Origin: Cyanobacteria bacterium auto_48_18
GTDB taxonomy: Bacteria; Cyanobacteriota; Vampirovibrionia; Obscuribacterales; Obscuribacteraceae
NCBI GenBank assembly: GCA_036170915.1
Contig: JAVHQC010000029.1
Coordinates: forward strand, 96,001-160,000
Direction: 5' to 3'
DNA length: 64,000 bases
Position 1 is the first letter of the stretch, and every line of letters starts with the position of its first letter. Of this stretch, positions 1 through 64,000 are shown piece after piece. Under the pieces are notes generated by a model, which was not told where the DNA came from, searched no databases, and was given only the letters and a program-made list of their open reading frames with translations. Both the position numbers and the translations under genes were made by a program.

Positions 1-89
1 AAAGAAAGCCGCTTGAGCAGATGATTCTTGATGCTGCAGGGGAATAATCGTAGAGGCGTTAGGGTTTGGGGCGCTTAGAAGGCTGATCA

Positions 90-905
90 ATGTCTATGGA
101 TGAAAAGTTAGTAGTGGCCTTTTTTTGTACCGCTCTGCCCGTTTTAGCTCTGGGCAGCTGGGCTGTGGCTTACAAATTTGCAGGTAAGAATGCCCCCAGT
201 GTCATTCACGACCTGCGCGAATTATTTACTGAATCACTACCTTTTCTAAAAACGCAGTGGCTTTTTCTGGCTATCTGCACTGTGGGCAGCGGAGTTTCAG
301 CCTGTCAACTGTCTCAAACATTTGACCTCGCTCCTGCCTATTACATGGTCTCAGCGGTAACTCAAGGCATTGTGCCAGTTTTGAAACTGTTTTATGTGGC
401 TTACCTGGCAGCGCCACGTAATGCGGCGTTGATAGCCACTATTGGCATTAAAACCATGATTTTTTATCTGATTGGCGAATACATTCAAACCACGGCTATT
501 GCATTAGGTATTGCGCTTCTGGTCTTTCCCGGCCTGTACATCATGGCCAGAACCAGCTTGTTCTTGCCCATTTATGCGGTAGAAGGGCATCGCCCGCTGC
601 ACGCTCTAGAGCGTAGCTGGGCTATTACTAAAGGCAAATATTGGCCGGTCTGCCTTTACCTTGGACCAACTTTTGTCATAGTGCTTCTGGGACACTGTCT
701 GCCTTCTATGGGCATTATGTTGCAGCACCACACCGCCGCTCGCCCACTCATAGCGGCGGTCAGTGCTGTAAGCGGTATGACCTCAACGCTTTTAGACATA
801 ATGCTGGCCGGGCTGATGTACAAGCTTTATCTGCGTTTTTCCGAGCCTGCAGCCGAGTCTCCAGCTGGACCGGCCGCTGGACCTGTAGCTGAACCGAAGC
901 CTTAG
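90..905 (+). CDS. hypothetical integral membrane protein
   Basis: 271-aa ORF with several hydrophobic segments. The 'ALERSWAITKGKYW' pattern is typical of the membrane domain of GDPD-membrane/DUF7544-like proteins. Pro/Ala-rich tail. Confidence 0.6.
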   Translation: MSMDEKLVVAFFCTALPVLALGSWAVAYKFAGKNAPSVIHDLRELFTESLPFLKTQWLFLAICTVGSGVSACQLSQTFDLAPAYYMVSAVTQGIVPVLKLFYVAYLAAPRNAALIATIGIKTMIFYLIGEYIQTTAIALGIALLVFPGLYIMARTSLFLPIYAVEGHRPLHALERSWAITKGKYWPVCLYLGPTFVIVLLGHCLPSMGIMLQHHTAARPLIAAVSAVSGMTSTLLDIMLAGLMYKLYLRFSEPAAESPAGPAAGPVAEPKP

Positions 906-976
906 CCCATAAATTGCCACAAATTTCTCCTATGCTGAGGCTGTCTAAGACTGTCTTAGCGCAGCGGAGGAAACAC

Positions 977-1192
977 ATGGCTAGGGCTCACAAAGATGGC
1001 AGCACTGATGGTATGGCAATTGTCGGCTTCGATAAATGTGCCGGCCTGGTTATGAAAGACAAGAACAACGAATTATTTGATGCGCCGGTCAATTTCAAAA
1101 ATGGCATTCTTGAATTTACCAGACCACTGATTATTCCAAAAGCGGCAGTCGGTGACTACGACCCGTTTCTAAATAGCGGTAAGTGGTCCTAA
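977..1192 (+). CDS. small hypothetical protein (71 aa)
   Basis: GGAGG RBS at 966-970 before ATG 977 (MARAHKDGST...). The ORF-track start at 914 is probably too long. Confidence 0.55.
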   Translation: MARAHKDGSTDGMAIVGFDKCAGLVMKDKNNELFDAPVNFKNGILEFTRPLIIPKAAVGDYDPFLNSGKWS

Positions 1193-2248
1193 GAGCAAGA
1201 GCAGAAATACTTTGGCCTTAAGAGCTCGAGTATCGTCACCAGATACGGTGACAGCAAATGTTTCGGGTGTCGCCTGGGCAACAGAAAATTCGGCCGGCTC
1301 TTTAAAGTCGCTGAGCTCACGGCGCAGCATATCAGGAGCGTTTTTCTCAGAGCTATGAACGGTAGCTTTGAGCCCGCCGCTGCTATCCACTACCTCTACC
1401 ACTGTTGTAGCGCTGGCCGCAAGCTCTTGCAGCTGCAGCATAAATTTATCGCTGCTGTCTTTTGGCACAATACTAGTATCGAGAACCTGCCAGATTTGTG
1501 CACTACCTCTGATACCACGCAAAAGTGTCTTAAGTCGCTCAGGTATAAAGCTCAAATCATTTTCACCAGCATTAGCTTCGTCGGCTCCGGCAGCCGCCGC
1601 CGCCTTAAAACGTATACGCTTAGAAGCATGGTGGTCTTTTGCTTGAGTAGTAATCAGCACGTGGCTCGCGTCTAAGCCAAGTACATGCCACATCTTGCCA
1701 TCACTGCGCCAGCTATTTTCGCCACCAATTTCAGAATGAGAATTGGCATGTTCAATTCTGCTGAGCTCGCGTAAAAGACTATTATTGGGCTTTTCAAAAG
1801 TGAGAATACAATTCTTGCCCAGTCCAGCCTGGTCAACTTCAATATCAAAAACAGTCTGCACAATTTTGTTCTTCTGCAAAATAGAATAGACCGCCGGTGG
1901 TGCGTCCATAACTGGTAGAAGGTAAGGCATGACCATAGCGGAAGGAGCAGCACCAAGGGGAGACTCACCAGCTGTGGCACGGTCGGCGGGCAGTGTAACA
2001 GCCACGTCAGCAGCAGCAAGGCAAGCCGCTTTGTTGAGATTAAGCCAGCTCAAAACCCGCACTTGTTCATCGCGCAAATTAAGCTTAGTAGAGGACATTT
2101 CGATTTCAGGCGCTACAGGTACAACTTTAGGCTTTTTGGCATCAGCTGCCGCGGATAACAAAGTGATTGAAATAGAGATCGACCAGGCCACCACCACTGC
2201 AAAAGTTGTGGACTTCCTGCTGTAATTTCTTGCGTCTGCCAAAAACAA
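1169..2248 (-). CDS. hypothetical exported protein
   Basis: 359-aa ORF with an N-terminal basic plus hydrophobic signal-like segment ending in AAADA. Confidence 0.6.
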   Translation of the reverse strand: MFLADARNYSRKSTTFAVVVAWSISISITLLSAAADAKKPKVVPVAPEIEMSSTKLNLRDEQVRVLSWLNLNKAACLAAADVAVTLPADRATAGESPLGAAPSAMVMPYLLPVMDAPPAVYSILQKNKIVQTVFDIEVDQAGLGKNCILTFEKPNNSLLRELSRIEHANSHSEIGGENSWRSDGKMWHVLGLDASHVLITTQAKDHHASKRIRFKAAAAAGADEANAGENDLSFIPERLKTLLRGIRGSAQIWQVLDTSIVPKDSSDKFMLQLQELAASATTVVEVVDSSGGLKATVHSSEKNAPDMLRRELSDFKEPAEFSVAQATPETFAVTVSGDDTRALKAKVFLLLLLGPLTAI

Positions 2249-2254
2249 ATTGCT

Positions 2255-2797
2255 CTACCTTGAGGCTTCGAAATTTAAGTTAAAGGGTTCCATTTTCGAA
2301 CTGTCGTGATTGGTCAAAGCCACTTCATCACCAACGGTTTCGAAAGAAAAATCATCTACCCATGCCTGGCCAGAGCCGGTCAACATCAAACCGAAATCAA
2401 TAAATGTTGATGATTCCGGCACTTCCACCACTATGTTGTACTGGGTCCAATCAGTGACGTCGAGTATAGGCCGGTCTTCCATGTTGTCGAAGCAATTGGG
2501 TTTAGTGCTGGTGCTGGTCCAGTCGCCGGCAATGCGCAACCACAACTGCACTTTGCCGCCAGCGCAATTGCTCTTGACCCAGGCCGACATACGTAGCCTT
2601 TTACCTAAATATGGCGCGGGTGAAAAGCCCTGGCTGAGATATGCCAGAGGCCGAGGTTTATCCACCACCGAGCGCAGATAAACGCAGCGGGTGCCACTGT
2701 GTTTTACTTTCTCGTCAATCCCTGCTTCGTAATCGTCACCGTTAGCTGAGCTAAAAGTCCATCCGGGAGGCAGTTGTATCTTCTTAACTTTTTTCAT
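2255..2797 (-). CDS. stand-alone galactose-binding-like (CBM-like) domain protein, like the domain found on some AraC regulators and erythromycin esterases
   Basis: Motif series GW..DYE.GID..VKHSG, Y.GKRLRMSAWVK, LWLRI, FDNM.DRPI, W..Y.IV.EVP, FGLML.GSG.AWVD, NLNFE. Confidence 0.6.
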   Translation of the reverse strand: MKKVKKIQLPPGWTFSSANGDDYEAGIDEKVKHSGTRCVYLRSVVDKPRPLAYLSQGFSPAPYLGKRLRMSAWVKSNCAGGKVQLWLRIAGDWTSTSTKPNCFDNMEDRPILDVTDWTQYNIVVEVPESSTFIDFGLMLTGSGQAWVDDFSFETVGDEVALTNHDSSKMEPFNLNFEASR

Positions 2798-2888
2798 CGA
2801 ACATCCGTGAATACTCAGCTAATATCAAACCACAATGTAGCTCCTGTGAAACCTTGTCAGGAGCGTATTAATAAGTTGATTTTGGCAA

Positions 2889-4070
2889 TTAATCAGCGCC
2901 GCTGTCGGTGCTATTGACAGCTTGTTTGGGCTCTTCGTTGTCTTCATGGCCAAAAGCAATGGCGAAAGCCTTTTTGGCAATTTGATAAACCGGCGGTTTA
3001 CGCAAATTGGAAAGGGCGATCACGGCACATTTTGACTGAGGCAAAAGAATGACGGTGGAAGCGACGCCAGGTGTGCCGCCGTTCATTGCCAGCTTAAGTT
3101 GACCGTTTAAACTGGCCGGGTTGGCAGAATTCCACCCGAAGGCCCATGGACAAGGCAGACCTGTGCTTAGAGGGGGCCGCTCAGCCCACAGTCTGTAATA
3201 AGAGATAACTGACAAAATTTTCCCATTAAGCATGCCCAGTACATATTTGATCATGTCGTTCTGAGTGCTGGCGAGCATTCCGGCTGAGTACGCCACTGCC
3301 GGATTTTTATACTCAACTACACGCAGTTCTCCTGAACCATCACCATAACCCTGAGCCACACGACCAGTGTCGCGCAATAAAAAAGTTGTGGCGGTACTGC
3401 TCATATTGAGCGGCCCGAGAATGGTCTCGCGCACCACGTCTAGATAGTCGCGTCCAGTCACTTTGGCGATCACTGAGCCAAGAAGACGGTAGCTAAAATT
3501 GGAATAGTGAAACTCGGCTCCGGGTTGCGATTGCAGAGGCGTATTGACGAGAATGGGCAATTGGTCTCTCCAAAGTGTTTCTTTTGAGAGCACCGTCGGC
3601 ACACCTGCTGTCATAGAAGCAAGCTGCCGAATGGTGAGGTTCTGGTAAGGTGGAGTGAGGTCAGAAAGATACTTGGCCAGCGGGTCATCGAGGTTAATCA
3701 AGCCTTTCTCTACCAGCGAAAGCAAAGTAATGGCAGTGAAGGTTTTAGTCATGGAAGCTAAACCAAATACGGTATCACCATCAACAGGGCGACGACTTTG
3801 TAAATCGGCATAGCCGTAACACTTTTGAAATACGACTTGATTGTTGTAAATCACAGCCAGAGCGTATCCCGGCACATTTAGTTCTGTCACTTGCGCAGCC
3901 GCCATCTGGTCAACAGCTTCCAACTTAGCTTTTAAAGCATCACTGATATAAGGACCAGGTATGGTATCAATTACAATCGGCGAGGCAGGCTCGCCTGGTA
4001 TCACTTTTGCCTGAACAGCCGAAGTATTGAGAATCGCAAGAAGTACAGCCAAAACCAGTTTACTTTTCAT
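2889..4070 (-). CDS. serine hydrolase, beta-lactamase class C/AmpC-like family, secreted
   Basis: Signal peptide, SxxK (ASMTK), YxN (YSN), and a C-terminal NGGTPG motif. Confidence 0.85.
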   Translation of the reverse strand: MKSKLVLAVLLAILNTSAVQAKVIPGEPASPIVIDTIPGPYISDALKAKLEAVDQMAAAQVTELNVPGYALAVIYNNQVVFQKCYGYADLQSRRPVDGDTVFGLASMTKTFTAITLLSLVEKGLINLDDPLAKYLSDLTPPYQNLTIRQLASMTAGVPTVLSKETLWRDQLPILVNTPLQSQPGAEFHYSNFSYRLLGSVIAKVTGRDYLDVVRETILGPLNMSSTATTFLLRDTGRVAQGYGDGSGELRVVEYKNPAVAYSAGMLASTQNDMIKYVLGMLNGKILSVISYYRLWAERPPLSTGLPCPWAFGWNSANPASLNGQLKLAMNGGTPGVASTVILLPQSKCAVIALSNLRKPPVYQIAKKAFAIAFGHEDNEEPKQAVNSTDSGAD

Positions 4071-4866
4071 GCTTCTGCTCCAAATCTTGCCTTACCTGGG
4101 GCGGCTCTTTAAACCAGTTGGTGTCAAAACTAAAGCCAAAACCAGCTTCTTTGGCACCAAGTTCTGCGCGATATGGATTTTGACAAATATAAATAACACA
4201 CACATTCATTGAGAGAAAAATTGCCACGAAGGCGGTCATGATCGTTTGTGCGAGCAGACTTTCCAGGCAGAAGAAATAAGTGAAAAGCACAATCAAAACA
4301 CCTCCGGCCACCAGTACCGACCAGAGCACGGGGGAGGGATTACTTTTAGCTGATACCATGCGAAAACGTCTGGCCGCAGAGAGTTCTTCAATATTACTGA
4401 TCATCGTTGAATAGCAAGCCGACTCTTTTCCATCGGCAGGATTATAGTGTGTCACTTCATGCCATATTTTTTGATAAGAAGGAATGGTGCCCTCTTTGAT
4501 TTTTCCTTCTTCAATAGCCGACCAGTCTTGATCGACGGCAATCACCGAATATTCGTAGACTGCCTGACAAATATTGTGACGGGTCGGGTCTTTAAAGGTT
4601 TTGGCCAGATGATAAATATTAGAGAGCATATTTGCTTCAGTTATTGCCATTTGCTTGGCAGTATCAACCTTGGCTTGCGAGCTGACCACAATTAAGCCAA
4701 CGACAATGGCATACAGCGTACCGACGATGGCCAGCATCACGCCACCAACCTCGTGACAAGCTTTGCGCGACTCGCTCGAAATGCGCTTACGCACCATGAA
4801 CATACCGCCCACGGCAAGCACAGCACTGCCACCAATAATATAGATGCCATCAACAATTGAATTCAT
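4060..4866 (-). CDS. DUF4239/bestrophin-like membrane protein
   Basis: TM helices, 'VGTLYAIVVGLIVV', 'ARRFR', and C-terminal TM pair with 'NPY'. Overlaps the next gene by 11 nt. Confidence 0.7.
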   Translation of the reverse strand: MNSIVDGIYIIGGSAVLAVGGMFMVRKRISSESRKACHEVGGVMLAIVGTLYAIVVGLIVVSSQAKVDTAKQMAITEANMLSNIYHLAKTFKDPTRHNICQAVYEYSVIAVDQDWSAIEEGKIKEGTIPSYQKIWHEVTHYNPADGKESACYSTMISNIEELSAARRFRMVSAKSNPSPVLWSVLVAGGVLIVLFTYFFCLESLLAQTIMTAFVAIFLSMNVCVIYICQNPYRAELGAKEAGFGFSFDTNWFKEPPQVRQDLEQKHEK

Positions 4867-4963
4867 CGGCTTATTTTAGCGACTTTTCGTCAATGCTATA
4901 TTGAAGAATCTTTGTGATAATGAAAACAGAAGTAAATAACGCGCTGAGGCAACTGTGTGAACG

Positions 4964-5215
4964 ATGAGCGATGAACTCAGTATCGAAGGAGAAGTCGAAC
5001 AGTTCGATTTGAATAATGCAGAAAAGATGCTTGTCTTGGCCGCACTTCAACGCATGATGGTTAGAGGAAGGTACAGAAAAGTTGAAGGGGCCAAGCTTGT
5101 TGACTTTCAAAAACTGGTAGCGAAATTTAGTAACCAGGATCTGGTTCGCGTGGGCCGGAAGCATGTTCTGCTTGAAAAAGAGAAGCCAAAGACGCGACCC
5201 CCTGAGCAGTGGTAG
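4964..5215 (+). CDS. small hypothetical protein
   Basis: 83-aa ORF filling the gap between flanking minus-strand genes, with protein-like composition. Confidence 0.5.
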   Translation: MSDELSIEGEVEQFDLNNAEKMLVLAALQRMMVRGRYRKVEGAKLVDFQKLVAKFSNQDLVRVGRKHVLLEKEKPKTRPPEQW

Positions 5216-5251
5216 CTAGCGTCAAAGGCTTATTTAAAGCAAGCGATATTG

Positions 5252-6805
5252 TCAATGCATCATTCTCAAAGGCAAACGATAACGCACCGCTTCAGTAATA
5301 TGCTCTTGTGAGATATTCTCACAATCACCCAGGTCAGCAATTGTGCGCGCCAGGCGCAAAATGCGATCGTAAGCTCGTGCCGAAAGACTATATTGAGCCA
5401 CTGCCCGAGCTAAAAGTTCTTTTGTTCTCGAATCAATCTGACAAAATCTATTCAAATCTCGCTGCCCTAAGGTGCCATTAAAATGAAAACCGCCCACCGC
5501 GGTGCGTGATTTATTGCGCAATCTTTGTCGGTCTACAGCCAGTTCAACTCTGCGCCTTATGGATGCCGAACTTTCTTCATTAATACTGCCGGTTAGTTCG
5601 TTTATAGAGAGGCGAGAGACTTCAACTTGCAAATCGATGCGGTCTAAAAACGGACCAGACAACCTGCTCCAATATCGCTCAGCTTGCGTCGAGGTGCAAT
5701 AGCAGTGTTTGACTGGGTCGCCTCGGAAACCACATGGACAGGGGTTACAGGCTGCCACCAGCGTGAAAGATGCAGGATAGGTAAGTGTCTGACCAGCGCG
5801 GGAAATCATTACTGTGCGAGTCTCTAACGGTTGCCTTAAATTTTCTAGATGGCCGCGGGGAAATTCGGTCAATTCGTCTAAAAAAAGTACTCCCAGGTGG
5901 CTGAGTGAAATTTCGCCAGGCTTAGGATGAGCGCCGCCACCAACAAGACCTACAGCTGAAGCCGTGTGGTGCGGGCTACGAAAAGGCCTCTCCGCCACAA
6001 TTTTTTCTTTGTGTTTGAGCAGACCAGCCACACTCCAGAGTTTCGTCAACTCAATGGCTTCGTCAAATTCAAGGGGCGGCATAATGCTTGGTAAGCGCTC
6101 TGCTAGCATAGATTTACCAGAGCCTGGCGAGCCGACCATCATAATGTTGTGTTTACCGGCCGCTGCAATCTCTAAGCCGCGTTTAGTGGCGCCCTGCCCT
6201 TTAACATCGCGAAAATCTTTATGATGAACAACGCCAGATGCGGCACGAGCAAACTGAGCGCGACTGGCGCCACCATAAGTAGTGCCGTTCTCTAAATTTT
6301 CGGCTATCTTAAATACTTGCATTAAGTGCGAAACCGGATAAACTTTTAACCCTTCAACCAGTGCGGCCTCTTCCGCATTGCCTTCAGGTACGACTATGCC
6401 TTTAGCGCCGGCCTTACGTGCGGCTACTGCAATAGGCAGCACACCTGAGACCGGCCTTACAGATCCGCTAAGAGACAACTCACCTACAAACCAGAAGTCA
6501 GCGATATTATCAAAAGGCATCAGGCCAGTGGCGGCCAAAATACCTGTGGCAATGGGCAAATCGTATGCTGGGCCTTCTTTGCGAATGTCGCATGGTGCCA
6601 GATTAACTACCCATTTCTTGCCAGGCGGTATAAAGAATGAGCAGGCCTTAATGGCCGCCTTTACCCGCTCTTGCGCTTCTTTGACTGACGCGTCCGGTAA
6701 GCCAACCACGCTGATTGTGCCGAGCCCCTGACAGCAGTCGACCTCAACTTCAATTGGATGTGCGTCAACACCCTGTACCGCACCAGAGAAAACACGTGCA
6801 AACAT
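5252..6805 (-). CDS. comM: YifB/ComM family Mg-chelatase-like AAA+ ATPase
   Basis: VGLPD..VKEA.ERV, Walker A GSPGSGKS, RPFRSPHHTAS, GVLFLDE, NPCPCG, SGP.LDRID, LSARAYDRILRLARTIADL. RBS (GAGAGG) precedes ATG 6805. Confidence 0.93.
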   Translation of the reverse strand: MFARVFSGAVQGVDAHPIEVEVDCCQGLGTISVVGLPDASVKEAQERVKAAIKACSFFIPPGKKWVVNLAPCDIRKEGPAYDLPIATGILAATGLMPFDNIADFWFVGELSLSGSVRPVSGVLPIAVAARKAGAKGIVVPEGNAEEAALVEGLKVYPVSHLMQVFKIAENLENGTTYGGASRAQFARAASGVVHHKDFRDVKGQGATKRGLEIAAAGKHNIMMVGSPGSGKSMLAERLPSIMPPLEFDEAIELTKLWSVAGLLKHKEKIVAERPFRSPHHTASAVGLVGGGAHPKPGEISLSHLGVLFLDELTEFPRGHLENLRQPLETRTVMISRAGQTLTYPASFTLVAACNPCPCGFRGDPVKHCYCTSTQAERYWSRLSGPFLDRIDLQVEVSRLSINELTGSINEESSASIRRRVELAVDRQRLRNKSRTAVGGFHFNGTLGQRDLNRFCQIDSRTKELLARAVAQYSLSARAYDRILRLARTIADLGDCENISQEHITEAVRYRLPLRMMH

Positions 6806-6905
6806 AAAATACCTCTCGTTACTTGAACCGCTCAAAAATTGCCCCTATTAGTAGCAACGGAATTTGAGGCAAGAAAGTTCAATTTTTCGGCAAGATTTTA
6901 TGCAA

Positions 6906-7709
6906 TTATTTTTTTGTCTGGTTTTTCGGCGAGCTCTTCGATGCTGAGTTTTCAATTTTTGTCAGCACAGCTCGGGCTTCTACGTTATCAGGATGCTTAT
7001 CAAGAATTTTGTTCAATTCAGCACTAGCCTCAGCACGTTGTCCTTTAGTATTTAAAGCCGACGCCAAACCAATGCGTGCATCATAATTTTCAGGTTCGAT
7101 TTCAAGGGCCTGGCTTTCTTCTTTAATCTGACCGTCAATATCACCAGAAAGTCCTAAAACCAGAGCCAATTTATGGTGATTCTTATCGTTGTGAGCATCG
7201 TACTTGCAAGCATTGCGATAAGCTTCGATGGCAGTCGGTAAATTACCAAGACCCAGAGCCGCTTCTGCCAGAGCACAATAGGCACGCGGCTCGGTTGAAT
7301 CAAGAGCGATGGCAGCCTTTGCTTCATTGAAGGCAGGCTCAAACATAGATTTTTTTGCCATCGCTTCAGAGAGCACATAGTGGGCAATGGCGTTCTTAGG
7401 ATCCACTTCTATAGCGGTTTTAAGAGTGGTAATGGCCTCGTCATATTTTCCCAGTTCGTTTTCAATCACTCCCAGATTATTCAAAGCAGTGGGACTTTTT
7501 GGTTCACTCAAAAGGGCTTCACGATATTCGTGCTCGGCTTTTTCATACTCACTCATCTTAAAATACTCATTGCCGCGAATGAGAAAAGATGAGGCTGTGG
7601 GCCGAATGTGCTGACAGCCTGGCAAAGAGATGAGAGCAAAAAGCAAAATTAAAGCAGCGGCATTTTTTTGTGCCCCACTTCTTTTTTTACTGCTTTTGGT
7701 CTCACTCAT
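6906..7709 (-). CDS. TPR-repeat protein, probable lipoprotein
   Basis: Hydrophobic leader with lipobox-like LPGC, followed by multiple TPR repeats. Confidence 0.8.
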   Translation of the reverse strand: MSETKSSKKRSGAQKNAAALILLFALISLPGCQHIRPTASSFLIRGNEYFKMSEYEKAEHEYREALLSEPKSPTALNNLGVIENELGKYDEAITTLKTAIEVDPKNAIAHYVLSEAMAKKSMFEPAFNEAKAAIALDSTEPRAYCALAEAALGLGNLPTAIEAYRNACKYDAHNDKNHHKLALVLGLSGDIDGQIKEESQALEIEPENYDARIGLASALNTKGQRAEASAELNKILDKHPDNVEARAVLTKIENSASKSSPKNQTKK

Positions 7710-7713
7710 ATTT

Positions 7714-9519
7714 TTACCGGAGAGTGTTGGCCACTTTTGCTTTAGGCGGCTCGTTCAAAACCGCCAGCTCTTTCAATTGCTCAGGTGAAGCCAATGACGG
7801 TGCTCCAGTCATAGGGCAAGCACCCGACTGTGTTTTTGGAAAAGCAATAACGTCACGAATTGATTTGCATCCGCAAAGCAACATGATCATGCGATCAAGA
7901 CCAAGAGCAATGCCACCATGGGGAGGGGCACCAGATTCAAGCGCTTCCAACAAGAAACCAAACTTTTCGCTGGCTGTTTCACTATCAAGTCCGATAGCGG
8001 CAAAGGCTCTGGACTGCAGTTCCTGGCTGTGTATACGAATAGACCCACCACCAATTTCGCAACCGTTATAAACGATATCGTAAGCTCGCGCTCTCGCTTT
8101 TTCTGGTGCACTTTCGAGGTTATCGAGATCTTCAAGGCGAGGAGAAGTAAACGGATGGTGCACAGCCATCAAGCGACCCTGTTCTTCATCATATTCGAAC
8201 AAAGGAAAATCAACGACCCAGAGCAAGCTGTGAATATTGGTGTCAATTAAATTAAGTTCTTCAGCCAGTTTCAAGCGGAAACGTCCCATGACGTTGGCGA
8301 CCGCTTTAGGAGCATCGGCCATCATCAAAACCAGATCACCGGCCTTGGCTGAGCAAAGTTCTTTGATCTTTTCAATTTCTTCTGCCGACAAATGTTTGTC
8401 CAAACCAGAAGATCTGTTGGAGTCTTTACCAAAGGCAATCCAGGCCAGACCTTTGCCGCCCACAGATTTTGTATATTCATTCCACAAATCTAATTGTTTG
8501 CGCGATGAGCTTTCAGCGCGACCTTCAAGCACAATGGCTTTCAGTTCACCACCGGCTTCCGCCACTTGCTTGAAGACTTTGAACTGGCAGTTTTTTGCCA
8601 CTTCGGTAAGATCTTTGAAAGCCAGATCAAAACGCAAATCGGGTTTGTCACTGCCATAGAGACCCATGGCATCGCTATAGCTTAAACGCTGGAAGGGTGG
8701 CTGAATGTCAATTCCTGCACATTTAAAAGCTTCAACCAGCAAGCCTTCAGTCACTCGCATGACTTCATCTTCATCGACAAAAGAAAATTCCATGTCGATT
8801 TGAGTAAATTCTGGTTGGCGGTCAGCGCGCAGATCTTCATCGCGGAAGCAGCGAGCAACTTGATAATATCTGTCAACGCCGCTAATCATCAGTGTTTGCT
8901 TAAACAATTGGGGAGATTGCGGCAGTGCGTACCAGTTGCCGGGATTCAAGCGACTGGGCACCAAAAAGTCACGAGCCCCTTCAGGAGTGGCTTTGCAAAG
9001 AATTGGAGTTTCGACTTCGATAAAGCCTTCATGATCAAGATATTTGCGAATGGCCTGGCTGACACGGTGGCGCATCACCAGATTGGAGTTCATTTCAGGG
9101 CGACGCAAATCTAGATAGCGATATTTCAAACGCAAAGCTTCATCGACCTTATCACCTTGATCTAGTTGAAAAGGCAGGGGCCGACAGGTGTTCAGAAGTT
9201 CGAACTGGTCAGGATAGATTTCAATCGCTCCGCTGCCGCTTTCAGATTTGGCTGTGCCTTCAGGTCGCTTTGCAACTTTTCCTTTGATTGCTATGACAAA
9301 TTCATTTTTCAGATCAACGAACTGATCGTGTATCGCTTTATTTTTATTCGGGTCTGCGATGAGCTGCACTTTGCCTGTGGAATCGCGCAGTTCAACGAAG
9401 ATTATTCCACCCAGATCACGCACCACATTGACCCAACCGGCCAGGCAGACATCTTGCCCTGCCAGGTCGGCGTTCAATTGCGCGCACTTGTGATCTCGCT
9501 TTAGTACCGAGCTAGCCAC
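7714..9519 (-). CDS. aspS: aspartate--tRNA ligase
   Basis: GWV..RDLGG, LRLKYRYLDLR, TPEGARDFLVPSR, LPQSPQLFKQ, RCFRDEDLRADRQPEFTQID, HHPFT, GAPPHGGIALGLDR. Confidence 0.98.
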   Translation of the reverse strand: MASSVLKRDHKCAQLNADLAGQDVCLAGWVNVVRDLGGIIFVELRDSTGKVQLIADPNKNKAIHDQFVDLKNEFVIAIKGKVAKRPEGTAKSESGSGAIEIYPDQFELLNTCRPLPFQLDQGDKVDEALRLKYRYLDLRRPEMNSNLVMRHRVSQAIRKYLDHEGFIEVETPILCKATPEGARDFLVPSRLNPGNWYALPQSPQLFKQTLMISGVDRYYQVARCFRDEDLRADRQPEFTQIDMEFSFVDEDEVMRVTEGLLVEAFKCAGIDIQPPFQRLSYSDAMGLYGSDKPDLRFDLAFKDLTEVAKNCQFKVFKQVAEAGGELKAIVLEGRAESSSRKQLDLWNEYTKSVGGKGLAWIAFGKDSNRSSGLDKHLSAEEIEKIKELCSAKAGDLVLMMADAPKAVANVMGRFRLKLAEELNLIDTNIHSLLWVVDFPLFEYDEEQGRLMAVHHPFTSPRLEDLDNLESAPEKARARAYDIVYNGCEIGGGSIRIHSQELQSRAFAAIGLDSETASEKFGFLLEALESGAPPHGGIALGLDRMIMLLCGCKSIRDVIAFPKTQSGACPMTGAPSLASPEQLKELAVLNEPPKAKVANTLR

Positions 9520-9736
9520 GATGAATCCCCCTGAACACCAATCTCTTTGAGACGTAACCGAACCGAATTAAGACGAAAAGCTCATTGTATCGGACTTTTG
9601 ACCGGTTAATGCGCAGATACGCCCTGCCTGTTACGAATCGGAAGAGTAGTCAAAATTGCAGAACGTTCTATACTAAAAGTAGTTTGTTAGATGTTTTTCT
9701 TTTTTCAATCCTGCTTTTAGTAAAGAGTCAAATTCA

Positions 9737-10282
9737 ATGAGTTTTCTATCTGAGCCAATTGTTCGCATTATCCTGGGTCTTTTGGTAATTGCTGTCGGCA
9801 TTTCCTTTATATGGAAAGGTTGGCTGGCCAGCGTACTTGGCCGCTTTACTTATTGGTCCGGCTTTTTGCCATTCACCATAATTTCGCCGTGGTTGGTGCA
9901 CCTTCCCCAGGGCAAACGCTCTTTGATTAAGACCAAAGAAGGCATGTTGGCTCACATGGTCATGGGTCCTTCCTTCTTCTTATGCGCTGTATTGTGCATT
10001 TGCGCCGGCGCTGACCTGGTGGGCTGGCCAGGCACGTACTATCTCAATCTGGTCATAAATGGCGGAGACACTTCCAAACCCACGTCCATTTCATTCAATG
10101 AACGTAATGGTAAATACGATTTTCCGCTGTTAAAAAGAGCCAGTGCCAAGTTCTACCACCAGGTCTTCGAGCATCGCGTTGACGAAACTCATGACTTGTT
10201 AGGTCGCAAAATCGACCAGATGCTTCCTGAGCAGACTACGACTATTGATGGCGCCAGAATTCAGAAGTCGCAAGGCAAGTAG
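9737..10282 (+). CDS. hypothetical membrane protein
   Basis: 181-aa ORF with about three TM segments, followed by a terminator. Confidence 0.65.
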   Translation: MSFLSEPIVRIILGLLVIAVGISFIWKGWLASVLGRFTYWSGFLPFTIISPWLVHLPQGKRSLIKTKEGMLAHMVMGPSFFLCAVLCICAGADLVGWPGTYYLNLVINGGDTSKPTSISFNERNGKYDFPLLKRASAKFYHQVFEHRVDETHDLLGRKIDQMLPEQTTTIDGARIQKSQGK

Positions 10283-10303
10283 ATTCAATCTGTATTTAGT
10301 CTT

Positions 10304-10330
10304 AAAAAGCCCGGTTAGCCGGGCTTTTTT
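10304..10330 (+). terminator. intrinsic terminator (bidirectional-looking)
   Basis: AAAAAGCCCGG-TTAG-CCGGGCTTTTTT. Confidence 0.85.
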
Positions 10331-10506
10331 CTTACAATTTTGTTGAGACGGCCGCCGCTCGAGCCAACCTTACGCTCTATTTAGTTAAGTAGTGTCGCAG
10401 GAAGCCCACCAACGCTTGAAGACGCTGCGATGCAATGCTAGGATGTGCCTTCGGATATCTTTTGTATAACTAGTTATTTCGCAGAAAAGAATTGGGGTGA
10501 ATTCGT

Positions 10507-10680
10507 TTGTCAGAGGTCAGAGTAGCCGAGGGCGAGAGCATTGAAGGCGCATTGAAGCGCTTCAAGAAGAAGATCCAGAAAGCTGGAATCTTGTCGGAAA
10601 TCAAACGCCGCGAGCGTTATGAGAAGCCCAGCGTGAAAAGAAAGCGCAAAGCTGAAGCAGCTAGAAAGCGCCGCTCCTAG
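10507..10680 (+). CDS. rpsU: 30S ribosomal protein S21
   Basis: Hand translation from TTG 10507 gives [57 protein letters not shown] (57 aa). GGGGTG RBS upstream. Absent from the ORF track. Confidence 0.96.
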
Positions 10681-10703
10681 TAATTCACCGTTCAAAAAGC
10701 CAT

Positions 10704-10736
10704 AAAGCCCCGCCTTCATTAGAATGCGGGGCTTTT
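10704..10736 (+). terminator. intrinsic terminator after rpsU
   Basis: AAAGCCCCGC ... GCGGGGCTTTT stem with T tract. Confidence 0.8.
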
Positions 10737-10772
10737 GCCTGTTTTATATCGTGGCTCGATTTGTTGTGAATT

Positions 10773-10801
10773 GATCATCAACCGTTAACGGTTGAGTGAT
10801 C
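10773..10801. promoter_or_regulatory. perfect 18-bp palindrome, candidate operator
   Basis: TCAACCGTTAACGGTTGA at 10778-10795, extendable by GATCA/TGATC with a 1-nt bulge. Confidence 0.4.
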
Positions 10802-11026
10802 TTTCAAGTGCTCAAGCCGCAATTCGAAAAAAACAGCTATTGCCAAAAACCGTTACCCTGTAAAGGTTTTCAGCATTTCCCCGCCGCTCAGCAATCGATT
10901 TAACCGCTTGACTTCCCACCTCTGCCGATGAAGTTAAATCAGCCCGGGCATAAAAATTGAAGCAAGGTAATTAGTTACCGGCAAAACAAATGGCAGAGCA
11001 AACTTAAACAGTTGGGAGAGTTGGAC

Positions 11027-11281
11027 ATGGGAAGCAGCAAAGATGACAAGCCTAAAGAGCTCGTTTCAGTAAGCACTGACGCTCTCAAAGACCAGCTTAA
11101 TCGAGCCTATCAGGGCAGGCGCGGTCAGAGTAAACTCAATGCTGACGGGCTCAATCCAGGCCTTTTTGATTACCTCTGGGATCTCAAAGAAAAGGCCTTA
11201 ATGGAACGCCGCTCCTCCGTAGAGGTACCTGGCAATTGGCTGGAAGAACTGCAAGACGACGCTCCTCGCCGTTCCTCCTAG
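11027..11281 (+). CDS. small hypothetical protein
   Basis: GGGAG RBS before ATG 11027. 84-aa hydrophilic ORF. Confidence 0.55.
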   Translation: MGSSKDDKPKELVSVSTDALKDQLNRAYQGRRGQSKLNADGLNPGLFDYLWDLKEKALMERRSSVEVPGNWLEELQDDAPRRSS

Positions 11282-11898
11282 TATTTTTAAGTCTATTAGG
11301 TAGCGCTCAGGCGAACGCCCAAATTCTGCATCAGGCTGTGCCTGGATCTGCGCGAGAAATGAAGCAGCGACTGCTCGTTCGCGACCTGGTTTTGCTTCAA
11401 GGCATTGTCGCTCGAGCCAATCAAAAGCTCGCCGGTCACGTTGTTGTAATAGCCGACCGCCTGTCTCAAATACTTACTTACGAACAGTCCTTGAGCGGAA
11501 GCGACCTCAACCAAGATGAGCTTCTGTGCAGGCGGCTTGAGGCCTCAGCAGGGCCAAATCCGTTTGACCAGGAAGAGCAGCTCAAAGCCGAAATCAACCG
11601 CGTGCGCTCGGTTTTACAGGCTGATAGCGCTTCAAAGCGAGCAGGTCCGCTCACCGCCGGCGAAAAACCGACGCCTACTCCTGGGCGCATCTTCTTTCGC
11701 CGCTCGACCTTTATTAATCCGTCAGAACCTTGGCGTACCATCGATACACTGCCGCCGGAAGACCAGGCGCGCTGGCCAGGCACAATCAATATATTGATTG
11801 ACAGCTCCGGCGCTTATGTAGTATTTGCAACAAGCCTGGAAATGAGCACACTGAGAAGCAAGGACCAAATTGTCTTCAAACGCGGTCAGCTCAAATAA
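11236..11898 (+). CDS. hypothetical exported protein
   Basis: Signal-peptide-like N-terminus (RR...FLLVFLSLLGSAQANA). Start position uncertain. Confidence 0.55.
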   Translation: MAGRTARRRSSPFLLVFLSLLGSAQANAQILHQAVPGSAREMKQRLLVRDLVLLQGIVARANQKLAGHVVVIADRLSQILTYEQSLSGSDLNQDELLCRRLEASAGPNPFDQEEQLKAEINRVRSVLQADSASKRAGPLTAGEKPTPTPGRIFFRRSTFINPSEPWRTIDTLPPEDQARWPGTINILIDSSGAYVVFATSLEMSTLRSKDQIVFKRGQLK

Positions 11899-12036
11899 AA
11901 ACGTCGCAGTTAAAAACTCAACCTGAATTAAGTTCGGTGCAGCACCCAGGGAGAAACTAGGTTTATCCCCAGGTGATAAAGTGGCGCTATTCGCTAGCCT
12001 TATAACAGCAAAACAAATTTCTGCTGGAGAAAGAAT

Positions 12037-14706
12037 ATGCAATCAAATCATCTCACAAGGCTACTTGTGGGCGGGACGACTCTTGCCCTTCTGAATGCCG
12101 CACTATCCATATCAGTATTGGCGTCACCAGCTTCAGCCAGGCAACTCGTAGCTGTCAGCGGTAAAAAAGCTGAGCGCACCAGTGAGCAAACACAAAAACA
12201 AAAGCAAAAAGAAAATGCAGGTACGCTTCTGGCCATGAGCAGTAGCGGCAAACCGCTGGGCCATTGCCCCCTTAAGCATACTGATGTGCAGACTGAAATC
12301 TCTGGCTACATCGCTCGAGTAACAGTAAAGCAAGTATTTCAAAACCCTTTTAAAGACAAAATCGAAGCCAATTACACTTTCCCGCTTTCAGACAACGGCG
12401 CCGTTGATGAAATGCTAATGAAGGTAGGAAGCCGAGTCATCAAAGGCCAAATCAAAAAGCGTGAAGAAGCCAGACAAATATATGAACAAGCTAAAGCTAA
12501 CGGCTATGTGGCTTCACTACTCGATCAGGAACGCACAAATATTTTCACCCAATCAGTAGCAAATATTGAACCGGGTAAAGAAATTGAAATCACAATCAAA
12601 TATATAGAAACCTTGCCCTATGAAGCAGGCAAATTCTCATTCACATTCCCGACAGTGGTAGGGCAACGCTTTATACCCGGAGAGCCTGTAGGCAAGAGCG
12701 GCAACGGCTCAGCCAACGATACCAACCAGGTGCCTGACGCATCCCTGATTACACCAAATGTAGTGGCAGAAGGTCAGCGTGCCGGCCATGACATTTCGAT
12801 AAACGTGCATCTTGATGCCGGCATGCCGGTGTCGCAAATCTCATCTAAGCTGCACGAAGTTCAAGTGCATGATCGAGGTAGCGGCAAAGCAGATATCAGC
12901 CTGGCAGACCGCTCGACTATTCCCAATAAAGACTTTGTGCTCTCATGGAATGTGGCCGAAGATAAAATCAAAAGCGGCTATGTAGCTTATCGCGACCCCT
13001 CAGCAAAAGACGGAGCGGGATATTTTACGGTGATGTTGATTCCACCCAAAAGAGTAACACCCGACAAAATCGCGCCAAAAGAAATGATCTTCGTCATTGA
13101 TTGTTCTGGCTCACAAAGCGGCGCTCCATTAGACAAATGCAAACAAACCATGCGTTACATTCTCAATCATATGAATGCCAACGACACATTCCAGATCATT
13201 GCTTTCAACAGCACTCAGCAAACATTTGCCGCCAAACCACAACCGGTCAGCGAAGAAATGAAAAGCAAGGCCCGTCAGTTCATCGATGCACTTCAAGCTA
13301 ATGGTGGCACCTGGATGGCCCCAGCAGTGGAAAAAGCCTGCGCTATTCCAGCTGATGCTAACCGCCTTCGCATCGTCACTTTCATGACCGACGGCTATGT
13401 GGGCAACGACTACGAAGTGATGGGTATGGTGAAAAAGCTGCGCGGAAAATCACGCTGGTTTTCATTTGGCACCGGCAATAGTGTCAATCACACCTTAATT
13501 GATGGTATCGCCCACGAAGGCGGCGGAGAGGCCGAGTATGTATTCTTAAACAGCTCAGCTGATGAAGCCGGCAAGAAATTCTATGACCGTATCTCTAGCC
13601 CTGTGCTCACCGATGTGCAGTTACAGGTAAACGGCACCACCACTAAAGAAGTCTATCCCAAAGAAGTTGCTGACGTCTGGGCCGAAAAACCACTCTACTT
13701 CAAAGGAAAATATTTAAAAGGCGGGCCTGGCACAATTGTCTTAAAAGGATTTGCAGCAGGCAAACCTTACGAACAACAATTGAAAGTGCAATTTCCTGAA
13801 TCTGACACCAAAAATCGCGGTATTGCCTCCATGTGGGCGAGAGCGAAAGTGGACAGACTGATGTCTGAAGACTGGTTTGGAGCACAGTCAGGACAAGCCA
13901 ACAAAGAAATCAAAGACGAAATTACGAACGTCGCCCTCGAACATCACATCATGAGCCAATACACCTCTTTTGTCGCTGTGGACGAATCGGCAGTAACCAA
14001 AGGGCAATCAAGTAAAACAGTCAATGTAGAAGTGGAAATGCCCGATGGTGTCAGTCGAGAAGGAGTGTTCGGCAATAATAAAGGTTTCGCCACTGGCATG
14101 ATGCAATCGCGAATGAACAATTTCAATTTGGCAGTGCGCCGCAGTGCCCCTCAAGGGTCATTCGCCTCAGTGAACACCCGTGGCTTCGGTGGTGGTGCTG
14201 GCAGTGGTGGTAGTGTCGCTGGTGGATCACCAGTAGCGATGAGGCAAAAACTCAGTTACGCAAGTAGCCAGCCCATGCCTGCACCTGCACCAAATGCGAT
14301 GCCAGTGCCCCAGTCAGAAGCCAAAGCAGCTTCAAGTGCGCATGGCCGAGAAGAACTGGCTGACAGACAGCGCCCTGACCGCATTTCTGCTGATAAAAAA
14401 CTAGAGGAAAAAGCCGACAGAGAAAGCGACAAAGCGAAAGAAAAAGATGTGAGCAAACTATCAGCCTCACTTACCGCTAAAGTCAACCAAGAGAGCGCCA
14501 ATCACAAAAATCCGCGCCTACTGATAGAACTGACTTTGAAAAACATCAGCGCCGAAATCGAAAAAGCCTTAAAAGCACTTGGCGTAGAAATCATTTCAAA
14601 AAAAGACGGCAAAACGGTCAAGGCCTATGTCAAACTCGACAAACTGCAGGCCTTAGCCAAACTAGATTTCGTTTTGCAAATCGACCTTGCTTCGGACCGC
14701 AAGTAG
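12037..14706 (+). CDS. VIT (vault inter-alpha-trypsin) plus vWA domain protein, secreted
   Basis: Signal peptide. VIT motifs (ARVTVKQVFQNP, IEANYTFPL, NIFTQSVANIEPG). MIDAS DCSGS...GGT...TDG. Low-complexity C-terminus. Confidence 0.88.
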   Translation: MQSNHLTRLLVGGTTLALLNAALSISVLASPASARQLVAVSGKKAERTSEQTQKQKQKENAGTLLAMSSSGKPLGHCPLKHTDVQTEISGYIARVTVKQVFQNPFKDKIEANYTFPLSDNGAVDEMLMKVGSRVIKGQIKKREEARQIYEQAKANGYVASLLDQERTNIFTQSVANIEPGKEIEITIKYIETLPYEAGKFSFTFPTVVGQRFIPGEPVGKSGNGSANDTNQVPDASLITPNVVAEGQRAGHDISINVHLDAGMPVSQISSKLHEVQVHDRGSGKADISLADRSTIPNKDFVLSWNVAEDKIKSGYVAYRDPSAKDGAGYFTVMLIPPKRVTPDKIAPKEMIFVIDCSGSQSGAPLDKCKQTMRYILNHMNANDTFQIIAFNSTQQTFAAKPQPVSEEMKSKARQFIDALQANGGTWMAPAVEKACAIPADANRLRIVTFMTDGYVGNDYEVMGMVKKLRGKSRWFSFGTGNSVNHTLIDGIAHEGGGEAEYVFLNSSADEAGKKFYDRISSPVLTDVQLQVNGTTTKEVYPKEVADVWAEKPLYFKGKYLKGGPGTIVLKGFAAGKPYEQQLKVQFPESDTKNRGIASMWARAKVDRLMSEDWFGAQSGQANKEIKDEITNVALEHHIMSQYTSFVAVDESAVTKGQSSKTVNVEVEMPDGVSREGVFGNNKGFATGMMQSRMNNFNLAVRRSAPQGSFASVNTRGFGGGAGSGGSVAGGSPVAMRQKLSYASSQPMPAPAPNAMPVPQSEAKAASSAHGREELADRQRPDRISADKKLEEKADRESDKAKEKDVSKLSASLTAKVNQESANHKNPRLLIELTLKNISAEIEKALKALGVEIISKKDGKTVKAYVKLDKLQALAKLDFVLQIDLASDRK

Positions 14707-14725
14707 ATTTGTATACGGAAAAACG

Positions 14726-14760
14726 AGAAGGTCGCCTGCGAGGGCGGCCTTTTCTTTTTC
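14726..14760 (+). terminator. intrinsic terminator
   Basis: AGAAGGTCGCC-TGCGAG-GGCGGCCTTTTCTTTTT. Confidence 0.8.
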
Positions 14761-14840
14761 TTCACCTGACGGCAGAAATATCAGGTGATTAGGCTATGCT
14801 TGGGGGGCCAAGAAAGTGTGCACCAGGAATCTTCATTTGC

Positions 14841-16109
14841 ATGAGCGACGATCAATCACCTTACGCCGTACTTCAGATACCAGATTACAGGCTTTTGCTG
14901 ATCAGCCGGCTGATGGTAACAGTGGCGGTGCAGGTGCAAGGCATCGCCGTGGGTTGGCAAATTTATGCAATAACCAATAACGCACTATTTCTTGGCCTGG
15001 CGGGCCTGGCCGAAGCTCTACCGGCAATTGGCGTGGCACTTTATGCCGGGCACATCGCCGATATCGTCGACCGTCGCAAAATAGTACTTTTCTCAGTAGC
15101 TACTTTAGTTGCCAGCATGGCTATCATCACCGCTTGCTCGTTCAGCAGTGCGAACAATTCCACTTTGCTCACCTGTCTATTTGTTGTCATCGCCCTCTCT
15201 GGTGTTGCTCGTGGATTCTATGGCCCGGCCATCTTCGGCATCGTTTCAGACATCGTGCCCCGGCCGCTGCTCGGTAATGCAGCGGCATGGAACAGCACAG
15301 CCTGGCAAGCCTCAGCTGTGGCCGGCCCCATTCTCGGTGGCATACTTTACTCGCATGTGCATGCAGCCAACACTTATTTATTTTCCACATTATTACTGGT
15401 GGCTGCATTTATCAGTTTTTGCCAGGTCAAGTCGCGCACTGTGCTGATTAAAAGTAAATACGAAAGCGTCTTTGACAATATAAAAGAAGGTCTTGTCTTT
15501 GTCTTCTCTAACCAGATTGTTTTAGGAGCAATGGCTTTAGACCTTTTCGCCGTGCTCTTTGGCGGTGCCGTGGCATTGTTGCCAATTTTTGCTAAAGAAG
15601 TTTTTCACTGCGGGCCGGAAGTTTTGGGCGTGTTGCGAGCGGCCCCATCAATCGGTTCGGTGATTACGGCCGTGATACTCACACACAAACCAATTACTCA
15701 CAATTCAGGCAAAATCTTTATGGCGTCTGCCGCAGGATTCGGACTGTGTATGATTGCCTTTGGCCTTTCCACCAATCTTTATCTTTCGGTAGCGCTCCTG
15801 GCCGTAAGCGGCGCCCTTGACGGCATAAGCGTTTGGGTGAGAAGCACAATTTTCCAACTAGTCACTCCCAATGAAATGAAAGGACGAGTCTCGGCGGTGA
15901 ACAATATGTTCATCGGCTCTTCCAACGAAATTGGTGAATTCGAATCTGGAGTAACGGCTAAGTATATGGGCCTTGTACCCTCTGTTGTTTTCGGCGGAAT
16001 TATGACACTGCTGGTAGTGGCCGTCACCAGCGTGCGCGCTCCTAAATTGCGCCGGCTGCATGTGCATGACCTGTACAAAGAACAGAGCGTTAGAATGGCT
16101 CCGCATTAA
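14841..16109 (+). CDS. MFS transporter (EntS/DHA3-like)
   Basis: About 12 TM helices, GHIADIVDRRK motif A, LDLFAVLFGGAVALLP, GRVSAVN..FIGSSNEIGEFESG. Confidence 0.88.
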   Translation: MSDDQSPYAVLQIPDYRLLLISRLMVTVAVQVQGIAVGWQIYAITNNALFLGLAGLAEALPAIGVALYAGHIADIVDRRKIVLFSVATLVASMAIITACSFSSANNSTLLTCLFVVIALSGVARGFYGPAIFGIVSDIVPRPLLGNAAAWNSTAWQASAVAGPILGGILYSHVHAANTYLFSTLLLVAAFISFCQVKSRTVLIKSKYESVFDNIKEGLVFVFSNQIVLGAMALDLFAVLFGGAVALLPIFAKEVFHCGPEVLGVLRAAPSIGSVITAVILTHKPITHNSGKIFMASAAGFGLCMIAFGLSTNLYLSVALLAVSGALDGISVWVRSTIFQLVTPNEMKGRVSAVNNMFIGSSNEIGEFESGVTAKYMGLVPSVVFGGIMTLLVVAVTSVRAPKLRRLHVHDLYKEQSVRMAPH

Positions 16110-17424
16110 GTTTTTTGATTTCGCTGGCGCGCATGAAGTAGTAAACAAGGGCGGCACAAATCCATGCTTCCACTGAACAAATGCCTACACACCATGACTC
16201 TAAACCTGGTATCACTCCAGAGGTGGCAATGCCGACAAAAATGCCTAAATGGGCGGCAATTATGGCTGGCCATCTGACCACTGCCAACTTGTCCATGGGC
16301 ACCACTTGGGTGCTATCACCGGCCAATTTGAATTGTCTTTTTATGACAAACTCTTCAATAATCATGATTACAGTCATGGTGGGAATAATGACGCAATTGA
16401 GCGATGCAATAGACTGCAGCGACTGACTGGACCCAGCCTGGGCCAGCCAGGCGGCAAAGGCAGACGAGATTCCGGCCAGGCAAACCACAGCCAACTTGTG
16501 AGGAATTTTCTTCAAATTTTCAATGGCATTGATCATGCCATACATGTTCGAATCATTTGCCGCACAATAGCTGGCAATCAAAACCAGGGCAGCGAAAATT
16601 GCCACTCCACCAAAAGAGTAGACATTCATAAAATTGGTAGCCTCAATATAATCGCTGATGCCGGACAACCTTGCAACCATCCAACCAGTGGTGGGAAAAA
16701 CAACTTCGCCCACCAGCAAAGCAATAAATAGTGAGGCCGTCAGGTGCTTCTTGTTGGGTTTGCTGTAACGCCAGTAATCAGCCTCATTACCCCAGACAGC
16801 AAAACCAATGACGAAACTAGAACAAATGGTCAGGGCAGAGGTGAATGAGATTGATGAAGGAGCAGACCAGACTTGTGGCGAAACTGACGGCACCACTTTA
16901 AAAAAAGTGTAGCCTACCCATAGCACCAAAAGCGGTGCAGCAAAATACCGGGCAAAGTTGGCCACGCCCTTGAAACCGAAAAAATTATTGACGGCCATAG
17001 CCATAGATAACAAAGCCGAGAACATGGGTACAGGCAGCATCACGTGAAAGAGACCTTTCAATGCGTCAGCCAATAACACCGCATCGAGCGCGTACCAGGC
17101 CGACATTAACCAGATGGCGTGAAATGACACCAGCCATGTGCCGTAACGGCCGAAGACCTGACGCGTCAAGAGTGTATAGGTAAGGCCGCTGCGCACTCCT
17201 AACCAGGCTGCCGGCACCGAATAAATTAGTAAGAGCAAACAACTAAGCAGCGAACATATCACCACTTGAAATAATGTTAGACCTTGTTTGTACCACTGAA
17301 AACCAATAAGAACTGTGGGAAAACCGGTGACCATGGATATCCACAAAAGCGTCATAGTGAGCGGCCCTCGCCTCTCACCAAGCGGCACCGACTGATGGGT
17401 ATAGCCGCTGCTTACATCGCTCAA
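16090..17424 (-). CDS. NCS1-family purine/cytosine permease
   Basis: VP..ERR N-terminus, G.RSGL...LTRQVFGRYG, ADYWRY, ANDSNMY, about 12 TM helices. Confidence 0.75.
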   Translation of the reverse strand: MSDVSSGYTHQSVPLGERRGPLTMTLLWISMVTGFPTVLIGFQWYKQGLTLFQVVICSLLSCLLLLIYSVPAAWLGVRSGLTYTLLTRQVFGRYGTWLVSFHAIWLMSAWYALDAVLLADALKGLFHVMLPVPMFSALLSMAMAVNNFFGFKGVANFARYFAAPLLVLWVGYTFFKVVPSVSPQVWSAPSSISFTSALTICSSFVIGFAVWGNEADYWRYSKPNKKHLTASLFIALLVGEVVFPTTGWMVARLSGISDYIEATNFMNVYSFGGVAIFAALVLIASYCAANDSNMYGMINAIENLKKIPHKLAVVCLAGISSAFAAWLAQAGSSQSLQSIASLNCVIIPTMTVIMIIEEFVIKRQFKLAGDSTQVVPMDKLAVVRWPAIIAAHLGIFVGIATSGVIPGLESWCVGICSVEAWICAALVYYFMRASEIKKLNAEPF

Positions 17425-17425
17425 C

Positions 17426-18145
17426 TTATTTCCTCAACATCAAAGACTGCAAAAGCATTTTTGCTTCAGGCCATTCGTGTTCCAGCATTCGATACCAGGC
17501 AGTGTCGCGATTGCGGCCCTTAACGATAAAATGACTTTCTTGTATACCTTCAAATTTAAATCCCATGCGTAAGGCCGCTTTTCTTGAGCGTTCATTTAAA
17601 GCATCACACTTCCACTCGATTCTTCTGTAGCCAAGCGAAAATGCATGGTCAAGCAAAAGATAAGTGGCTTCAAGATTGGCATTGGTGCCTTGCACAACTG
17701 GGCTGTACCAGATGTTTCCCAGTTCAATTTTCAAATGAGCAGGAAAATTATTCATATAGTTAACCACGCCTACTTGCCGGTTTGACGCTTTATCAAAGAC
17801 ACAAAAACATAAACCATTGTCGGCTTGAACCTGAGCAAATAAAAAAGCAGCTAGTTTGCAGCTGGTGGGGAAAGGCCCGGCCGACATGTATTTCCAGATT
17901 AACTGATCAGGGTCATAAGCCGGTACAGCTTTGCCGTCGCCCGTGGCAACAATAGGATCACCGTTAGAAAGGGAAAACAAAGTGGCGTTATCTCGCTGCA
18001 AATCAATGGGCTCGAGCCTGACAATTTCTCCGTCTAGAGTGATTGCAGTTGGTTTAGTAGGTAAATCGACTATGCGCGCCAGAGTTTCAGTGGCCAGTTG
18101 ATCGCCAATCTTTGTCTCATTTTCTGGGTTAGTTTCAAACAGCAT
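17426..18145 (-). CDS. GNAT family N-acetyltransferase (RimJ/RimL-like)
   Basis: IELGNIWY, GYRRIEWKCDALNERSRKAALRMGFKFEGI, KGRNRDTAWY. Confidence 0.88.
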   Translation of the reverse strand: MLFETNPENETKIGDQLATETLARIVDLPTKPTAITLDGEIVRLEPIDLQRDNATLFSLSNGDPIVATGDGKAVPAYDPDQLIWKYMSAGPFPTSCKLAAFLFAQVQADNGLCFCVFDKASNRQVGVVNYMNNFPAHLKIELGNIWYSPVVQGTNANLEATYLLLDHAFSLGYRRIEWKCDALNERSRKAALRMGFKFEGIQESHFIVKGRNRDTAWYRMLEHEWPEAKMLLQSLMLRK

Positions 18146-18347
18146 TTTTCATATTCGCTCTGTGACGCTTGAAACTATAGCAATTAAGCGGTGCAGCGAA
18201 GTCACGAGTACGCCACAATTTGAAATTAGATTCAATAGGCGAAGCAAGAAATCTACCATTGGTGCAAAATTCTGCCACGGTAATGATAGATACATGTGAC
18301 TATATTGGACGGTCGGACATTTACCACTAACTTTACGGCAGGTCACC

Positions 18348-19001
18348 ATGAGAAGTAATCACTTCAATCAGGGTTTCTTTTTCACGTGTTTACTTTTCTG
18401 CGCAGTTTTGCTGCAGCTTCTCTCGCCACCCTCTGCCCAGGGGCAACAACGCCGACTGCCGCCCTGCCGCTTAGATAGTTTCGTCCATCAGGCCGGCAGC
18501 GCCGCCGAAGCGATATATGGCGACGAAGGCATTAGAACCCCTCCACCATTTTTCGGATTTGGCCAGCAGAATCGCATTGCCAGTGGTTTCTTCGGCACTA
18601 GAGACCAGGGCCTGACCACCGGCCACGGCAGCCACATGCCCAGCGCCTGGGGAGCAGACGAGTTTGTCAGCCCGCCGGGGGAATGGTGTGATAGTGGCCC
18701 CAACAATGGCCGCAATGTTTACTCAGGCGCAACCGACAACACTTATGATGTCAGCGAACAATTACTCAGCCTCGAGACTGGTATTGAAGCGATGCGAAAA
18801 AGAATCGCTGCATTTAACGACAATATTTCTACCCTGCATTCCATACTTGCTAGCTTGAGCCCCGCAGACAAAGCCGGTCAACAAGCAATCGCCAACGAAG
18901 TAAACAGACTCGTGACCGAACGCAATCAGATGCTACTAAACCTACACACTGCTCAGCAAGAAGCAGCCAACAATTTTGGAAAAAGGACTGGCGGTTCGTA
19001 A
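18348..19001 (+). CDS. hypothetical exported protein with C-terminal coiled coil
   Basis: Signal peptide, Gly/Pro-rich core (LDSFV, IYGDEG, GLTTGHGS, SAWG), heptad-like C-terminus. Confidence 0.65.
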   Translation: MRSNHFNQGFFFTCLLFCAVLLQLLSPPSAQGQQRRLPPCRLDSFVHQAGSAAEAIYGDEGIRTPPPFFGFGQQNRIASGFFGTRDQGLTTGHGSHMPSAWGADEFVSPPGEWCDSGPNNGRNVYSGATDNTYDVSEQLLSLETGIEAMRKRIAAFNDNISTLHSILASLSPADKAGQQAIANEVNRLVTERNQMLLNLHTAQQEAANNFGKRTGGS

Positions 19002-19771
19002 CATGCTCGCATTCGATATGCCAATTTGCGAAACCGAAGTGAGACGTCAAAAACTGATGTCATAAATTCGAATTTTGTAGGCTGAAAATTTTCACACGTC
19101 TTCAATTCCGTCTACACACTTTCTGTAATTGCTACTGTGTCTTGCTGGTATGAGTTCCGGTGCTACTGTTACCAGCTGCGGTTTCTATCCTCAATTCGCC
19201 AGCCCATGAAATAGTCATGTCGATAGCTAAAGCGCGAATGTGATTTGAATCAAGTGCCGGTCGACTGACTATTTGATAAAGTTGTCGGTGTTGGAGCGAA
19301 ATGGCTCGACCATATCTTTGTTAGAAATACTGGTCGGAAAATTTTTACCCAATTTGGTCCGTTTAGAATTGCCATTGCTTAGTCTCTAATTCCTATCTGA
19401 CTTCTATTTCGAGCATAGCAAACTCACATATTTGATAGAACCAAAAGTGGTGCGCGTAGTATTTCGATTTTACGATCAAGTCCGGAAAACGATGAGCCGA
19501 CAGTTATACAGACAGTAGAATTAAGAGATTTCTAATGTCCGTTGCTGAGCCGTTACGAAGCGTTCCAGCGAGGGCAAAATTTTAGATATGGCCCCTTGCT
19601 GCTGTCACTTGCGAATTATTTTCAAGTCTCTAGTAAAACGCCTCAGGTAACCCGGTAGATCATTCGCAGGTATTCGAGGTCACACAGGCGCGGGCCCAAA
19701 AACTTATTGACTAACTTTTAGCTATTCGGTACTACGGTCTTTCTGAGTCGCAGTGCTGATTGAGGAGCACA

Positions 19772-21166
19772 GTGAGTGATTATCGTCGGCAACTTTTAAG
19801 TTGCTTTGGACAAACACGTATTTTGAGATTGGGGCCACCAAAGTGGCTTACGCTGCTTTGGTCATTGATTTTTTGTGGAGTGTTTGCGCTACCGGCCATG
19901 GCAACCACGGCACCAACGATCACGCCAGGCACAGGCGTTTACTCTACTGTGCGTCCTACGGCTACGATTACTGGAGATCCAGGAGCAGTCATACATTTCA
20001 CCACGAACGGAACCAGCCCGTCCGCTCTGAGCCCCATTTATACCGCTGCTATCCCACTGTCCGACAAGAATGTCATTAAGGCGATGGCCAGCTTGTCTGG
20101 CGTGGACAGCGCTATCACAACTGCTTATATCTTGAACGACCCTTCAAGTCTTCCCGTTCCGCGATCGGGATTGCAGCTGTGGTTACAGGGTGATTTAGGC
20201 CCTATAGTATCAGGCACAAATGTTACGCAGTGGAGCGATCTCTCTGGCGCCACTAACAATGCAACTCAGGGCACCATGGCTAATCAGCCGACTCTTCTGA
20301 CAAATGCCTTGCATGGATCAAGTGCTGTCAACTTCAATGGCACAAGTTCATATCTTACCCTGACGTCAGGGCTAAATGATCTGAGTGCTGGCACTTCACT
20401 TTACGCGGTGATTAGTCCGAACACGCCGACCGGAGCCAAGACACTCTACACAAGTGGGGCGGCCGGTGTCACTGATATGGTGAGCGTGCAGACCAATGGC
20501 ACCACTGCAACGGCTAACTTTAACAACGGGGCGACTGCAAGCAACATTGCTTCCGCCGCTGCAGCACTGGCGACTTTAAAGTACCAGGAGCTTGGTGTCG
20601 TCCACAACGGCGCTGCCTCTGCAACTATGGACGTCAATGCAGCTCCTGTGAAGACAGGAGCCGTGCAGAATTTGAACACGGTAAGTCGCACGGTCAACAG
20701 AATCGGCACCAGTAGTGCTTTAAGCGGTTATTGGGGAGGGAAGCTGGCCGAACTACTCGTTTATTCAAGAGCTCTTTCTGCTTCTGAGCACGCCAACGTC
20801 ACCGCATATTTGGCATCGAAGTATCAATTGAATTTCAACGCTACAACCCCGGCCCCGACTATAGCACCGGCAACCAGCACCTTGCTAGAACCAGGGCAAG
20901 TGGCCATATCAGCCAATCCGTCGGCCGAAGTGCGGGTGACGCGTGATGGCACGAACCCTACCATCAGCTCACCTTTGTACACCGGCCCGTTTACTGCATT
21001 TCACACTCAAACAATCAAAGCGATTGCAGTATATGCCACCGGCACCAGTGCCATATCGACATCCACATTGACTCTGAATTCGACAAAATATCCGGCACCA
21101 AACGCTTCGGATGCTCGGGAACTCAAAATCAACCTACAACTTCCAACAACAGGCATTGCACCATGA
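19772..21166 (+). CDS. secreted protein with CHB_HEX_C/Fn3-associated-like domains flanking a LamG/concanavalin-like domain
   Basis: GAGGAG RBS before GTG 19772, then a signal peptide. Two 'I(H/R)xT.DG(T)xP...SP.YT..I/F...IKA' modules. LamG-like 'GLQLWL...V.QW.D.SG..NNATQ...P...F.G...YL' and 'G.LAELLVYSRALS'. Its stop overlaps the next ATG (ATGA). Confidence 0.75.
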   Translation: MSDYRRQLLSCFGQTRILRLGPPKWLTLLWSLIFCGVFALPAMATTAPTITPGTGVYSTVRPTATITGDPGAVIHFTTNGTSPSALSPIYTAAIPLSDKNVIKAMASLSGVDSAITTAYILNDPSSLPVPRSGLQLWLQGDLGPIVSGTNVTQWSDLSGATNNATQGTMANQPTLLTNALHGSSAVNFNGTSSYLTLTSGLNDLSAGTSLYAVISPNTPTGAKTLYTSGAAGVTDMVSVQTNGTTATANFNNGATASNIASAAAALATLKYQELGVVHNGAASATMDVNAAPVKTGAVQNLNTVSRTVNRIGTSSALSGYWGGKLAELLVYSRALSASEHANVTAYLASKYQLNFNATTPAPTIAPATSTLLEPGQVAISANPSAEVRVTRDGTNPTISSPLYTGPFTAFHTQTIKAIAVYATGTSAISTSTLTLNSTKYPAPNASDARELKINLQLPTTGIAP

Positions 21167-22791
21167 AGGACCTAATGCAAAGAGTAAATGCAAAGCTCAA
21201 AATGTCGCAGTTGAAGCCCGTGCCCGGAACAAACAGGCTAGCGTGCGTATGCCTGGCGGCCGTGTTTTTGCTCAGTCAGTTTACCCCAGCATTGGCGCTA
21301 GCACCAGTTACAGAACCACCTGTGGTACCACCACCACAATTAGTGGCACCGCAGCCGAAAAATGGCGTCAAAACTGGCCCACGTTCTGTAACTCAATTCA
21401 TCGCAAAAAGTGTTCTGAGTGCTAACCCAAGCGATCTTGAAATTGCCACAACACGAATCTTTTCCGAACCGCTCACTCCGGTCGGTAGCGAATTGGTAAG
21501 CGGTGAGAATCAGGCTATCGCAAGTCTTGTTCAGTCGTTAAAAGTTAAAGCCGCCCCAGAAGATGTATCAGCGCTGACGAATTTCATTTCGGCATTTCCT
21601 ACTTCTCGCTGGACACCTAGCATTGAGAGCAACCTGGCTGAGCTGTACTCGCGCACAGGCTACCTCACGCGTGCCATTGCCGGTTGGAAGGCTGTTTGGG
21701 AAAGAACAAAAACTGAAAAAGGCACCGCTCAAATAGCAGTCGCAAATCATGCCATGGCAAATCTTCTCACCACGTATGCGCGGTTGGGAATGAAAGAGGA
21801 ATTGAAAAGTCGCTTTGCCGAAATCGAAGGACGACCATTTTTTGGCAGTGATGAGACCAAGATTAATGGTGCCCACATTGGCTACTTGGACATGCTCGGA
21901 AATGAGCAGCACGCCTTCAAATGCGGCCCATACGCGATTAATACCCTTTTCAATTTAGAGAAAAACACAAAAACTCGCCACCCAATTATTGAGAAGGCTG
22001 CATCAACTGCCAAAGGCACCAATCTGCTTCAAGTGAAACAATGGGCCGATCAAGTAGGGCTGAAAATGCAGGCAGTGAAGCGCACTGCGGGCGGTGCCAT
22101 AGTGGTGCCATCAATTATGCACTGGAAATTGCAGCACTTTGCGGCCATCGTTGCCGAGAAAAACGGCAAGTATCTTCTAAAAGATCCAACATTCGATAAT
22201 GACGGAAGCATCTGGGTTTCGTCGGCGGCGTTAGATGAAGAAAGCGACGGTTACTTTTTAATTCCTACTGCAAAAGCATTACCTGCTGGTTGGCAGTTAG
22301 TCACCGATGAAGAGGCGAAGTCTGTTTGGGGTAAAGGCGGATCGCACGAGGCCGATCATAATGAGAAAGGGTGCAATGCGCCGTCTTCTGGGGCACAGAG
22401 TTGTGAGAAACCCTGTGGTATGGCGGTAGCGTCTGCTTACAGTATGCAAGCCACCTTAACTATTGCAGATAAGCCGCTTTTCTATCAGCCTCCAGTCGGG
22501 CCTGCCATCGATCAGGTTGTCACCTACGACCACCTCCAAACTAACCAACCAAGCACTTTCACATTCACGAATCTTGGGCAGAACTGGAACTTCAACTGGC
22601 TCTCTTACCTGACTGTTGACCCAATCACTTCAGTTGCCACTCTGCGCAAAATGGGTGGTGGTTCAGAGATTTATGCTCCAGACATTGTTACTGGCCTCTA
22701 CTCACCCTCTTTGATGTCACAAGCCAAACTTGTGTACATCAGCCCCGGCGTGTACCAGAGGCAAATGCCAGACGGTTCAATGCAAGTCTAA
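21163..22791 (+). CDS. N-terminal part of a split RHS protein: signal peptide, TPR-like helices, C39-like cysteine peptidase, start of RHS region
   Basis: Signal ending FTPALA. C39-like KCGPYA...HW..QHF...KDP. Ends abruptly at ...PDGSMQV*, where the frame continues in -1. Confidence 0.8.
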   Translation: MKDLMQRVNAKLKMSQLKPVPGTNRLACVCLAAVFLLSQFTPALALAPVTEPPVVPPPQLVAPQPKNGVKTGPRSVTQFIAKSVLSANPSDLEIATTRIFSEPLTPVGSELVSGENQAIASLVQSLKVKAAPEDVSALTNFISAFPTSRWTPSIESNLAELYSRTGYLTRAIAGWKAVWERTKTEKGTAQIAVANHAMANLLTTYARLGMKEELKSRFAEIEGRPFFGSDETKINGAHIGYLDMLGNEQHAFKCGPYAINTLFNLEKNTKTRHPIIEKAASTAKGTNLLQVKQWADQVGLKMQAVKRTAGGAIVVPSIMHWKLQHFAAIVAEKNGKYLLKDPTFDNDGSIWVSSAALDEESDGYFLIPTAKALPAGWQLVTDEEAKSVWGKGGSHEADHNEKGCNAPSSGAQSCEKPCGMAVASAYSMQATLTIADKPLFYQPPVGPAIDQVVTYDHLQTNQPSTFTFTNLGQNWNFNWLSYLTVDPITSVATLRKMGGGSEIYAPDIVTGLYSPSLMSQAKLVYISPGVYQRQMPDGSMQV

Positions 22792-22826
22792 ACCAGTCAG
22801 ATGCCAGTTCGCCGCCACGTATTTTC

Positions 22827-25800
22827 ATGACCCAAGTAATTGACAAAGCGGGTAATGCTGCGCTTGTTCAGTACGACTCCAACTTCAGGCTGACCAGTCT
22901 CACTGACTCGATCGGCCAGGTTTCGACTGTAAATTACGTTTCTAATACTTTGGGAAATGTCGGCTTCTACAAAATTAGTTCCATCGTCGACCCTTTTGCA
23001 AGATCATGCTCGTTCACCTGGGATTCAACAACAACTTTACTTTTAAGCATCACCGACGTAGTTGGCTTAAAATCCCAGTTTACGTACGACCCATCTTCAT
23101 CGTTTATCACGTCGATGACCACGCCGTATGGCACTTCAAGTTTCTATAAATATGTGCCCACCTATGCCGGTCCATATCCTGCACAAGGTCTGAAAATAAC
23201 ATATCCTGACGGTACTTCTGATGTTTTAGAAAGTTTTCTCTCAGTCGAACAAATTACCTACTTCTGGGACCGACACGCTAACCAACTTTATCCCGCAGAT
23301 CCCGCTAATCAAATTTACACTCACTGCGAGCAGATGAAATGGCTGCTTGATTTCAGTACTTCACTGATGAAGCCGGTTTATCAGTATGCTATCCATCCAT
23401 TAGAAAGTGCCAGCCCTATCTATTACCGCTCTCAAGGCCAGGGTGCCAGCTCCAATTTCATCGGCACCACCAACAAGATTACTGAGGCAAAGCGCAACAT
23501 TGGTAACGCCATCACAATTGCAACAGTGGGTGGCACGGTTGTTACCGGCGACCAATTCTACCTGGGGGCCGACGGACAGGCTCAGATTTATTATTCTGTG
23601 CAGGCAGGCGACACTCTTACTTCTATTACGAGCAATCTGATTGCGCAAGTAAATTCCAACCCTGGCATGCAGGGTGTGGGCGTTACTGCTGTGCAAATTT
23701 CCCCAACATCGTTCAGTTTGCATACAGATAGCCCCCTTGTGGCGCAGTACAGATATGCGCCTTTTGGGGGCGTTGTTCTCACTATCGCTATGCGATCTCA
23801 ATCGGAGCAAACGGCCAATGTCACCATTGGCGGTACCATGACTGTCGGCGATACCGTCAACTTAGATATCGCCCTACCGTATCCCAATAATTTCTCTCAA
23901 CGCGTCACTCACACGGTCGTCGGTGGAGACACGCCTACCACTGTCGCCGCTTCAATGGCAGCAAAAATAAATGCTGACCCGCTTTTTGCTCAGTATCCCT
24001 ATGTCGGCACGTCTAGCGGGCCCGTTTTAAAGGTTTCGTCTTTTAGCGGAAAAGTCGTCGACTATGGCAGCTTCATTGGTGGATCGGGCAGCGAGTCAAT
24101 CGTTGTCTCTGATATTCGCAATGGCACCATTCAGCTTTCTACAAATAAATATAACCCCTTAGGAAAAATGACTGAGTCTGTGGACCCGGTCAATCGCAAG
24201 TTTTCCTATGTTTATGATTCAAACAACATCGATTTGCTTCAAGTAAAAGAAACGCAGAACGCTAATAATTTTCAGATGGAAGCTTGGACTTGGAATGCAA
24301 AGCACATGCCGCTCACCCACACTGATGGCTCCGGCCGTGTCAAAACTTACGTCTACAATTCGCTCCAGCAGCCCATCTCTGTCACTGATGCCAATTCGAA
24401 CGTCACGACGATGACGTATACTGGCACGTCTTCCGCCACCATTGGCGGCACTGTCACCGCCGGCAATGTGCTCACAATTACTGTATTTGACACTGGACTG
24501 GCTGGAGGTCAGAAGGCAGTAAATTACACGGTTATCGCCGGGAACACACTAACGACCATTGCCACCGGATTAAGAAATGCCATCAATGCAGACTCAAGCT
24601 TGCAGGCAATAGGAGTTACCGCCACATCAGCTGCGGCCGTGATTACATTGAAATCAAATTCGGTAAACGTGACTACCTACGCTCAATCTGTGAGCGGCGG
24701 TGCGACTGCAACTATTGCTTTGGGAGCAAACAGATTTGGCTATCTGACCAAAATAGATGGCCCACTTGCTGGCAGCCAAGACGTCACCACAATTTCTTAC
24801 GACGGATTCGGCAGAGTGTTCTCCGTTTCGAATTCCACAGGCTATACCAAAACTTTCAGCTATGACAATATGAATCGCCGTATCAGAACAACTCATCCCG
24901 ATAACACTTTTGAACAAACTGTCTGGAGTCGTCTTGACCCGGTGATGACAAAAGACAGAATTGGCAGATGGTCTCAAACTGCTTTTGACTCCATGGATCA
25001 AGTTGCTTTCGATATCGACTCGCTGGGCCGTAAAACTCAATATACCTGGTGCTCTTGCGGGTCAATCTTAACTTTGACCGACCCCGCGAACAACACAACC
25101 AGTTGGGGCCATGACCTTCAAGGCAGAACTACTTCCAAGACCTATGCCAACTCGACAGCAATAAATTATGCATACGAACCTTACGGCAGCAATTTGCGCT
25201 CGAGAACTGACGCCTTGAACCAAATTACAAATTATCTCTATTACCCGGATGATAAAATTTTCCAGACCAGTTACAAAAATGCTGTCAATCCAACTGCGTC
25301 GACGACAACTGCGTGGGACTCAAATTACGATCGGGTCAAAAGTATTCAGAAAAATGACTGGGGTACGATTGCTTACACTTATAATCCATATATTTTGCCG
25401 CTTGGCACTCCCACTACTGGCGGTGGCATGCTGCAGGTCGTACACAATGACAGGATGGCAAATTCAGACATAAGCTTCGTTTATGATAATTTGGGCCGAA
25501 CTACCAACCGCTCAATTAATGGCGCCGCAAATTCAAATTCTTGGACCTTCGATGCCATGAGCAGAGTAACTGGCGAGACTAATGCGTTAGGCAGCTTCGC
25601 CTATGCTTATGTAGACAATACTGCGGGTTCTTCTAAAGGCAGTACGCGCTTAGCGTCCGTTACTTATCCAAACAGTCAAGTGACTAAATACAGCTGGTAT
25701 CCAGCAATTGGGGATGAGCGCCTGCAACAAATTGCCAATTTAAAAACCAGCAGCGGTCCAACCATTTCTCAATTTAGCCATGTTTATAATCCAGCTGGAG

Positions 25801-28553
25801 AAATGACCCAATGGAACCAGCTGCAAGACAATAAGAGCGTCAATTACAGGCTGGGCTATGATCAGGCCGGCCAACTTACAGGCTCGCAAGCAAGCCCTGG
25901 CCAACCTTCAGCGAGTTATATCGGTCAAAATTATTTTGCCTATGATGTTGCCGCTAATCGCACCGCTGTGCAGCAAAATAGCGTCAATAGAGTTAGATTT
26001 GGAGGCACGGTCACCACTGGCAATGCTTTAACGATAACTGTCAAAGATTCGGCGTTAACAGGCGGACAAAAAGCCCTAGTTTATACGGTCGTTGGCGGAG
26101 ACACCTTATCGACGATCGCGACTAAATTTGCTGCGCTCATTACCGCCGATACAGATATGCAGGCACTCGGTGTCAATGCTTCGGCCAATGGGCCGATGAT
26201 GAGCATCAAATCTGCATCGCCAAATATCACTACATACTCTCAATCCACCAGCGGCGGTGCCACCACTACCATTGCTTTAGGCGTCACCGGCAATTTTGTT
26301 GAAAATGCGGTAATTGGTGGCACCAAGACCACAGGAAATATAATCACAATAACGGTGAGTGATGCTGCTTTAGCGGGCGGACAAACAGCCATTAATTACA
26401 CCGTTTTAGCCAGCGACAACCTGACCACGATGGCTACAGGCCTTAAAAACGCGATAAATGCAAATGCTGGCCTCACTGCAGCCGGAGTAACTGCGACTTC
26501 GGCCGGAACTGCGATTACAGTTAAATCAACATCTGCCAACGCAACCACTTACTCTCAATCAACAAGTGCTGGCGCCACTGCCACAATTTCGCTTTCGATC
26601 AATCAAAACGGTCCGCAGACAATCGCACTATCGGGGACAAAGACCACCGGCGATACCATTACAATTACGGTTTATGATGCAGGTCTCGCTGGCGGTTTGA
26701 AAGCAGTGACCTACACCGTGCTCGCCGGCGACACATTGACCAGCATTGCGACAGGGTTGGCGGCTGCGCTGACAGCAGATTCAGCTCTGCAAGGAATTGG
26801 AGTCAGTGCCACAGCAGCAGCGACCGTGGTCACGCTACAGTCCAACTCGATAAATCAAACTATGCTTCGCGAAACCACAAGCGCAACTGCTACCGAACTT
26901 ATCTCAATAAATATTCCAGCCAATGGTGTTCAAACCGCTGTTATCGGGGGAACAAAGACCACCGGTGACGTGGTAACTATCACCACATATGATGCTGCTC
27001 TCGGTGGGGGTACGCAGGCCGTAAATTACACAGTCTTGTCTGGCGATACTCTAACTTCTATTGCTACTGGGCTCGCTGCCGCAATTACAGCGAATGCAAG
27101 TTTGTCTGAAATTGGCGTCTCTGCGACCTCTTCTTCGACCGTAGTCAACGTAAAATCAACTTCGATTAACAACACGACTTATGCAAAATCGACCAGCGGT
27201 GGTGCCACTGAAACAATTACGCTTGCCCGAGTAATGACTGTTGGCCAATATGGATACAATAATGTTAACGAGCTAACTAGCATTACGGCTGGCGGCGCCA
27301 CAAGATTTCAAGGAACTACAAACAAGCCATTAAAATCAGCGACGGTAAATAGTCAGCCAGCGACCCTCAACTGGACGGAAAGTTTCACTGGCAATGCCGT
27401 GTTAAGCAATGGCGCAAATAATGTGCCGGTTAGTGCTACAGATGGTGCAAACAATGTCAAAACACACAATTATCAAATTCCAATTGCAGGGCCGGGAGGC
27501 TCGACCCTAACGTTTGATGCCAATGGCAATATGACGAATCATGGAGCAAATTTGTATGCTTGGGATGTTGAGAACCGGTTGATTAAAATTACATATCCAG
27601 GAACCGGAAATTATAGTCAATTTCTCTATGATGCTACGGGAGTTGTTGGCCAGGTTACTGAAACTATTGCAAGTAGTCTCAGCAGCACGAAGCAATTTAT
27701 TCGCTGCAATTCGACAATCTGTGAAGAGCGCAGCGCAACTAGCACTTTGACAAAGCATTTTTTTGAAAGCGGGCAAACTTTAAGCGGCGCAGTTTATTTT
27801 TACACTTTGGACCATACTGGCTCTGTAAGGGCGATGACAGACAACTCTGCCGCAGTGCAGGCTCAATATGATTATGGTCTGTACGGCCAAGCGACCAAAA
27901 TTTCCGGTGCCCTTGATGCAGATTTTCAGTATGCCAGATACTACTCACATCAGCCAAGCCAGCTTAGCCTTACGCTTTACCGAGCTTACAACCCCGCTCT
28001 TGCGCGGTGGATCAATCGCGACCCCATACGTGAGCTGGCGAATATCAATCTCTACTGTTATGTCCATAACAGGCCCCTTAATTACGTTGATCCCCTGGGA
28101 TTAGGTGAATTTCAATATGTGGGATCAGGAACATTTAATAGTAAGGCAAAGGGCATAATCGATAAACTGAAAAAGTGTCCAGCCATGAAACCAGTCTTTA
28201 AGAACATCGCCGACGGACCATTGAACGTTATGGTTGGTCCCGCAGAGCCGGGCTATATGCCAAATACGGAACTTGACCCGGCATCAGGTCTTGTTATAAA
28301 CCTTGATTTTTACGTTGACGTAACAGGTCATGCAGGCTCCATAATTGCCGGACCTGATATTCAAGCAGCTCATGAGTTAGGCCATGCTGAGGATATTGAA
28401 CGCAATAGGAACTCAAGGGCTGATGACAAGAAAAACAGAGCTAGGTGTGAAAAACATTGTGTCGAATTAGAAGATGCAGTTCGAGCATGGACGGGAGCGC
28501 CCGGCGAGCCACGAAGAAGTTACTCAAATGCGCAAGGAATGACTTATCCATGA
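22827..28553 (+). CDS. C-terminal part of a split RHS/YD-repeat polymorphic toxin with inserted repeats and a C-terminal HExxH domain
   Basis: Many YD repeats. RHS core 'YRAYNP.LARWINRDPI...NLYCYV.NRPLNYVDPLGL'. HELGH at 28371-28385. Confidence 0.9.
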   Translation: MTQVIDKAGNAALVQYDSNFRLTSLTDSIGQVSTVNYVSNTLGNVGFYKISSIVDPFARSCSFTWDSTTTLLLSITDVVGLKSQFTYDPSSSFITSMTTPYGTSSFYKYVPTYAGPYPAQGLKITYPDGTSDVLESFLSVEQITYFWDRHANQLYPADPANQIYTHCEQMKWLLDFSTSLMKPVYQYAIHPLESASPIYYRSQGQGASSNFIGTTNKITEAKRNIGNAITIATVGGTVVTGDQFYLGADGQAQIYYSVQAGDTLTSITSNLIAQVNSNPGMQGVGVTAVQISPTSFSLHTDSPLVAQYRYAPFGGVVLTIAMRSQSEQTANVTIGGTMTVGDTVNLDIALPYPNNFSQRVTHTVVGGDTPTTVAASMAAKINADPLFAQYPYVGTSSGPVLKVSSFSGKVVDYGSFIGGSGSESIVVSDIRNGTIQLSTNKYNPLGKMTESVDPVNRKFSYVYDSNNIDLLQVKETQNANNFQMEAWTWNAKHMPLTHTDGSGRVKTYVYNSLQQPISVTDANSNVTTMTYTGTSSATIGGTVTAGNVLTITVFDTGLAGGQKAVNYTVIAGNTLTTIATGLRNAINADSSLQAIGVTATSAAAVITLKSNSVNVTTYAQSVSGGATATIALGANRFGYLTKIDGPLAGSQDVTTISYDGFGRVFSVSNSTGYTKTFSYDNMNRRIRTTHPDNTFEQTVWSRLDPVMTKDRIGRWSQTAFDSMDQVAFDIDSLGRKTQYTWCSCGSILTLTDPANNTTSWGHDLQGRTTSKTYANSTAINYAYEPYGSNLRSRTDALNQITNYLYYPDDKIFQTSYKNAVNPTASTTTAWDSNYDRVKSIQKNDWGTIAYTYNPYILPLGTPTTGGGMLQVVHNDRMANSDISFVYDNLGRTTNRSINGAANSNSWTFDAMSRVTGETNALGSFAYAYVDNTAGSSKGSTRLASVTYPNSQVTKYSWYPAIGDERLQQIANLKTSSGPTISQFSHVYNPAGEMTQWNQLQDNKSVNYRLGYDQAGQLTGSQASPGQPSASYIGQNYFAYDVAANRTAVQQNSVNRVRFGGTVTTGNALTITVKDSALTGGQKALVYTVVGGDTLSTIATKFAALITADTDMQALGVNASANGPMMSIKSASPNITTYSQSTSGGATTTIALGVTGNFVENAVIGGTKTTGNIITITVSDAALAGGQTAINYTVLASDNLTTMATGLKNAINANAGLTAAGVTATSAGTAITVKSTSANATTYSQSTSAGATATISLSINQNGPQTIALSGTKTTGDTITITVYDAGLAGGLKAVTYTVLAGDTLTSIATGLAAALTADSALQGIGVSATAAATVVTLQSNSINQTMLRETTSATATELISINIPANGVQTAVIGGTKTTGDVVTITTYDAALGGGTQAVNYTVLSGDTLTSIATGLAAAITANASLSEIGVSATSSSTVVNVKSTSINNTTYAKSTSGGATETITLARVMTVGQYGYNNVNELTSITAGGATRFQGTTNKPLKSATVNSQPATLNWTESFTGNAVLSNGANNVPVSATDGANNVKTHNYQIPIAGPGGSTLTFDANGNMTNHGANLYAWDVENRLIKITYPGTGNYSQFLYDATGVVGQVTETIASSLSSTKQFIRCNSTICEERSATSTLTKHFFESGQTLSGAVYFYTLDHTGSVRAMTDNSAAVQAQYDYGLYGQATKISGALDADFQYARYYSHQPSQLSLTLYRAYNPALARWINRDPIRELANINLYCYVHNRPLNYVDPLGLGEFQYVGSGTFNSKAKGIIDKLKKCPAMKPVFKNIADGPLNVMVGPAEPGYMPNTELDPASGLVINLDFYVDVTGHAGSIIAGPDIQAAHELGHAEDIERNRNSRADDKKNRARCEKHCVELEDAVRAWTGAPGEPRRSYSNAQGMTYP
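23520..27225 (+). repeat. seven ~100-105-aa protein repeats inserted in the RHS region
   Basis: GG/SG anchor codons at 23529, 23829, 24444, 26001, 26316, 26631, 26946. The last four have an exact 315-nt period. Confidence 0.9.
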
Positions 28554-29542
28554 AGTTACGCGTCTACTTTTTGATACTTCTAATTATGATTAGTTTGCAA
28601 AAATTCAATGCAATCTCTAAACCAATGTCGGGACAATTGAAGTTGCAGTATGGGGATTTACGGCCGTTTCTTATCGGTATCAGTCCACTCAATTATTTCG
28701 CAAGAGACAAAGAAACAATGCCCGCGGTAGCCAAATTAGCAAAAAAAATGGGCTATACCAATGTTAGTTTTTGTGGCGTTTTTCTTACGGCTGATCCCAA
28801 TTCAATCTTCATTCTACTCTCAGATGATTTGCATAAAGTTTCTAACGAACGATCGCTCTTACTGTTTTCAATTAACCGGAAATCTGGCAGCTCAAAATAT
28901 GTGCGCTCATTTACGTACAGACTGATACGCACCGTAGCTTTTGCTAATGAACTAAGTAGATTTGATCGGTTTTCTTTTCAAAAGAGTATGAATTACTCCT
29001 CTTCCAAAAAAAACAACTTATTAATCTCTGAGTCCATATTGGATTCTGCACTTCGCAGCAATCGCGAATTTAACGATGTGATGCGCTTCAAAGGCTGCAT
29101 ACCATACAAAGATGGACGAATGATATATTATCTAGAAACTGCTTTCCTATATGCTAAGCCGGTGGCTAAGAGACGTCTGTACGTTTCGGATAAGAGCAAT
29201 AAATCTATTGAATTTTGTTGTGAGTTCGATGAATCAATGAATATTGATGTCATGAATTCGGTTCTAAATTCCAATACCCTTGAGCAACTCCCAAAGCATA
29301 GTTTTCTCGAGTTGATTAAAGCACCAAAATGTCGCCTTTCTGACATTGACCCTAGACTAGTAGGCGGGGCTGCTGTATATGCGGAAATACGATTAAAGTT
29401 TCCATGTAGCGATCCTGACGTTCGAGGTTGGAAGCATGGACCACTATTGATAACTCTTTATTCTCTTAAGTCCTATGATCGCTGTGCTTTTTTTATGACA
29501 AACAAAGGACGAACAAAGCTCGAAGCTGTGTGGCTTAGATAG
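28550..29542 (+). CDS. putative immunity protein (signal peptide, AT-rich)
   Basis: ATG 28550 overlaps the RHS stop (ATGA). Hydrophobic leader MKLRVYFLILLIMISL. Visibly more AT-rich than neighbouring genes. 330 aa. Confidence 0.6.
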   Translation: MKLRVYFLILLIMISLQKFNAISKPMSGQLKLQYGDLRPFLIGISPLNYFARDKETMPAVAKLAKKMGYTNVSFCGVFLTADPNSIFILLSDDLHKVSNERSLLLFSINRKSGSSKYVRSFTYRLIRTVAFANELSRFDRFSFQKSMNYSSSKKNNLLISESILDSALRSNREFNDVMRFKGCIPYKDGRMIYYLETAFLYAKPVAKRRLYVSDKSNKSIEFCCEFDESMNIDVMNSVLNSNTLEQLPKHSFLELIKAPKCRLSDIDPRLVGGAAVYAEIRLKFPCSDPDVRGWKHGPLLITLYSLKSYDRCAFFMTNKGRTKLEAVWLR

Positions 29543-29756
29543 CTGACAAAGCGCAACTGATTCACATGGCGATTCTTGGGACGTAGATAATCTAGGAGTT
29601 ATGTTGGCCGTCAGCGGCGCATGTCAACTAAGTGGATTTAGAAGATCGATGAAAGCTCCACTCATTACTGTGTAAATCCATGCCGTCGAGCTGCGCTGAT
29701 AATAAGCAAGTAATAACCACTATTGAGAAGCGTAGCAAAGACAAATCTTAGTCCTT

Positions 29757-32582
29757 TCATTTCGAGATAATTGTGCTCGCGGCAATGCGCTCGGCATTTT
29801 CTTTCAGCCACCGTTGTGCACCTTCCGCATTTGAAAATTCACCCTCGCGCTGTGCTTCGCGAGCCGCTTCAAGCACGGTTTTAAATTGTGGACCAGGCTT
29901 CATATTGATAGCCAACAACATATTGCCATTAACAATCGGCTTCTCACCCAGCTTGCCTGATTGCTTTAAGTCTTCGAGTTTTTGCAAGAGAAAATCGCGG
30001 CGAGATTTATCAGAGTCTGGTTTTTTTGTGCCCGTCGCATCAGCGTGCTGAATTTCAATTAGATCCATGATGTCAGGCCGCTCTAAAAGAGCAGTGAGCT
30101 TACCTGGTCGTAAGCTTTGCACTTCATGCATAATCATATGCAGACGCACTAGCTCGGTTACGCGTTGTTCTTGATTGCTCGACATTTTTAAACGCCTGGC
30201 GATGTCGTGAGTTAATTCAGCACCTTTGGCGTCGTGGCCATGATTGCTGATGCCGCCATCAGGCCAGATTTTTTGCGTGGCCGGTTTACCCACATCGTGC
30301 AGGAGGCCGCCCATCATGCGTTCAAAATCACCACCGGTAAGATTCTTCAATACATATTTAGTGTGGGTCCAGACTGTTCCTTCCGGATGATGCACCGGAT
30401 CTTGCCTGCCCTTGGGCCCTCTTAGTTTATAAACTTCAGGCAGTACTTGTTTCATCAAACCAGAGTCCATCATAATTTGCATACCGCGCACCGGATTTGA
30501 TGACAGCAAGATGCCTTTGATCTCGTCCCGAATACGTTCATTTGATACGGCATGAATGCCTATGGAATTGGCTTTGATAGCAGCCAGGGTAGCCGGATCA
30601 ACTGTGAAGCCTTCGTATTTAGAAGCAAAGCGCGGCACACGCATCATGCGCAATTTGTCTTCGCTAAAGCGCAAATTAGGGTCACCCACCGCGCGAATAG
30701 TCTTGCCGGCAAGGTCGTGTTGACCACCGTAAAAGTCATAAATAGTTCCGCTAATTGGATCTTGAAACATAGCGTTAATTGTCAAATCTCGCCTGGCAGC
30801 ATCGGCCGACAGTGAAGTAACAAACTGCACTCCGTCTGGCCGGCGACCATCACTGTAAGTGCTTTCAGAGCGCAAAGTGGCGATTTCAAACTCTCGGCCG
30901 TTCACCACTACATTGATCACGCCAAAGGCTTTTCCTACCGGTATTACTTTGTAGCCCTGATCGATGAAAAGTTTTTCTACTTGATCAGGAGTGGCCGACG
31001 TGGCGATATCGTAATCTTTAGGAGTTTTGCGCATTAGCAAGTCACGCACAGCACCACCAGCGAAGACACCAATATGTTGTTTGTCTTGCAGTGTTTGCAC
31101 CAGGTGCGCACCGAGCTCGCGTTGATAGGCAGACTCAGCTTCAGCACTCAAGTCTGACTTAACTTCACCTTCTTCTAAATGTTCATTTTTCGGCTGTCCT
31201 TTTGCAGCAGGAGCAATGCCGTGATCATGATCGCCATGGAAATCTACTGCTGGTCTGAACTTGCCATTGCTGGCTTCAAAAAGAGAAAATTCCTGTTTCC
31301 AGTGTTGCTCATAAGTGAGTTGACCCACTTTCAAATTTGGTATCAGAGCCGCAAGCGATGCTACTTGCACTTCAGAAGGTTGAGAAACTTTTGTTTTGCC
31401 CAGCTCTGAATTTATTTTTGCCTCCGTGAAACGGGCATCGATCTCTTGAGTCAGTCTGGTTTCTCTAAACAATTGCCAGGCTTCAGTACTCTTACCATCT
31501 TGCAAAAGTTTGGCACTAGCCTGAAAATTCTGCTCTTGTGCGCCGTTACTTTTTTGACTTAAGTGTTTTAATTCATGACCTAGCTTTGCGGCATCAGCTC
31601 CCGCTTCCAGCTCCACTCGTTTTGTGCCGAGAGCCAGCGATTGAGGAGCATCACTCTGAATGCGTGCCCACGGATTTTCATTGACAATATTTTTAAATGT
31701 TGGCGAGGTAGCGGCGTCGCCGGCAAATTCAGTCTGCACCAGCCTATCAACTGGCACGCCGCGTCCTGTAGCCAGATTAAAATGATCGGCTGCCCGGGCC
31801 ATGGCTTTTTGACCCACAGGCAGAGCGTGACTCATTACTATTCCACCTGCAGCGGCCTTGACGAGAGTTTCGCCGTCGGCCAGTTTGCCTTCGGCAATGG
31901 CAGTCGACGTGAGAGTCTGCACGCCGCCACCAATTGCGCCTGTGGCTGTGCGGGTGAGGATGCGACCAACTAGGCCACTTTTAGCGGCCAGCATATTTCC
32001 CACTTCGAAAACGCCAAATCCGGCAGCGCCGGCAACACTGTTGCCCAGGCGAGACTCACCCTGGCGAACTTCTCTGGCACCGTCATAGGCAAAGGCACCG
32101 ACAACCGACGCCAGCGATTGGCTTTGCGCGAGCCTGGCAGCACCGCCTTCTAGAGCCAAACTTGAACCACCAGCTCTCATAGCGGAGCCCGCTGCCTTGC
32201 CGGCGATAACGTACGGAATAATTGCCCCCAGGCCGCCAGAGACAGTTTGCGCAGCCCAACCGGCTGACAAAAATTGGGCCTCAGCCACGTGCATGTGCTC
32301 GAAAGGTTTAATTAACGGAGCCGCATCGCCCTTACTTGCGCCCGCCCGACCTGTAGCATCATAAACAGCATTAATACCAGAAATAACTGTATTGGCCGGC
32401 TCAAGCACACCAGCGTTAAAAGCAGGAGCGACTACATTTTCTTTGACGGTGGTCAGTGTCTCTGAGACCAGATTAGCGCTGGCTTGCTGCCCTGCAGCTA
32501 CATAGGCGTCGCCCAGCTCCTTAAATTTCGGAGCCCTCAAATCGGAATCGCCAGTACTGTGAGGGGTGAGGGGCATGCCCAT
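29757..32582 (-). CDS. CCA-type tRNA nucleotidyltransferase with HD domain, fused to a ~490-aa N-terminal extension
   Basis: GGAVRDLL..DYDIAT, RRDLTINAM, FSEDKLRMMR, ERIRDE, HHPEG.VW.HT, LLHDVGK. The extension has Gly/Ala-rich helices and HELKH. Confidence 0.88.
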   Translation of the reverse strand: MGMPLTPHSTGDSDLRAPKFKELGDAYVAAGQQASANLVSETLTTVKENVVAPAFNAGVLEPANTVISGINAVYDATGRAGASKGDAAPLIKPFEHMHVAEAQFLSAGWAAQTVSGGLGAIIPYVIAGKAAGSAMRAGGSSLALEGGAARLAQSQSLASVVGAFAYDGAREVRQGESRLGNSVAGAAGFGVFEVGNMLAAKSGLVGRILTRTATGAIGGGVQTLTSTAIAEGKLADGETLVKAAAGGIVMSHALPVGQKAMARAADHFNLATGRGVPVDRLVQTEFAGDAATSPTFKNIVNENPWARIQSDAPQSLALGTKRVELEAGADAAKLGHELKHLSQKSNGAQEQNFQASAKLLQDGKSTEAWQLFRETRLTQEIDARFTEAKINSELGKTKVSQPSEVQVASLAALIPNLKVGQLTYEQHWKQEFSLFEASNGKFRPAVDFHGDHDHGIAPAAKGQPKNEHLEEGEVKSDLSAEAESAYQRELGAHLVQTLQDKQHIGVFAGGAVRDLLMRKTPKDYDIATSATPDQVEKLFIDQGYKVIPVGKAFGVINVVVNGREFEIATLRSESTYSDGRRPDGVQFVTSLSADAARRDLTINAMFQDPISGTIYDFYGGQHDLAGKTIRAVGDPNLRFSEDKLRMMRVPRFASKYEGFTVDPATLAAIKANSIGIHAVSNERIRDEIKGILLSSNPVRGMQIMMDSGLMKQVLPEVYKLRGPKGRQDPVHHPEGTVWTHTKYVLKNLTGGDFERMMGGLLHDVGKPATQKIWPDGGISNHGHDAKGAELTHDIARRLKMSSNQEQRVTELVRLHMIMHEVQSLRPGKLTALLERPDIMDLIEIQHADATGTKKPDSDKSRRDFLLQKLEDLKQSGKLGEKPIVNGNMLLAINMKPGPQFKTVLEAAREAQREGEFSNAEGAQRWLKENAERIAASTIISK

Positions 32583-32709
32583 ACTTTCCCCCAGAGCCCC
32601 AGGCCCGACAATGGGGAAATTAACACAGGCATTTAAAAATAGAAATCTTAATGCGCTGCCATTGGACCCTGGATATTGATAAAATCAGGGCCTTCGGCAA
32701 GAGTTTTTT

Positions 32710-33672
32710 ATGCAAATTATCAATCAGCGTAAAACTAAGTGGCATTTATCCTTGACGAAAGCGGCATGCCTGCTTGTCGCGTCAGTTGCGGCCACCCTTC
32801 CGGCCTGGGCCGAAAGACGTGCTGAGCACGTTTTCATTTTCAGCTTTGACGGCGGCAAACCAAGCGTTATGCAGCAAAGCAAAATGCCCACTGTTTTCAA
32901 ACTGTCTGAAGAAGGCGCCACCACCTGGACCGCCCGCACAACGTTTCCGAGCATAACTCTGACATCGCACACATCGATGCTCACCGGAGTAGGCCCCGAT
33001 AAACACCACGCGCTCTGGAATGAATGGGAACCAGATCGGGGCATCATCAAATCACCCACAATTTTCGCCCTGGCCACCAAAGAAAAGCTGACAACTGGAA
33101 TGTTTGTTGGCAAACCAAAATTTATTCACCTCTACCAGGCGCACTCAGTCAATCGTTTTTCTTTACCCTCATACGAATCTAAAGTCGTGGCGGCAAATGC
33201 TGCGCGCTATATCGAAGAGCGCAAACCAAACCTTTGCTTTATTCACTTGGCTGACCCAGACGGAGCCGGTCACCAGTTCGGTTGGGGTTCAAAAGAACAA
33301 ATTCAAGCTTTTGCAGATTCTGACGAGGCTTTAGCAACTGTGATGAAAGCCATTACTAAAGCAGGCATTGAGAAAACATCAGTGGTTATTCTCACCGCTG
33401 ACCATGGTGGACACGACCGCACACACGGCACAAACTCACCAGAAGACATGAATATTCCCTGGATAGTCTGGGGCGAAAGCGTCAAACCAGGTTTTAAAAT
33501 AACTGCTCCAGTCACCACATACGATACCTCGGCTACGGCATTATGGTTGCTTGATGTGCCCCTTCCAGAAAACTTCGATGGCAAACCAGTTACCAGCGCT
33601 TTTCTAGAAACTCACAACCAGATGGCTCAAGGCTCAGGTAAAACAACAGCCAGTGTGGAGTCGAGCAAGTAA
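32710..33672 (+). CDS. alkaline phosphatase superfamily / type I phosphodiesterase-nucleotide pyrophosphatase, secreted
   Basis: Signal peptide, FSFDG, PSITL.SH.SMLTG, DPDGAGH, LTADHGGH. Confidence 0.85.
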   Translation: MQIINQRKTKWHLSLTKAACLLVASVAATLPAWAERRAEHVFIFSFDGGKPSVMQQSKMPTVFKLSEEGATTWTARTTFPSITLTSHTSMLTGVGPDKHHALWNEWEPDRGIIKSPTIFALATKEKLTTGMFVGKPKFIHLYQAHSVNRFSLPSYESKVVAANAARYIEERKPNLCFIHLADPDGAGHQFGWGSKEQIQAFADSDEALATVMKAITKAGIEKTSVVILTADHGGHDRTHGTNSPEDMNIPWIVWGESVKPGFKITAPVTTYDTSATALWLLDVPLPENFDGKPVTSAFLETHNQMAQGSGKTTASVESSK

Positions 33673-33678
33673 TTTGTC

Positions 33679-34206
33679 CTAGCTACAAAAGTTTGAATAA
33701 TTATATTGGCTTTGAAAAGACGAGATCATCATAGCCGGAATGGCCACTCCAATGACGATCATTGCGATGCCCACCGAAATGTGACCAACCCTTTGCGCCT
33801 GTGTTTTTGCCGGCTTGAACATATGGCACAAGCCCATAATCACGCAAGTCACTCCGCCGAGCAAAAAGATCCAGCTCATTGCTTCTCGACTCTGCTCAGC
33901 TAATTTATAGGTGCGTTCATCTAAATAAAGAGAAGAGCCCTTAGTAGGAGGAATTTCGAAAAGCTCATTGGCAGATACTGGCTTAAGACTGTCCACAAAA
34001 TCTATGGCACTAAAGGGCGACAGGCGCGGCTTAGCAACAACTACACCATACTTGTGCGGCACACTGGTCGATAATGCCGCCCCCTGCGAGCTGCCCACAA
34101 TCATTTGAGCAAATGCCGGAGTAACGGCGCCGTTATTAGCAGCGAAGGCGGTGCCCGCGATCAACGCTAAACTCGATAACAATATTGCAGCTCTTTGATT
34201 AAACAT
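33679..34206 (-). CDS. hypothetical membrane protein (signal peptide plus two C-terminal TM helices)
   Basis: 175 aa, signal ending AFA, C-terminal TM hairpin. Confidence 0.6.
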   Translation of the reverse strand: MFNQRAAILLSSLALIAGTAFAANNGAVTPAFAQMIVGSSQGAALSTSVPHKYGVVVAKPRLSPFSAIDFVDSLKPVSANELFEIPPTKGSSLYLDERTYKLAEQSREAMSWIFLLGGVTCVIMGLCHMFKPAKTQAQRVGHISVGIAMIVIGVAIPAMMISSFQSQYNYSNFCS

Positions 34207-34438
34207 ACACGCGACCTCGTCAAACCTTAAGCATGTATTTCCCTGCTCATTGCGGATTCTAATAAGCTTCCTAGCCTGTATCCATCCTAGTCAAAGTGTC
34301 CAGGCTTGTCAGCAGGGTTAACCCTGAGTTCTTGTTTGCGTTAACAACTCGGCAACACCGTAAACCTATGGTGTAAATGTCTCCACCGGGCGACTTGCCA
34401 CGAGAGCTTTGGAAACACTTACTAGAGGGCGCATCAAC

Positions 34439-35875
34439 ATGACGTTAGAAGCAGGCATAGGAGCGAAAGTCGAGACAGCAATTGCTACTAATCCCGACAA
34501 GCCTAATTTCGGTGAAGTGTACAAAGATTGGAAGAACAACGAAAGTAAAGAAGAAAATCAAAAAGAACGCGCTGCAATAAATGAAGCGCTACACAAAGGT
34601 AAAAAGATACTTCCCTCTGTGTCAATTATCGATTTTGGCACCGTCGCTGCTGACGGTGGCATCGTTGATTATGTAGATACCTATGACTCTGAAACCAATA
34701 AGATGCAGCGGCGCGACCTGAAAGATTTTTCCGTCAAGCAAGAGAAAGATCTTACTGAAGAAATGAAGCGAGACGGGCTTAATGACGAGCAGGTTGTTAA
34801 ACTTTTGGCCGACTCAGTCGACAAGAATAAAGATAAACCGCAAACAACCACTGATGCTAAAGCCGATGTAAAACCTTACCAAATCCAGCCTGGCGACAAT
34901 CTTTGGAAAATCGCAAAGAACGAGCTAAATGAGATTAACAAAGCCAGCGGTGACGTCGATAAAAAACCTTCCACAAAAGATATTCAAGACTTCATTCAAA
35001 AAATACAGCAAGCCAACCAGAGCGGTGACGGTGCAATAGAAAATATTGACCGCATTTATGCCGGAAAAACATTGAACATACCTGTGGCGAAAACAAAGGC
35101 TGAGAAGTCCGACAGCAATTACGTAGCTCCTAATCCGGACGTAACACCTACTCCAGACAAAACTCCTACACAGGACGTAGTTAAAAATACCTCGGCTAGT
35201 ATTCCAGCCAGTCCATTTAAAGCCGAAGCAAATACCTACGCCAATCCTACAATTGGAGCTGATCAAGCCAAAGAAGAAGCAGAAGTATTGAACAAATACT
35301 TCGACAAGATGCGCACCTTAGACGGCGATCCATCCGGAGCAGAATATCTTACGGCTGATGAAATAAAAGGTTTCGTCGCTGCTTCTAAAGATAAAACAGC
35401 AATAGTCGAAGGTGAACCAATTCCTGATGCCCAAGAAATTGCAGCGTTGGAAAGAGCCGCCAAACACATACATCGCATCGCCGGTACTAATGACGACGAG
35501 TTCTTCTTCGAATCAAGCGGAGCGACTAGGAAAGACATAGAGGGTTTTGCTGAGCAAGAAAAAGAATTCGAAGGAAGGTATCAAGCACGGTTCTATCTGG
35601 ACAATCATTTCAACAATCTCGCCGGTGAAAAAAACGCTGTCTCAGTCAGCCAGATAAAAGAGTATCGGGAAAAACTTAGTGTTGATTCCACAAAAGCGGC
35701 AGAGTTGGTTGCCGTCGACAATCTGCTTGACCAGCTCAAGAAGGCTGGATATAGAGACGGCTCCCCTGTGCTGAGAGGTGATTCCAAGGAGATTCGCAAG
35801 GAAGTCCGCGGCTTCTCTTACCAAGAGCACGGTGGCGCATACATTCCAGTACCGGTGAAATCACCCACAAAATAA
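34439..35875 (+). CDS. LysM-domain protein with EF-hand-like motifs
   Basis: YQIQPGDNLWKIAK...IENIDRIYAGKTLNIP (LysM with an insert). DGDPSGAEYLTADEI is EF-hand-like. GAGG RBS before ATG 34439. Confidence 0.7.
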   Translation: MTLEAGIGAKVETAIATNPDKPNFGEVYKDWKNNESKEENQKERAAINEALHKGKKILPSVSIIDFGTVAADGGIVDYVDTYDSETNKMQRRDLKDFSVKQEKDLTEEMKRDGLNDEQVVKLLADSVDKNKDKPQTTTDAKADVKPYQIQPGDNLWKIAKNELNEINKASGDVDKKPSTKDIQDFIQKIQQANQSGDGAIENIDRIYAGKTLNIPVAKTKAEKSDSNYVAPNPDVTPTPDKTPTQDVVKNTSASIPASPFKAEANTYANPTIGADQAKEEAEVLNKYFDKMRTLDGDPSGAEYLTADEIKGFVAASKDKTAIVEGEPIPDAQEIAALERAAKHIHRIAGTNDDEFFFESSGATRKDIEGFAEQEKEFEGRYQARFYLDNHFNNLAGEKNAVSVSQIKEYREKLSVDSTKAAELVAVDNLLDQLKKAGYRDGSPVLRGDSKEIRKEVRGFSYQEHGGAYIPVPVKSPTK

Positions 35876-35897
35876 CCTGGTATTCCAGCCTTTCTCA

Positions 35898-35923
35898 AAA
35901 CTGAAACGTGCACGCTTCAGTTT
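35898..35923. terminator. inverted repeat between convergent genes, probable bidirectional terminator
   Basis: AAACTGAA-A-CGTGCACG-C-TTCAGTTT. Confidence 0.5.
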
Positions 35924-35974
35924 CGTAAAGAACCAAACCAGTAAGCATCAGCCAAATAAGATGCGTAGCGTCGA

Positions 35975-36658
35975 CTATTTGACGATGCGGTCCAAAATCT
36001 TAAGCACGCGATCGTCGTCGCTATCAAGGCGCAAGGCCTCGGCCAACACTTTGCCGGCTTCAGCTTTCTCACCGGTTGCTTCTAGCACCCGGCCAAGATT
36101 GTAATAGGCGTTTTCGTAATTTGGTTTTTGACTGATGGCCAATTTATATTCTTCGATGGCCGTTTTGTTGTCACCCACTGCCGAGAGCGCATTGCCTAAA
36201 ACAACGTGATAAATAGGTTGACTTTGATCGAGTTTAACGGCCTGCTGTGCTTGATCTAAAGCAGGTTGCGCCTTACCTTGATCTAGCAAGCAAACACTCA
36301 AATTAGAGTGAGCTTGATGCAGTTTCGGATCAAGTTCAATGGCCTTACGCAACTCAACTTCGGCAGCTTTCAAATCGTTGTTCTGTCTTAAAGCCCAACC
36401 GAGATCGTTGTGAGCGATAGCATCATTTGGTTTTTCAGCTACGACTTTGCGCAAGGTGTCTACAGATAGCTGGTTCTTGCCCTGAGCAGCGCTGGTCCAG
36501 CTGCCTGAGCGTCCGGCATTAAGAGCTTGAGCATCAGGACCCTTACCAGCTTCGTCAGAAGTCTCTTTCGCGAGTGCACCGCAGCTGATACCACTACCAG
36601 CCAGCGATATGGCCAGTGAAATTAAAGCGATTGAAGAGCAGCGAGAAACTTTATGCAT
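35975..36658 (-). CDS. secreted TPR-repeat protein
   Basis: Signal peptide after MHKVS..., and about four TPR repeats (AHNDLGWAL, AHSNLS, YHVVLGNAL, AYYNLGRVL). Confidence 0.8.
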   Translation of the reverse strand: MHKVSRCSSIALISLAISLAGSGISCGALAKETSDEAGKGPDAQALNAGRSGSWTSAAQGKNQLSVDTLRKVVAEKPNDAIAHNDLGWALRQNNDLKAAEVELRKAIELDPKLHQAHSNLSVCLLDQGKAQPALDQAQQAVKLDQSQPIYHVVLGNALSAVGDNKTAIEEYKLAISQKPNYENAYYNLGRVLEATGEKAEAGKVLAEALRLDSDDDRVLKILDRIVK

Positions 36659-36753
36659 GGCGAAATATAAACCCTTAACTAGGCAACAGTGACAAGCCAA
36701 AAGTTTACTACGACATGCAAATGCCAACCATGGATTGATTTAATTTTCGCAGA

Positions 36754-36939
36754 TTAGCCCGGAGGCCCAGCAATTGACCAAATGATGAAGCACATGCCCG
36801 CAGATACAACCATCAACGAAAAAATCAGCGATTCAAAGACATTCTTTGCATCTTCAAAAGCTTGATAGGTAAAGACACCGCCGCCACCGACGAAAATTGC
36901 GCCAATGATGAAAAGCAGAATTTTTTCAATCGGTTCCAT
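36754..36939 (-). CDS. small two-TM membrane protein
   Basis: 61 aa with two hydrophobic helices, co-oriented with its neighbours. Confidence 0.6.
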   Translation of the reverse strand: MEPIEKILLFIIGAIFVGGGGVFTYQAFEDAKNVFESLIFSLMVVSAGMCFIIWSIAGPPG

Positions 36940-37023
36940 TGTCTCTATCTTTATCTCTGTCTTTGGCTTGCTCTGTCTTTCCAGGCCAGGCTCATTACTA
37001 TCTTAAGAGCCTGGCGGGCGCGG

Positions 37024-37410
37024 TCAAGTGGTTTTTTTTACCGGCGGCAGGCTGCGCAGCGCCAAAATGACAATTAACATACTGACGAAACCTACACAGA
37101 CAAGCAATAACTGCACATATTTCTGGTCGCGATCGGTCCGCACCTTAAGGTTGCGGCGACCGAGGAATTTCCGCGGGCGCGAGGGAGGACGCGAGGTCTG
37201 CACCCGGGGAAGAAAGTCTAAATTGCGCAAAGTACCAGGCGGAAGGCTAGCTGCCATCTGTATTTGAGACGGCTGTGCATTCAAGCCGCGGTTGAGTGAG
37301 CCATCCGGCGGCATTGCCTCTTCGCTCTGAACCGGCCCACTCAGTGTCAGACAAAGCATGGCCAGCAATAAAGATGGCTTAAACGCCCCATATTTTCTTA
37401 AAACAGCCAT
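37024..37410 (-). CDS. hypothetical protein (signal peptide and C-terminal TM)
   Basis: 128 aa, directly downstream of amrS. Confidence 0.5.
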   Translation of the reverse strand: MAVLRKYGAFKPSLLLAMLCLTLSGPVQSEEAMPPDGSLNRGLNAQPSQIQMAASLPPGTLRNLDFLPRVQTSRPPSRPRKFLGRRNLKVRTDRDQKYVQLLLVCVGFVSMLIVILALRSLPPVKKTT

Positions 37411-37423
37411 TAATCCAAATACT

Positions 37424-38506
37424 CTATTTCATTGCCCAGTCACTAATAGTAACAGGCAGGCGCTTGCGTCCCCATGTACCGGCTCGTTCGGCAAACACCC
37501 CTGGCACACTCTCGCCACACTGCCGACACCGATTTTCTTCAAGATTATATTTGCCGATCTCAAACCAATTTCTCTCAATCAATAAAGAACGGCAAGCGGA
37601 ACAATATGTACTTTGATGGGGAGCGTCGTCAACATTGCCCACATAAACATACTTTAGGCCCTGGCGCATGGCGATTTCACGAGCCCGCAACAGAGTGGAG
37701 GGCGGCGTGGGTGGGCGATTGTCCATGCGAAAATCAGGATGAAAAGCCGTGAAATGCAGAGGTATCTGATCGCCCAGATTGGTCAAAATCCAGTCGCACA
37801 TTGCCTTGAACTCGTCTGACGAGTCATTCTCATCAGGTATGACCAGATTGGTAATCTCAAACCAGACGTCGCTTTCGTCTTTTAGCCACTTCAGCGTATC
37901 AAGCACTGGCTGCAGCTGTGAAAGGGTGAGCTTCTTGTAGAAAATTTCGCTGAACGCTTTGAGGTCTACATTAGCGGCGTCCATGACTGAATAGAAGTCA
38001 GGGCGGGCCTCTTCGCCTATGTATCCGGCGGTGACAGCCACGGTCCTGACGCCCAACTGATGACAGGCCCGAGCAGTATCAATGGCGTACTCGGCCCAAA
38101 TGACCGGATCATTATAAGTAAAGGCCACGGAAGCGCAGCCAAGCTCTTTGGCCGCCAGAGCAATTTGCTCAGGGCTCGCCTCTTCGCTCAAAAGCTCAAT
38201 TTCGCGCGACTTGCTGATTGACCAGTTTTGACAAAACTGGCAACCGAGGTTGCAGCCTGCTGTGCCGAAAGAGAGCACGCTCGTGCCGGGCAGAAAATGA
38301 TTTAGCGGCTTTTTCTCAATTGGATCAACGCAAAACCCGGTGCTGCGGCCATATGTGGTCAATTTAACCGAATTGTCGATATTTTGACGCACAAAGCAAA
38401 AGCCGCGATCACCTTCCTTCATCTGGCAATTGCGTGGGCAGAGATCACATTGCACTCGACCATCTTCAAGAGCGTGCCAATATTTGCCGTCAATAATGAA
38501 GTTCAA
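37424..38506 (-). CDS. amrS: AmmeMemoRadiSam system radical SAM enzyme
   Basis: VQCDLCPRNC...CFVR, DPIEKKPLNHF.PG, GCNLGCQFCQNW.IS (CxxxCxxC), FTYNDP, AFHPDF, GLKYVYVGNV, TYC..C. Likely TTG start at 38506. Confidence 0.92.
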   Translation of the reverse strand: MNFIIDGKYWHALEDGRVQCDLCPRNCQMKEGDRGFCFVRQNIDNSVKLTTYGRSTGFCVDPIEKKPLNHFLPGTSVLSFGTAGCNLGCQFCQNWSISKSREIELLSEEASPEQIALAAKELGCASVAFTYNDPVIWAEYAIDTARACHQLGVRTVAVTAGYIGEEARPDFYSVMDAANVDLKAFSEIFYKKLTLSQLQPVLDTLKWLKDESDVWFEITNLVIPDENDSSDEFKAMCDWILTNLGDQIPLHFTAFHPDFRMDNRPPTPPSTLLRAREIAMRQGLKYVYVGNVDDAPHQSTYCSACRSLLIERNWFEIGKYNLEENRCRQCGESVPGVFAERAGTWGRKRLPVTISDWAMK

Positions 38507-38619
38507 TGCCCACCACCGCCTGATTTGCTGCGTGTATAAATCAGTATAAACAATCATGTCCAAGAAAATAGGTCGCCGTATATATACGTACGGCGGAACA
38601 GGGAAGCGGAGTCTTAAAA

Positions 38620-40575
38620 GTGCCCATAACGGACGCAAATCAGAAAAAAGACGTCGCTAAAGTCAGCGATAAGCCGCTTGAGCAGGGCCAAGACGTAGCT
38701 GACAAAGCTCGCCACGCACTTTCGCTAGAAGCCACGGCTAAACCAGGCGAAAAGACCGTTCTTAAAGCTGAGGCCGGCAGCAGTCACGCATATAGCGACT
38801 TTATCAACGCCTCTTTTGATAAAGCTTCCACAACCATCAAGCAAACCATGGCGATGTTGCCTAGCCTGGCTATCGACAGCGATACCGGAAAAAAAATCAA
38901 TCAAAAAAATAGCACCGACATCAGCTTAGATTTCGACAGCATTTTGAAAAAGAACTGCGTTGAGCCGACAGAAAAAGAATGCAAGCCCGCCACTGGCAGT
39001 GCATTTGATGGCTTCAATTTTGTCGCATCTAAAAAGGTAGAAGAAGAAGCCGACGCCAAAGGCATACAAACTAAAGCTGAATTCCATTTGAACAAGACCG
39101 ATTGGGACAAAGCCATGGCCGCCTTTGAAAAAGTGGGCAAGCCAAACAGCGCGCAAGCAACCGCTGATGTCTCAGTACATCGCGATCAGAACGGCAAAGT
39201 CGATGTAATCAGACAGGGCAACCAGACACTGGCTCAAACCGCTGAGGGCGGACAGCTAGTAATGAACGAAGCCGGCGATGTTCTGCAAAAAGACGCTAAC
39301 GGCGAAGTACAGTTTCACATGCAAGACGGTAAGTTTATGGGCAAGCTGGCAAGCGGCCGCAACATCGTCGTTGAAGAAGATGAGCAAGGCAACAAACGCG
39401 CATACATCTTAGATGCTCAAGGCAACCCAACTTCTGAAGTCTATGAAGGCGAAAGTGGCTCATACAAAGTAATCGGTAAATTTGAAAACGGCCGCATCGT
39501 CACTTCAAATTCCACAGTAGAGCAAGCCGGCGGCATCAATAAACTGGCTGAAGATATGGAAGCAGAAGCCATAAGAACCAAAACCAATCAGTTTCAACAA
39601 CTCAGAGATGGCATCATGACTGTCACTCCAGATGGTTCTGTCATTGCGGCTAAAAAAGATGGCACTGCCTTGATTTCAATTTCTGAAGGTCGTTACCTCG
39701 TTAGAAATGCTGATAAGTCGTGGACAATTCACGAGAAAAATAAAGCAGCTGTGCATCTTTCACAGGGCGAAGTGCAAGAAATATTGAAGGACAAAGCGCC
39801 TGAAAGAAGAGGAATGGTTCAAGCCATCAAAGCTTTGATTAGCTTTGGCAAAGATCAGACTTTGACTAACGCCGATGGCTCTTCAACAATCACAATGTCT
39901 GGCGATCGCATGCAAGGCCGAGTGAACGAAACTAAAGCCGAGACAGATGCTAGCGGTCAAACTGTAGTGACTGGTTTAGTCAATGGCGAAAGCCAAACTA
40001 TTGACACTCAAGCTAAAACTCTTGAAGTGAAACATGCTGACGGCAAAGTAGACAGAATAGCTACTGGCCCTAAAGGATTCAAATTTACAGGCAAAGGCTA
40101 CAATTATGACAGTGGCAAAGTCACCACCACCAGCGGTGACGTCATTACATCAAACGGCATTCAAATGGCCAATGGCACTCAGATTCATCGTGATGGCTCC
40201 ATCGACTTTGCTGACGGCACAAGAATCAAATCAGACGGAACCATAGTTGAATCTGCAACTTATTCGAAAAAAGAATCTGAACGCACAATGGCTCAAGCCG
40301 CAGACAGCAAAGCCGCCAGCGTGGCCGGATATGCCATGGGTAAAGCCGGTGAAATTCGCAGCCGCGCTGCATCTGGTCATGCCACCGCTAGCGATATCGC
40401 CTCGCTCGAAGCCGCCTTTGCTGGGCTGTGCGAAGCTGTAACTGCCCTTTCCGGCAACTGCGATCCTTCTACCCAATTCAAACTGTACACAGCTAAGAGC
40501 AGTGTTTCAGAATCAATCAGTGTCGGCAAAGCTCACCTCAATACCGGCAACAAGCCTGTTGGAGTTGCAGCTTAA
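38620..40575 (+). CDS. large hypothetical protein with beta-hairpin (xxDG) repeats and a C-terminal Ala-rich helical domain
   Basis: 651 aa, no signal peptide, many T/N-x-D-G turns (e.g. MANGTQIHRDGSIDFADGTRIKSDG). Confidence 0.7.
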   Translation: MPITDANQKKDVAKVSDKPLEQGQDVADKARHALSLEATAKPGEKTVLKAEAGSSHAYSDFINASFDKASTTIKQTMAMLPSLAIDSDTGKKINQKNSTDISLDFDSILKKNCVEPTEKECKPATGSAFDGFNFVASKKVEEEADAKGIQTKAEFHLNKTDWDKAMAAFEKVGKPNSAQATADVSVHRDQNGKVDVIRQGNQTLAQTAEGGQLVMNEAGDVLQKDANGEVQFHMQDGKFMGKLASGRNIVVEEDEQGNKRAYILDAQGNPTSEVYEGESGSYKVIGKFENGRIVTSNSTVEQAGGINKLAEDMEAEAIRTKTNQFQQLRDGIMTVTPDGSVIAAKKDGTALISISEGRYLVRNADKSWTIHEKNKAAVHLSQGEVQEILKDKAPERRGMVQAIKALISFGKDQTLTNADGSSTITMSGDRMQGRVNETKAETDASGQTVVTGLVNGESQTIDTQAKTLEVKHADGKVDRIATGPKGFKFTGKGYNYDSGKVTTTSGDVITSNGIQMANGTQIHRDGSIDFADGTRIKSDGTIVESATYSKKESERTMAQAADSKAASVAGYAMGKAGEIRSRAASGHATASDIASLEAAFAGLCEAVTALSGNCDPSTQFKLYTAKSSVSESISVGKAHLNTGNKPVGVAA

Positions 40576-41147
40576 TCAGCCGACAGACCATATTTATCTA
40601 ATATTTTCTGCCATTGACCATTAGCTTTCAGTACAAGCTCGGCAACTTCACGCACTGCGCCGCTGCCACCATGAGCGGTGGTAACAAAATCAGCCTGGGC
40701 TTTGAGTTCAGGGCGAGCATCACCCACGGCAATGCCAAGCCCTGCACGTTTCATCAGTGGGAAATCAGGAAAATCATCGCCTATAAAGACAACTTGCTCA
40801 TCAACTAAATTTTCTTTGGCAAGAATTTCTTCATAGCTCGCCACTTTTTCGAGAAAGCCTTGATACACATAAGAAATGCCAAGTAGACGCGCTCTTTCAG
40901 TCACCGCCGGCGAATCGCGGCCGCTAATCACTCCAGACTTAAAGCCGCAGTAGTGCAGGAACAGTAAGCCGGCACCGTCTTGAGAGTTAAAACCCTTAAA
41001 CTCGACTGGCTTTCCGTCAGACCCGGGAAAATAATAAATGCGACCGTCGGTTAAAACCCCGTCGACGTCCATCAAAATCAACTTGATTTTGGCGGCCCGG
41101 GCCACAATATCGTCAGGAATAATTTTTGCAGCGCTGCTTGCCATCAA
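40572..41147 (-). CDS. kdsC: 3-deoxy-D-manno-octulosonate 8-phosphate phosphatase (KdsC/YrbI HAD family)
   Basis: DVDGVLTDG, F...DG.G, ISGR.S, IGDD.PD, GG.GAVREV. Confidence 0.9.
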   Translation of the reverse strand: MMASSAAKIIPDDIVARAAKIKLILMDVDGVLTDGRIYYFPGSDGKPVEFKGFNSQDGAGLLFLHYCGFKSGVISGRDSPAVTERARLLGISYVYQGFLEKVASYEEILAKENLVDEQVVFIGDDFPDFPLMKRAGLGIAVGDARPELKAQADFVTTAHGGSGAVREVAELVLKANGQWQKILDKYGLSAD

Positions 41148-41253
41148 TATCTCCAGGTCGTCATTCTAACTAATTCTTGAATCAAGATCTAAGGTGTGAA
41201 AACATTAGTGACAATACAAGCGCCGACCCGGCTGCAAAGTGGAAGTTGAACCC

Positions 41254-43188
41254 ATGAGTAAATCATTTTTCTATAGCGGTACGCCACTTCATTTCGAGGT
41301 CTTGGACGTCGAAGCGGTAAGCGTCTCTGGCGACGACAAGGCTGTGAAACAATATCAGCTTGACCAGGCTCCGCCCGTGCACAGTTGCGATGTGCTGGTA
41401 GCTGGCGGGGGCATGGGTGGTGTGGCTGCGGCGCTAGAAAGCAGTAAGACTCACTCAACTCTTTTGACTGAAGAAACCTCCTGGTTAGGTGGGCAAATGA
41501 CGAGCCAGGGGGTTTGCGCTCTGGACGAAAATAAATATGTGGAAACCACAGGCGCCTGCAAAAGCTATCTGTTCATGCGCGAACGCATTCGCGACCACTA
41601 TCGCCACAGCAATAAGCTTACGGCAGACGCCCTGGCCGATGCACTTTTGCATCCAGGCAAATCGTGGGTGACGCGTCTGGCATTCGAACCAGATGTTGCA
41701 GTGCAAGTTATTGATGAGCTACTTGCACCAGCGGCGGCGGCAGAGCGACTGTCAATTATGCGCAGGTTGAAAGCAGTGGCGGTGTCAAGGCAAAATGCCA
41801 TTCAAGCTGTACTTTTTATCGATCTCGATAGCGGCTCATTTCTCGAAGTACAACCGCGCCTTGTGCTTGACGCCACCGAACTTGGTGACCTGCTGGCCCT
41901 AGCAAAGATTCCCTATAGAACAGGCTCTGACAGCCGCAGCGAGACTGGCGAGAAACACGCACCAGAGCTTGGCGACACTGAGAACGTGCAAGACTTTACT
42001 TATCCATTTGTGCTTGAGTATTATCCCGGCGAAAATCATGTGATTGAAAAGCCTGCAGACTATGACAATTTTATGGCTGCTGGAAAATTTTCTTTTTACG
42101 GCTATCACATGTTCGAAGAAACCGATGATCAAAGCACCGGCGTATTACGCCATCTGCTGCCATTCTGGACCTACCGACGCTTGATTGATAAAAGCCTCTT
42201 TCAACCAGGCATCTACAAATCAGATATTGCCATGATCAACTGGGATAGCAACGATCTCAGAGGCAAAAATATAATCGACAAAACACCTGAGGTACAAAGA
42301 CAATATTTAGCGCTGGCAAAAAGAGTCAGTCTCGGTTTTCTCTATTGGCTGCAAACTGAGGCCCCGCGGGACGATGGTGGTAAGGGTTATAGCGGCCTGA
42401 AACTGGTACGCAATATTTTTGGCACCGCCGATGGTTTATCTCGCTATCCATATATTCGTGAAGCGCGACGTCTCAGCGCCAATACCACCGTCGTGGAGCA
42501 AGACATCGTGGCATCAGCCAACCTAGGCAGTCGGGCGAGAAGATTTGAAGATTCAATAGGTATCGGCCTTTACCCTGTAGATATTCATGGCCATCAGGAA
42601 GTGCCTGGAGCGGCGCAAGAGTCTAAACCATTTCAGATACCATTAGAGTCGCTTATAACTCATGACTGCTCAAACTATATAGCCGCTTGCAAAAATATTG
42701 GTGTCACACATATTACGAATGGAGCCTACAGGCTGCATCCTATTGAGTGGGCCATCGGCACAGCAGCTGGAACACTGGCATCAATGCAATTGAGTCATAA
42801 ATTTGGCAATATTGAGCTTTTGTCAAACAAGGACATTTTGCAGACTCAGATGTTGCTCACCGCAGCTGGTGCTCCGATTTTTTGGTTTGACGATATCATG
42901 CTGGACGACGAAAACTTCCAAGCTATTCAGATCATGGCTGCAACGGGAGTGATTGCCTGCAATTCAGACGACTTGAGCTTCAGACCCGATGAAGATTTAG
43001 TGCCTGGAGAAGCGGATCAGGCAGTTAAGCGTTTATCTAGTTTTTGTGAAAAGCTTTCAAGCGAAGTGCATTTTAGAATTAGAGTTGGCAATCAAATCAC
43101 CAGGCGCGAGCTGGCAGAACTATTGTTTGGCGTGTTGAAGCTTAGTGTGTTTTCAAATACAGGTAGCAGCATTGGTGCATTGAGCTGA
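41254..43188 (+). CDS. FAD-dependent oxidoreductase (FAD_oxidored family) with SLH-like C-terminus
   Basis: DVLVAGGGMGGVAAA, WLGGQMTSQGV, DATELGDL, PYIREARR, THITNGAYRLHP.EW. Tail 'FRPD...ITRRELA'. Confidence 0.85.
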   Translation: MSKSFFYSGTPLHFEVLDVEAVSVSGDDKAVKQYQLDQAPPVHSCDVLVAGGGMGGVAAALESSKTHSTLLTEETSWLGGQMTSQGVCALDENKYVETTGACKSYLFMRERIRDHYRHSNKLTADALADALLHPGKSWVTRLAFEPDVAVQVIDELLAPAAAAERLSIMRRLKAVAVSRQNAIQAVLFIDLDSGSFLEVQPRLVLDATELGDLLALAKIPYRTGSDSRSETGEKHAPELGDTENVQDFTYPFVLEYYPGENHVIEKPADYDNFMAAGKFSFYGYHMFEETDDQSTGVLRHLLPFWTYRRLIDKSLFQPGIYKSDIAMINWDSNDLRGKNIIDKTPEVQRQYLALAKRVSLGFLYWLQTEAPRDDGGKGYSGLKLVRNIFGTADGLSRYPYIREARRLSANTTVVEQDIVASANLGSRARRFEDSIGIGLYPVDIHGHQEVPGAAQESKPFQIPLESLITHDCSNYIAACKNIGVTHITNGAYRLHPIEWAIGTAAGTLASMQLSHKFGNIELLSNKDILQTQMLLTAAGAPIFWFDDIMLDDENFQAIQIMAATGVIACNSDDLSFRPDEDLVPGEADQAVKRLSSFCEKLSSEVHFRIRVGNQITRRELAELLFGVLKLSVFSNTGSSIGALS

Positions 43189-43259
43189 ATTTGAGTCGGA
43201 CTGATTGAGTGGGGCCGGTTCAGTCAAACTGGTTCAGGTATGCGATTTTTGGAAAAAAC

Positions 43260-43306
43260 GACGATCTAACATTGTAATTACGCCGTAATAACATTGTTAG
43301 ATGGTC
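43260..43306. promoter_or_regulatory. 47-bp imperfect inverted repeat containing two TAACATTGT(A/T)A boxes
   Basis: 22-bp arms with 3 mismatches around a GCC loop. Boxes start at 43267 and 43289, 22 bp apart. Confidence 0.45.
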
Positions 43307-43437
43307 ATTTTACTGGGCTTGAAGGTCGGGTGCGCGGCCAGGCTGCGCTGCACTTACTCTGTGCAATTGCACATGTGAATATTGCAGAAGAATCGCTAGT
43401 CTGAACGTGTAAGTAACATGCAGCCGAGGACTGAACA

Positions 43438-43656
43438 ATGAATTCGATATTTGAAGTTTTCAAAAACGAAAAACTTGGTGCTGAAACTTCGGCACTTGAG
43501 GGCGCTGAGAAAGCACTGACTGATGTGAGCCACAAGCAGGCAGGTGCGCGCTTCTTTGCAGAAGTATATGAACCGCTGCACAAGGCCAGACCAAGTGCGG
43601 AGCAGTATTTGATTGAGGAGAATTATCCTCAATTTCTTGAAATGTTGCAGAAGTGA
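43438..43656 (+). CDS. small hypothetical protein
   Basis: GAGGA RBS before ATG 43438. 72 aa. Confidence 0.6.
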   Translation: MNSIFEVFKNEKLGAETSALEGAEKALTDVSHKQAGARFFAEVYEPLHKARPSAEQYLIEENYPQFLEMLQK

Positions 43657-44583
43657 CTAGTCTTTGTGTTGCAAAACACTGACACCGTCTAACTTCGTAT
43701 CAAGCCGCAATCGATCGTCACCTTTGACGTATTTGTTCAAAAAAGCCAGACAATAATGATTGATCAATTCTTTCTCTGTGGTGCTGCGATTTAAATTCGT
43801 CCAACCGAAATGATTGACGCCAATGAACTCGACAAAATAAACCGGTGCCGATGTTTTATCATAGGCACTTCTAATGAACGGTGTAACACGCAAATCTCGG
43901 GTGCCGCCTTGATACATCACCGGCACATTGAGGCTGCTCAACTTGCCATTCAGTGCTAATGGCTGCAAGTATGGAGAGAGTGCAAGCACAGCTTTAATCT
44001 CTGGAATTTTCCAGGAGGGCCAACCACCAGCGAGAGAAAGCGCCGTATAGCCACCCAGAGAATGTCCGGCCAGAGCCACTTTAGACCAATCAATTTGATC
44101 TTTGAATCTGCTGTCTTTAGCCAAAGCGGGCATTAACTTCTTTATGTCATCGCGGCGATCCTGGTAAGTACTATCCTTCCAATCACCTGGTTTGCTGAAA
44201 TCTACCTGCGGACCGCTAACTTTAAAACCGGCATCATCGTGGTTGGGTGCCACCACTAAGTAGCCATCTTTCGCCAGGGCATTCATAATGAACTCGCTTT
44301 GAGTGCTAATGCCATGGAAACCGTGGGAAAAAATCACTAGAGGATAAGGTGCTATAGCTAGTTTTGGCCTCCAGACAGCTATATCTAGACCATCGAGAGT
44401 AATTTTTTCGGCTTGAGATTTTGTTCGGCCCCAAGATGAACGCTTATTGCCCTGAGCCGTTTCAGTGCCTTGCCGCCGTTCAATAATGAGTTTCCGGATT
44501 GCGTCCTGAGCCTGAGCTGGAGCACTCTGATTGAAAACCAGAGATATTAGTAGTAAGAAAATGCGTAGTCTTGATCTGGTCAT
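43657..44583 (-). CDS. alpha/beta hydrolase (PAF-acetylhydrolase/chlorophyllase-like), secreted
   Basis: Signal peptide, PLVIFSHG, GYLVVAPNH, nucleophile elbow GHSLGG, later Asp (GTRD) and His (NHF). Confidence 0.85.
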   Translation of the reverse strand: MTRSRLRIFLLLISLVFNQSAPAQAQDAIRKLIIERRQGTETAQGNKRSSWGRTKSQAEKITLDGLDIAVWRPKLAIAPYPLVIFSHGFHGISTQSEFIMNALAKDGYLVVAPNHDDAGFKVSGPQVDFSKPGDWKDSTYQDRRDDIKKLMPALAKDSRFKDQIDWSKVALAGHSLGGYTALSLAGGWPSWKIPEIKAVLALSPYLQPLALNGKLSSLNVPVMYQGGTRDLRVTPFIRSAYDKTSAPVYFVEFIGVNHFGWTNLNRSTTEKELINHYCLAFLNKYVKGDDRLRLDTKLDGVSVLQHKD

Positions 44584-44613
44584 TTGGCCTCAAATAATTC
44601 ACACCTAACTATA

Positions 44614-45243
44614 TTACGATTGAAACACAGGAAAGTTTCGATCTACGGAGACGAAATATCCGTGCGAGTCAGGTAGAGGTTTTGCTTCTATATCCAAAAT
44701 CGGCGGCAGGGCTGGCGAGATGCAAACTGAGCCGTCATAAGCATATGGAAGTCTCATGCCCCGGTCTTCGGTATTAATGCTGGCGCTAATTATTGAGATG
44801 CGATTACTTACAGCTCGGATCAACCGAAATAAAGCTATGTGAAAAAGTCTTACTCTGACGGGATCCATTTGATGCCAGTCTTCCAGGTCAGAAGTATCCG
44901 GATTAATCTGAGCGCCGAGGGCTCGCTCGCAATGCGGAGGATAAATGGCAACGCTGTAGCATGGAAACGGGCGTCCTAGGTTTCTTCCGACAGCATCTCG
45001 CTTGGGCAGCGAACCATGCACCAGGCCTATAGAAGGCAGGCCGTCGATTCGCAAGATTGATTTGACCAATTCAGGGCCCTCACCATGCCATGGAATAAGT
45101 TTTCCCTCTTCAAAAATTATGGATTCTACAAGAGCCATGTCGATTTCGGGACGGAAATACATCCAAACGTCGTACATTGGGCCGTAGCGCCAATTCTCAG
45201 CCTTTGAAAAAAACTGAATGTCTTCATCTGATAGTTGTTGCAT
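44614..45243 (-). CDS. hypothetical protein
   Basis: 209-aa ORF with no recognised motif. Confidence 0.6.
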   Translation of the reverse strand: MQQLSDEDIQFFSKAENWRYGPMYDVWMYFRPEIDMALVESIIFEEGKLIPWHGEGPELVKSILRIDGLPSIGLVHGSLPKRDAVGRNLGRPFPCYSVAIYPPHCERALGAQINPDTSDLEDWHQMDPVRVRLFHIALFRLIRAVSNRISIISASINTEDRGMRLPYAYDGSVCISPALPPILDIEAKPLPDSHGYFVSVDRNFPVFQS

Positions 45244-45262
45244 ATTTGATTAGTGATGCGTT

Positions 45263-46246
45263 TTAACGCGGTAAGGAATTGAGAAAGGGGTGGACGGCGT
45301 CGTAAATGTTTTGCGCACAATCAACCAAATTTGGTGGGCGCTCATAAGGTGAGAAACTTGATTGAAACACTTTATTGATACTGATTGTTAGTTCGTCTAT
45401 TGTGGTGTCAGGACGAAGAGTCGCGACTAGTGACGCGGCTACAGACTCATATTCATCGCGAGGTGCTCCGTCGCGGACATAACCCTCTTGGTCCCAATCG
45501 GCGAGACATTCAGATACGATGATCGTAAGTCGCTCCAAAAGACTTAGACGAGCAAAAGTCTGATCCAGCGGAACTTGAATAATCGCACCGTGCGTCTCAG
45601 CGAGCCGTTGTAATTCGCAGTACATCAGCGGACACGGGCAATGAATCAGAAGATTGTGTACGAGACCGGAGACTAAGTTCGCGTCGCCAGAATAAATTGC
45701 AGCGCGCACGCTTACAGTGCGAACACACACTCTAAGCGATCTCCTGATCACCTTGCTTTTGTCCTCAATTTGAGAATTGGTCACTAATTTTTCCAAACGA
45801 TCTGAGAAGGCAACCGCATAAGGCCTCAGCTCATCTAAGCGCTGGGCGCCTTCAAGTCTGATCATAACTGCACCAATACAATTCAGCAGAGCGACATCTT
45901 TCACAAATGGATCTGCACAAAGCTCCTCATAAAAGCGTAAGTCACGCTCAGGCTCATTCAGGAAAGCGTTGTATAGCTGCATTCCGTGCACTGTATAGTG
46001 CCGGCACGCTGTTTGCCTTATCTGAGTTTCGCAGAGATCTCTACGCTTGCGCAGCAAAATCTTACCCGGCTCACCTAGTGCGAGCACATCAGCCAAAACA
46101 TCAGGCTGCACTCGAAGTTGCAGCATGTCTTCGTAATGCGATATCGCCGCGGCGATGTTACCGACGCGCGCTTCAGCTAACCCAGCTTCGTGGTGGATTT
46201 TCCAGGGAGGTTTACGGCGCGGTGGACGTTGGTCGCTGTCGGACAA
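45263..46246 (-). CDS. hypothetical protein with TPR-like N-terminus and DUF1871-like C-terminus
   Basis: C-terminal 'DWD...APRDEYE..A..L......I..VF..SF...CA..I' pattern. Confidence 0.55.
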   Translation of the reverse strand: MSDSDQRPPRRKPPWKIHHEAGLAEARVGNIAAAISHYEDMLQLRVQPDVLADVLALGEPGKILLRKRRDLCETQIRQTACRHYTVHGMQLYNAFLNEPERDLRFYEELCADPFVKDVALLNCIGAVMIRLEGAQRLDELRPYAVAFSDRLEKLVTNSQIEDKSKVIRRSLRVCVRTVSVRAAIYSGDANLVSGLVHNLLIHCPCPLMYCELQRLAETHGAIIQVPLDQTFARLSLLERLTIIVSECLADWDQEGYVRDGAPRDEYESVAASLVATLRPDTTIDELTISINKVFQSSFSPYERPPNLVDCAQNIYDAVHPFLNSLPR

Positions 46247-46400
46247 TTGCGGTCGGCTTTATGGGCCGCTGATGTGGACCTTGAGTTAGCTTATCACGAC
46301 GGTGAATGAAGTGGAAAGCTGCAGACTAAGACTCACCCACTATGAAATACAGCGAGCCTCCCATGCCGAGTTGGTATATCCTGGTACGAGGAGGGAGAGA

Positions 46401-46616
46401 ATGACAGTCACACTAAAATTATTCGACGTGGTCGCTCTAACTTCGGACATACCGGACCGAAGACTTCGACGTGGACAGGTTGGTACCATCGTGGAAATTC
46501 TTAGTCAAAATGTTTTCGAAATTGAGTTTTGCGATGATAACGGGCGAGCGTATGAAATTTTGGCCGTTCCAGCTGACCAACTAATGGTGCTTCATTACCG
46601 CCAGCAACTTGCATGA
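46401..46616 (+). CDS. DUF4926 domain protein
   Basis: KLFDVVAL..DIP...LRRGQVGTIVEIL...FEIEF.D.NGRAY. Strong GAGGAGGGAG RBS before ATG 46401. Confidence 0.85.
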   Translation: MTVTLKLFDVVALTSDIPDRRLRRGQVGTIVEILSQNVFEIEFCDDNGRAYEILAVPADQLMVLHYRQQLA

Positions 46617-46948
46617 CGAAATTTTCAAACAGACAAAGTGTAACTTTTTCACTATTGGGATTTTGCGCAATTCTGTTTGCTTTCAATGTTCCGATTAGTG
46701 TTTGGCTCATGATGGAATCAAAGGGCGAACAGATCCTTTTAGCCACTCCTACCGTAAAACTGATATTTACTGTCGCAGAAAATATTTACTTGATTATTCT
46801 GACGACAATAGTAGCCGCTGATTGTAGACAAAAAAATTTCCGTAGAAGCTTATCTTATGTTAGTGGATTAATAGCAGGAGCAATTGCTCTAGTCCTTATA
46901 TATGGAGTAGTCTCTAACGACTTGAATAAATCGATTCGGGATTACTAG
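46613..46948 (+). CDS. small three-TM membrane protein
   Basis: ATGA overlap with the DUF4926 gene, three hydrophobic segments, AT-rich. Confidence 0.5.
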   Translation: MTKFSNRQSVTFSLLGFCAILFAFNVPISVWLMMESKGEQILLATPTVKLIFTVAENIYLIILTTIVAADCRQKNFRRSLSYVSGLIAGAIALVLIYGVVSNDLNKSIRDY

Positions 46949-47316
46949 TAAGACTTAGAACACTTCTCGCGTAGCGCTCTGTCAAAATCACCGACATAAA
47001 CCGACGTGTCGCGATTTGGACCAAGCAAAATCGGGGTTCCGTATGACAAGGTTAATCCCACTCCTGCCTTGCCAGGGAGTAAGCTAGAGCATAATATCGG
47101 CCGGGCGTGCAGATACGTGTGAGAATAGAAAGCCCCGTCTATCGTACGACCAGCAGGTGTAATTGAGGTCAGCGGCATTGAAAACATTGCGCCATTTTTG
47201 ACCTTCTGGCCAGACCTAACGAACGCCTTGCGTTCAGTGCCATAGCAGTGAGCGGCAATAGGCGAATGGAAAAATCCAAAAATTATTAGCGTTGAAATTA
47301 CAAGCGAATTTCTCAC
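46945..47316 (-). CDS. hypothetical exported protein
   Basis: GGAG RBS, GTG start, signal-like leader, 123 aa. Confidence 0.5.
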   Translation of the reverse strand: MRNSLVISTLIIFGFFHSPIAAHCYGTERKAFVRSGQKVKNGAMFSMPLTSITPAGRTIDGAFYSHTYLHARPILCSSLLPGKAGVGLTLSYGTPILLGPNRDTSVYVGDFDRALREKCSKSY

Positions 47317-47350
47317 TCACGCTCCCCGCAAATCACAAAACTCATACGCT

Positions 47351-50300
47351 TTAGAATGAGAACAAGAACTCCAGGTCTTCCTGCGTAAGTTCTTTAGCCA
47401 CACTGTCGTCGCCGCCAATAATCAAATCGGCTAATTCTTTTTTCTTCTGTTGCAGAGCAAGAATCTTTTCTTCCACAGTGCCGCGCGTAATCAGCTTGTA
47501 GTTGAATACGTGTCTGGTCTGACCGATACGGTGCGCCCGGTCGGTGGCCTGGTTTTCTACAGCAGGGTTCCACCATGGGTCATAGTGAATGACATAATCT
47601 GCACCGGTTAAGTTGAGACCTGTGCCGCCGGCTTTCAAACTGATCAAGAATATTGGAATCGATGGTGTTTGGTTGAAGCGTTCCACACGATCAAGACGTT
47701 CTTTAGCTGGCGTCTGACCATCGAGATATTCGTAGGTATAGCCTTCTTTTTCCAGCGATTTGCGAATGATGGCGAGCATCTCCACGAACTGGCTGAAAAT
47801 AAGAATCTTGTGGCCTTCATCAACCACTTCGCCAATCATGTGCATCAGTGCATCAAGCTTGGCCGATTGATCAGTTACTTTTTCGCGATTCTTCAATAAT
47901 TTTGGATCGCAACACACCTGACGCAAACGCAGTAGCTCAGCAAGAATTGATATAGATGATCGCTTGATGCCGCGAGAAGCTACTTCATTGAAGACGCGCT
48001 GACGACACTCATCGAGCACATCAAGATAGAGCGAACGCTGCTCGTCATCAAATTCGCAAAGCTGAATAATGTCGGTTCTGTCGGGCAGATCTTTCTCTAC
48101 CTGACTCTTCAAGCGACGCAAAATAAACGGATGCACTGTTTTGCGCAACTTCATACCGGCGCCGTCGAGACCAGCTTCGATTGGTCGCTCAAATACTTCG
48201 TTGAAGTCTTTATATTGACCGAGAAAATCTGGCATAAGAAAATCGAAAAGCGACCACAATTCTTTCAGGCGGTTTTCTACCGGTGTACCTGACAGAGCCA
48301 GGCGGTGGAAGGCTTTGATGCTCTTGGCGGCGATGGCTCCGACTGACTCTGGGTTCTTGATGTTCTGCGCTTCATCAAGAATGAGAAACTCAAATTGAAG
48401 ATTTTTGAGCTGTTCATAGTCACGGCGAATGATACCGTATGTGGTGAAGATAACATGCGGCTTGTTGGTGCTATCTTTTCCAAGGCGCTTGAGTAGTTCT
48501 CCACGATCACGACCGAGGAACAGTGCCGTTTTCAAATCAGGGGTAAATTTAGAAGCTTCCGATAACCAGTTATAAACAACTGAAGTCGGCGCCACAACTA
48601 GAGCCGGTGCGCGGTCATTCTTACCCTTACCATTTTGATAGTGCTTGAGTAGCATGGCGAGAGTTTGAATAGTTTTACCCAGACCCATGTCGTCAGCGAG
48701 AATTCCGGCCAGTCCATATTCTCTTAAGAACATCAACCAGTTGCAGCCTTCTTTTTGATATTCGCGCAACTCGCCTTTGAAATCTTTGGGCAATTCAAAC
48801 GGTGGCAATTCTCTAAAATGATGAATCTTATGAATAAATTCCTGGAAGCCTTTGTCGGCTTGTACTGGAATTTCATGCGTTTCCAAAGCGTGCAAAATTC
48901 CCAGGGCCTGATAAAGAGGCCGGGCGCTGTCTTTGCTTTGGCCGATAGATTTGAGCAATCCCATCAGAGTTGGCGTAGGCACGCGCACAAATTGGCCATC
49001 TGAAAGTTTGAGATAACTGCGGTTTTTAAACAGCGCTTCGATTACCAGAGGGAAAGGTACTTCTTCATCGCCGGCTGAACACTGCAAATCAAAATCAAAC
49101 TTGTAAGATTCTTTCTTCAACGAAAGCTTGGCGTTTAGTGCGAGCTCTTCTTTGCGCACACGGTAAAAAGCTAGTTGGTCCCAACCGGCGGTGTCCCAGT
49201 CTTGGGCTTGCTCTGAAGACAGATGGAAGAGCGCATCAAGTGCAGGTTCTTCCACAAAAGAAAAACGATCGGCGATGGTGCGAATCGGCATCATGTTGGT
49301 GAGGAAGCGGCGCACCTGTGTTTCAGGTTCCCACTGTCTTTCTACCCAGACACTTTGACCTACTTCTGAAATGGTGCGGGTAAACTTTTCCGATTCTACA
49401 GCACTGGTCTCGTCGCGCGATTGCAAAACGAGATCGCCATAGCGAAATCCGAGAGAAATCTCCAGACTAGAAGCGTCTTGCGCAGGTTTTTTAGAAGCTG
49501 CAGCAGAATTACCGTGCGACGAAATAATTGAATTACCGGCTGCTCCCGGCAATTTGCGCTCAGAAAGTTTGATCACCACCTGTGGTGGCTCAGTAATTGC
49601 CACAGGGAAGGGTGCTGCACTTTCATCAAGCACAACTGGCATACGCTTTTTCAAAACCGGCAGATCAACCGAAAGGAATTTCGGCACCACTTCTAGCTTG
49701 ACCACCATGTAGCCAAACGAATCAAAGTACTGGAAAGAGCGATGGATAGCACTTAAATCGATAGGATAGAAAGTGTTGTTGGACAAAATCCAGCTAGATG
49801 CGCCCATGAAGAAAACAGGGTGCTCGACTGCTTCGCCTTCTTCGGTCACGCCTTCAAGGCGCAACATTAGCTCTCCGCTTTCGGTTTCAGAAAGCACTGC
49901 TCGTGGTGAAAGAGCTTTGTCTGAAAATTGCACCAGCTCATTAGTGGTGGTGTTAGTCAATTTGCAGCAAAGGCTCAGGTGACCAATGACAGTACCTTCG
50001 TCGCCGCGCGGAATGCGGTGACCGCCGGCCGGGCCCTTGGTGGTTTGCGGCAGCGAAGTTAGATATTTAGCCAGTCTTTGAATGCGTGAATCGGGTGGCA
50101 ATGTAGGCACCACTTCCGCCGGCACTTTTAAAATATTGACTTTGCCTTGCGGTTCGTTGGGCACGACACCCACAATCATTGCCAGAGGCTTTTCCAAAAC
50201 TAAAAGCCCAAGTTCAAAATCACGTTCGTCAGCGACAACCCCTTCTTCGCGCGGATCATCAAGCAATTCTTTGGCGCGCGGCCCTTTTTCTTGTGGGCTC

Positions 50301-50650
50301 TCACGCTTTTGTTCATCGGCCATATCAAATCTGATGCCTGGATTATGTCTGGCTATATGAGTCAGAACCACGGCAACAGAGTGTTTGCAGACATCTTCGA
50401 AATAAGGGCAAGAGCAAGCGGCGCGAAAAACGCTGGGCGAATCGATATCAACGACAATTTTGTAGGCGTCTTTTTCTGAGCCGATTACCAGCGCTTCAAT
50501 GTTTGCGCCGTCATCGCTTTCAGAATATTTGAGCACCTTTTTGCGACGGTAGTATTGAACTCCCCGCCGATAGACTGGTTCACTGCTGGCCTCTTGAAGG
50601 GCAGAAAGTGAGAGTGAAAGTTTTTTTCCAGATCCCGATATTTGCTTCAT
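47351..50650 (-). CDS. SWIM zinc finger plus SNF2-family helicase/ATPase
   Basis: SWIM CSCP....CKH. LREYQ, LADDMGLGKT, DEAQNIKN, LSGTPVEN, LRRLK, FSQF, SLKAGGTGLNL, DPWWNPAVENQATDRAHRIGQ. Confidence 0.95.
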   Translation of the reverse strand: MKQISGSGKKLSLSLSALQEASSEPVYRRGVQYYRRKKVLKYSESDDGANIEALVIGSEKDAYKIVVDIDSPSVFRAACSCPYFEDVCKHSVAVVLTHIARHNPGIRFDMADEQKRESPQEKGPRAKELLDDPREEGVVADERDFELGLLVLEKPLAMIVGVVPNEPQGKVNILKVPAEVVPTLPPDSRIQRLAKYLTSLPQTTKGPAGGHRIPRGDEGTVIGHLSLCCKLTNTTTNELVQFSDKALSPRAVLSETESGELMLRLEGVTEEGEAVEHPVFFMGASSWILSNNTFYPIDLSAIHRSFQYFDSFGYMVVKLEVVPKFLSVDLPVLKKRMPVVLDESAAPFPVAITEPPQVVIKLSERKLPGAAGNSIISSHGNSAAASKKPAQDASSLEISLGFRYGDLVLQSRDETSAVESEKFTRTISEVGQSVWVERQWEPETQVRRFLTNMMPIRTIADRFSFVEEPALDALFHLSSEQAQDWDTAGWDQLAFYRVRKEELALNAKLSLKKESYKFDFDLQCSAGDEEVPFPLVIEALFKNRSYLKLSDGQFVRVPTPTLMGLLKSIGQSKDSARPLYQALGILHALETHEIPVQADKGFQEFIHKIHHFRELPPFELPKDFKGELREYQKEGCNWLMFLREYGLAGILADDMGLGKTIQTLAMLLKHYQNGKGKNDRAPALVVAPTSVVYNWLSEASKFTPDLKTALFLGRDRGELLKRLGKDSTNKPHVIFTTYGIIRRDYEQLKNLQFEFLILDEAQNIKNPESVGAIAAKSIKAFHRLALSGTPVENRLKELWSLFDFLMPDFLGQYKDFNEVFERPIEAGLDGAGMKLRKTVHPFILRRLKSQVEKDLPDRTDIIQLCEFDDEQRSLYLDVLDECRQRVFNEVASRGIKRSSISILAELLRLRQVCCDPKLLKNREKVTDQSAKLDALMHMIGEVVDEGHKILIFSQFVEMLAIIRKSLEKEGYTYEYLDGQTPAKERLDRVERFNQTPSIPIFLISLKAGGTGLNLTGADYVIHYDPWWNPAVENQATDRAHRIGQTRHVFNYKLITRGTVEEKILALQQKKKELADLIIGGDDSVAKELTQEDLEFLFSF

Positions 50651-50822
50651 GCAAAATTAGCCTTGGAAGGGCAATCTCCGTCTTTGAAATCGACGGTTTC
50701 ACCACCTAAATAAGAGCAAATGACCGCTCGGAGCGGTGATTGCAGCTTTCCTTCGCGAAAGCTTGGTGAACAGAATTAGCTTAGCACGACTTAGAGCCTT
50801 CTTGAGAAGGCCACGGCCCATA

Positions 50823-52046
50823 TTAGTGCGGGCTCATATCAATGATGTCAGCGTTGGCCGCTTGCTGTGGCTGCTGAGGTGCATGAGCGACCGGAGCCGG
50901 TGCTACGGAAGGTGTGCGGGTGAAGGCCCCTTCGACAATGCGTTTCATTTCCACTTGTCTTTCTTCGAGAGAGTTGCAATAGTCGTGGAGAATGTTGGCC
51001 TGACTGCGCAAGGCCGTGGCGTTATCTGACAAATCAGGAATTAAGATTTCTATTTCTTCAAGAATTGAAGAGGGCGGGCTGGCCACTGGTCTAATGCGCA
51101 CATGCGAAACCACTTGCCCAGACGCATTGGCCATATTGGCCGCTTCTTTGCTGTTGGCGGGCACTGAAAAATTGCCGCTCTGACTCATACTTCCGGCCAG
51201 CGCGTCTCGCAAACGCTCAAGATTTTGCTTCAGACCCACAGCCCGGCGATAAGCTTGATCGGCTTCTTTCTCCAGCCAAACTTTGCGAGCTTTTTGAGTA
51301 GCCAGCTCGTTGCTCAGATGCTCGAGCGCCTTTTTGCGAATATCTAATTCGCGCCTGACGTGTTCCACTTCTTTCTGTTTGAGCTCAAGGCCGCGCCGGC
51401 GCAGATAAACCAGAAGCAATATCACCAGAGAAAAGCCCACTGAAGCCATGGAAATATAGAAGTAGCCGCGCTTAGCGCCTGACATTTCAGCCACACCGGT
51501 GACCAGAAAATTACCGATGTCTTCAGCGAAAGGTGGCGGAGGGCTGCGTAAATAATAGATGCGTCCCAAGATTTTGCCGCGTACTTTTGCGCCGGTGGCT
51601 TTGGCTTTTTCTTCCCGCGGTGAGGCGTGCGAATAAAGCGGTTCTAGCTGCGGCGGGTCGGTAATCAAGTCGAAGGGTTCAGAGTCATGAGCCAGGCCCT
51701 CGGCGGTGGCGTCTTTTTGCCACGACTGCCGATGATAAATTTTGTCTGTTCTATAAAGAACGTTTTCGCCGGACGGGTCTGTAACAATCAGACCGAACAA
51801 TCCGTAGCTGCTATCAAGAGTTTTCTGTATCAGGTCGTCGCGGCCTTCCTGAATCATGGCCGAGAGAGTGGCCGGCAAAGTGTGGTGAAGCAAATTAAAA
51901 TCGGTGGTTTGCACCCGGGCTATAGTGCCCTGCCAATAGCTCTGATAGTGAATAGAGCACAGGGTCAGCCAAATCACTATACCGGCCATACAAACAGCTG
52001 GCACGAGTATGCGATTGCGAAGCGATAGCAGAATCTTATCCATCAA
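50823..52046 (-). CDS. membrane protein: TM, extracytoplasmic domain, TM, cytoplasmic coiled coil
   Basis: Two TM segments around a ~160-aa domain, then a heptad-rich region. No kinase or cyclase motif seen. Confidence 0.7.
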   Translation of the reverse strand: MMDKILLSLRNRILVPAVCMAGIVIWLTLCSIHYQSYWQGTIARVQTTDFNLLHHTLPATLSAMIQEGRDDLIQKTLDSSYGLFGLIVTDPSGENVLYRTDKIYHRQSWQKDATAEGLAHDSEPFDLITDPPQLEPLYSHASPREEKAKATGAKVRGKILGRIYYLRSPPPPFAEDIGNFLVTGVAEMSGAKRGYFYISMASVGFSLVILLLVYLRRRGLELKQKEVEHVRRELDIRKKALEHLSNELATQKARKVWLEKEADQAYRRAVGLKQNLERLRDALAGSMSQSGNFSVPANSKEAANMANASGQVVSHVRIRPVASPPSSILEEIEILIPDLSDNATALRSQANILHDYCNSLEERQVEMKRIVEGAFTRTPSVAPAPVAHAPQQPQQAANADIIDMSPH

Positions 52047-52332
52047 ACGCGAGTCTACACCCGCGTGTATCTGATGTACATACGGGTTTTCCCAGGGCTA
52101 AAGATTTTTTTTGCCGCTGCCTGGGCTTTTTCGAACTTTTCCAAAAGATGTTGATGATCGAATACAAAAAGACGTTTATAAGTCACAAAGATTTGGGTAT
52201 TAATACCTCGTGGACGAAAGCTCTCACGGAGGAATCGGTTAGAGCCCAACTTGGTCAAAACCTTGTGTCTACTACAAACCCAAACGGGAAATACCACCAC
52301 TAGGTGGCTACATATTCGAACATATGTTCAAT

Positions 52333-52357
52333 AAGCCGGGCGCTCGTCGCCCGGCTT
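52333..52357. other. perfect 10-bp GC-rich hairpin in a divergent intergenic region
   Basis: AAGCCGGGCG-CTCGT-CGCCCGGCTT. Confidence 0.6.
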
Positions 52358-52538
52358 CTGTTATGCCACCATATACGGTTGCACATTTGTTCACAACAAG
52401 TGATAACTGTTTTCAAGGGTGGTGTAAAACAGGAAACAAAATCTTTTCGAGTCCGTCAGACCAACAATATCAAGAGACGGTCTTGCGCTAAAATCAAAAC
52501 TACTTTTAAAACTTCGCTTTGACTTACGGATTAATTAA

Positions 52539-54323
52539 ATGACCGCGGCGCCCGACAGCCAGGAATCAACACAGCAAGCCTCGCCAGTCAGACTGGGCGA
52601 CTTGCTTACAGGTGCTGGCCTGCTCAAGGCTGAAGACCTTCGCCAGGCGATGATTATCGCCAAAACTCAGTCGCTGCCTGTGGGCCGCGTTCTGATTATG
52701 TCTGGATTTATTATTGAGCCCCATTTGCAGGCCGCAGTGCAAGCACAGTCAATGCTGAAAGATGGCTTGATTGATTTAGAAACCGCTCTCGGCAGCTTGC
52801 GAGTGATATCGCGCGATAGTGTTCAGCTTGACCAGGCTCTATCAAAAATGGGCTGGGCCCAACCAGTCAACCAGGTCACAAACAAACTGGGCGAATTATT
52901 ATTTGAGGCAGGCATAGTTACCAGAGCTCAACTAGAGCAGGCTCTTGTACAAGGTGAAAGCAGCGGATTGCCGCTTGGCCGAGTGCTTGTGATTAATGGC
53001 ATGCTCTCAGAACAATTACTCTCATCAACTTTAAATGCGCAAATTCTTGTGCGCGATAAAAGGGTCACCCGCGAGCAGGCAATCTCAAGCTTGAAAGCGG
53101 CACTGATTAGACAGGTTCCGTTTGAACAACATCTGGAAGAAACCGGTGTCAGCCTTCACCCTGCTAGTGAGACGGTTCGTCTGGGCGAACTTCTGGTAAT
53201 GGCTAAATTGCTTGACGAAGAGAAGTTGATGCAAGCGGTGGAATTAGGCCTGGTGAACGAACAGCCAATCGGTCAGGTGCTGGTCAAAAACGGCATGGTG
53301 AGCGAAAATGTGCTGACCACAGCCCTCTCTATTCAAAGCATGGTGGTCAAAGGCGAGCTGCGCAAGAGCCAGAGCGGGCGCGTACTTGAGCTCGTTAATC
53401 ACGAACGTATTTCGCTTGCTGAAGCAGTGGAAAGAGTACAACCTACTCCTCCACGCGATGCCACTAACTTGCCGCTCTATCAGTTTTTGCAATTGGCTGG
53501 TGTAATCGGCCCCAAAGACATTGAAGAAGCGCTTAAGATGGGCTCGCGCGACACTACCCTGATGGGGCAGATGTTGATGATGACCGGCGCGCTTGATCAA
53601 AATCTTCTCGGCATTGCCATGAAATGCTCGCATCTAATGGAACGGGGAATTTTAAAGACAGAACAAGCTGTTATTGCTCTGGGTATTTGCTGGAAGAGCA
53701 AAGCCAGCCTGGAAGACGCCTTCAAACAACTGGGCTGGAGTTCGGCTATCATCACATCCAGCGCACCTTCAGCGCCAGCCTTGCCGCCTACCTACAGCCC
53801 GCCAGCGGCTGAAACTCCGGTGGCATCGCCTCAAGTTCAACAAGTTCAACAAATTCAACAATCACCGCGAGTCACCCAAGCTCCTGCAGCTCTGATTCCT
53901 GAGGCCGTAGCTCCAGCACAATCACCGCAAGCACAAGCCCCTGTGCCAGCACCGCAACCAGCAGTTCAGAATTTGTCTGAGACCATGGCTCCACCTTCAA
54001 TGCAGTCGGGCAGTCACGCCACGGCCAAACCTTCAAAATTCGACCAGGCAATTTCAGGGCGCAAAAGTACCTCTAATTCTTCCGCCACAGCTCACAATTT
54101 ACCGGCCATGCCGGTAGGCCAGACGCTCAGTGTTGAGCAAGGCTTACAGCCATATGATACAGGTGAAATGTCGCCCATTCGCAAGAGGGAAGAGGCCGAA
54201 GCCGCAGCACGAGCCCACGCTGAGGCGACGGAAACCGGCTCTAACCCAACAGTGACCGACGGTGACACCACATCTGGTGCGCCTAAGCCTGCCAAAAAAC
54301 GGCTAGCGGATCTAATTCCATAG
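52539..54323 (+). CDS. protein with four tandem MshEN/GSPII_N-like modules and a Pro/Gln-rich tail
   Basis: RLGDLL..AGLL, KLGELL.EAGIV...LEQAL.Q..LGRVL..G, RLGELLV.A.LL...IGQVL..G, and a degenerate fourth module. No Walker motifs. Confidence 0.75.
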   Translation: MTAAPDSQESTQQASPVRLGDLLTGAGLLKAEDLRQAMIIAKTQSLPVGRVLIMSGFIIEPHLQAAVQAQSMLKDGLIDLETALGSLRVISRDSVQLDQALSKMGWAQPVNQVTNKLGELLFEAGIVTRAQLEQALVQGESSGLPLGRVLVINGMLSEQLLSSTLNAQILVRDKRVTREQAISSLKAALIRQVPFEQHLEETGVSLHPASETVRLGELLVMAKLLDEEKLMQAVELGLVNEQPIGQVLVKNGMVSENVLTTALSIQSMVVKGELRKSQSGRVLELVNHERISLAEAVERVQPTPPRDATNLPLYQFLQLAGVIGPKDIEEALKMGSRDTTLMGQMLMMTGALDQNLLGIAMKCSHLMERGILKTEQAVIALGICWKSKASLEDAFKQLGWSSAIITSSAPSAPALPPTYSPPAAETPVASPQVQQVQQIQQSPRVTQAPAALIPEAVAPAQSPQAQAPVPAPQPAVQNLSETMAPPSMQSGSHATAKPSKFDQAISGRKSTSNSSATAHNLPAMPVGQTLSVEQGLQPYDTGEMSPIRKREEAEAAARAHAEATETGSNPTVTDGDTTSGAPKPAKKRLADLIP

Positions 54324-54337
54324 CGTCTTATCTTTAA

Positions 54338-54373
54338 CATCTTCTGCAGCATCTTCTGCCACATTTTTTGCCA
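54338..54373. repeat. three degenerate 12-bp tandem repeats
   Basis: CATCTTCTGCAG / CATCTTCTGCCA / CATTTTTTGCCA. Confidence 0.6.
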
Positions 54374-54577
54374 CCACCTTTGGTGCGCCGACAGATACCA
54401 AAGCCAGTTTCCAAGACGGCGCACGCACAGTGACTGCTGTTGAGATCAAGATGCAGATTTTATGAAATTTCCTCAACAATACATTTGCATATGGTATGAA
54501 TATCAAATCAAATCCAACCATCTACGATCTAATAAGATCCGCACCCAGACTAAATACTGTGTTGCATAGGAGAGTTC

Positions 54578-55189
54578 ATGCTTCAACAAAAGATTTCATA
54601 CAAGCCTTACCCAGTTCAGGACTTCAAACACCTGCTTGGTCTAACCGGCATCTCAGACAAAACTTTGGAAATTCACTTCAAGCTTTATGCTGGTTATGTC
54701 AAGAATACAAATGACCTGAACGAAAAAATCATCGAGCTGACAGAAGCCGGCAAAAGCGGTTCGCTCGAATACTCTGAACTCAAGCGTCGTTATGGCTTTG
54801 AATACAATGGCATGAGACTGCATGAATACTATTTCGGCAACCTCAAACCAGGCGGCAGCGAACTTAAAGAAACCAGCGCTCTCGGTAAACTGATTACCGA
54901 AACCTATTCTTCAATCGAAGTTTGGAAAAACGATTTCTTCAAAGTTGGCACCATGCGCGGCGTTGGCTGGGCTGTATTGTTCCAAGACCCTTTCACCAAA
55001 ACACTTTCAAATCACTGGATCACCTTGCACGAAGAAGGCAACATCGCCGGCTTCCAGCCTATTCTGGTAATGGACGTTTGGGAGCATGCATTCTTGCTCG
55101 ATTACGTTCCAGCTGATCGTCCTAAGTACATTGAAGCTTTCTACAGCAACATTGACTGGGAAAAAGTGGAAGCTAGACTACTCAAATAG
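54578..55189 (+). CDS. Fe/Mn superoxide dismutase family protein (divergent, ChrC-like)
   Basis: IHFKLY.GYV.N.N, NGMRLHEYYF.NL, G.GWA.L, DVWEHAF..DY, IDW..V..R. AGGAG RBS. Confidence 0.85.
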   Translation: MLQQKISYKPYPVQDFKHLLGLTGISDKTLEIHFKLYAGYVKNTNDLNEKIIELTEAGKSGSLEYSELKRRYGFEYNGMRLHEYYFGNLKPGGSELKETSALGKLITETYSSIEVWKNDFFKVGTMRGVGWAVLFQDPFTKTLSNHWITLHEEGNIAGFQPILVMDVWEHAFLLDYVPADRPKYIEAFYSNIDWEKVEARLLK

Positions 55190-55232
55190 TCAGCGTCACA
55201 AAAACTAGTTCGTTAAAATAAGCGATATTGCG

Positions 55233-55263
55233 AAAGAGCGGGAATTTTATTTCCGCTCTTTTT
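55233..55263 (+). terminator. intrinsic terminator after the SOD gene
   Basis: AAAGAGCGGGA...TTCCGCTCTTTTT. Confidence 0.8.
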
Positions 55264-55413
55264 GCTTCTATGGCTTGCCCTGAGAGGCTATGCAAACTAT
55301 GTGGGTAGCCTTAAAAATATCCAATTATAAAAACAGACTGGGCCCCGAGACAGGCCCCCTTGAGAACAGTAAAATACTGACTGGTTCTCGAATTTACAAA
55401 AGGCTCGCCGCTT

Positions 55414-56358
55414 ATGAAAGACAGCACTTCAGCTACAACCGCAACAAATTTCACAGCACCGCTGGAAGAATTTGTCGCCGAGCCCCTAGATATCGACGAA
55501 GTTCACGCCTTCGCCAGTTACTCAGAAGATGACGACATTGACGATCTTGACCATGGCGATCCGGTTGATAGCTGGTCATATGAAGTACCGCGTCCCTGGC
55601 TGACCATGGAGCAGGCGGCAAGCATATTGGGACGCTCAGCAAGAGGCGTTGAACGCTCAATTTTAGGGAAATGGGGCAATCACTTGCCCGAAGGTTGGAG
55701 TGCCAGACGCGTTCGCATAGACGGTCTAGATGAATGGAGAATCGTTCCACCACCCGGATTTAGAATCAAACACAACCGCCGCGACCAGAAAGTCGAAACA
55801 AGCGCCGCCACAGTCAATACTAATATTGCCGATGTGGTTGCTAGCCCGCTGAATGCTGAGCAAGGCCCGACCAAAGAAGCAGATGCTCAGTCTGGCAGTG
55901 TGACGTCCTCAACCACGCCAAAATCTCGCCGCAGAGAAGAGCTGCTTGATGAGCCGTTTTCGCTAGAGAAGTTTTTGCAAAGTGCCGGGCGCATGGCCCA
56001 AAAAGAATTAGCGTCGTTTGGTATTTCAGTCAGACCTACGGTAGAACGCGCTGTAGATGCTGATGTCGAGCATGCCACCATTGTTATCGACCGCTCCGAC
56101 GAAGTAGAAAAATTGCTTCGTGAATTGTCTAATACTCAAAAGGAACTGGCAGAGCAAAGGCGCATGCATCTAGAAGATTTGCGAGCCATGAAAGAAATGC
56201 AAAGTTCTCTTCTGCTGCTTGAAGTGCGTGCCAAAGAAACAAGTGAACTCAAGCAAGATCTCACTTTAGCTCAGCAAGCATTAAAAGAACATCGCACTCA
56301 GTATCAAGAATTTCTAGCTCTGCCGTGGTACAAAAGGCTATTCTCGAAACTACCTTAA
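55414..56358 (+). CDS. hypothetical protein: HTH-like motif, coiled coil and amphipathic C-terminus
   Basis: WLTMEQAASILGRSARGVER (excisionase/MerR-like HTH pattern), heptads at aa ~230-300, LPWYKRLF tail. Confidence 0.65.
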   Translation: MKDSTSATTATNFTAPLEEFVAEPLDIDEVHAFASYSEDDDIDDLDHGDPVDSWSYEVPRPWLTMEQAASILGRSARGVERSILGKWGNHLPEGWSARRVRIDGLDEWRIVPPPGFRIKHNRRDQKVETSAATVNTNIADVVASPLNAEQGPTKEADAQSGSVTSSTTPKSRRREELLDEPFSLEKFLQSAGRMAQKELASFGISVRPTVERAVDADVEHATIVIDRSDEVEKLLRELSNTQKELAEQRRMHLEDLRAMKEMQSSLLLLEVRAKETSELKQDLTLAQQALKEHRTQYQEFLALPWYKRLFSKLP

Positions 56359-56373
56359 TTAGAGGAGTTAGCT

Positions 56374-56724
56374 GTGGCTGAAACTACTGATAAGCGCTTC
56401 AAAATAACTTATTGCACTTCATGCGGCTATCGTGACCGTGCCGTTCAACTGTCAGACCTACTAGAAAAAGATTCATCAGATCAGTGCACACTGGTACCCT
56501 CTGAAGGTGGCGTCTTTGAAGTTGAAGACAATGGTGTTTTACTTTTTTCAAAGAACAACACCGGCCGTTTCCCTGAAGAAGGTGAAGTGTTGGCCATCAT
56601 CAGAAACGTAAAAAACGGACAAACTCTAGAGGACGCACAAACGAATGCAGCCAACGATGCGGGTCACAGTGGTGGAGTGCTCGACTGGATCTACAGTCTC
56701 TTCAGAGCTCCGTCACAAAAATAA
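56374..56724 (+). CDS. Rdx (SelT/SelW/SelH) family protein, Cys form
   Basis: ITYCTSCGY, GGVFEV, FSK...GRFPE. GAGGAG RBS. Confidence 0.85.
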   Translation: MAETTDKRFKITYCTSCGYRDRAVQLSDLLEKDSSDQCTLVPSEGGVFEVEDNGVLLFSKNNTGRFPEEGEVLAIIRNVKNGQTLEDAQTNAANDAGHSGGVLDWIYSLFRAPSQK

Positions 56725-56737
56725 GTCGGAGAACACA

Positions 56738-57445
56738 GTGGGACACCCGCAGGCCCGGCAAATAGCCATAGACGGACCAGCCGGCGCGGGCAAATCTACC
56801 GTAGCCCGCAGGCTGGCCGACAAGCTCGGATATCTATATATAGATACGGGAGCTATGTATCGCGCCTCCACCTGGCTAGCATTGCAGAACAATATTGCGC
56901 TGACCGACGGTGACGCCATTGCCGCCCTGGCCAGTGCCAGCAAAATTCAACTAAAGCCTGCCGATGCCTCGTCAGACGGCAAAATTCGAGTTTTCGTCAA
57001 CGACCAGGAAATTACTCGCGAAATTCGCACTAATCGCATGTCAGACCTTGTGGCCACCGTTGCTGCGCTCGGTCAGGTGCGCAAAATTCTGGTAGACAAA
57101 CAAAGAGAGCTGGCTAGAGAAGGCGAATGTGTCATTGATGGCCGCGATATTGGCACAGTAGTTGTTCCAGATGCCGGCCTGAAAATATTCATGACCGCCA
57201 GCGCCGAAGAACGTGCGCGCCGCAGGCAAATCGAACTGGCGGCTCAAGGTGAAAACCCTGATTTTGCCGACTTGCTCAAAGCCATCAATGAACGCGATTA
57301 CCTCGACATGAATCGCGCAGTCTCACCTCTAACCAAGGCAGTTGACGCGGTAGAAATAATTACCGACGACATGTCTATCGATGACGTTGTGGCCGCTTTA
57401 GAAAATCTGGCCAAAGAAACTTTTCAGACTCCTGCCGAAGCTTAA
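56738..57445 (+). CDS. cmk: cytidylate kinase
   Basis: IAIDGPAGAGKSTVA, IDTGAMYR, DGRDIGTVV.PDA.LKIF.TAS.EERARRR, RD..D..R..SPL. GTG start at 56738. Confidence 0.95.
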   Translation: MGHPQARQIAIDGPAGAGKSTVARRLADKLGYLYIDTGAMYRASTWLALQNNIALTDGDAIAALASASKIQLKPADASSDGKIRVFVNDQEITREIRTNRMSDLVATVAALGQVRKILVDKQRELAREGECVIDGRDIGTVVVPDAGLKIFMTASAEERARRRQIELAAQGENPDFADLLKAINERDYLDMNRAVSPLTKAVDAVEIITDDMSIDDVVAALENLAKETFQTPAEA

Positions 57446-57551
57446 ATCTGAAAAAAGCACCCGGCCTTCGTAACTACACCAGCGCCAGTTTGCTTCTCTG
57501 CGCTTATATTAGCCATAGAAAAACGCAATCAGTAAATGGTTCGCAAACTAC

Positions 57552-58814
57552 ATGGATGATTCGCAGAAAAACAATAAAGAGCAGCTAGACGGCAAACCTG
57601 ACGCCGACGCTCAAGAACGCAACCCGCAGCTTAATTCTGTAGAAATTCTTGGTGGTGAGCGCATGGCTGCTGCACCCGGAAAAGTGCAATTGCCCGCTGA
57701 CAAAAGCGAGCCACCGATTGGCGTAGCGGTGCTCAAAGATCCAGAAACAATTGTTTTGCATCTAAAGGGAAAAACCGGCACCACCACAGGTGAAGCAGAA
57801 GTCGAGTATCGCCGTGGAGACCTTTATTACGACGACGTCTTCAAGCATATCGGCGGTATTAAGAAGGGCGAAACTAAACTGGTTCCTCCCTGGAAAGATG
57901 ATGCAGGCAAAAAGCCGGCAAAACAAGATGTGATTGCGCCAAAAGACACAGCGCAAGAACCGGTTAAAGACGCTCCAAAAGACACACCGCAAGAACCGGT
58001 TAAAGACGAGTCAAAAGATCCGCAAAAGAAACCGGCTGAAAATTCAGATGTGCCTAAAGATCCAAAAGATTCGACAGATGCTAAAGATCCTAAAGATCCA
58101 AAAGACGCGAAAGATGCCTCAGGCCAACCTATAGACCAAACAGGCAAGCCGATTTTGGTCGACGTTATCATTGCACCGTCGGCTCAGTTTACTCTCAAGG
58201 TCAACGACACCATCAGCAAAATGTCTGCTGAAACACGCGAGGTTCTGGTTAGCTCTCAAACCGAAATTGTTGCTGCCAATAGATTGACTGATGCACTGCC
58301 CGATCTAAAAGGTCAAAAGCCACGCGGTTGGCCACCTGGGCTGACCTGGGACGCAGTAGATGGAGCCTACAGCCCATCGCTCAACATGGTTGTGGTGGCA
58401 GAAGAAACTGAAGACGCGAACGGTAAATGGGTAAAGAGCAATCGCACCGAAGACGTCACTCGCCATGAAGTCGGCCACGCAGTTGATTTTGGCCTGGGTA
58501 AACTGTCTAACACCGCCGCTTTCACCAAAGCTTATGAAGACGACGAAAAAAATATGCCGGCAAAACTAGCGGCGCCACTCAAATATTTCCTGCAAAATGG
58601 TGACGGCGGAAAAGAAGAAGCCTGCGCCGAAGCAATCGCCGCACGCGAGGGTGGATCGACCGGCGGAAGTAATTTTGATGTTGGATTTAAAAAGACCATC
58701 GCCGCCGTTGACGCCGCCTTACTTTTGCGACGGGCAAAACTGCCTGTGTCTACTATCGTCATAAACGTGAAAACGCCGCAGCCTAAAGCTTCTCCGACAG
58801 TCGACACTCCGTAA
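57552..58814 (+). CDS. protein with a C-terminal anthrax-lethal-factor-like (ATLF/PPEP-like) zinc metallopeptidase domain and a Lys/Asp/Pro linker
   Basis: PRGWP.G.TWD.V.G, RHEVGHAVD, F..AY, YF.Q, EEACAEA. Confidence 0.75.
   Translation: MDDSQKNNKEQLDGKPDADAQERNPQLNSVEILGGERMAAAPGKVQLPADKSEPPIGVAVLKDPETIVLHLKGKTGTTTGEAEVEYRRGDLYYDDVFKHIGGIKKGETKLVPPWKDDAGKKPAKQDVIAPKDTAQEPVKDAPKDTPQEPVKDESKDPQKKPAENSDVPKDPKDSTDAKDPKDPKDAKDASGQPIDQTGKPILVDVIIAPSAQFTLKVNDTISKMSAETREVLVSSQTEIVAANRLTDALPDLKGQKPRGWPPGLTWDAVDGAYSPSLNMVVVAEETEDANGKWVKSNRTEDVTRHEVGHAVDFGLGKLSNTAAFTKAYEDDEKNMPAKLAAPLKYFLQNGDGGKEEACAEAIAAREGGSTGGSNFDVGFKKTIAAVDAALLLRRAKLPVSTIVINVKTPQPKASPTVDTP
57939..58010 (+). repeat. 36-bp coding direct repeat (two copies), followed by DPK repeats
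   Basis: CCAAAAGACACA(G/C)CGCAAGAACCGGTTAAAGACG.. twice, encoding PKDTxQEPVKD. Confidence 0.85.
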
Positions 58815-58818
58815 GTTT

Positions 58819-58866
58819 TTCACTTAAGCTCTTCACTTAAGCATTTCCTCTTAAGGTTTGCTTAAG
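58819..58866. repeat. array of four CTTAAG palindromes
   Basis: CTTAAG at 58823, 58836, 58850 and 58861. TTCACTTAAGC is duplicated. Confidence 0.6.
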
Positions 58867-59109
58867 TATTTATCAGCCGGGTATAAAAAACGTGAGGGGC
58901 TGACGGATTTAATCTTTTATTTTTGGCAAGGCATATCTAGTGATGCCTCTAAGACGTCGCGCCTGACTGCAAAAAGCATCAAGACCGATAAGGACTGTAT
59001 ATAGAGCGCTGTCGACAAAAATGCCATTAAGGCTGTATCTTAATAACCTATAACATTAGTAGCCGATCACTTCAGACCGTTTGAATTCTAAGGAATCAAG
59101 GAGCACGTC

Positions 59110-59844
59110 ATGGCCAAGGCGAAAACAAAAACTCTGGACAAGCCACAAGTTGTCTCCGCTGCAAAACAGCAACCCACTGAAGTGACCGAATTGAAGCAGA
59201 TTTTTCAACGCGTTGACCTGGCGCAGACATACGGCCACAAGCATCCCGCTTTTGCGGTCATCGCTCTAAAAGACGGTCGCACCCTTACTGTTAACTATAG
59301 CCAAAAAGGCAATATCGAGACTCTAACATTCTCAGATGGCCGCGTACTTGCCACTGCTGATGGTGGCGCATATTTTTCAGATAATTTACAGCCAGATGTG
59401 AAATTAAAAGATCTCACGCTCAATGTTGATGATGGCGAACTGAACTACAAATCAACTTACGGCAAACGTACCGCCCAGGTCAAAGAAACCGCTAGCGGCG
59501 CTAAATATGCCACTCTTAAGGTCAAAGGCGACCCCCGCGAATTTCAATTGCTTGCCGACAGAAGTCAGGTTGTTATCGGCAAAGAAGGCAAAATGACTTA
59601 CTCTGCCGATGGCAAATATTTGACCATGGAGCCTAAAGGCGGCGGACAAATTAAGTTCCACCTCGGCATCAACATGCTCGACGTTGTCTTCCCTAATGGC
59701 TATCAGCAAAGCTTTTACGCCACAGCTCAAGAGATGAGCCTATTGCAACTTCAACCAATTGGTTTCTACGTCAACTGGTTGCCCGCCGACGACATGGGCC
59801 AACATTTCGAATGGGGCGTCGTGCTACCACAGGCAGTGCACTAG
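59110..59844 (+). CDS. hypothetical beta-rich protein
   Basis: 244 aa, repeated xxDG turns, no signal peptide. Confidence 0.65.
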   Translation: MAKAKTKTLDKPQVVSAAKQQPTEVTELKQIFQRVDLAQTYGHKHPAFAVIALKDGRTLTVNYSQKGNIETLTFSDGRVLATADGGAYFSDNLQPDVKLKDLTLNVDDGELNYKSTYGKRTAQVKETASGAKYATLKVKGDPREFQLLADRSQVVIGKEGKMTYSADGKYLTMEPKGGGQIKFHLGINMLDVVFPNGYQQSFYATAQEMSLLQLQPIGFYVNWLPADDMGQHFEWGVVLPQAVH

Positions 59845-59867
59845 TCTAATCAGACTGAGCCACAGGT

Positions 59868-60335
59868 TTATTTAATTTCTACAGCCTCAATTGATTGGCC
59901 GCGACTGAAAACGTTTTGATTAACGGCAGCGGGGCTGAGGTAGCTCACCATGACTTCATTGAATTTGTCCTGGTCAACCGTTTCGCCACAAGTGAACAAG
60001 TCGACGAAGCAGGCACCGGTTTCAGGATAAGTGTGAATGCTGGCGTGGCTTTCAGAAAGCAGCAAAATGGCTGTTACACCGCCATTCGGAAAAACATAGC
60101 TGCAAGTGTCCAACACCGTGGCACCAGTAGCATTGGCGGCAGCACTAAACGCTTCAAGCAAAGCGTCTGCATTGAGTAAGGCTTCCGAGTCGCAGCCCAT
60201 AAAGCTTGCCATCATATGTCGGCCTTGAAAATGATAATTCGCATTGTTGGCCTGAGCGCACGCAGCCTTGGCGCGGGTTAAAGCCGCCAGCGCGCTTGCC
60301 GAACTATCAGGAGCCGATTTAGAGTCAATACTCAT
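59868..60335 (-). CDS. speD: S-adenosylmethionine decarboxylase proenzyme (class 1B, pyruvoyl)
   Basis: GRH, F..GGVT...LLSESHASIHTYPE, DLFTCG. In an operon with a spermidine synthase gene. Confidence 0.88.
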   Translation of the reverse strand: MSIDSKSAPDSSASALAALTRAKAACAQANNANYHFQGRHMMASFMGCDSEALLNADALLEAFSAAANATGATVLDTCSYVFPNGGVTAILLLSESHASIHTYPETGACFVDLFTCGETVDQDKFNEVMVSYLSPAAVNQNVFSRGQSIEAVEIK

Positions 60336-60344
60336 GCTACTAGA

Positions 60345-61220
60345 TTACCAGAAAAATTCTGCCGCCATAAAGCCAATCTCGGTTAGCAAAACCAGAATGA
60401 TTATCGTCTCGAGAATAAACTCGCCGCGATAATACCTGAACTCCAACAAGCGGTCGTTAGCCAGCTCGTACGTGTCCTCAAAGACTTCCAGCTGGTCATC
60501 GATAGCCCGCATGCGCGCCAAGAGCTCTGTGTGGTTAACAAGCTCTTGCACCATGCGTTTGGCGCTGGCCGGCATGTAGTTGGGCACAGCATCTACAAAA
60601 GGGTCAATGCTGGCAAAATCTGCACGCAAGTTTGTGGCCCACAAAGTTTTCGCATTAACAGTGGCCTGCATGGCCAGATCTTTTCCCTCAATCTGATGAT
60701 TGAGTGCCATGTGTTCACGCAAAGCCGGCCAGCCGCGACTTAACTCGCCCTCAATGCGAGATACCTGAGAAACAAAATAAGAAAAATAGGTCAGGGCTAT
60801 GAGAAGTTCATCAAGTCGATCGCCACTGCACACAGTTAGGGCCAGACCTGAGCGCCAGACAATTCGATCAGAGCGCAGAGTAAGGTCGGCTGCTTCTTCA
60901 AGCGAGTCTTTAAGTGCCGGGTCAATAGAAAGTCTGTCTGATTGCGGTTTAAGCTGTGCCATCCAATTAGAATCTGTAGCCAGATTAGCACCTGAGGCAA
61001 GAACGGCCACGCGTAAAAGCTCCCCCTCTTGTCTAATGCTGGTGCTCGCGACAGGCGCAAATTCAGCAGCAGTAATAACTTCTTTAACTGCATAAACTGG
61101 TGCAGGCACGGCAAATTGCATCAATACCTGATCGCTTGCTTCAACTGCAGGCTTTAACCTAATGCGATAGCAAGCCACAACTTGTGCCAAATCTTGCTGA
61201 GATAGAACAGTCATAGTCAA
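60345..61220 (-). CDS. RMD1/DUF155-like protein with C-terminal TM
   Basis: Helical C-terminal half 'EL..RMRAIDDQLEVFEDTYE...LETIIILVLLTEI'. Confidence 0.55.
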   Translation of the reverse strand: MTMTVLSQQDLAQVVACYRIRLKPAVEASDQVLMQFAVPAPVYAVKEVITAAEFAPVASTSIRQEGELLRVAVLASGANLATDSNWMAQLKPQSDRLSIDPALKDSLEEAADLTLRSDRIVWRSGLALTVCSGDRLDELLIALTYFSYFVSQVSRIEGELSRGWPALREHMALNHQIEGKDLAMQATVNAKTLWATNLRADFASIDPFVDAVPNYMPASAKRMVQELVNHTELLARMRAIDDQLEVFEDTYELANDRLLEFRYYRGEFILETIIILVLLTEIGFMAAEFFW

Positions 61221-61224
61221 ATGC

Positions 61225-62298
61225 CTAAGCTAGCGGATCTACAGGGAAGACCATAATACTTGCATCGGTGTCATCAATAAATGGTGGTGGCACAAACTCG
61301 ACACCATCTTCAAGAATCGGCCCGCCCAAACTGAGCAAAAACTTTGTTTCTTTGCACAATGCAAATCTGCTGCGCAAATAATCACCGGTCAAATGGCTAA
61401 GATATTTTGTGCCTAGTTTAGTTTTGATCGCTCTGTCGATGGCCTCGGCAGACCAGTCTTGAGGCACAAACCAATCAGAGGCAATGAGAAAACCCCAGGC
61501 GCTTAAAAAAGATGGTATCAGTGTGGAATAGCTGTGTACTTCGCTAAACACTGTACGCAGAGTGCGCATCACCGCCGCATGTCCTTTATCATCCAGAAAT
61601 GAAAATTCCATTCCCTGCACCACAACAATTCCACCTTCGCGCACGCGCAGCTTGAGCAATTCGTAAAACTGTTTCGTGTAAAGCGCTTGTGCTGGGCCGT
61701 TGTCGAGCATGTCGACTACATCAATAATAATCACGTCATATCTTTTGTCGTCATCTTCGACAAACTTTTTACCATCGGCAATTACCAAATGCGCTCGCGG
61801 ATCATCAAAGGCACCACAGTGCCAACTGCCTAAATGCTGGCGACAGAGTTCAACAACTTCTCCATCAAGATCAACCATGGTGGCTGATTTGACAGAGCCA
61901 TGCACCAGTACTTCGCGCAGTGAAGCACCTTCACCGCCACCAATAATCAGTACGTCTTTAGGATCAGGATGCCTGAGCATTGCCGGCTGAACCAGCATCT
62001 CATGATAAAGACTTTCATCGTCTTCAGAGCTCTGAATGGCGCCATCTAAAACCAGCACCCGGCCGAAGTTATAGCTATCAGCAATCAACACATTTTGGAA
62101 AGCGGTCTTGCCATTGAAAATTACACTTTTCAGTCGATAACCGTAAGTATCAAACGGATCTGAATCTTCGGTGAACATCAAAGAGCCCGGATTACCACCC
62201 TTTATGGTCTCGTCGTCTACGTACATGCGATCAGGAGGGAGCGCCGGCAAAGGGTAAGGTCGCGTCACGATCGGCTTTTGATCACAGTTTGCGCTCAT
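61225..62298 (-). CDS. speE: polyamine aminopropyltransferase (spermidine synthase family)
   Basis: KTAFQ, GRVLVLDGAIQ, YHEMLVQP, VLIIGGGEG, VDLD..VVE.C, YDVIIID, LYT..FY. Confidence 0.92.
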   Translation of the reverse strand: MSANCDQKPIVTRPYPLPALPPDRMYVDDETIKGGNPGSLMFTEDSDPFDTYGYRLKSVIFNGKTAFQNVLIADSYNFGRVLVLDGAIQSSEDDESLYHEMLVQPAMLRHPDPKDVLIIGGGEGASLREVLVHGSVKSATMVDLDGEVVELCRQHLGSWHCGAFDDPRAHLVIADGKKFVEDDDKRYDVIIIDVVDMLDNGPAQALYTKQFYELLKLRVREGGIVVVQGMEFSFLDDKGHAAVMRTLRTVFSEVHSYSTLIPSFLSAWGFLIASDWFVPQDWSAEAIDRAIKTKLGTKYLSHLTGDYLRSRFALCKETKFLLSLGGPILEDGVEFVPPPFIDDTDASIMVFPVDPLA

Positions 62299-62311
62299 CT
62301 CTCACATACTC

Positions 62312-63265
62312 CTAGTTGCGTAACTGCGCTTTTTCTCGGTCGGCCTTGGCCTTATCTTTGTAGCCCAACTTTTCCATTAAGGCCGCTCTCTCGCCGTAAT
62401 ACTGTGAGGTAGGTTCAAGTCGAATCGCCTCATCTAAGTCGCGCCAGCCCTCTTTTAACTTGCCGGTTTTTATCAATAAGCGTGCTCGATCTGAATATAG
62501 AGTTTCATCTTCTGGTTGAGCGGCGATCATTTTGCTCAATATTTCGATGCCCTCAAGTGACTTACCTACTTTGGCGCATAGCTTTGCTCTGCGAACAGGA
62601 AGCGATGGTCTATTATCAATCTTCTCGAGTGACTGCAAGATCTTTATTGCGCGCTCGCATTGACCTGCATTTTCCAAAAAGGTCGCATACTCATCTAAGA
62701 CTCGCGGAGTAGAGGCCGACTCAGGCATTGCTGCCCTGAATTTCTCATAGTCTGCCAACGCTTCTTTGTCTCGATGCAAATTACTTTTTGCAATTGCCCT
62801 GGCTTTATATGATCTCTGGTCTGGTTTACTGCATGCTAAGGCGCGGTCGCAAAGGCGAATTTCTTCTTGCCAATTTCCTTCAATTCCGGCTAGTTCACCA
62901 AGTTTGCGATAAGCATCACTAAAATCAGAATCGAAAGAAAGTGCTTTCAAATAACAAAGACGAGCGGCCTTAATGGTTCCGTCCAGCACCGCCATATCTT
63001 GCTTTACGCAGCCCAGAAGATACCAGGCTTTCGCGCTGCGCGGCTCAGCTTTCAGGTAACGCTCGAGAGTTACCTTAGCTTTCTCCACCTTTCCACTCTT
63101 GACCATAAGCTCAGCCTGCTCAAGCAATAAACGCTGTTTGACAGGTTCATTGCCTGCGCACACAGGGCTGAAGAAGTTAAAACTGTTGGCTATGTTTGCC
63201 AAAAGAAAGCCTGTTAACAAAATTCTTTGATCAAGTGGTCTGGTCATAGAATCTGTTTTCAACAT
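62312..63265 (-). CDS. secreted TPR-repeat protein
   Basis: Signal-like leader and multiple TPR repeats. Confidence 0.75.
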   Translation of the reverse strand: MLKTDSMTRPLDQRILLTGFLLANIANSFNFFSPVCAGNEPVKQRLLLEQAELMVKSGKVEKAKVTLERYLKAEPRSAKAWYLLGCVKQDMAVLDGTIKAARLCYLKALSFDSDFSDAYRKLGELAGIEGNWQEEIRLCDRALACSKPDQRSYKARAIAKSNLHRDKEALADYEKFRAAMPESASTPRVLDEYATFLENAGQCERAIKILQSLEKIDNRPSLPVRRAKLCAKVGKSLEGIEILSKMIAAQPEDETLYSDRARLLIKTGKLKEGWRDLDEAIRLEPTSQYYGERAALMEKLGYKDKAKADREKAQLRN

Positions 63266-63269
63266 CTGC

Positions 63270-64000
63270 TTAAAAATCTTCTTTTACTTCATCGCGATTG
63301 AGCAGCTCTTCAACTTGCTTGCAGAGTTCTACTACTTTTTCGGGCATATCAGAAGCACGAATAAATTGTCGACACAAATCTAGTGTTCGTCTGATTGCTC
63401 TAACTACATCACCTTCGTCTCGAGGAGAATTCATGCGCACTTGCTCCCAGGGCGAGCCCTGAGCCCACATTTCAGTCAGGCCAGCGAGCTGGGCACCAAA
63501 CTCAATGGGCATGTCCACGTCAAAATCTTTTTGCATGCGCGTGATGCGCCGAGCCATTTTGCTAATTTCTTCAACGCAATGCTCGACGTTGTGAGTCATT
63601 CTCACTTTCATCTGATCGTTACCGCGCGGCTCGTCGCCGATTAATACAGTGAGTACACCAGCTAATTCACTGGGTTTGAGTTCATCGAACATGCCGCTGA
63701 TCGCCACTTCACTCAAGAACAGCTCATTTGAGCCGCGAATAGAAGCGGCCATACGACCGAGTTTTGTCGGCTTGTTGCCGTCAAGATAACCCAGCGTACG
63801 CAAAATATTGGCCAGCGCTTCAAAGGTCGTCCAATATTTTGTGGTTTCGCGGGCCACGCGTTTATCTAAATCTTTGATGCGTTTGATCAGATGCTCGGTG
63901 CGATCTGATTTTGTGCTGCAGGGCTTCTGGACAGGGCAGCCGTGACAGGGCATATCGTAAGCTTCTTTGAGCAAACCCTGAATTTCATTACGTGTCTCAG
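63270..64000 (-). CDS. Ski2-like/HelY DEAD/DEAH-box helicase, C-terminal DSHCT part (truncated by the window edge)
   Basis: L..LGY, T.LGR.A..I...NEL, WA.G..W, DEGD.VR..RRT.DL.RQ. Confidence 0.85.
   Translation of the reverse strand, partial: ETRNEIQGLLKEAYDMPCHGCPVQKPCSTKSDRTEHLIKRIKDLDKRVARETTKYWTTFEALANILRTLGYLDGNKPTKLGRMAASIRGSNELFLSEVAISGMFDELKPSELAGVLTVLIGDEPRGNDQMKVRMTHNVEHCVEEISKMARRITRMQKDFDVDMPIEFGAQLAGLTEMWAQGSPWEQVRMNSPRDEGDVVRAIRRTLDLCRQFIRASDMPEKVVELCKQVEELLNRDEVKEDF

Follow-up and report, generated by a model that had tools for sequence, protein, structure and literature searches.

The YD-repeat toxin WapA of Gram-positive bacteria is exported by Sec, and we know of no C39 domain or partner gene associated with it. 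Rhs proteins of type VI secretion systems (T6SS) carry D-P-V as their N-terminal cut motif (PMC8636562). The Xanthomonas Rhs bacteriocin Bcn-A is inactive in an xpsD mutant (PMC7259588), and all 56 RRhs F II toxins are linked to gspG, with type II secretion predicted (bioRxiv 10.1101/2025.05.08.652813); the terms "C39" and "signal peptide" do not occur in the main text of that preprint. The C39 peptidases LahT and ComA recognize their substrates at positions −12, −8, −7, and −4 (PMC6363468), and in StbD-CT, a CdiA-like C39 toxin, self-cleavage takes place in cis and is redox-controlled (bioRxiv 10.64898/2026.05.07.723447).

Here we analyzed a three-gene locus in a window of 64,000 nucleotides (the whole stretch of DNA studied) from a genome of the Obscuribacterales. 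The locus is a frameshifted and probably dead copy of a widespread RHS toxin family with swappable tips. What is new is the combination of an invariant C39 triad with a leader-like motif following the C39 domain in RHS toxins.

Layout of the locus and its predicted upstream partner

The three genes are co-oriented and overlap by ATGA at 21163–21166 and 28550–28553, as the initial annotation had described. The features are as follows.

19760–21166, + strand: gene 1, with a signal-like N-terminus, CHB_HEX_C_1/Fn3_assoc, Laminin_G_3, CHB_HEX_C_1/Fn3_assoc, and a conserved tail
21077–21163, + strand: C-terminal tail of gene 1, Y/W-P-A-P...L-x-I-N-L-Q-L-P, a candidate docking or sorting motif
21163–22791, + strand: first piece of gene 2, 542 aa, with a signal-like N-terminus, TPR-like helices, C39, leader-like motif, Cys-rich linker, and first shell strands
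21505–21900, + strand: TPR-like helical domain, about residues 115–246 of gene 2
21910–22272, + strand: C39 peptidase domain, residues 250–370, triad C254, H325, and D341
22291–22338, + strand: double-glycine-leader-like motif (W377, V380, E384, A385, V388, G390, K391, G392), predicted self-cleavage site
22339–22416, + strand: variable Cys-rich linker before the shell, pLDDT <50 over most of it
22789–22826, + strand: frameshift break between the gene 2 pieces (ORFs in two frames, identical letters in a Logan contig)
22827–28553, + strand: second piece of gene 2, 1908 aa, with an RHS/YD shell containing inserted repeats, Rhs core, and tip
23517–24113, + strand: inserted repeats 1–2, divergent
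24432–24731, + strand: inserted repeat 3
25989–27233, + strand: inserted repeats 4–7, whose profile resembles a phage tail-sheath stretch over most of its length
27297–27479, + strand: weak Ig-like insert
27873–28103, + strand: Rhs core carrying the pair of aspartate motifs (RWINRDP...VDPLGL; TIGR03696, E 5.3e-17)
28104–28553, + strand: variable tip, 149 aa, with HELGH at 28371–28385, a zincin-like metallopeptidase by look-alike search
28550–29542, + strand: gene 3, 330 aa, with a hydrophobic N-terminus, a candidate envelope-located immunity protein

Most of what had been annotated from the letters was borne out. All three genes showed hydrophobic, signal-like N-termini by a heuristic measure (best 12-residue Kyte-Doolittle means of 2.3, 3.1, and 3.0 for genes 1, 2, and 3), Pfam returned the architecture proposed for gene 1, and gene 3 was indeed AT-rich (38.8% GC versus 47.6% for the RHS core). 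PAAR, VgrG, EagR, Tc, and CdiB, described as absent, gave no Pfam match among the window ORFs scanned (7, then 37), and type II secretion genes were not found among these ORFs either. For gene 2, the TPR-like, C39, Cys-rich, and Rhs core regions, the seven repeats, DPLGL, and HELGH were all recovered; the Ig-like insert has a match that is weak and under the Pfam cut-off (Glucodextran_B, E 1.4e-4). The single protein of 2463 aa did not stand, as the word "reconstructed" hid a frameshift near 22790: gene 2 lacks an intact reading frame and consists of two ORFs in different frames, 21163–22791 and 22827–28553.

The shell is made of YD repeats (PF05593, E 4.4e-23) into which seven repeats of about 100 aa each are inserted. 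Their number varies from 4 to 11 in the family, and they are missing from the Verrucomicrobia and Proteobacteria homologues. The repeat profile matched residues 92–168 of 9CB9_A (E 3.4e-6, profile positions 4–85), a tail-sheath match spanning 82 of the 100 repeat positions, and repeat 2 matched the tail sheath phrog_165 (E 1.2e-4); the database label of homologues as LysM covers, in the best Pfam stretch, 23 of 43 domain positions. The inserted repeats may serve in adhesion. The first aspartate motif was present in 36 of 43 primary genes, and D-x-x-G in 43/43, partly owing to the placement of the cut.

Gene 1 is 468 aa long when counted from the first start codon, the start being a prediction (GTG 19772 in the initial annotation), and its product is a predicted sugar-binding partner. 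A Fn3/LamG homologue stood upstream of the RHS gene in 57 of 60 loci of the lineage, which had been chosen from first-piece matches favoring long open frames, include kin that are not independent, and also supplied the gene 1 profile. Across 104 genomes, 40 had both genes, 2 and 2 had a single one, and 60 had neither. In the three proteobacterial loci read (Ralstonia, Rhizobium, and Nitrosospira), no gene 1 homologue lay directly upstream. To the question raised earlier, whether the LamG gene is always upstream, the answer within the lineage is nearly always. A dedicated partner, as first proposed, fits this synteny, while the term "lectin-like" does not fit its constant part, which consists of the last Ig-like domain and the free tail; the lectin domains are optional, and homologues of 153–157 aa have no LamG. 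The tail motif occurred in 55/55 C-terminal modules and 0/63 internal modules, and it is unpaired in the structure model (pLDDT 55–68). Considering this synteny and modularity, we lean slightly toward the product of gene 1 binding that of gene 2 by the constant tail.

The C39 head and the leader-like motif

The TPR-like domain gave a profile match to CpoB (6G5S, E 6.5e-5) and a structural match to the TPR domain of YbgF (2XEV; Z 10.7, rmsd 3.3, 123 aligned). The C39 domain was recognized by PF03412 (E 8.4e-12) and superposed on ComA (5XE8; Z 12.9, rmsd 2.7, 119 aligned), with the aligned range ending at residue 370. Its triad was invariant in the rows covering each position (Cys 116/116, His 118/118, Asp 119/119). 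The Gln six residues ahead of the catalytic Cys is replaced by Pro in 104 rows and by Glu in the window; the LahT structure casts doubt on the role of that Gln (PMC6363468).

Past the C39 domain, the motif W-x2-V-x3-E-A-x2-V-x-G-K/R-G was found in 99 of 120 homologues, 35–41 aa after the catalytic Asp (the pattern counted permits Ala or Gly at −7), and elsewhere it matched only 13 times in 248,922 residues. Hydrophobic residues at −12, −7, and −4, Glu at −8, and Gly at −2 are arranged as in double-glycine leaders, with the same spacing as the LahT/ComA recognition positions. Gly at −2 was invariant (119/119 rows), and Gly at +1 was present in 117. Position −7 was chiefly Ala or Gly, not Leu, and the predicted P1 residue at −1 was Lys in 87 and Arg in 12 of the 99 motif matches, never Gly, Ala, or Ser (0/99). 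According to the LahT paper, a narrow pocket accounts for the small residues at the cut site (PMC6363468). Because of Lys or Arg at −1, we grade the motif, by its sequence, as leader-like and not as a member of the double-glycine leaders. None of 42 motif peptides matched NCBIfam models, and mutual information gave no signal above noise.

Located past the end of the complete C39 fold, the motif forms a short helix in the structure model (pLDDT 97 for residues 380–389), and model confidence falls right after G-K-G. As judged by confidence and secondary structure, the motif would pack on the modeled C39 domain; the model might place it there by likeness to solved C39-leader structures. The linker that follows contained 1–6 Cys in the 120 rows and was 17–80 aa long. 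The D-P-V cut motif of T6SS-type proteins was found in 0/120 rows, and the C39 domain with its motif occupies the position of the N-terminal aspartyl cut site in T6SS Rhs proteins. Taken together, the motif and the triad tip the balance modestly toward self-cleavage by C39 at this site.

Under the toxin reading, the motif could instead be a structural or auto-inhibitory lid, with C39 acting elsewhere, for example on the partner or on a protein of the target surface. The residues at P1 and −7, which deviate from known substrates, and the unmatched motif peptides speak for a lid, as do StbD-CT and Tox-PL-C39 (PMC3482391), where C39 domains act as toxins themselves. However, a lid would leave aside the invariant Gly at −2 and nearly invariant Gly at +1, the loss of model order right after G-K-G, and the lack of D-P-V as an alternative cut motif in the family, and we regard it as rather unlikely.

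Variable tips, the break in gene 2, and probable export

Similarity to gene 2 stops at DPLGL in most complete homologues. Among 69 core-end modules the tips were mostly unrelated; 20 tip pairs matched at E ≤ 1e-3, none of them involving the tip of the window. This tip had no Pfam match at E ≤ 0.01 and a single homologue, in an Rhs-core-plus-tip module (P0122), and it resembled the Peptidase_M91 and PipA/M85 clusters (Atlas features 0.96; 198/256 shared). Pfam matches were obtained for 5 of 68 tips (Ntox37 three times, Ntox44, and DUF6973) and were absent for 63; many tips are Pro/Gly- or Cys-rich and without a family. Orphan modules occur in the family, and none was found in the window's genome, which has a single Rhs core. 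Over 1431 module pairs, downstream genes were homologous in 6 of 13 pairs with homologous tips versus 3 of 1418 others, and in 31/31 cases the downstream gene had less GC than the RHS gene. The constant N-terminus with varying C-terminus and downstream gene that the initial annotation had proposed to look for is what the family displays, and the invariant C-terminus that would have argued for a structural adhesin was not seen. None of 51 downstream genes matched a family named as immunity, and no homologue or family was found for gene 3. With co-variation demonstrated at the family level, gene 3 is a reasonably good candidate for the immunity protein of the window's tip.

By its constant N-terminus, hypervariable tip, and orphan modules, the family would be classed as an Rhs polymorphic toxin, with tip toxicity predicted. 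Alternatively, the system might target eukaryotes (grazing protists or fungi) or be a variable surface label or adhesin, with a downstream gene that is not immunity. The likeness of the window's tip to M91 and M85 zincins, families in which the named members are effectors directed at hosts (PMC3482391), would suit this, together with the 15 of 68 tips that lack a same-strand ORF of at least 60 aa directly behind them, the tips of biased composition, and the 4–11 repeats in the shell. Set against these, Ntox37 and Ntox44 tips, tip/downstream co-variation, downstream genes that are AT-rich throughout, and orphan modules are hallmarks of polymorphic toxins used between bacteria and make this alternative improbable; a mixed target range for the family is conceivable.

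Turning from the polymorphic toxin family to the window's own copy, run X1, possibly the source sample itself, has a Logan contig that covers 18000–31000 without a differing letter or a gap; this second assembly may thus derive from the same sample. Since it reproduces the frameshift near 22790, gene 2 is likely a pseudogene, which the initial annotation had not concluded. The second piece has no hydrophobic N-terminus and the shell is split, so we are fairly confident that no exported toxin is to be expected from the window's genome. A functional copy, in which the break is an error of sequencing or is bypassed by read-through, appears quite improbable. In favor of it, this is the sole break in 7.4 kb, its flanks are both 51–63% identical to an intact relative, and the stretch is held by one run only at a word depth of ~13, but the separately assembled contig carries identical letters, a slippery run was not seen at the break, and 11 of 60 related loci are likewise broken or partial.

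Of the 104 genomes from the family (Obscuribacterales), 44 had matches to the first piece of gene 2, and the homologues were often intact. Homologues were also found in Verrucomicrobia, Ralstonia, Rhizobium, and Nitrosospira, with 117 plasmid records, 108 of them from Ralstonia. The family therefore reaches beyond the poorly studied lineage in which the initial annotation had placed it, and gspG-linked Ralstonia Rhs proteins are already in a preprint. A hydrophobic stretch lay within the first 70 aa in 90 of 120 homologues versus 3 of 120 control stretches, with no Tat motif among these N-termini. The proposal of a non-T6SS system gained from these signal-like N-termini and from the genomes: the sheath gene TssC/VipB, whose presence elsewhere would have pointed to T6SS dependence, was found in 0/104 (38 near-complete ones included), and VgrG was absent from the window's genome. 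A PAAR N-terminus, VgrG or EagR partners, and a T6SS elsewhere in the genome, which mark T6SS-delivered Rhs proteins, were all looked for and not found. It is highly improbable, and largely refuted already, that the protein is carried by a T6SS or an extracellular contractile machine whose genes lie elsewhere, with the sheath-like repeats binding the tail: the repeats do resemble tail sheath and the window's genome is only 86% complete, but TssC/VipB is missing throughout, the sheath C-terminal domain occurs in 3/104 genomes of which one (G043) has the RHS gene, the N-termini are signal-like, and the Verrucomicrobia and Proteobacteria homologues have no repeats. For export through a secretin, the window's genome carries a PilQ/GspD-like secretin together with PilB/GspE-like and PilC/GspF-like genes, and the homologue of Ralstonia GMI1000 lies divergent from a gspG/F/E/D-like cluster; against it, two of the three secretins have a Tad-type look.

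Proposed mechanism and comparison with known systems

We consider it probable, as a whole, that the window holds a dead copy whose intact kin are RHS toxins exported by signal and secretin, self-cut at both ends, and docked to a partner. In these, the products of genes 1 and 2 would pass the inner membrane by Sec, in line with their signal-like N-termini, and the outer membrane via a type II or type IV-pilus secretin. C39 would then bind the leader-like motif and cut past G-K/R, parting the signal-TPR-C39 head from the shell, and the aspartyl site of the Rhs core, whose motif is present, would release the tip after DPxG by the chemistry of other Rhs proteins. The product of gene 1 would dock by its constant tail and use its LamG domains, from zero to at least five in number, to bind a target or surface, and the AT-rich downstream gene would neutralize the tip, as co-variation in the family suggests and as may apply to gene 3. 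More tentatively, and with somewhat less confidence than would favor it, we envisage a cross-phylum secretin-exported class defined by a TPR-C39 head, a leader mimic in cis, a cut between G-K/R and G, a tail-plugged lectin adaptor, and sheath-derived shell domains. If so, the TPR-C39 head would replace the PAAR/VgrG head and aspartyl cut, the cut would possibly be redox-gated by the Cys-rich linker, and the adaptor in Obscuribacterales and Verrucomicrobia would tune target range by the number of lectin domains.

WapA is mentioned in PMC7259588. It is similarly a YD-repeat toxin whose tip varies and which has an immunity gene, and it has no outer membrane to cross. Photorhabdus Rhs1, a T6SS Rhs protein, shares the YD shell, the C-terminal aspartyl motifs, a variable tip of 9–20 kDa, and an N-terminal trafficking part immediately ahead of the shell (PMC8636562), whereas gene 2 has no PAAR, VgrG, or EagR and bears a signal-TPR-C39 head in which C39 and the leader-like motif replace D-P-V. 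The C39 domains of ComA, LahT, and PCAT1 are alike in fold (Z 12.9), Cys-His-Asp triad, and hydrophobic motif spacing (PMC6363468); that of gene 2 differs in not being fused to an ABC transporter, in its predicted location outside the cytoplasm, in having its substrate-like motif in cis and C-terminal with G-K/R instead of G-G/A/S, and in the lack of the conserved Gln. StbD-CT likewise places C39 in a polymorphic toxin, and gene 2 has a Cys-rich linker beside its site; as described, C39 in StbD-CT forms the variable tip, which is toxic, and its Gly-Gly cut site lies N-terminal to it, whereas in gene 2 C39 is the constant N-terminal part.

Bcn-A of Xanthomonas perforans, likened here by description only, is an Rhs-family protein found in the supernatant that needs xpsD and is accompanied by accessory genes and, downstream, by an immunity gene; it differs in its size of 1,398 aa and in its accessory ORFs lying downstream (PMC7259588). 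The Ralstonia homologue (32% identical to gene 2, with 86% of its first piece aligned), which adjoins gspG in a type II secretion cluster, probably belongs to the published RRhs F II family. gspG lies within 5 kb upstream of this homologue (L099) and not in the window, where the locus has no adjacent gsp genes and instead combines a Fn3/LamG partner with seven inserted repeats.

Gene order, the break in gene 2 and the spread of the family

The initial annotation described three genes joined by ATGA overlaps, and this layout and nearly all of the named domains are present in the window sequence. Gene 2 had been read as a single protein, but it consists of two open reading frames (ORFs) in different frames. 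The window genes concerned are the following:

19760-21166 (+), gene 1, the LamG-type upstream partner
21163-22791 (+), gene 2, first piece (542 aa), with a signal-like N-terminus, TPR-like helices, C39 peptidase, leader-like motif and Cys-rich linker
22827-28553 (+), gene 2, second piece (1908 aa), with the RHS shell and the tip, the variable C-terminal part after DPLGL
28550-29542 (+), gene 3
29757-32582 (-), CCA-adding/poly(A) polymerase-like enzyme with an HD domain, converging on gene 3; Ala/Gly hydrophobic stretches are frequent in its N-terminal extension of ~480 aa, and the product may be a secreted or membrane-linked fusion
34409-35875 (+), protein of 488 aa in which a LysM-like stretch is seen by eye; nothing in Pfam matched it at E<=1e-4
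57552-58811 (+), protein of 420 aa, probably holding a zinc-peptidase-like domain; residues 202-349 match Pfam ATLF (E 1.8e-9), and no NCBIfam family matched

In place of the 38 nt between the two pieces of gene 2, homologues carry 13 residues in 16 cases, 11 in 21 and 10 in 1, indicating a frameshift. The Logan contig of the one sequencing run that holds the stretch spans window positions 18000-31000 with zero differences. As this run may be the source sample, the agreement excludes an assembler quirk and leaves room for a shared error. Because a hydrophobic N-terminus is lacking from the second piece and the break lies within the first strands of the shell, this copy of gene 2 is probably a recent pseudogene. 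The window Rhs core was the sole one found in the host genome (86% complete). No RNA data sets containing the stretch were listed, and promoter and terminator scans of the locus stayed at chance level (13 against 15.6 and 13 against 12.2, respectively).

As gene 2 is broken here, the window's own copy carries less weight than its relatives. The first piece matched 44 of the 104 genomes of the host's family, two of them weakly, and none in a sample of 300 further genomes of the phylum (E<=1e-20). The 121 protein matches include Roseimicrobium, a Verrucomicrobia bacterium, Bradyrhizobium and Agrobacterium among the named ones, and 117 plasmid records also carry the piece (Ralstonia 108, Rhizobium 5, others 4); the Rhizobium etli homologue is named 'Rhs repeat-associated core/peptidase C39-like' in GenBank. 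From the 44 genomes, 60 loci were fetched with long open frames favoured, of which 35 were intact, 14 ran off the end of a contig or region, and 11 were broken or partial.

Upstream partner, inserted repeats, tips and downstream genes

On the question whether the LamG gene always lies upstream, a gene 1 homologue was upstream in 57 of the 60 loci within the host's family. Other genes precede the homologues in Ralstonia (a gsp cluster), Rhizobium (a YD gene and three small genes whose products look secreted) and Nitrosospira (a PEP-CTERM gene). Both genes occurred in 40 genomes, one without the other in 2 and 2, and neither in 60, a tally over kin that are not independent and with a profile built from these same loci. 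It omits two weak C39-only genomes (G011 and G103) and three with tail-less gene 1 matches (G032, G040 and G097). In the Rhizobium etli plasmid locus (L101:6530-9824), the three upstream genes are similar to one another, the YD-repeat gene encodes 94 aa, and a DUF4279 gene downstream of the C39-RHS gene does not appear in the gene table of the record.

Gene 1 homologues range from 153 to >2,100 aa and, in the 22 scanned, carry zero to five LamG matches. The lectin was therefore rejected as the constant part of gene 1, which is instead the last CHB_HEX_C_1/Fn3_assoc domain with its tail. This tail was found on 55/55 C-terminal modules and on 0/63 internal ones, and in the structure model it is unpaired with its own domain (pLDDT 55-68); it behaves as expected of a candidate docking or sorting motif. 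Among 20 matches of 820-2340 aa, none joined the gene 1 module to an RHS protein, which is weak evidence. A Roseimicrobium protein carries a tail of the gene 1 type; the longest contig is 9976 both for it and for the Roseimicrobium RHS protein, suggesting that the tailed protein adjoins the RHS gene. At a further locus (L158:1-1536), a gene that stops 13 nt before an RHS gene encodes a tail (QPFQVIVTRP) with a loose likeness to that of gene 1, and tailed upstream partners may be more general.

The shell holds seven inserted repeats in the window and 4-11 in complete Obscuribacterales genes, and is free of them in the named homologues from Verrucomicrobia and Proteobacteria. The repeat profile matched a phage tail-sheath stretch (E 3.4e-6) over 82/100 positions; its matches to LysM proteins span about 28-42 positions, and LysM was rejected as a confident label. 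The repeats are probably surface decorations.

The expectation that the C-terminus and downstream gene vary behind a constant N-terminus was borne out. In most complete homologues the likeness to gene 2 ends at DPLGL, and the tips of 69 core-end modules (43 from primary genes, the remainder orphans or pieces) are mostly unrelated to each other and gave no match to the window tip. When 68 tips were scanned against Pfam, leaving out one near-duplicate and one of 28 aa, five matched (Ntox37 three times, Ntox44 and DUF6973). None of the 51 downstream genes scanned matched any family named as immunity; the families matched include DUF4279, DUF1493, Clp_N, TPR and HEAT. More telling than these matches is the pairing of tips with downstream genes: setting aside the 15/68 tips with no same-strand ORF behind them, the downstream genes were homologous in 6 of 13 pairs with homologous tips, compared to 3 of 1418 other pairs. 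The GC content of the downstream gene was lower than that of the RHS gene in 31/31 loci (38.8% for gene 3 vs 47.6%). Among candidate immunity genes, Clp_N matches occur downstream of L045, L061, L072 and L094, the first and last of which also have a common tip, and a ClpX zinc finger occurs in L087:10804-11238.

The window tip resembles M91/M85 zincins by language-model features and has no Pfam match. Among 1.84 billion representatives it had one homologue, a short Rhs-core-plus-tip module (P0122), and 0/255 pattern matches in metagenome contigs were confirmed. Upon querying with P0122, 72 loci were matched via the Rhs core; by tblastn, none of them had a match to the tip, to gene 1 or to gene 3. 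For gene 3, no homologue was found among 1404 candidates, nor any Atlas match or Pfam, NCBIfam or PHROGs family. Its N-terminus is hydrophobic, and we infer that the product is a candidate envelope-located inhibitor.

Export route and the C39 domain

Delivery by a type VI secretion system (T6SS) or eCIS was rejected, as TssC/VipB was found in 0/104 family genomes, VgrG was not found in the host genome, and a contractile sheath domain occurred in just 3/104. By a heuristic, a hydrophobic stretch lies within the first 70 residues of 90/120 aligned homologues, compared to 3/120 control stretches, and a Tat motif was seen in 0/120. The host genome encodes one PilQ/GspD-like and two Tad-type-looking secretins, with PilB/GspE- and PilC/GspF-like genes on other contigs. 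The homologue in Ralstonia GMI1000 is divergent from gspG, behind which lie gspF-, gspE- and gspD-like genes. A preprint links every one of the 56 toxins in the Ralstonia family RRhs F II to gspG and predicts that they leave by type II secretion; its main text makes no mention of C39 or signal peptides (10.1101/2025.05.08.652813). In Xanthomonas, Bcn-A is reported to depend on xpsD (PMC7259588). The hydrophobic N-termini, lack of TssC/VipB matches, secretin genes, gsp-linked Ralstonia homologue and Bcn-A precedent together make Sec plus a secretin the likely export route of the family.

The two Tad-type secretin genes are in tandem on contig C35 (L105:8624-13632) and have T2SS-T3SS_pil_N domains, with no pilus genes among three neighbours scanned. 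The host genome also encodes two VIT/VWA-type proteins (window:12037-14706 (+) and L106:4214-7153), one near the secretin gene on contig C31.

Within the C39 domain, C254, H325 and D341 are invariant in all rows covering each (116, 118 and 119, respectively). The head profile matched LahT (E 2.1e-6) and a TPR protein (E 6.5e-5), and in the structure model (mean pLDDT 77, 43 sequences) residues 250-370 aligned to the peptidase domains of ComA, LahT and PCAT1 with Z 12-13. Beyond the domain follows W377-x2-V380-S/T-x2-E384-A385-x2-V388-W-G390-K/R391-G392, a pattern found 35-41 residues past the catalytic Asp in 99/120 homologues, with just 13 occurrences elsewhere in 248,922 residues. The proteobacterial protein in which it was read, from Ralstonia, has identical spacing and G-M-G at the end. 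With K391 as -1, the motif has V, E, A, V and G at -12, -8, -7, -4 and -2, respectively, which are the reported recognition positions for LahT and ComA substrates (PMC6363468). Residues 380-389 are modelled at pLDDT 97 with a short helix, and confidence falls directly after G-K-G.

We lean slightly towards the prediction that the C39 peptidase cuts its own chain after the G-K/R of this motif. StbD-CT is described as a C39 cutting its own chain in cis (10.64898/2026.05.07.723447). T6SS Rhs proteins are reportedly cut at a D-P-V motif immediately before the shell (PMC8636562), which was present in 0/120 homologues. Counting against self-cleavage, the motif is unusual in having K/R at -1 and A/G at -7, and the usual Gln is missing from the C39 domain. 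Motif peptides gave 0/42 NCBIfam matches, and mutual information over 118 rows was at noise level. One signal-bearing RHS protein (L122:871-6453) has a C39-like CG motif directly after the signal and no TPR part, which suggests that a second C39-RHS layout exists.

Relation to known Rhs toxins

Literature searches, with most subscription journals outside their coverage, gave no account of RHS proteins with a C39 domain at the N-terminus and none of RHS toxins from Obscuribacterales/Melainabacteria. They also turned up no earlier description of a signal-TPR-C39 head bearing a leader-like motif, of a modular partner with such a tail or of sheath-like inserts. For RHS toxin action without a T6SS in Gram-negatives, the family offers a concrete conserved head with one named bond and one catalytic cysteine; self-cleavage, if true, would widen C39 specificity to include a basic residue at P1. 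From non-photosynthetic Cyanobacteriota, the family also brings a modular partner predicted to act in targeting, and >60 tips that fall in no known family. Given the 108 Ralstonia megaplasmid records that carry the head, it is likely part of a system by which plant-associated bacteria compete with other bacteria.

Of the features described, the toxin shell, the variable tips and Rhs export without a T6SS were already known or predicted. Judged by its sequence, the family classes with the Rhs polymorphic toxins, as one of which it would work, and falls outside the T6SS Rhs proteins.
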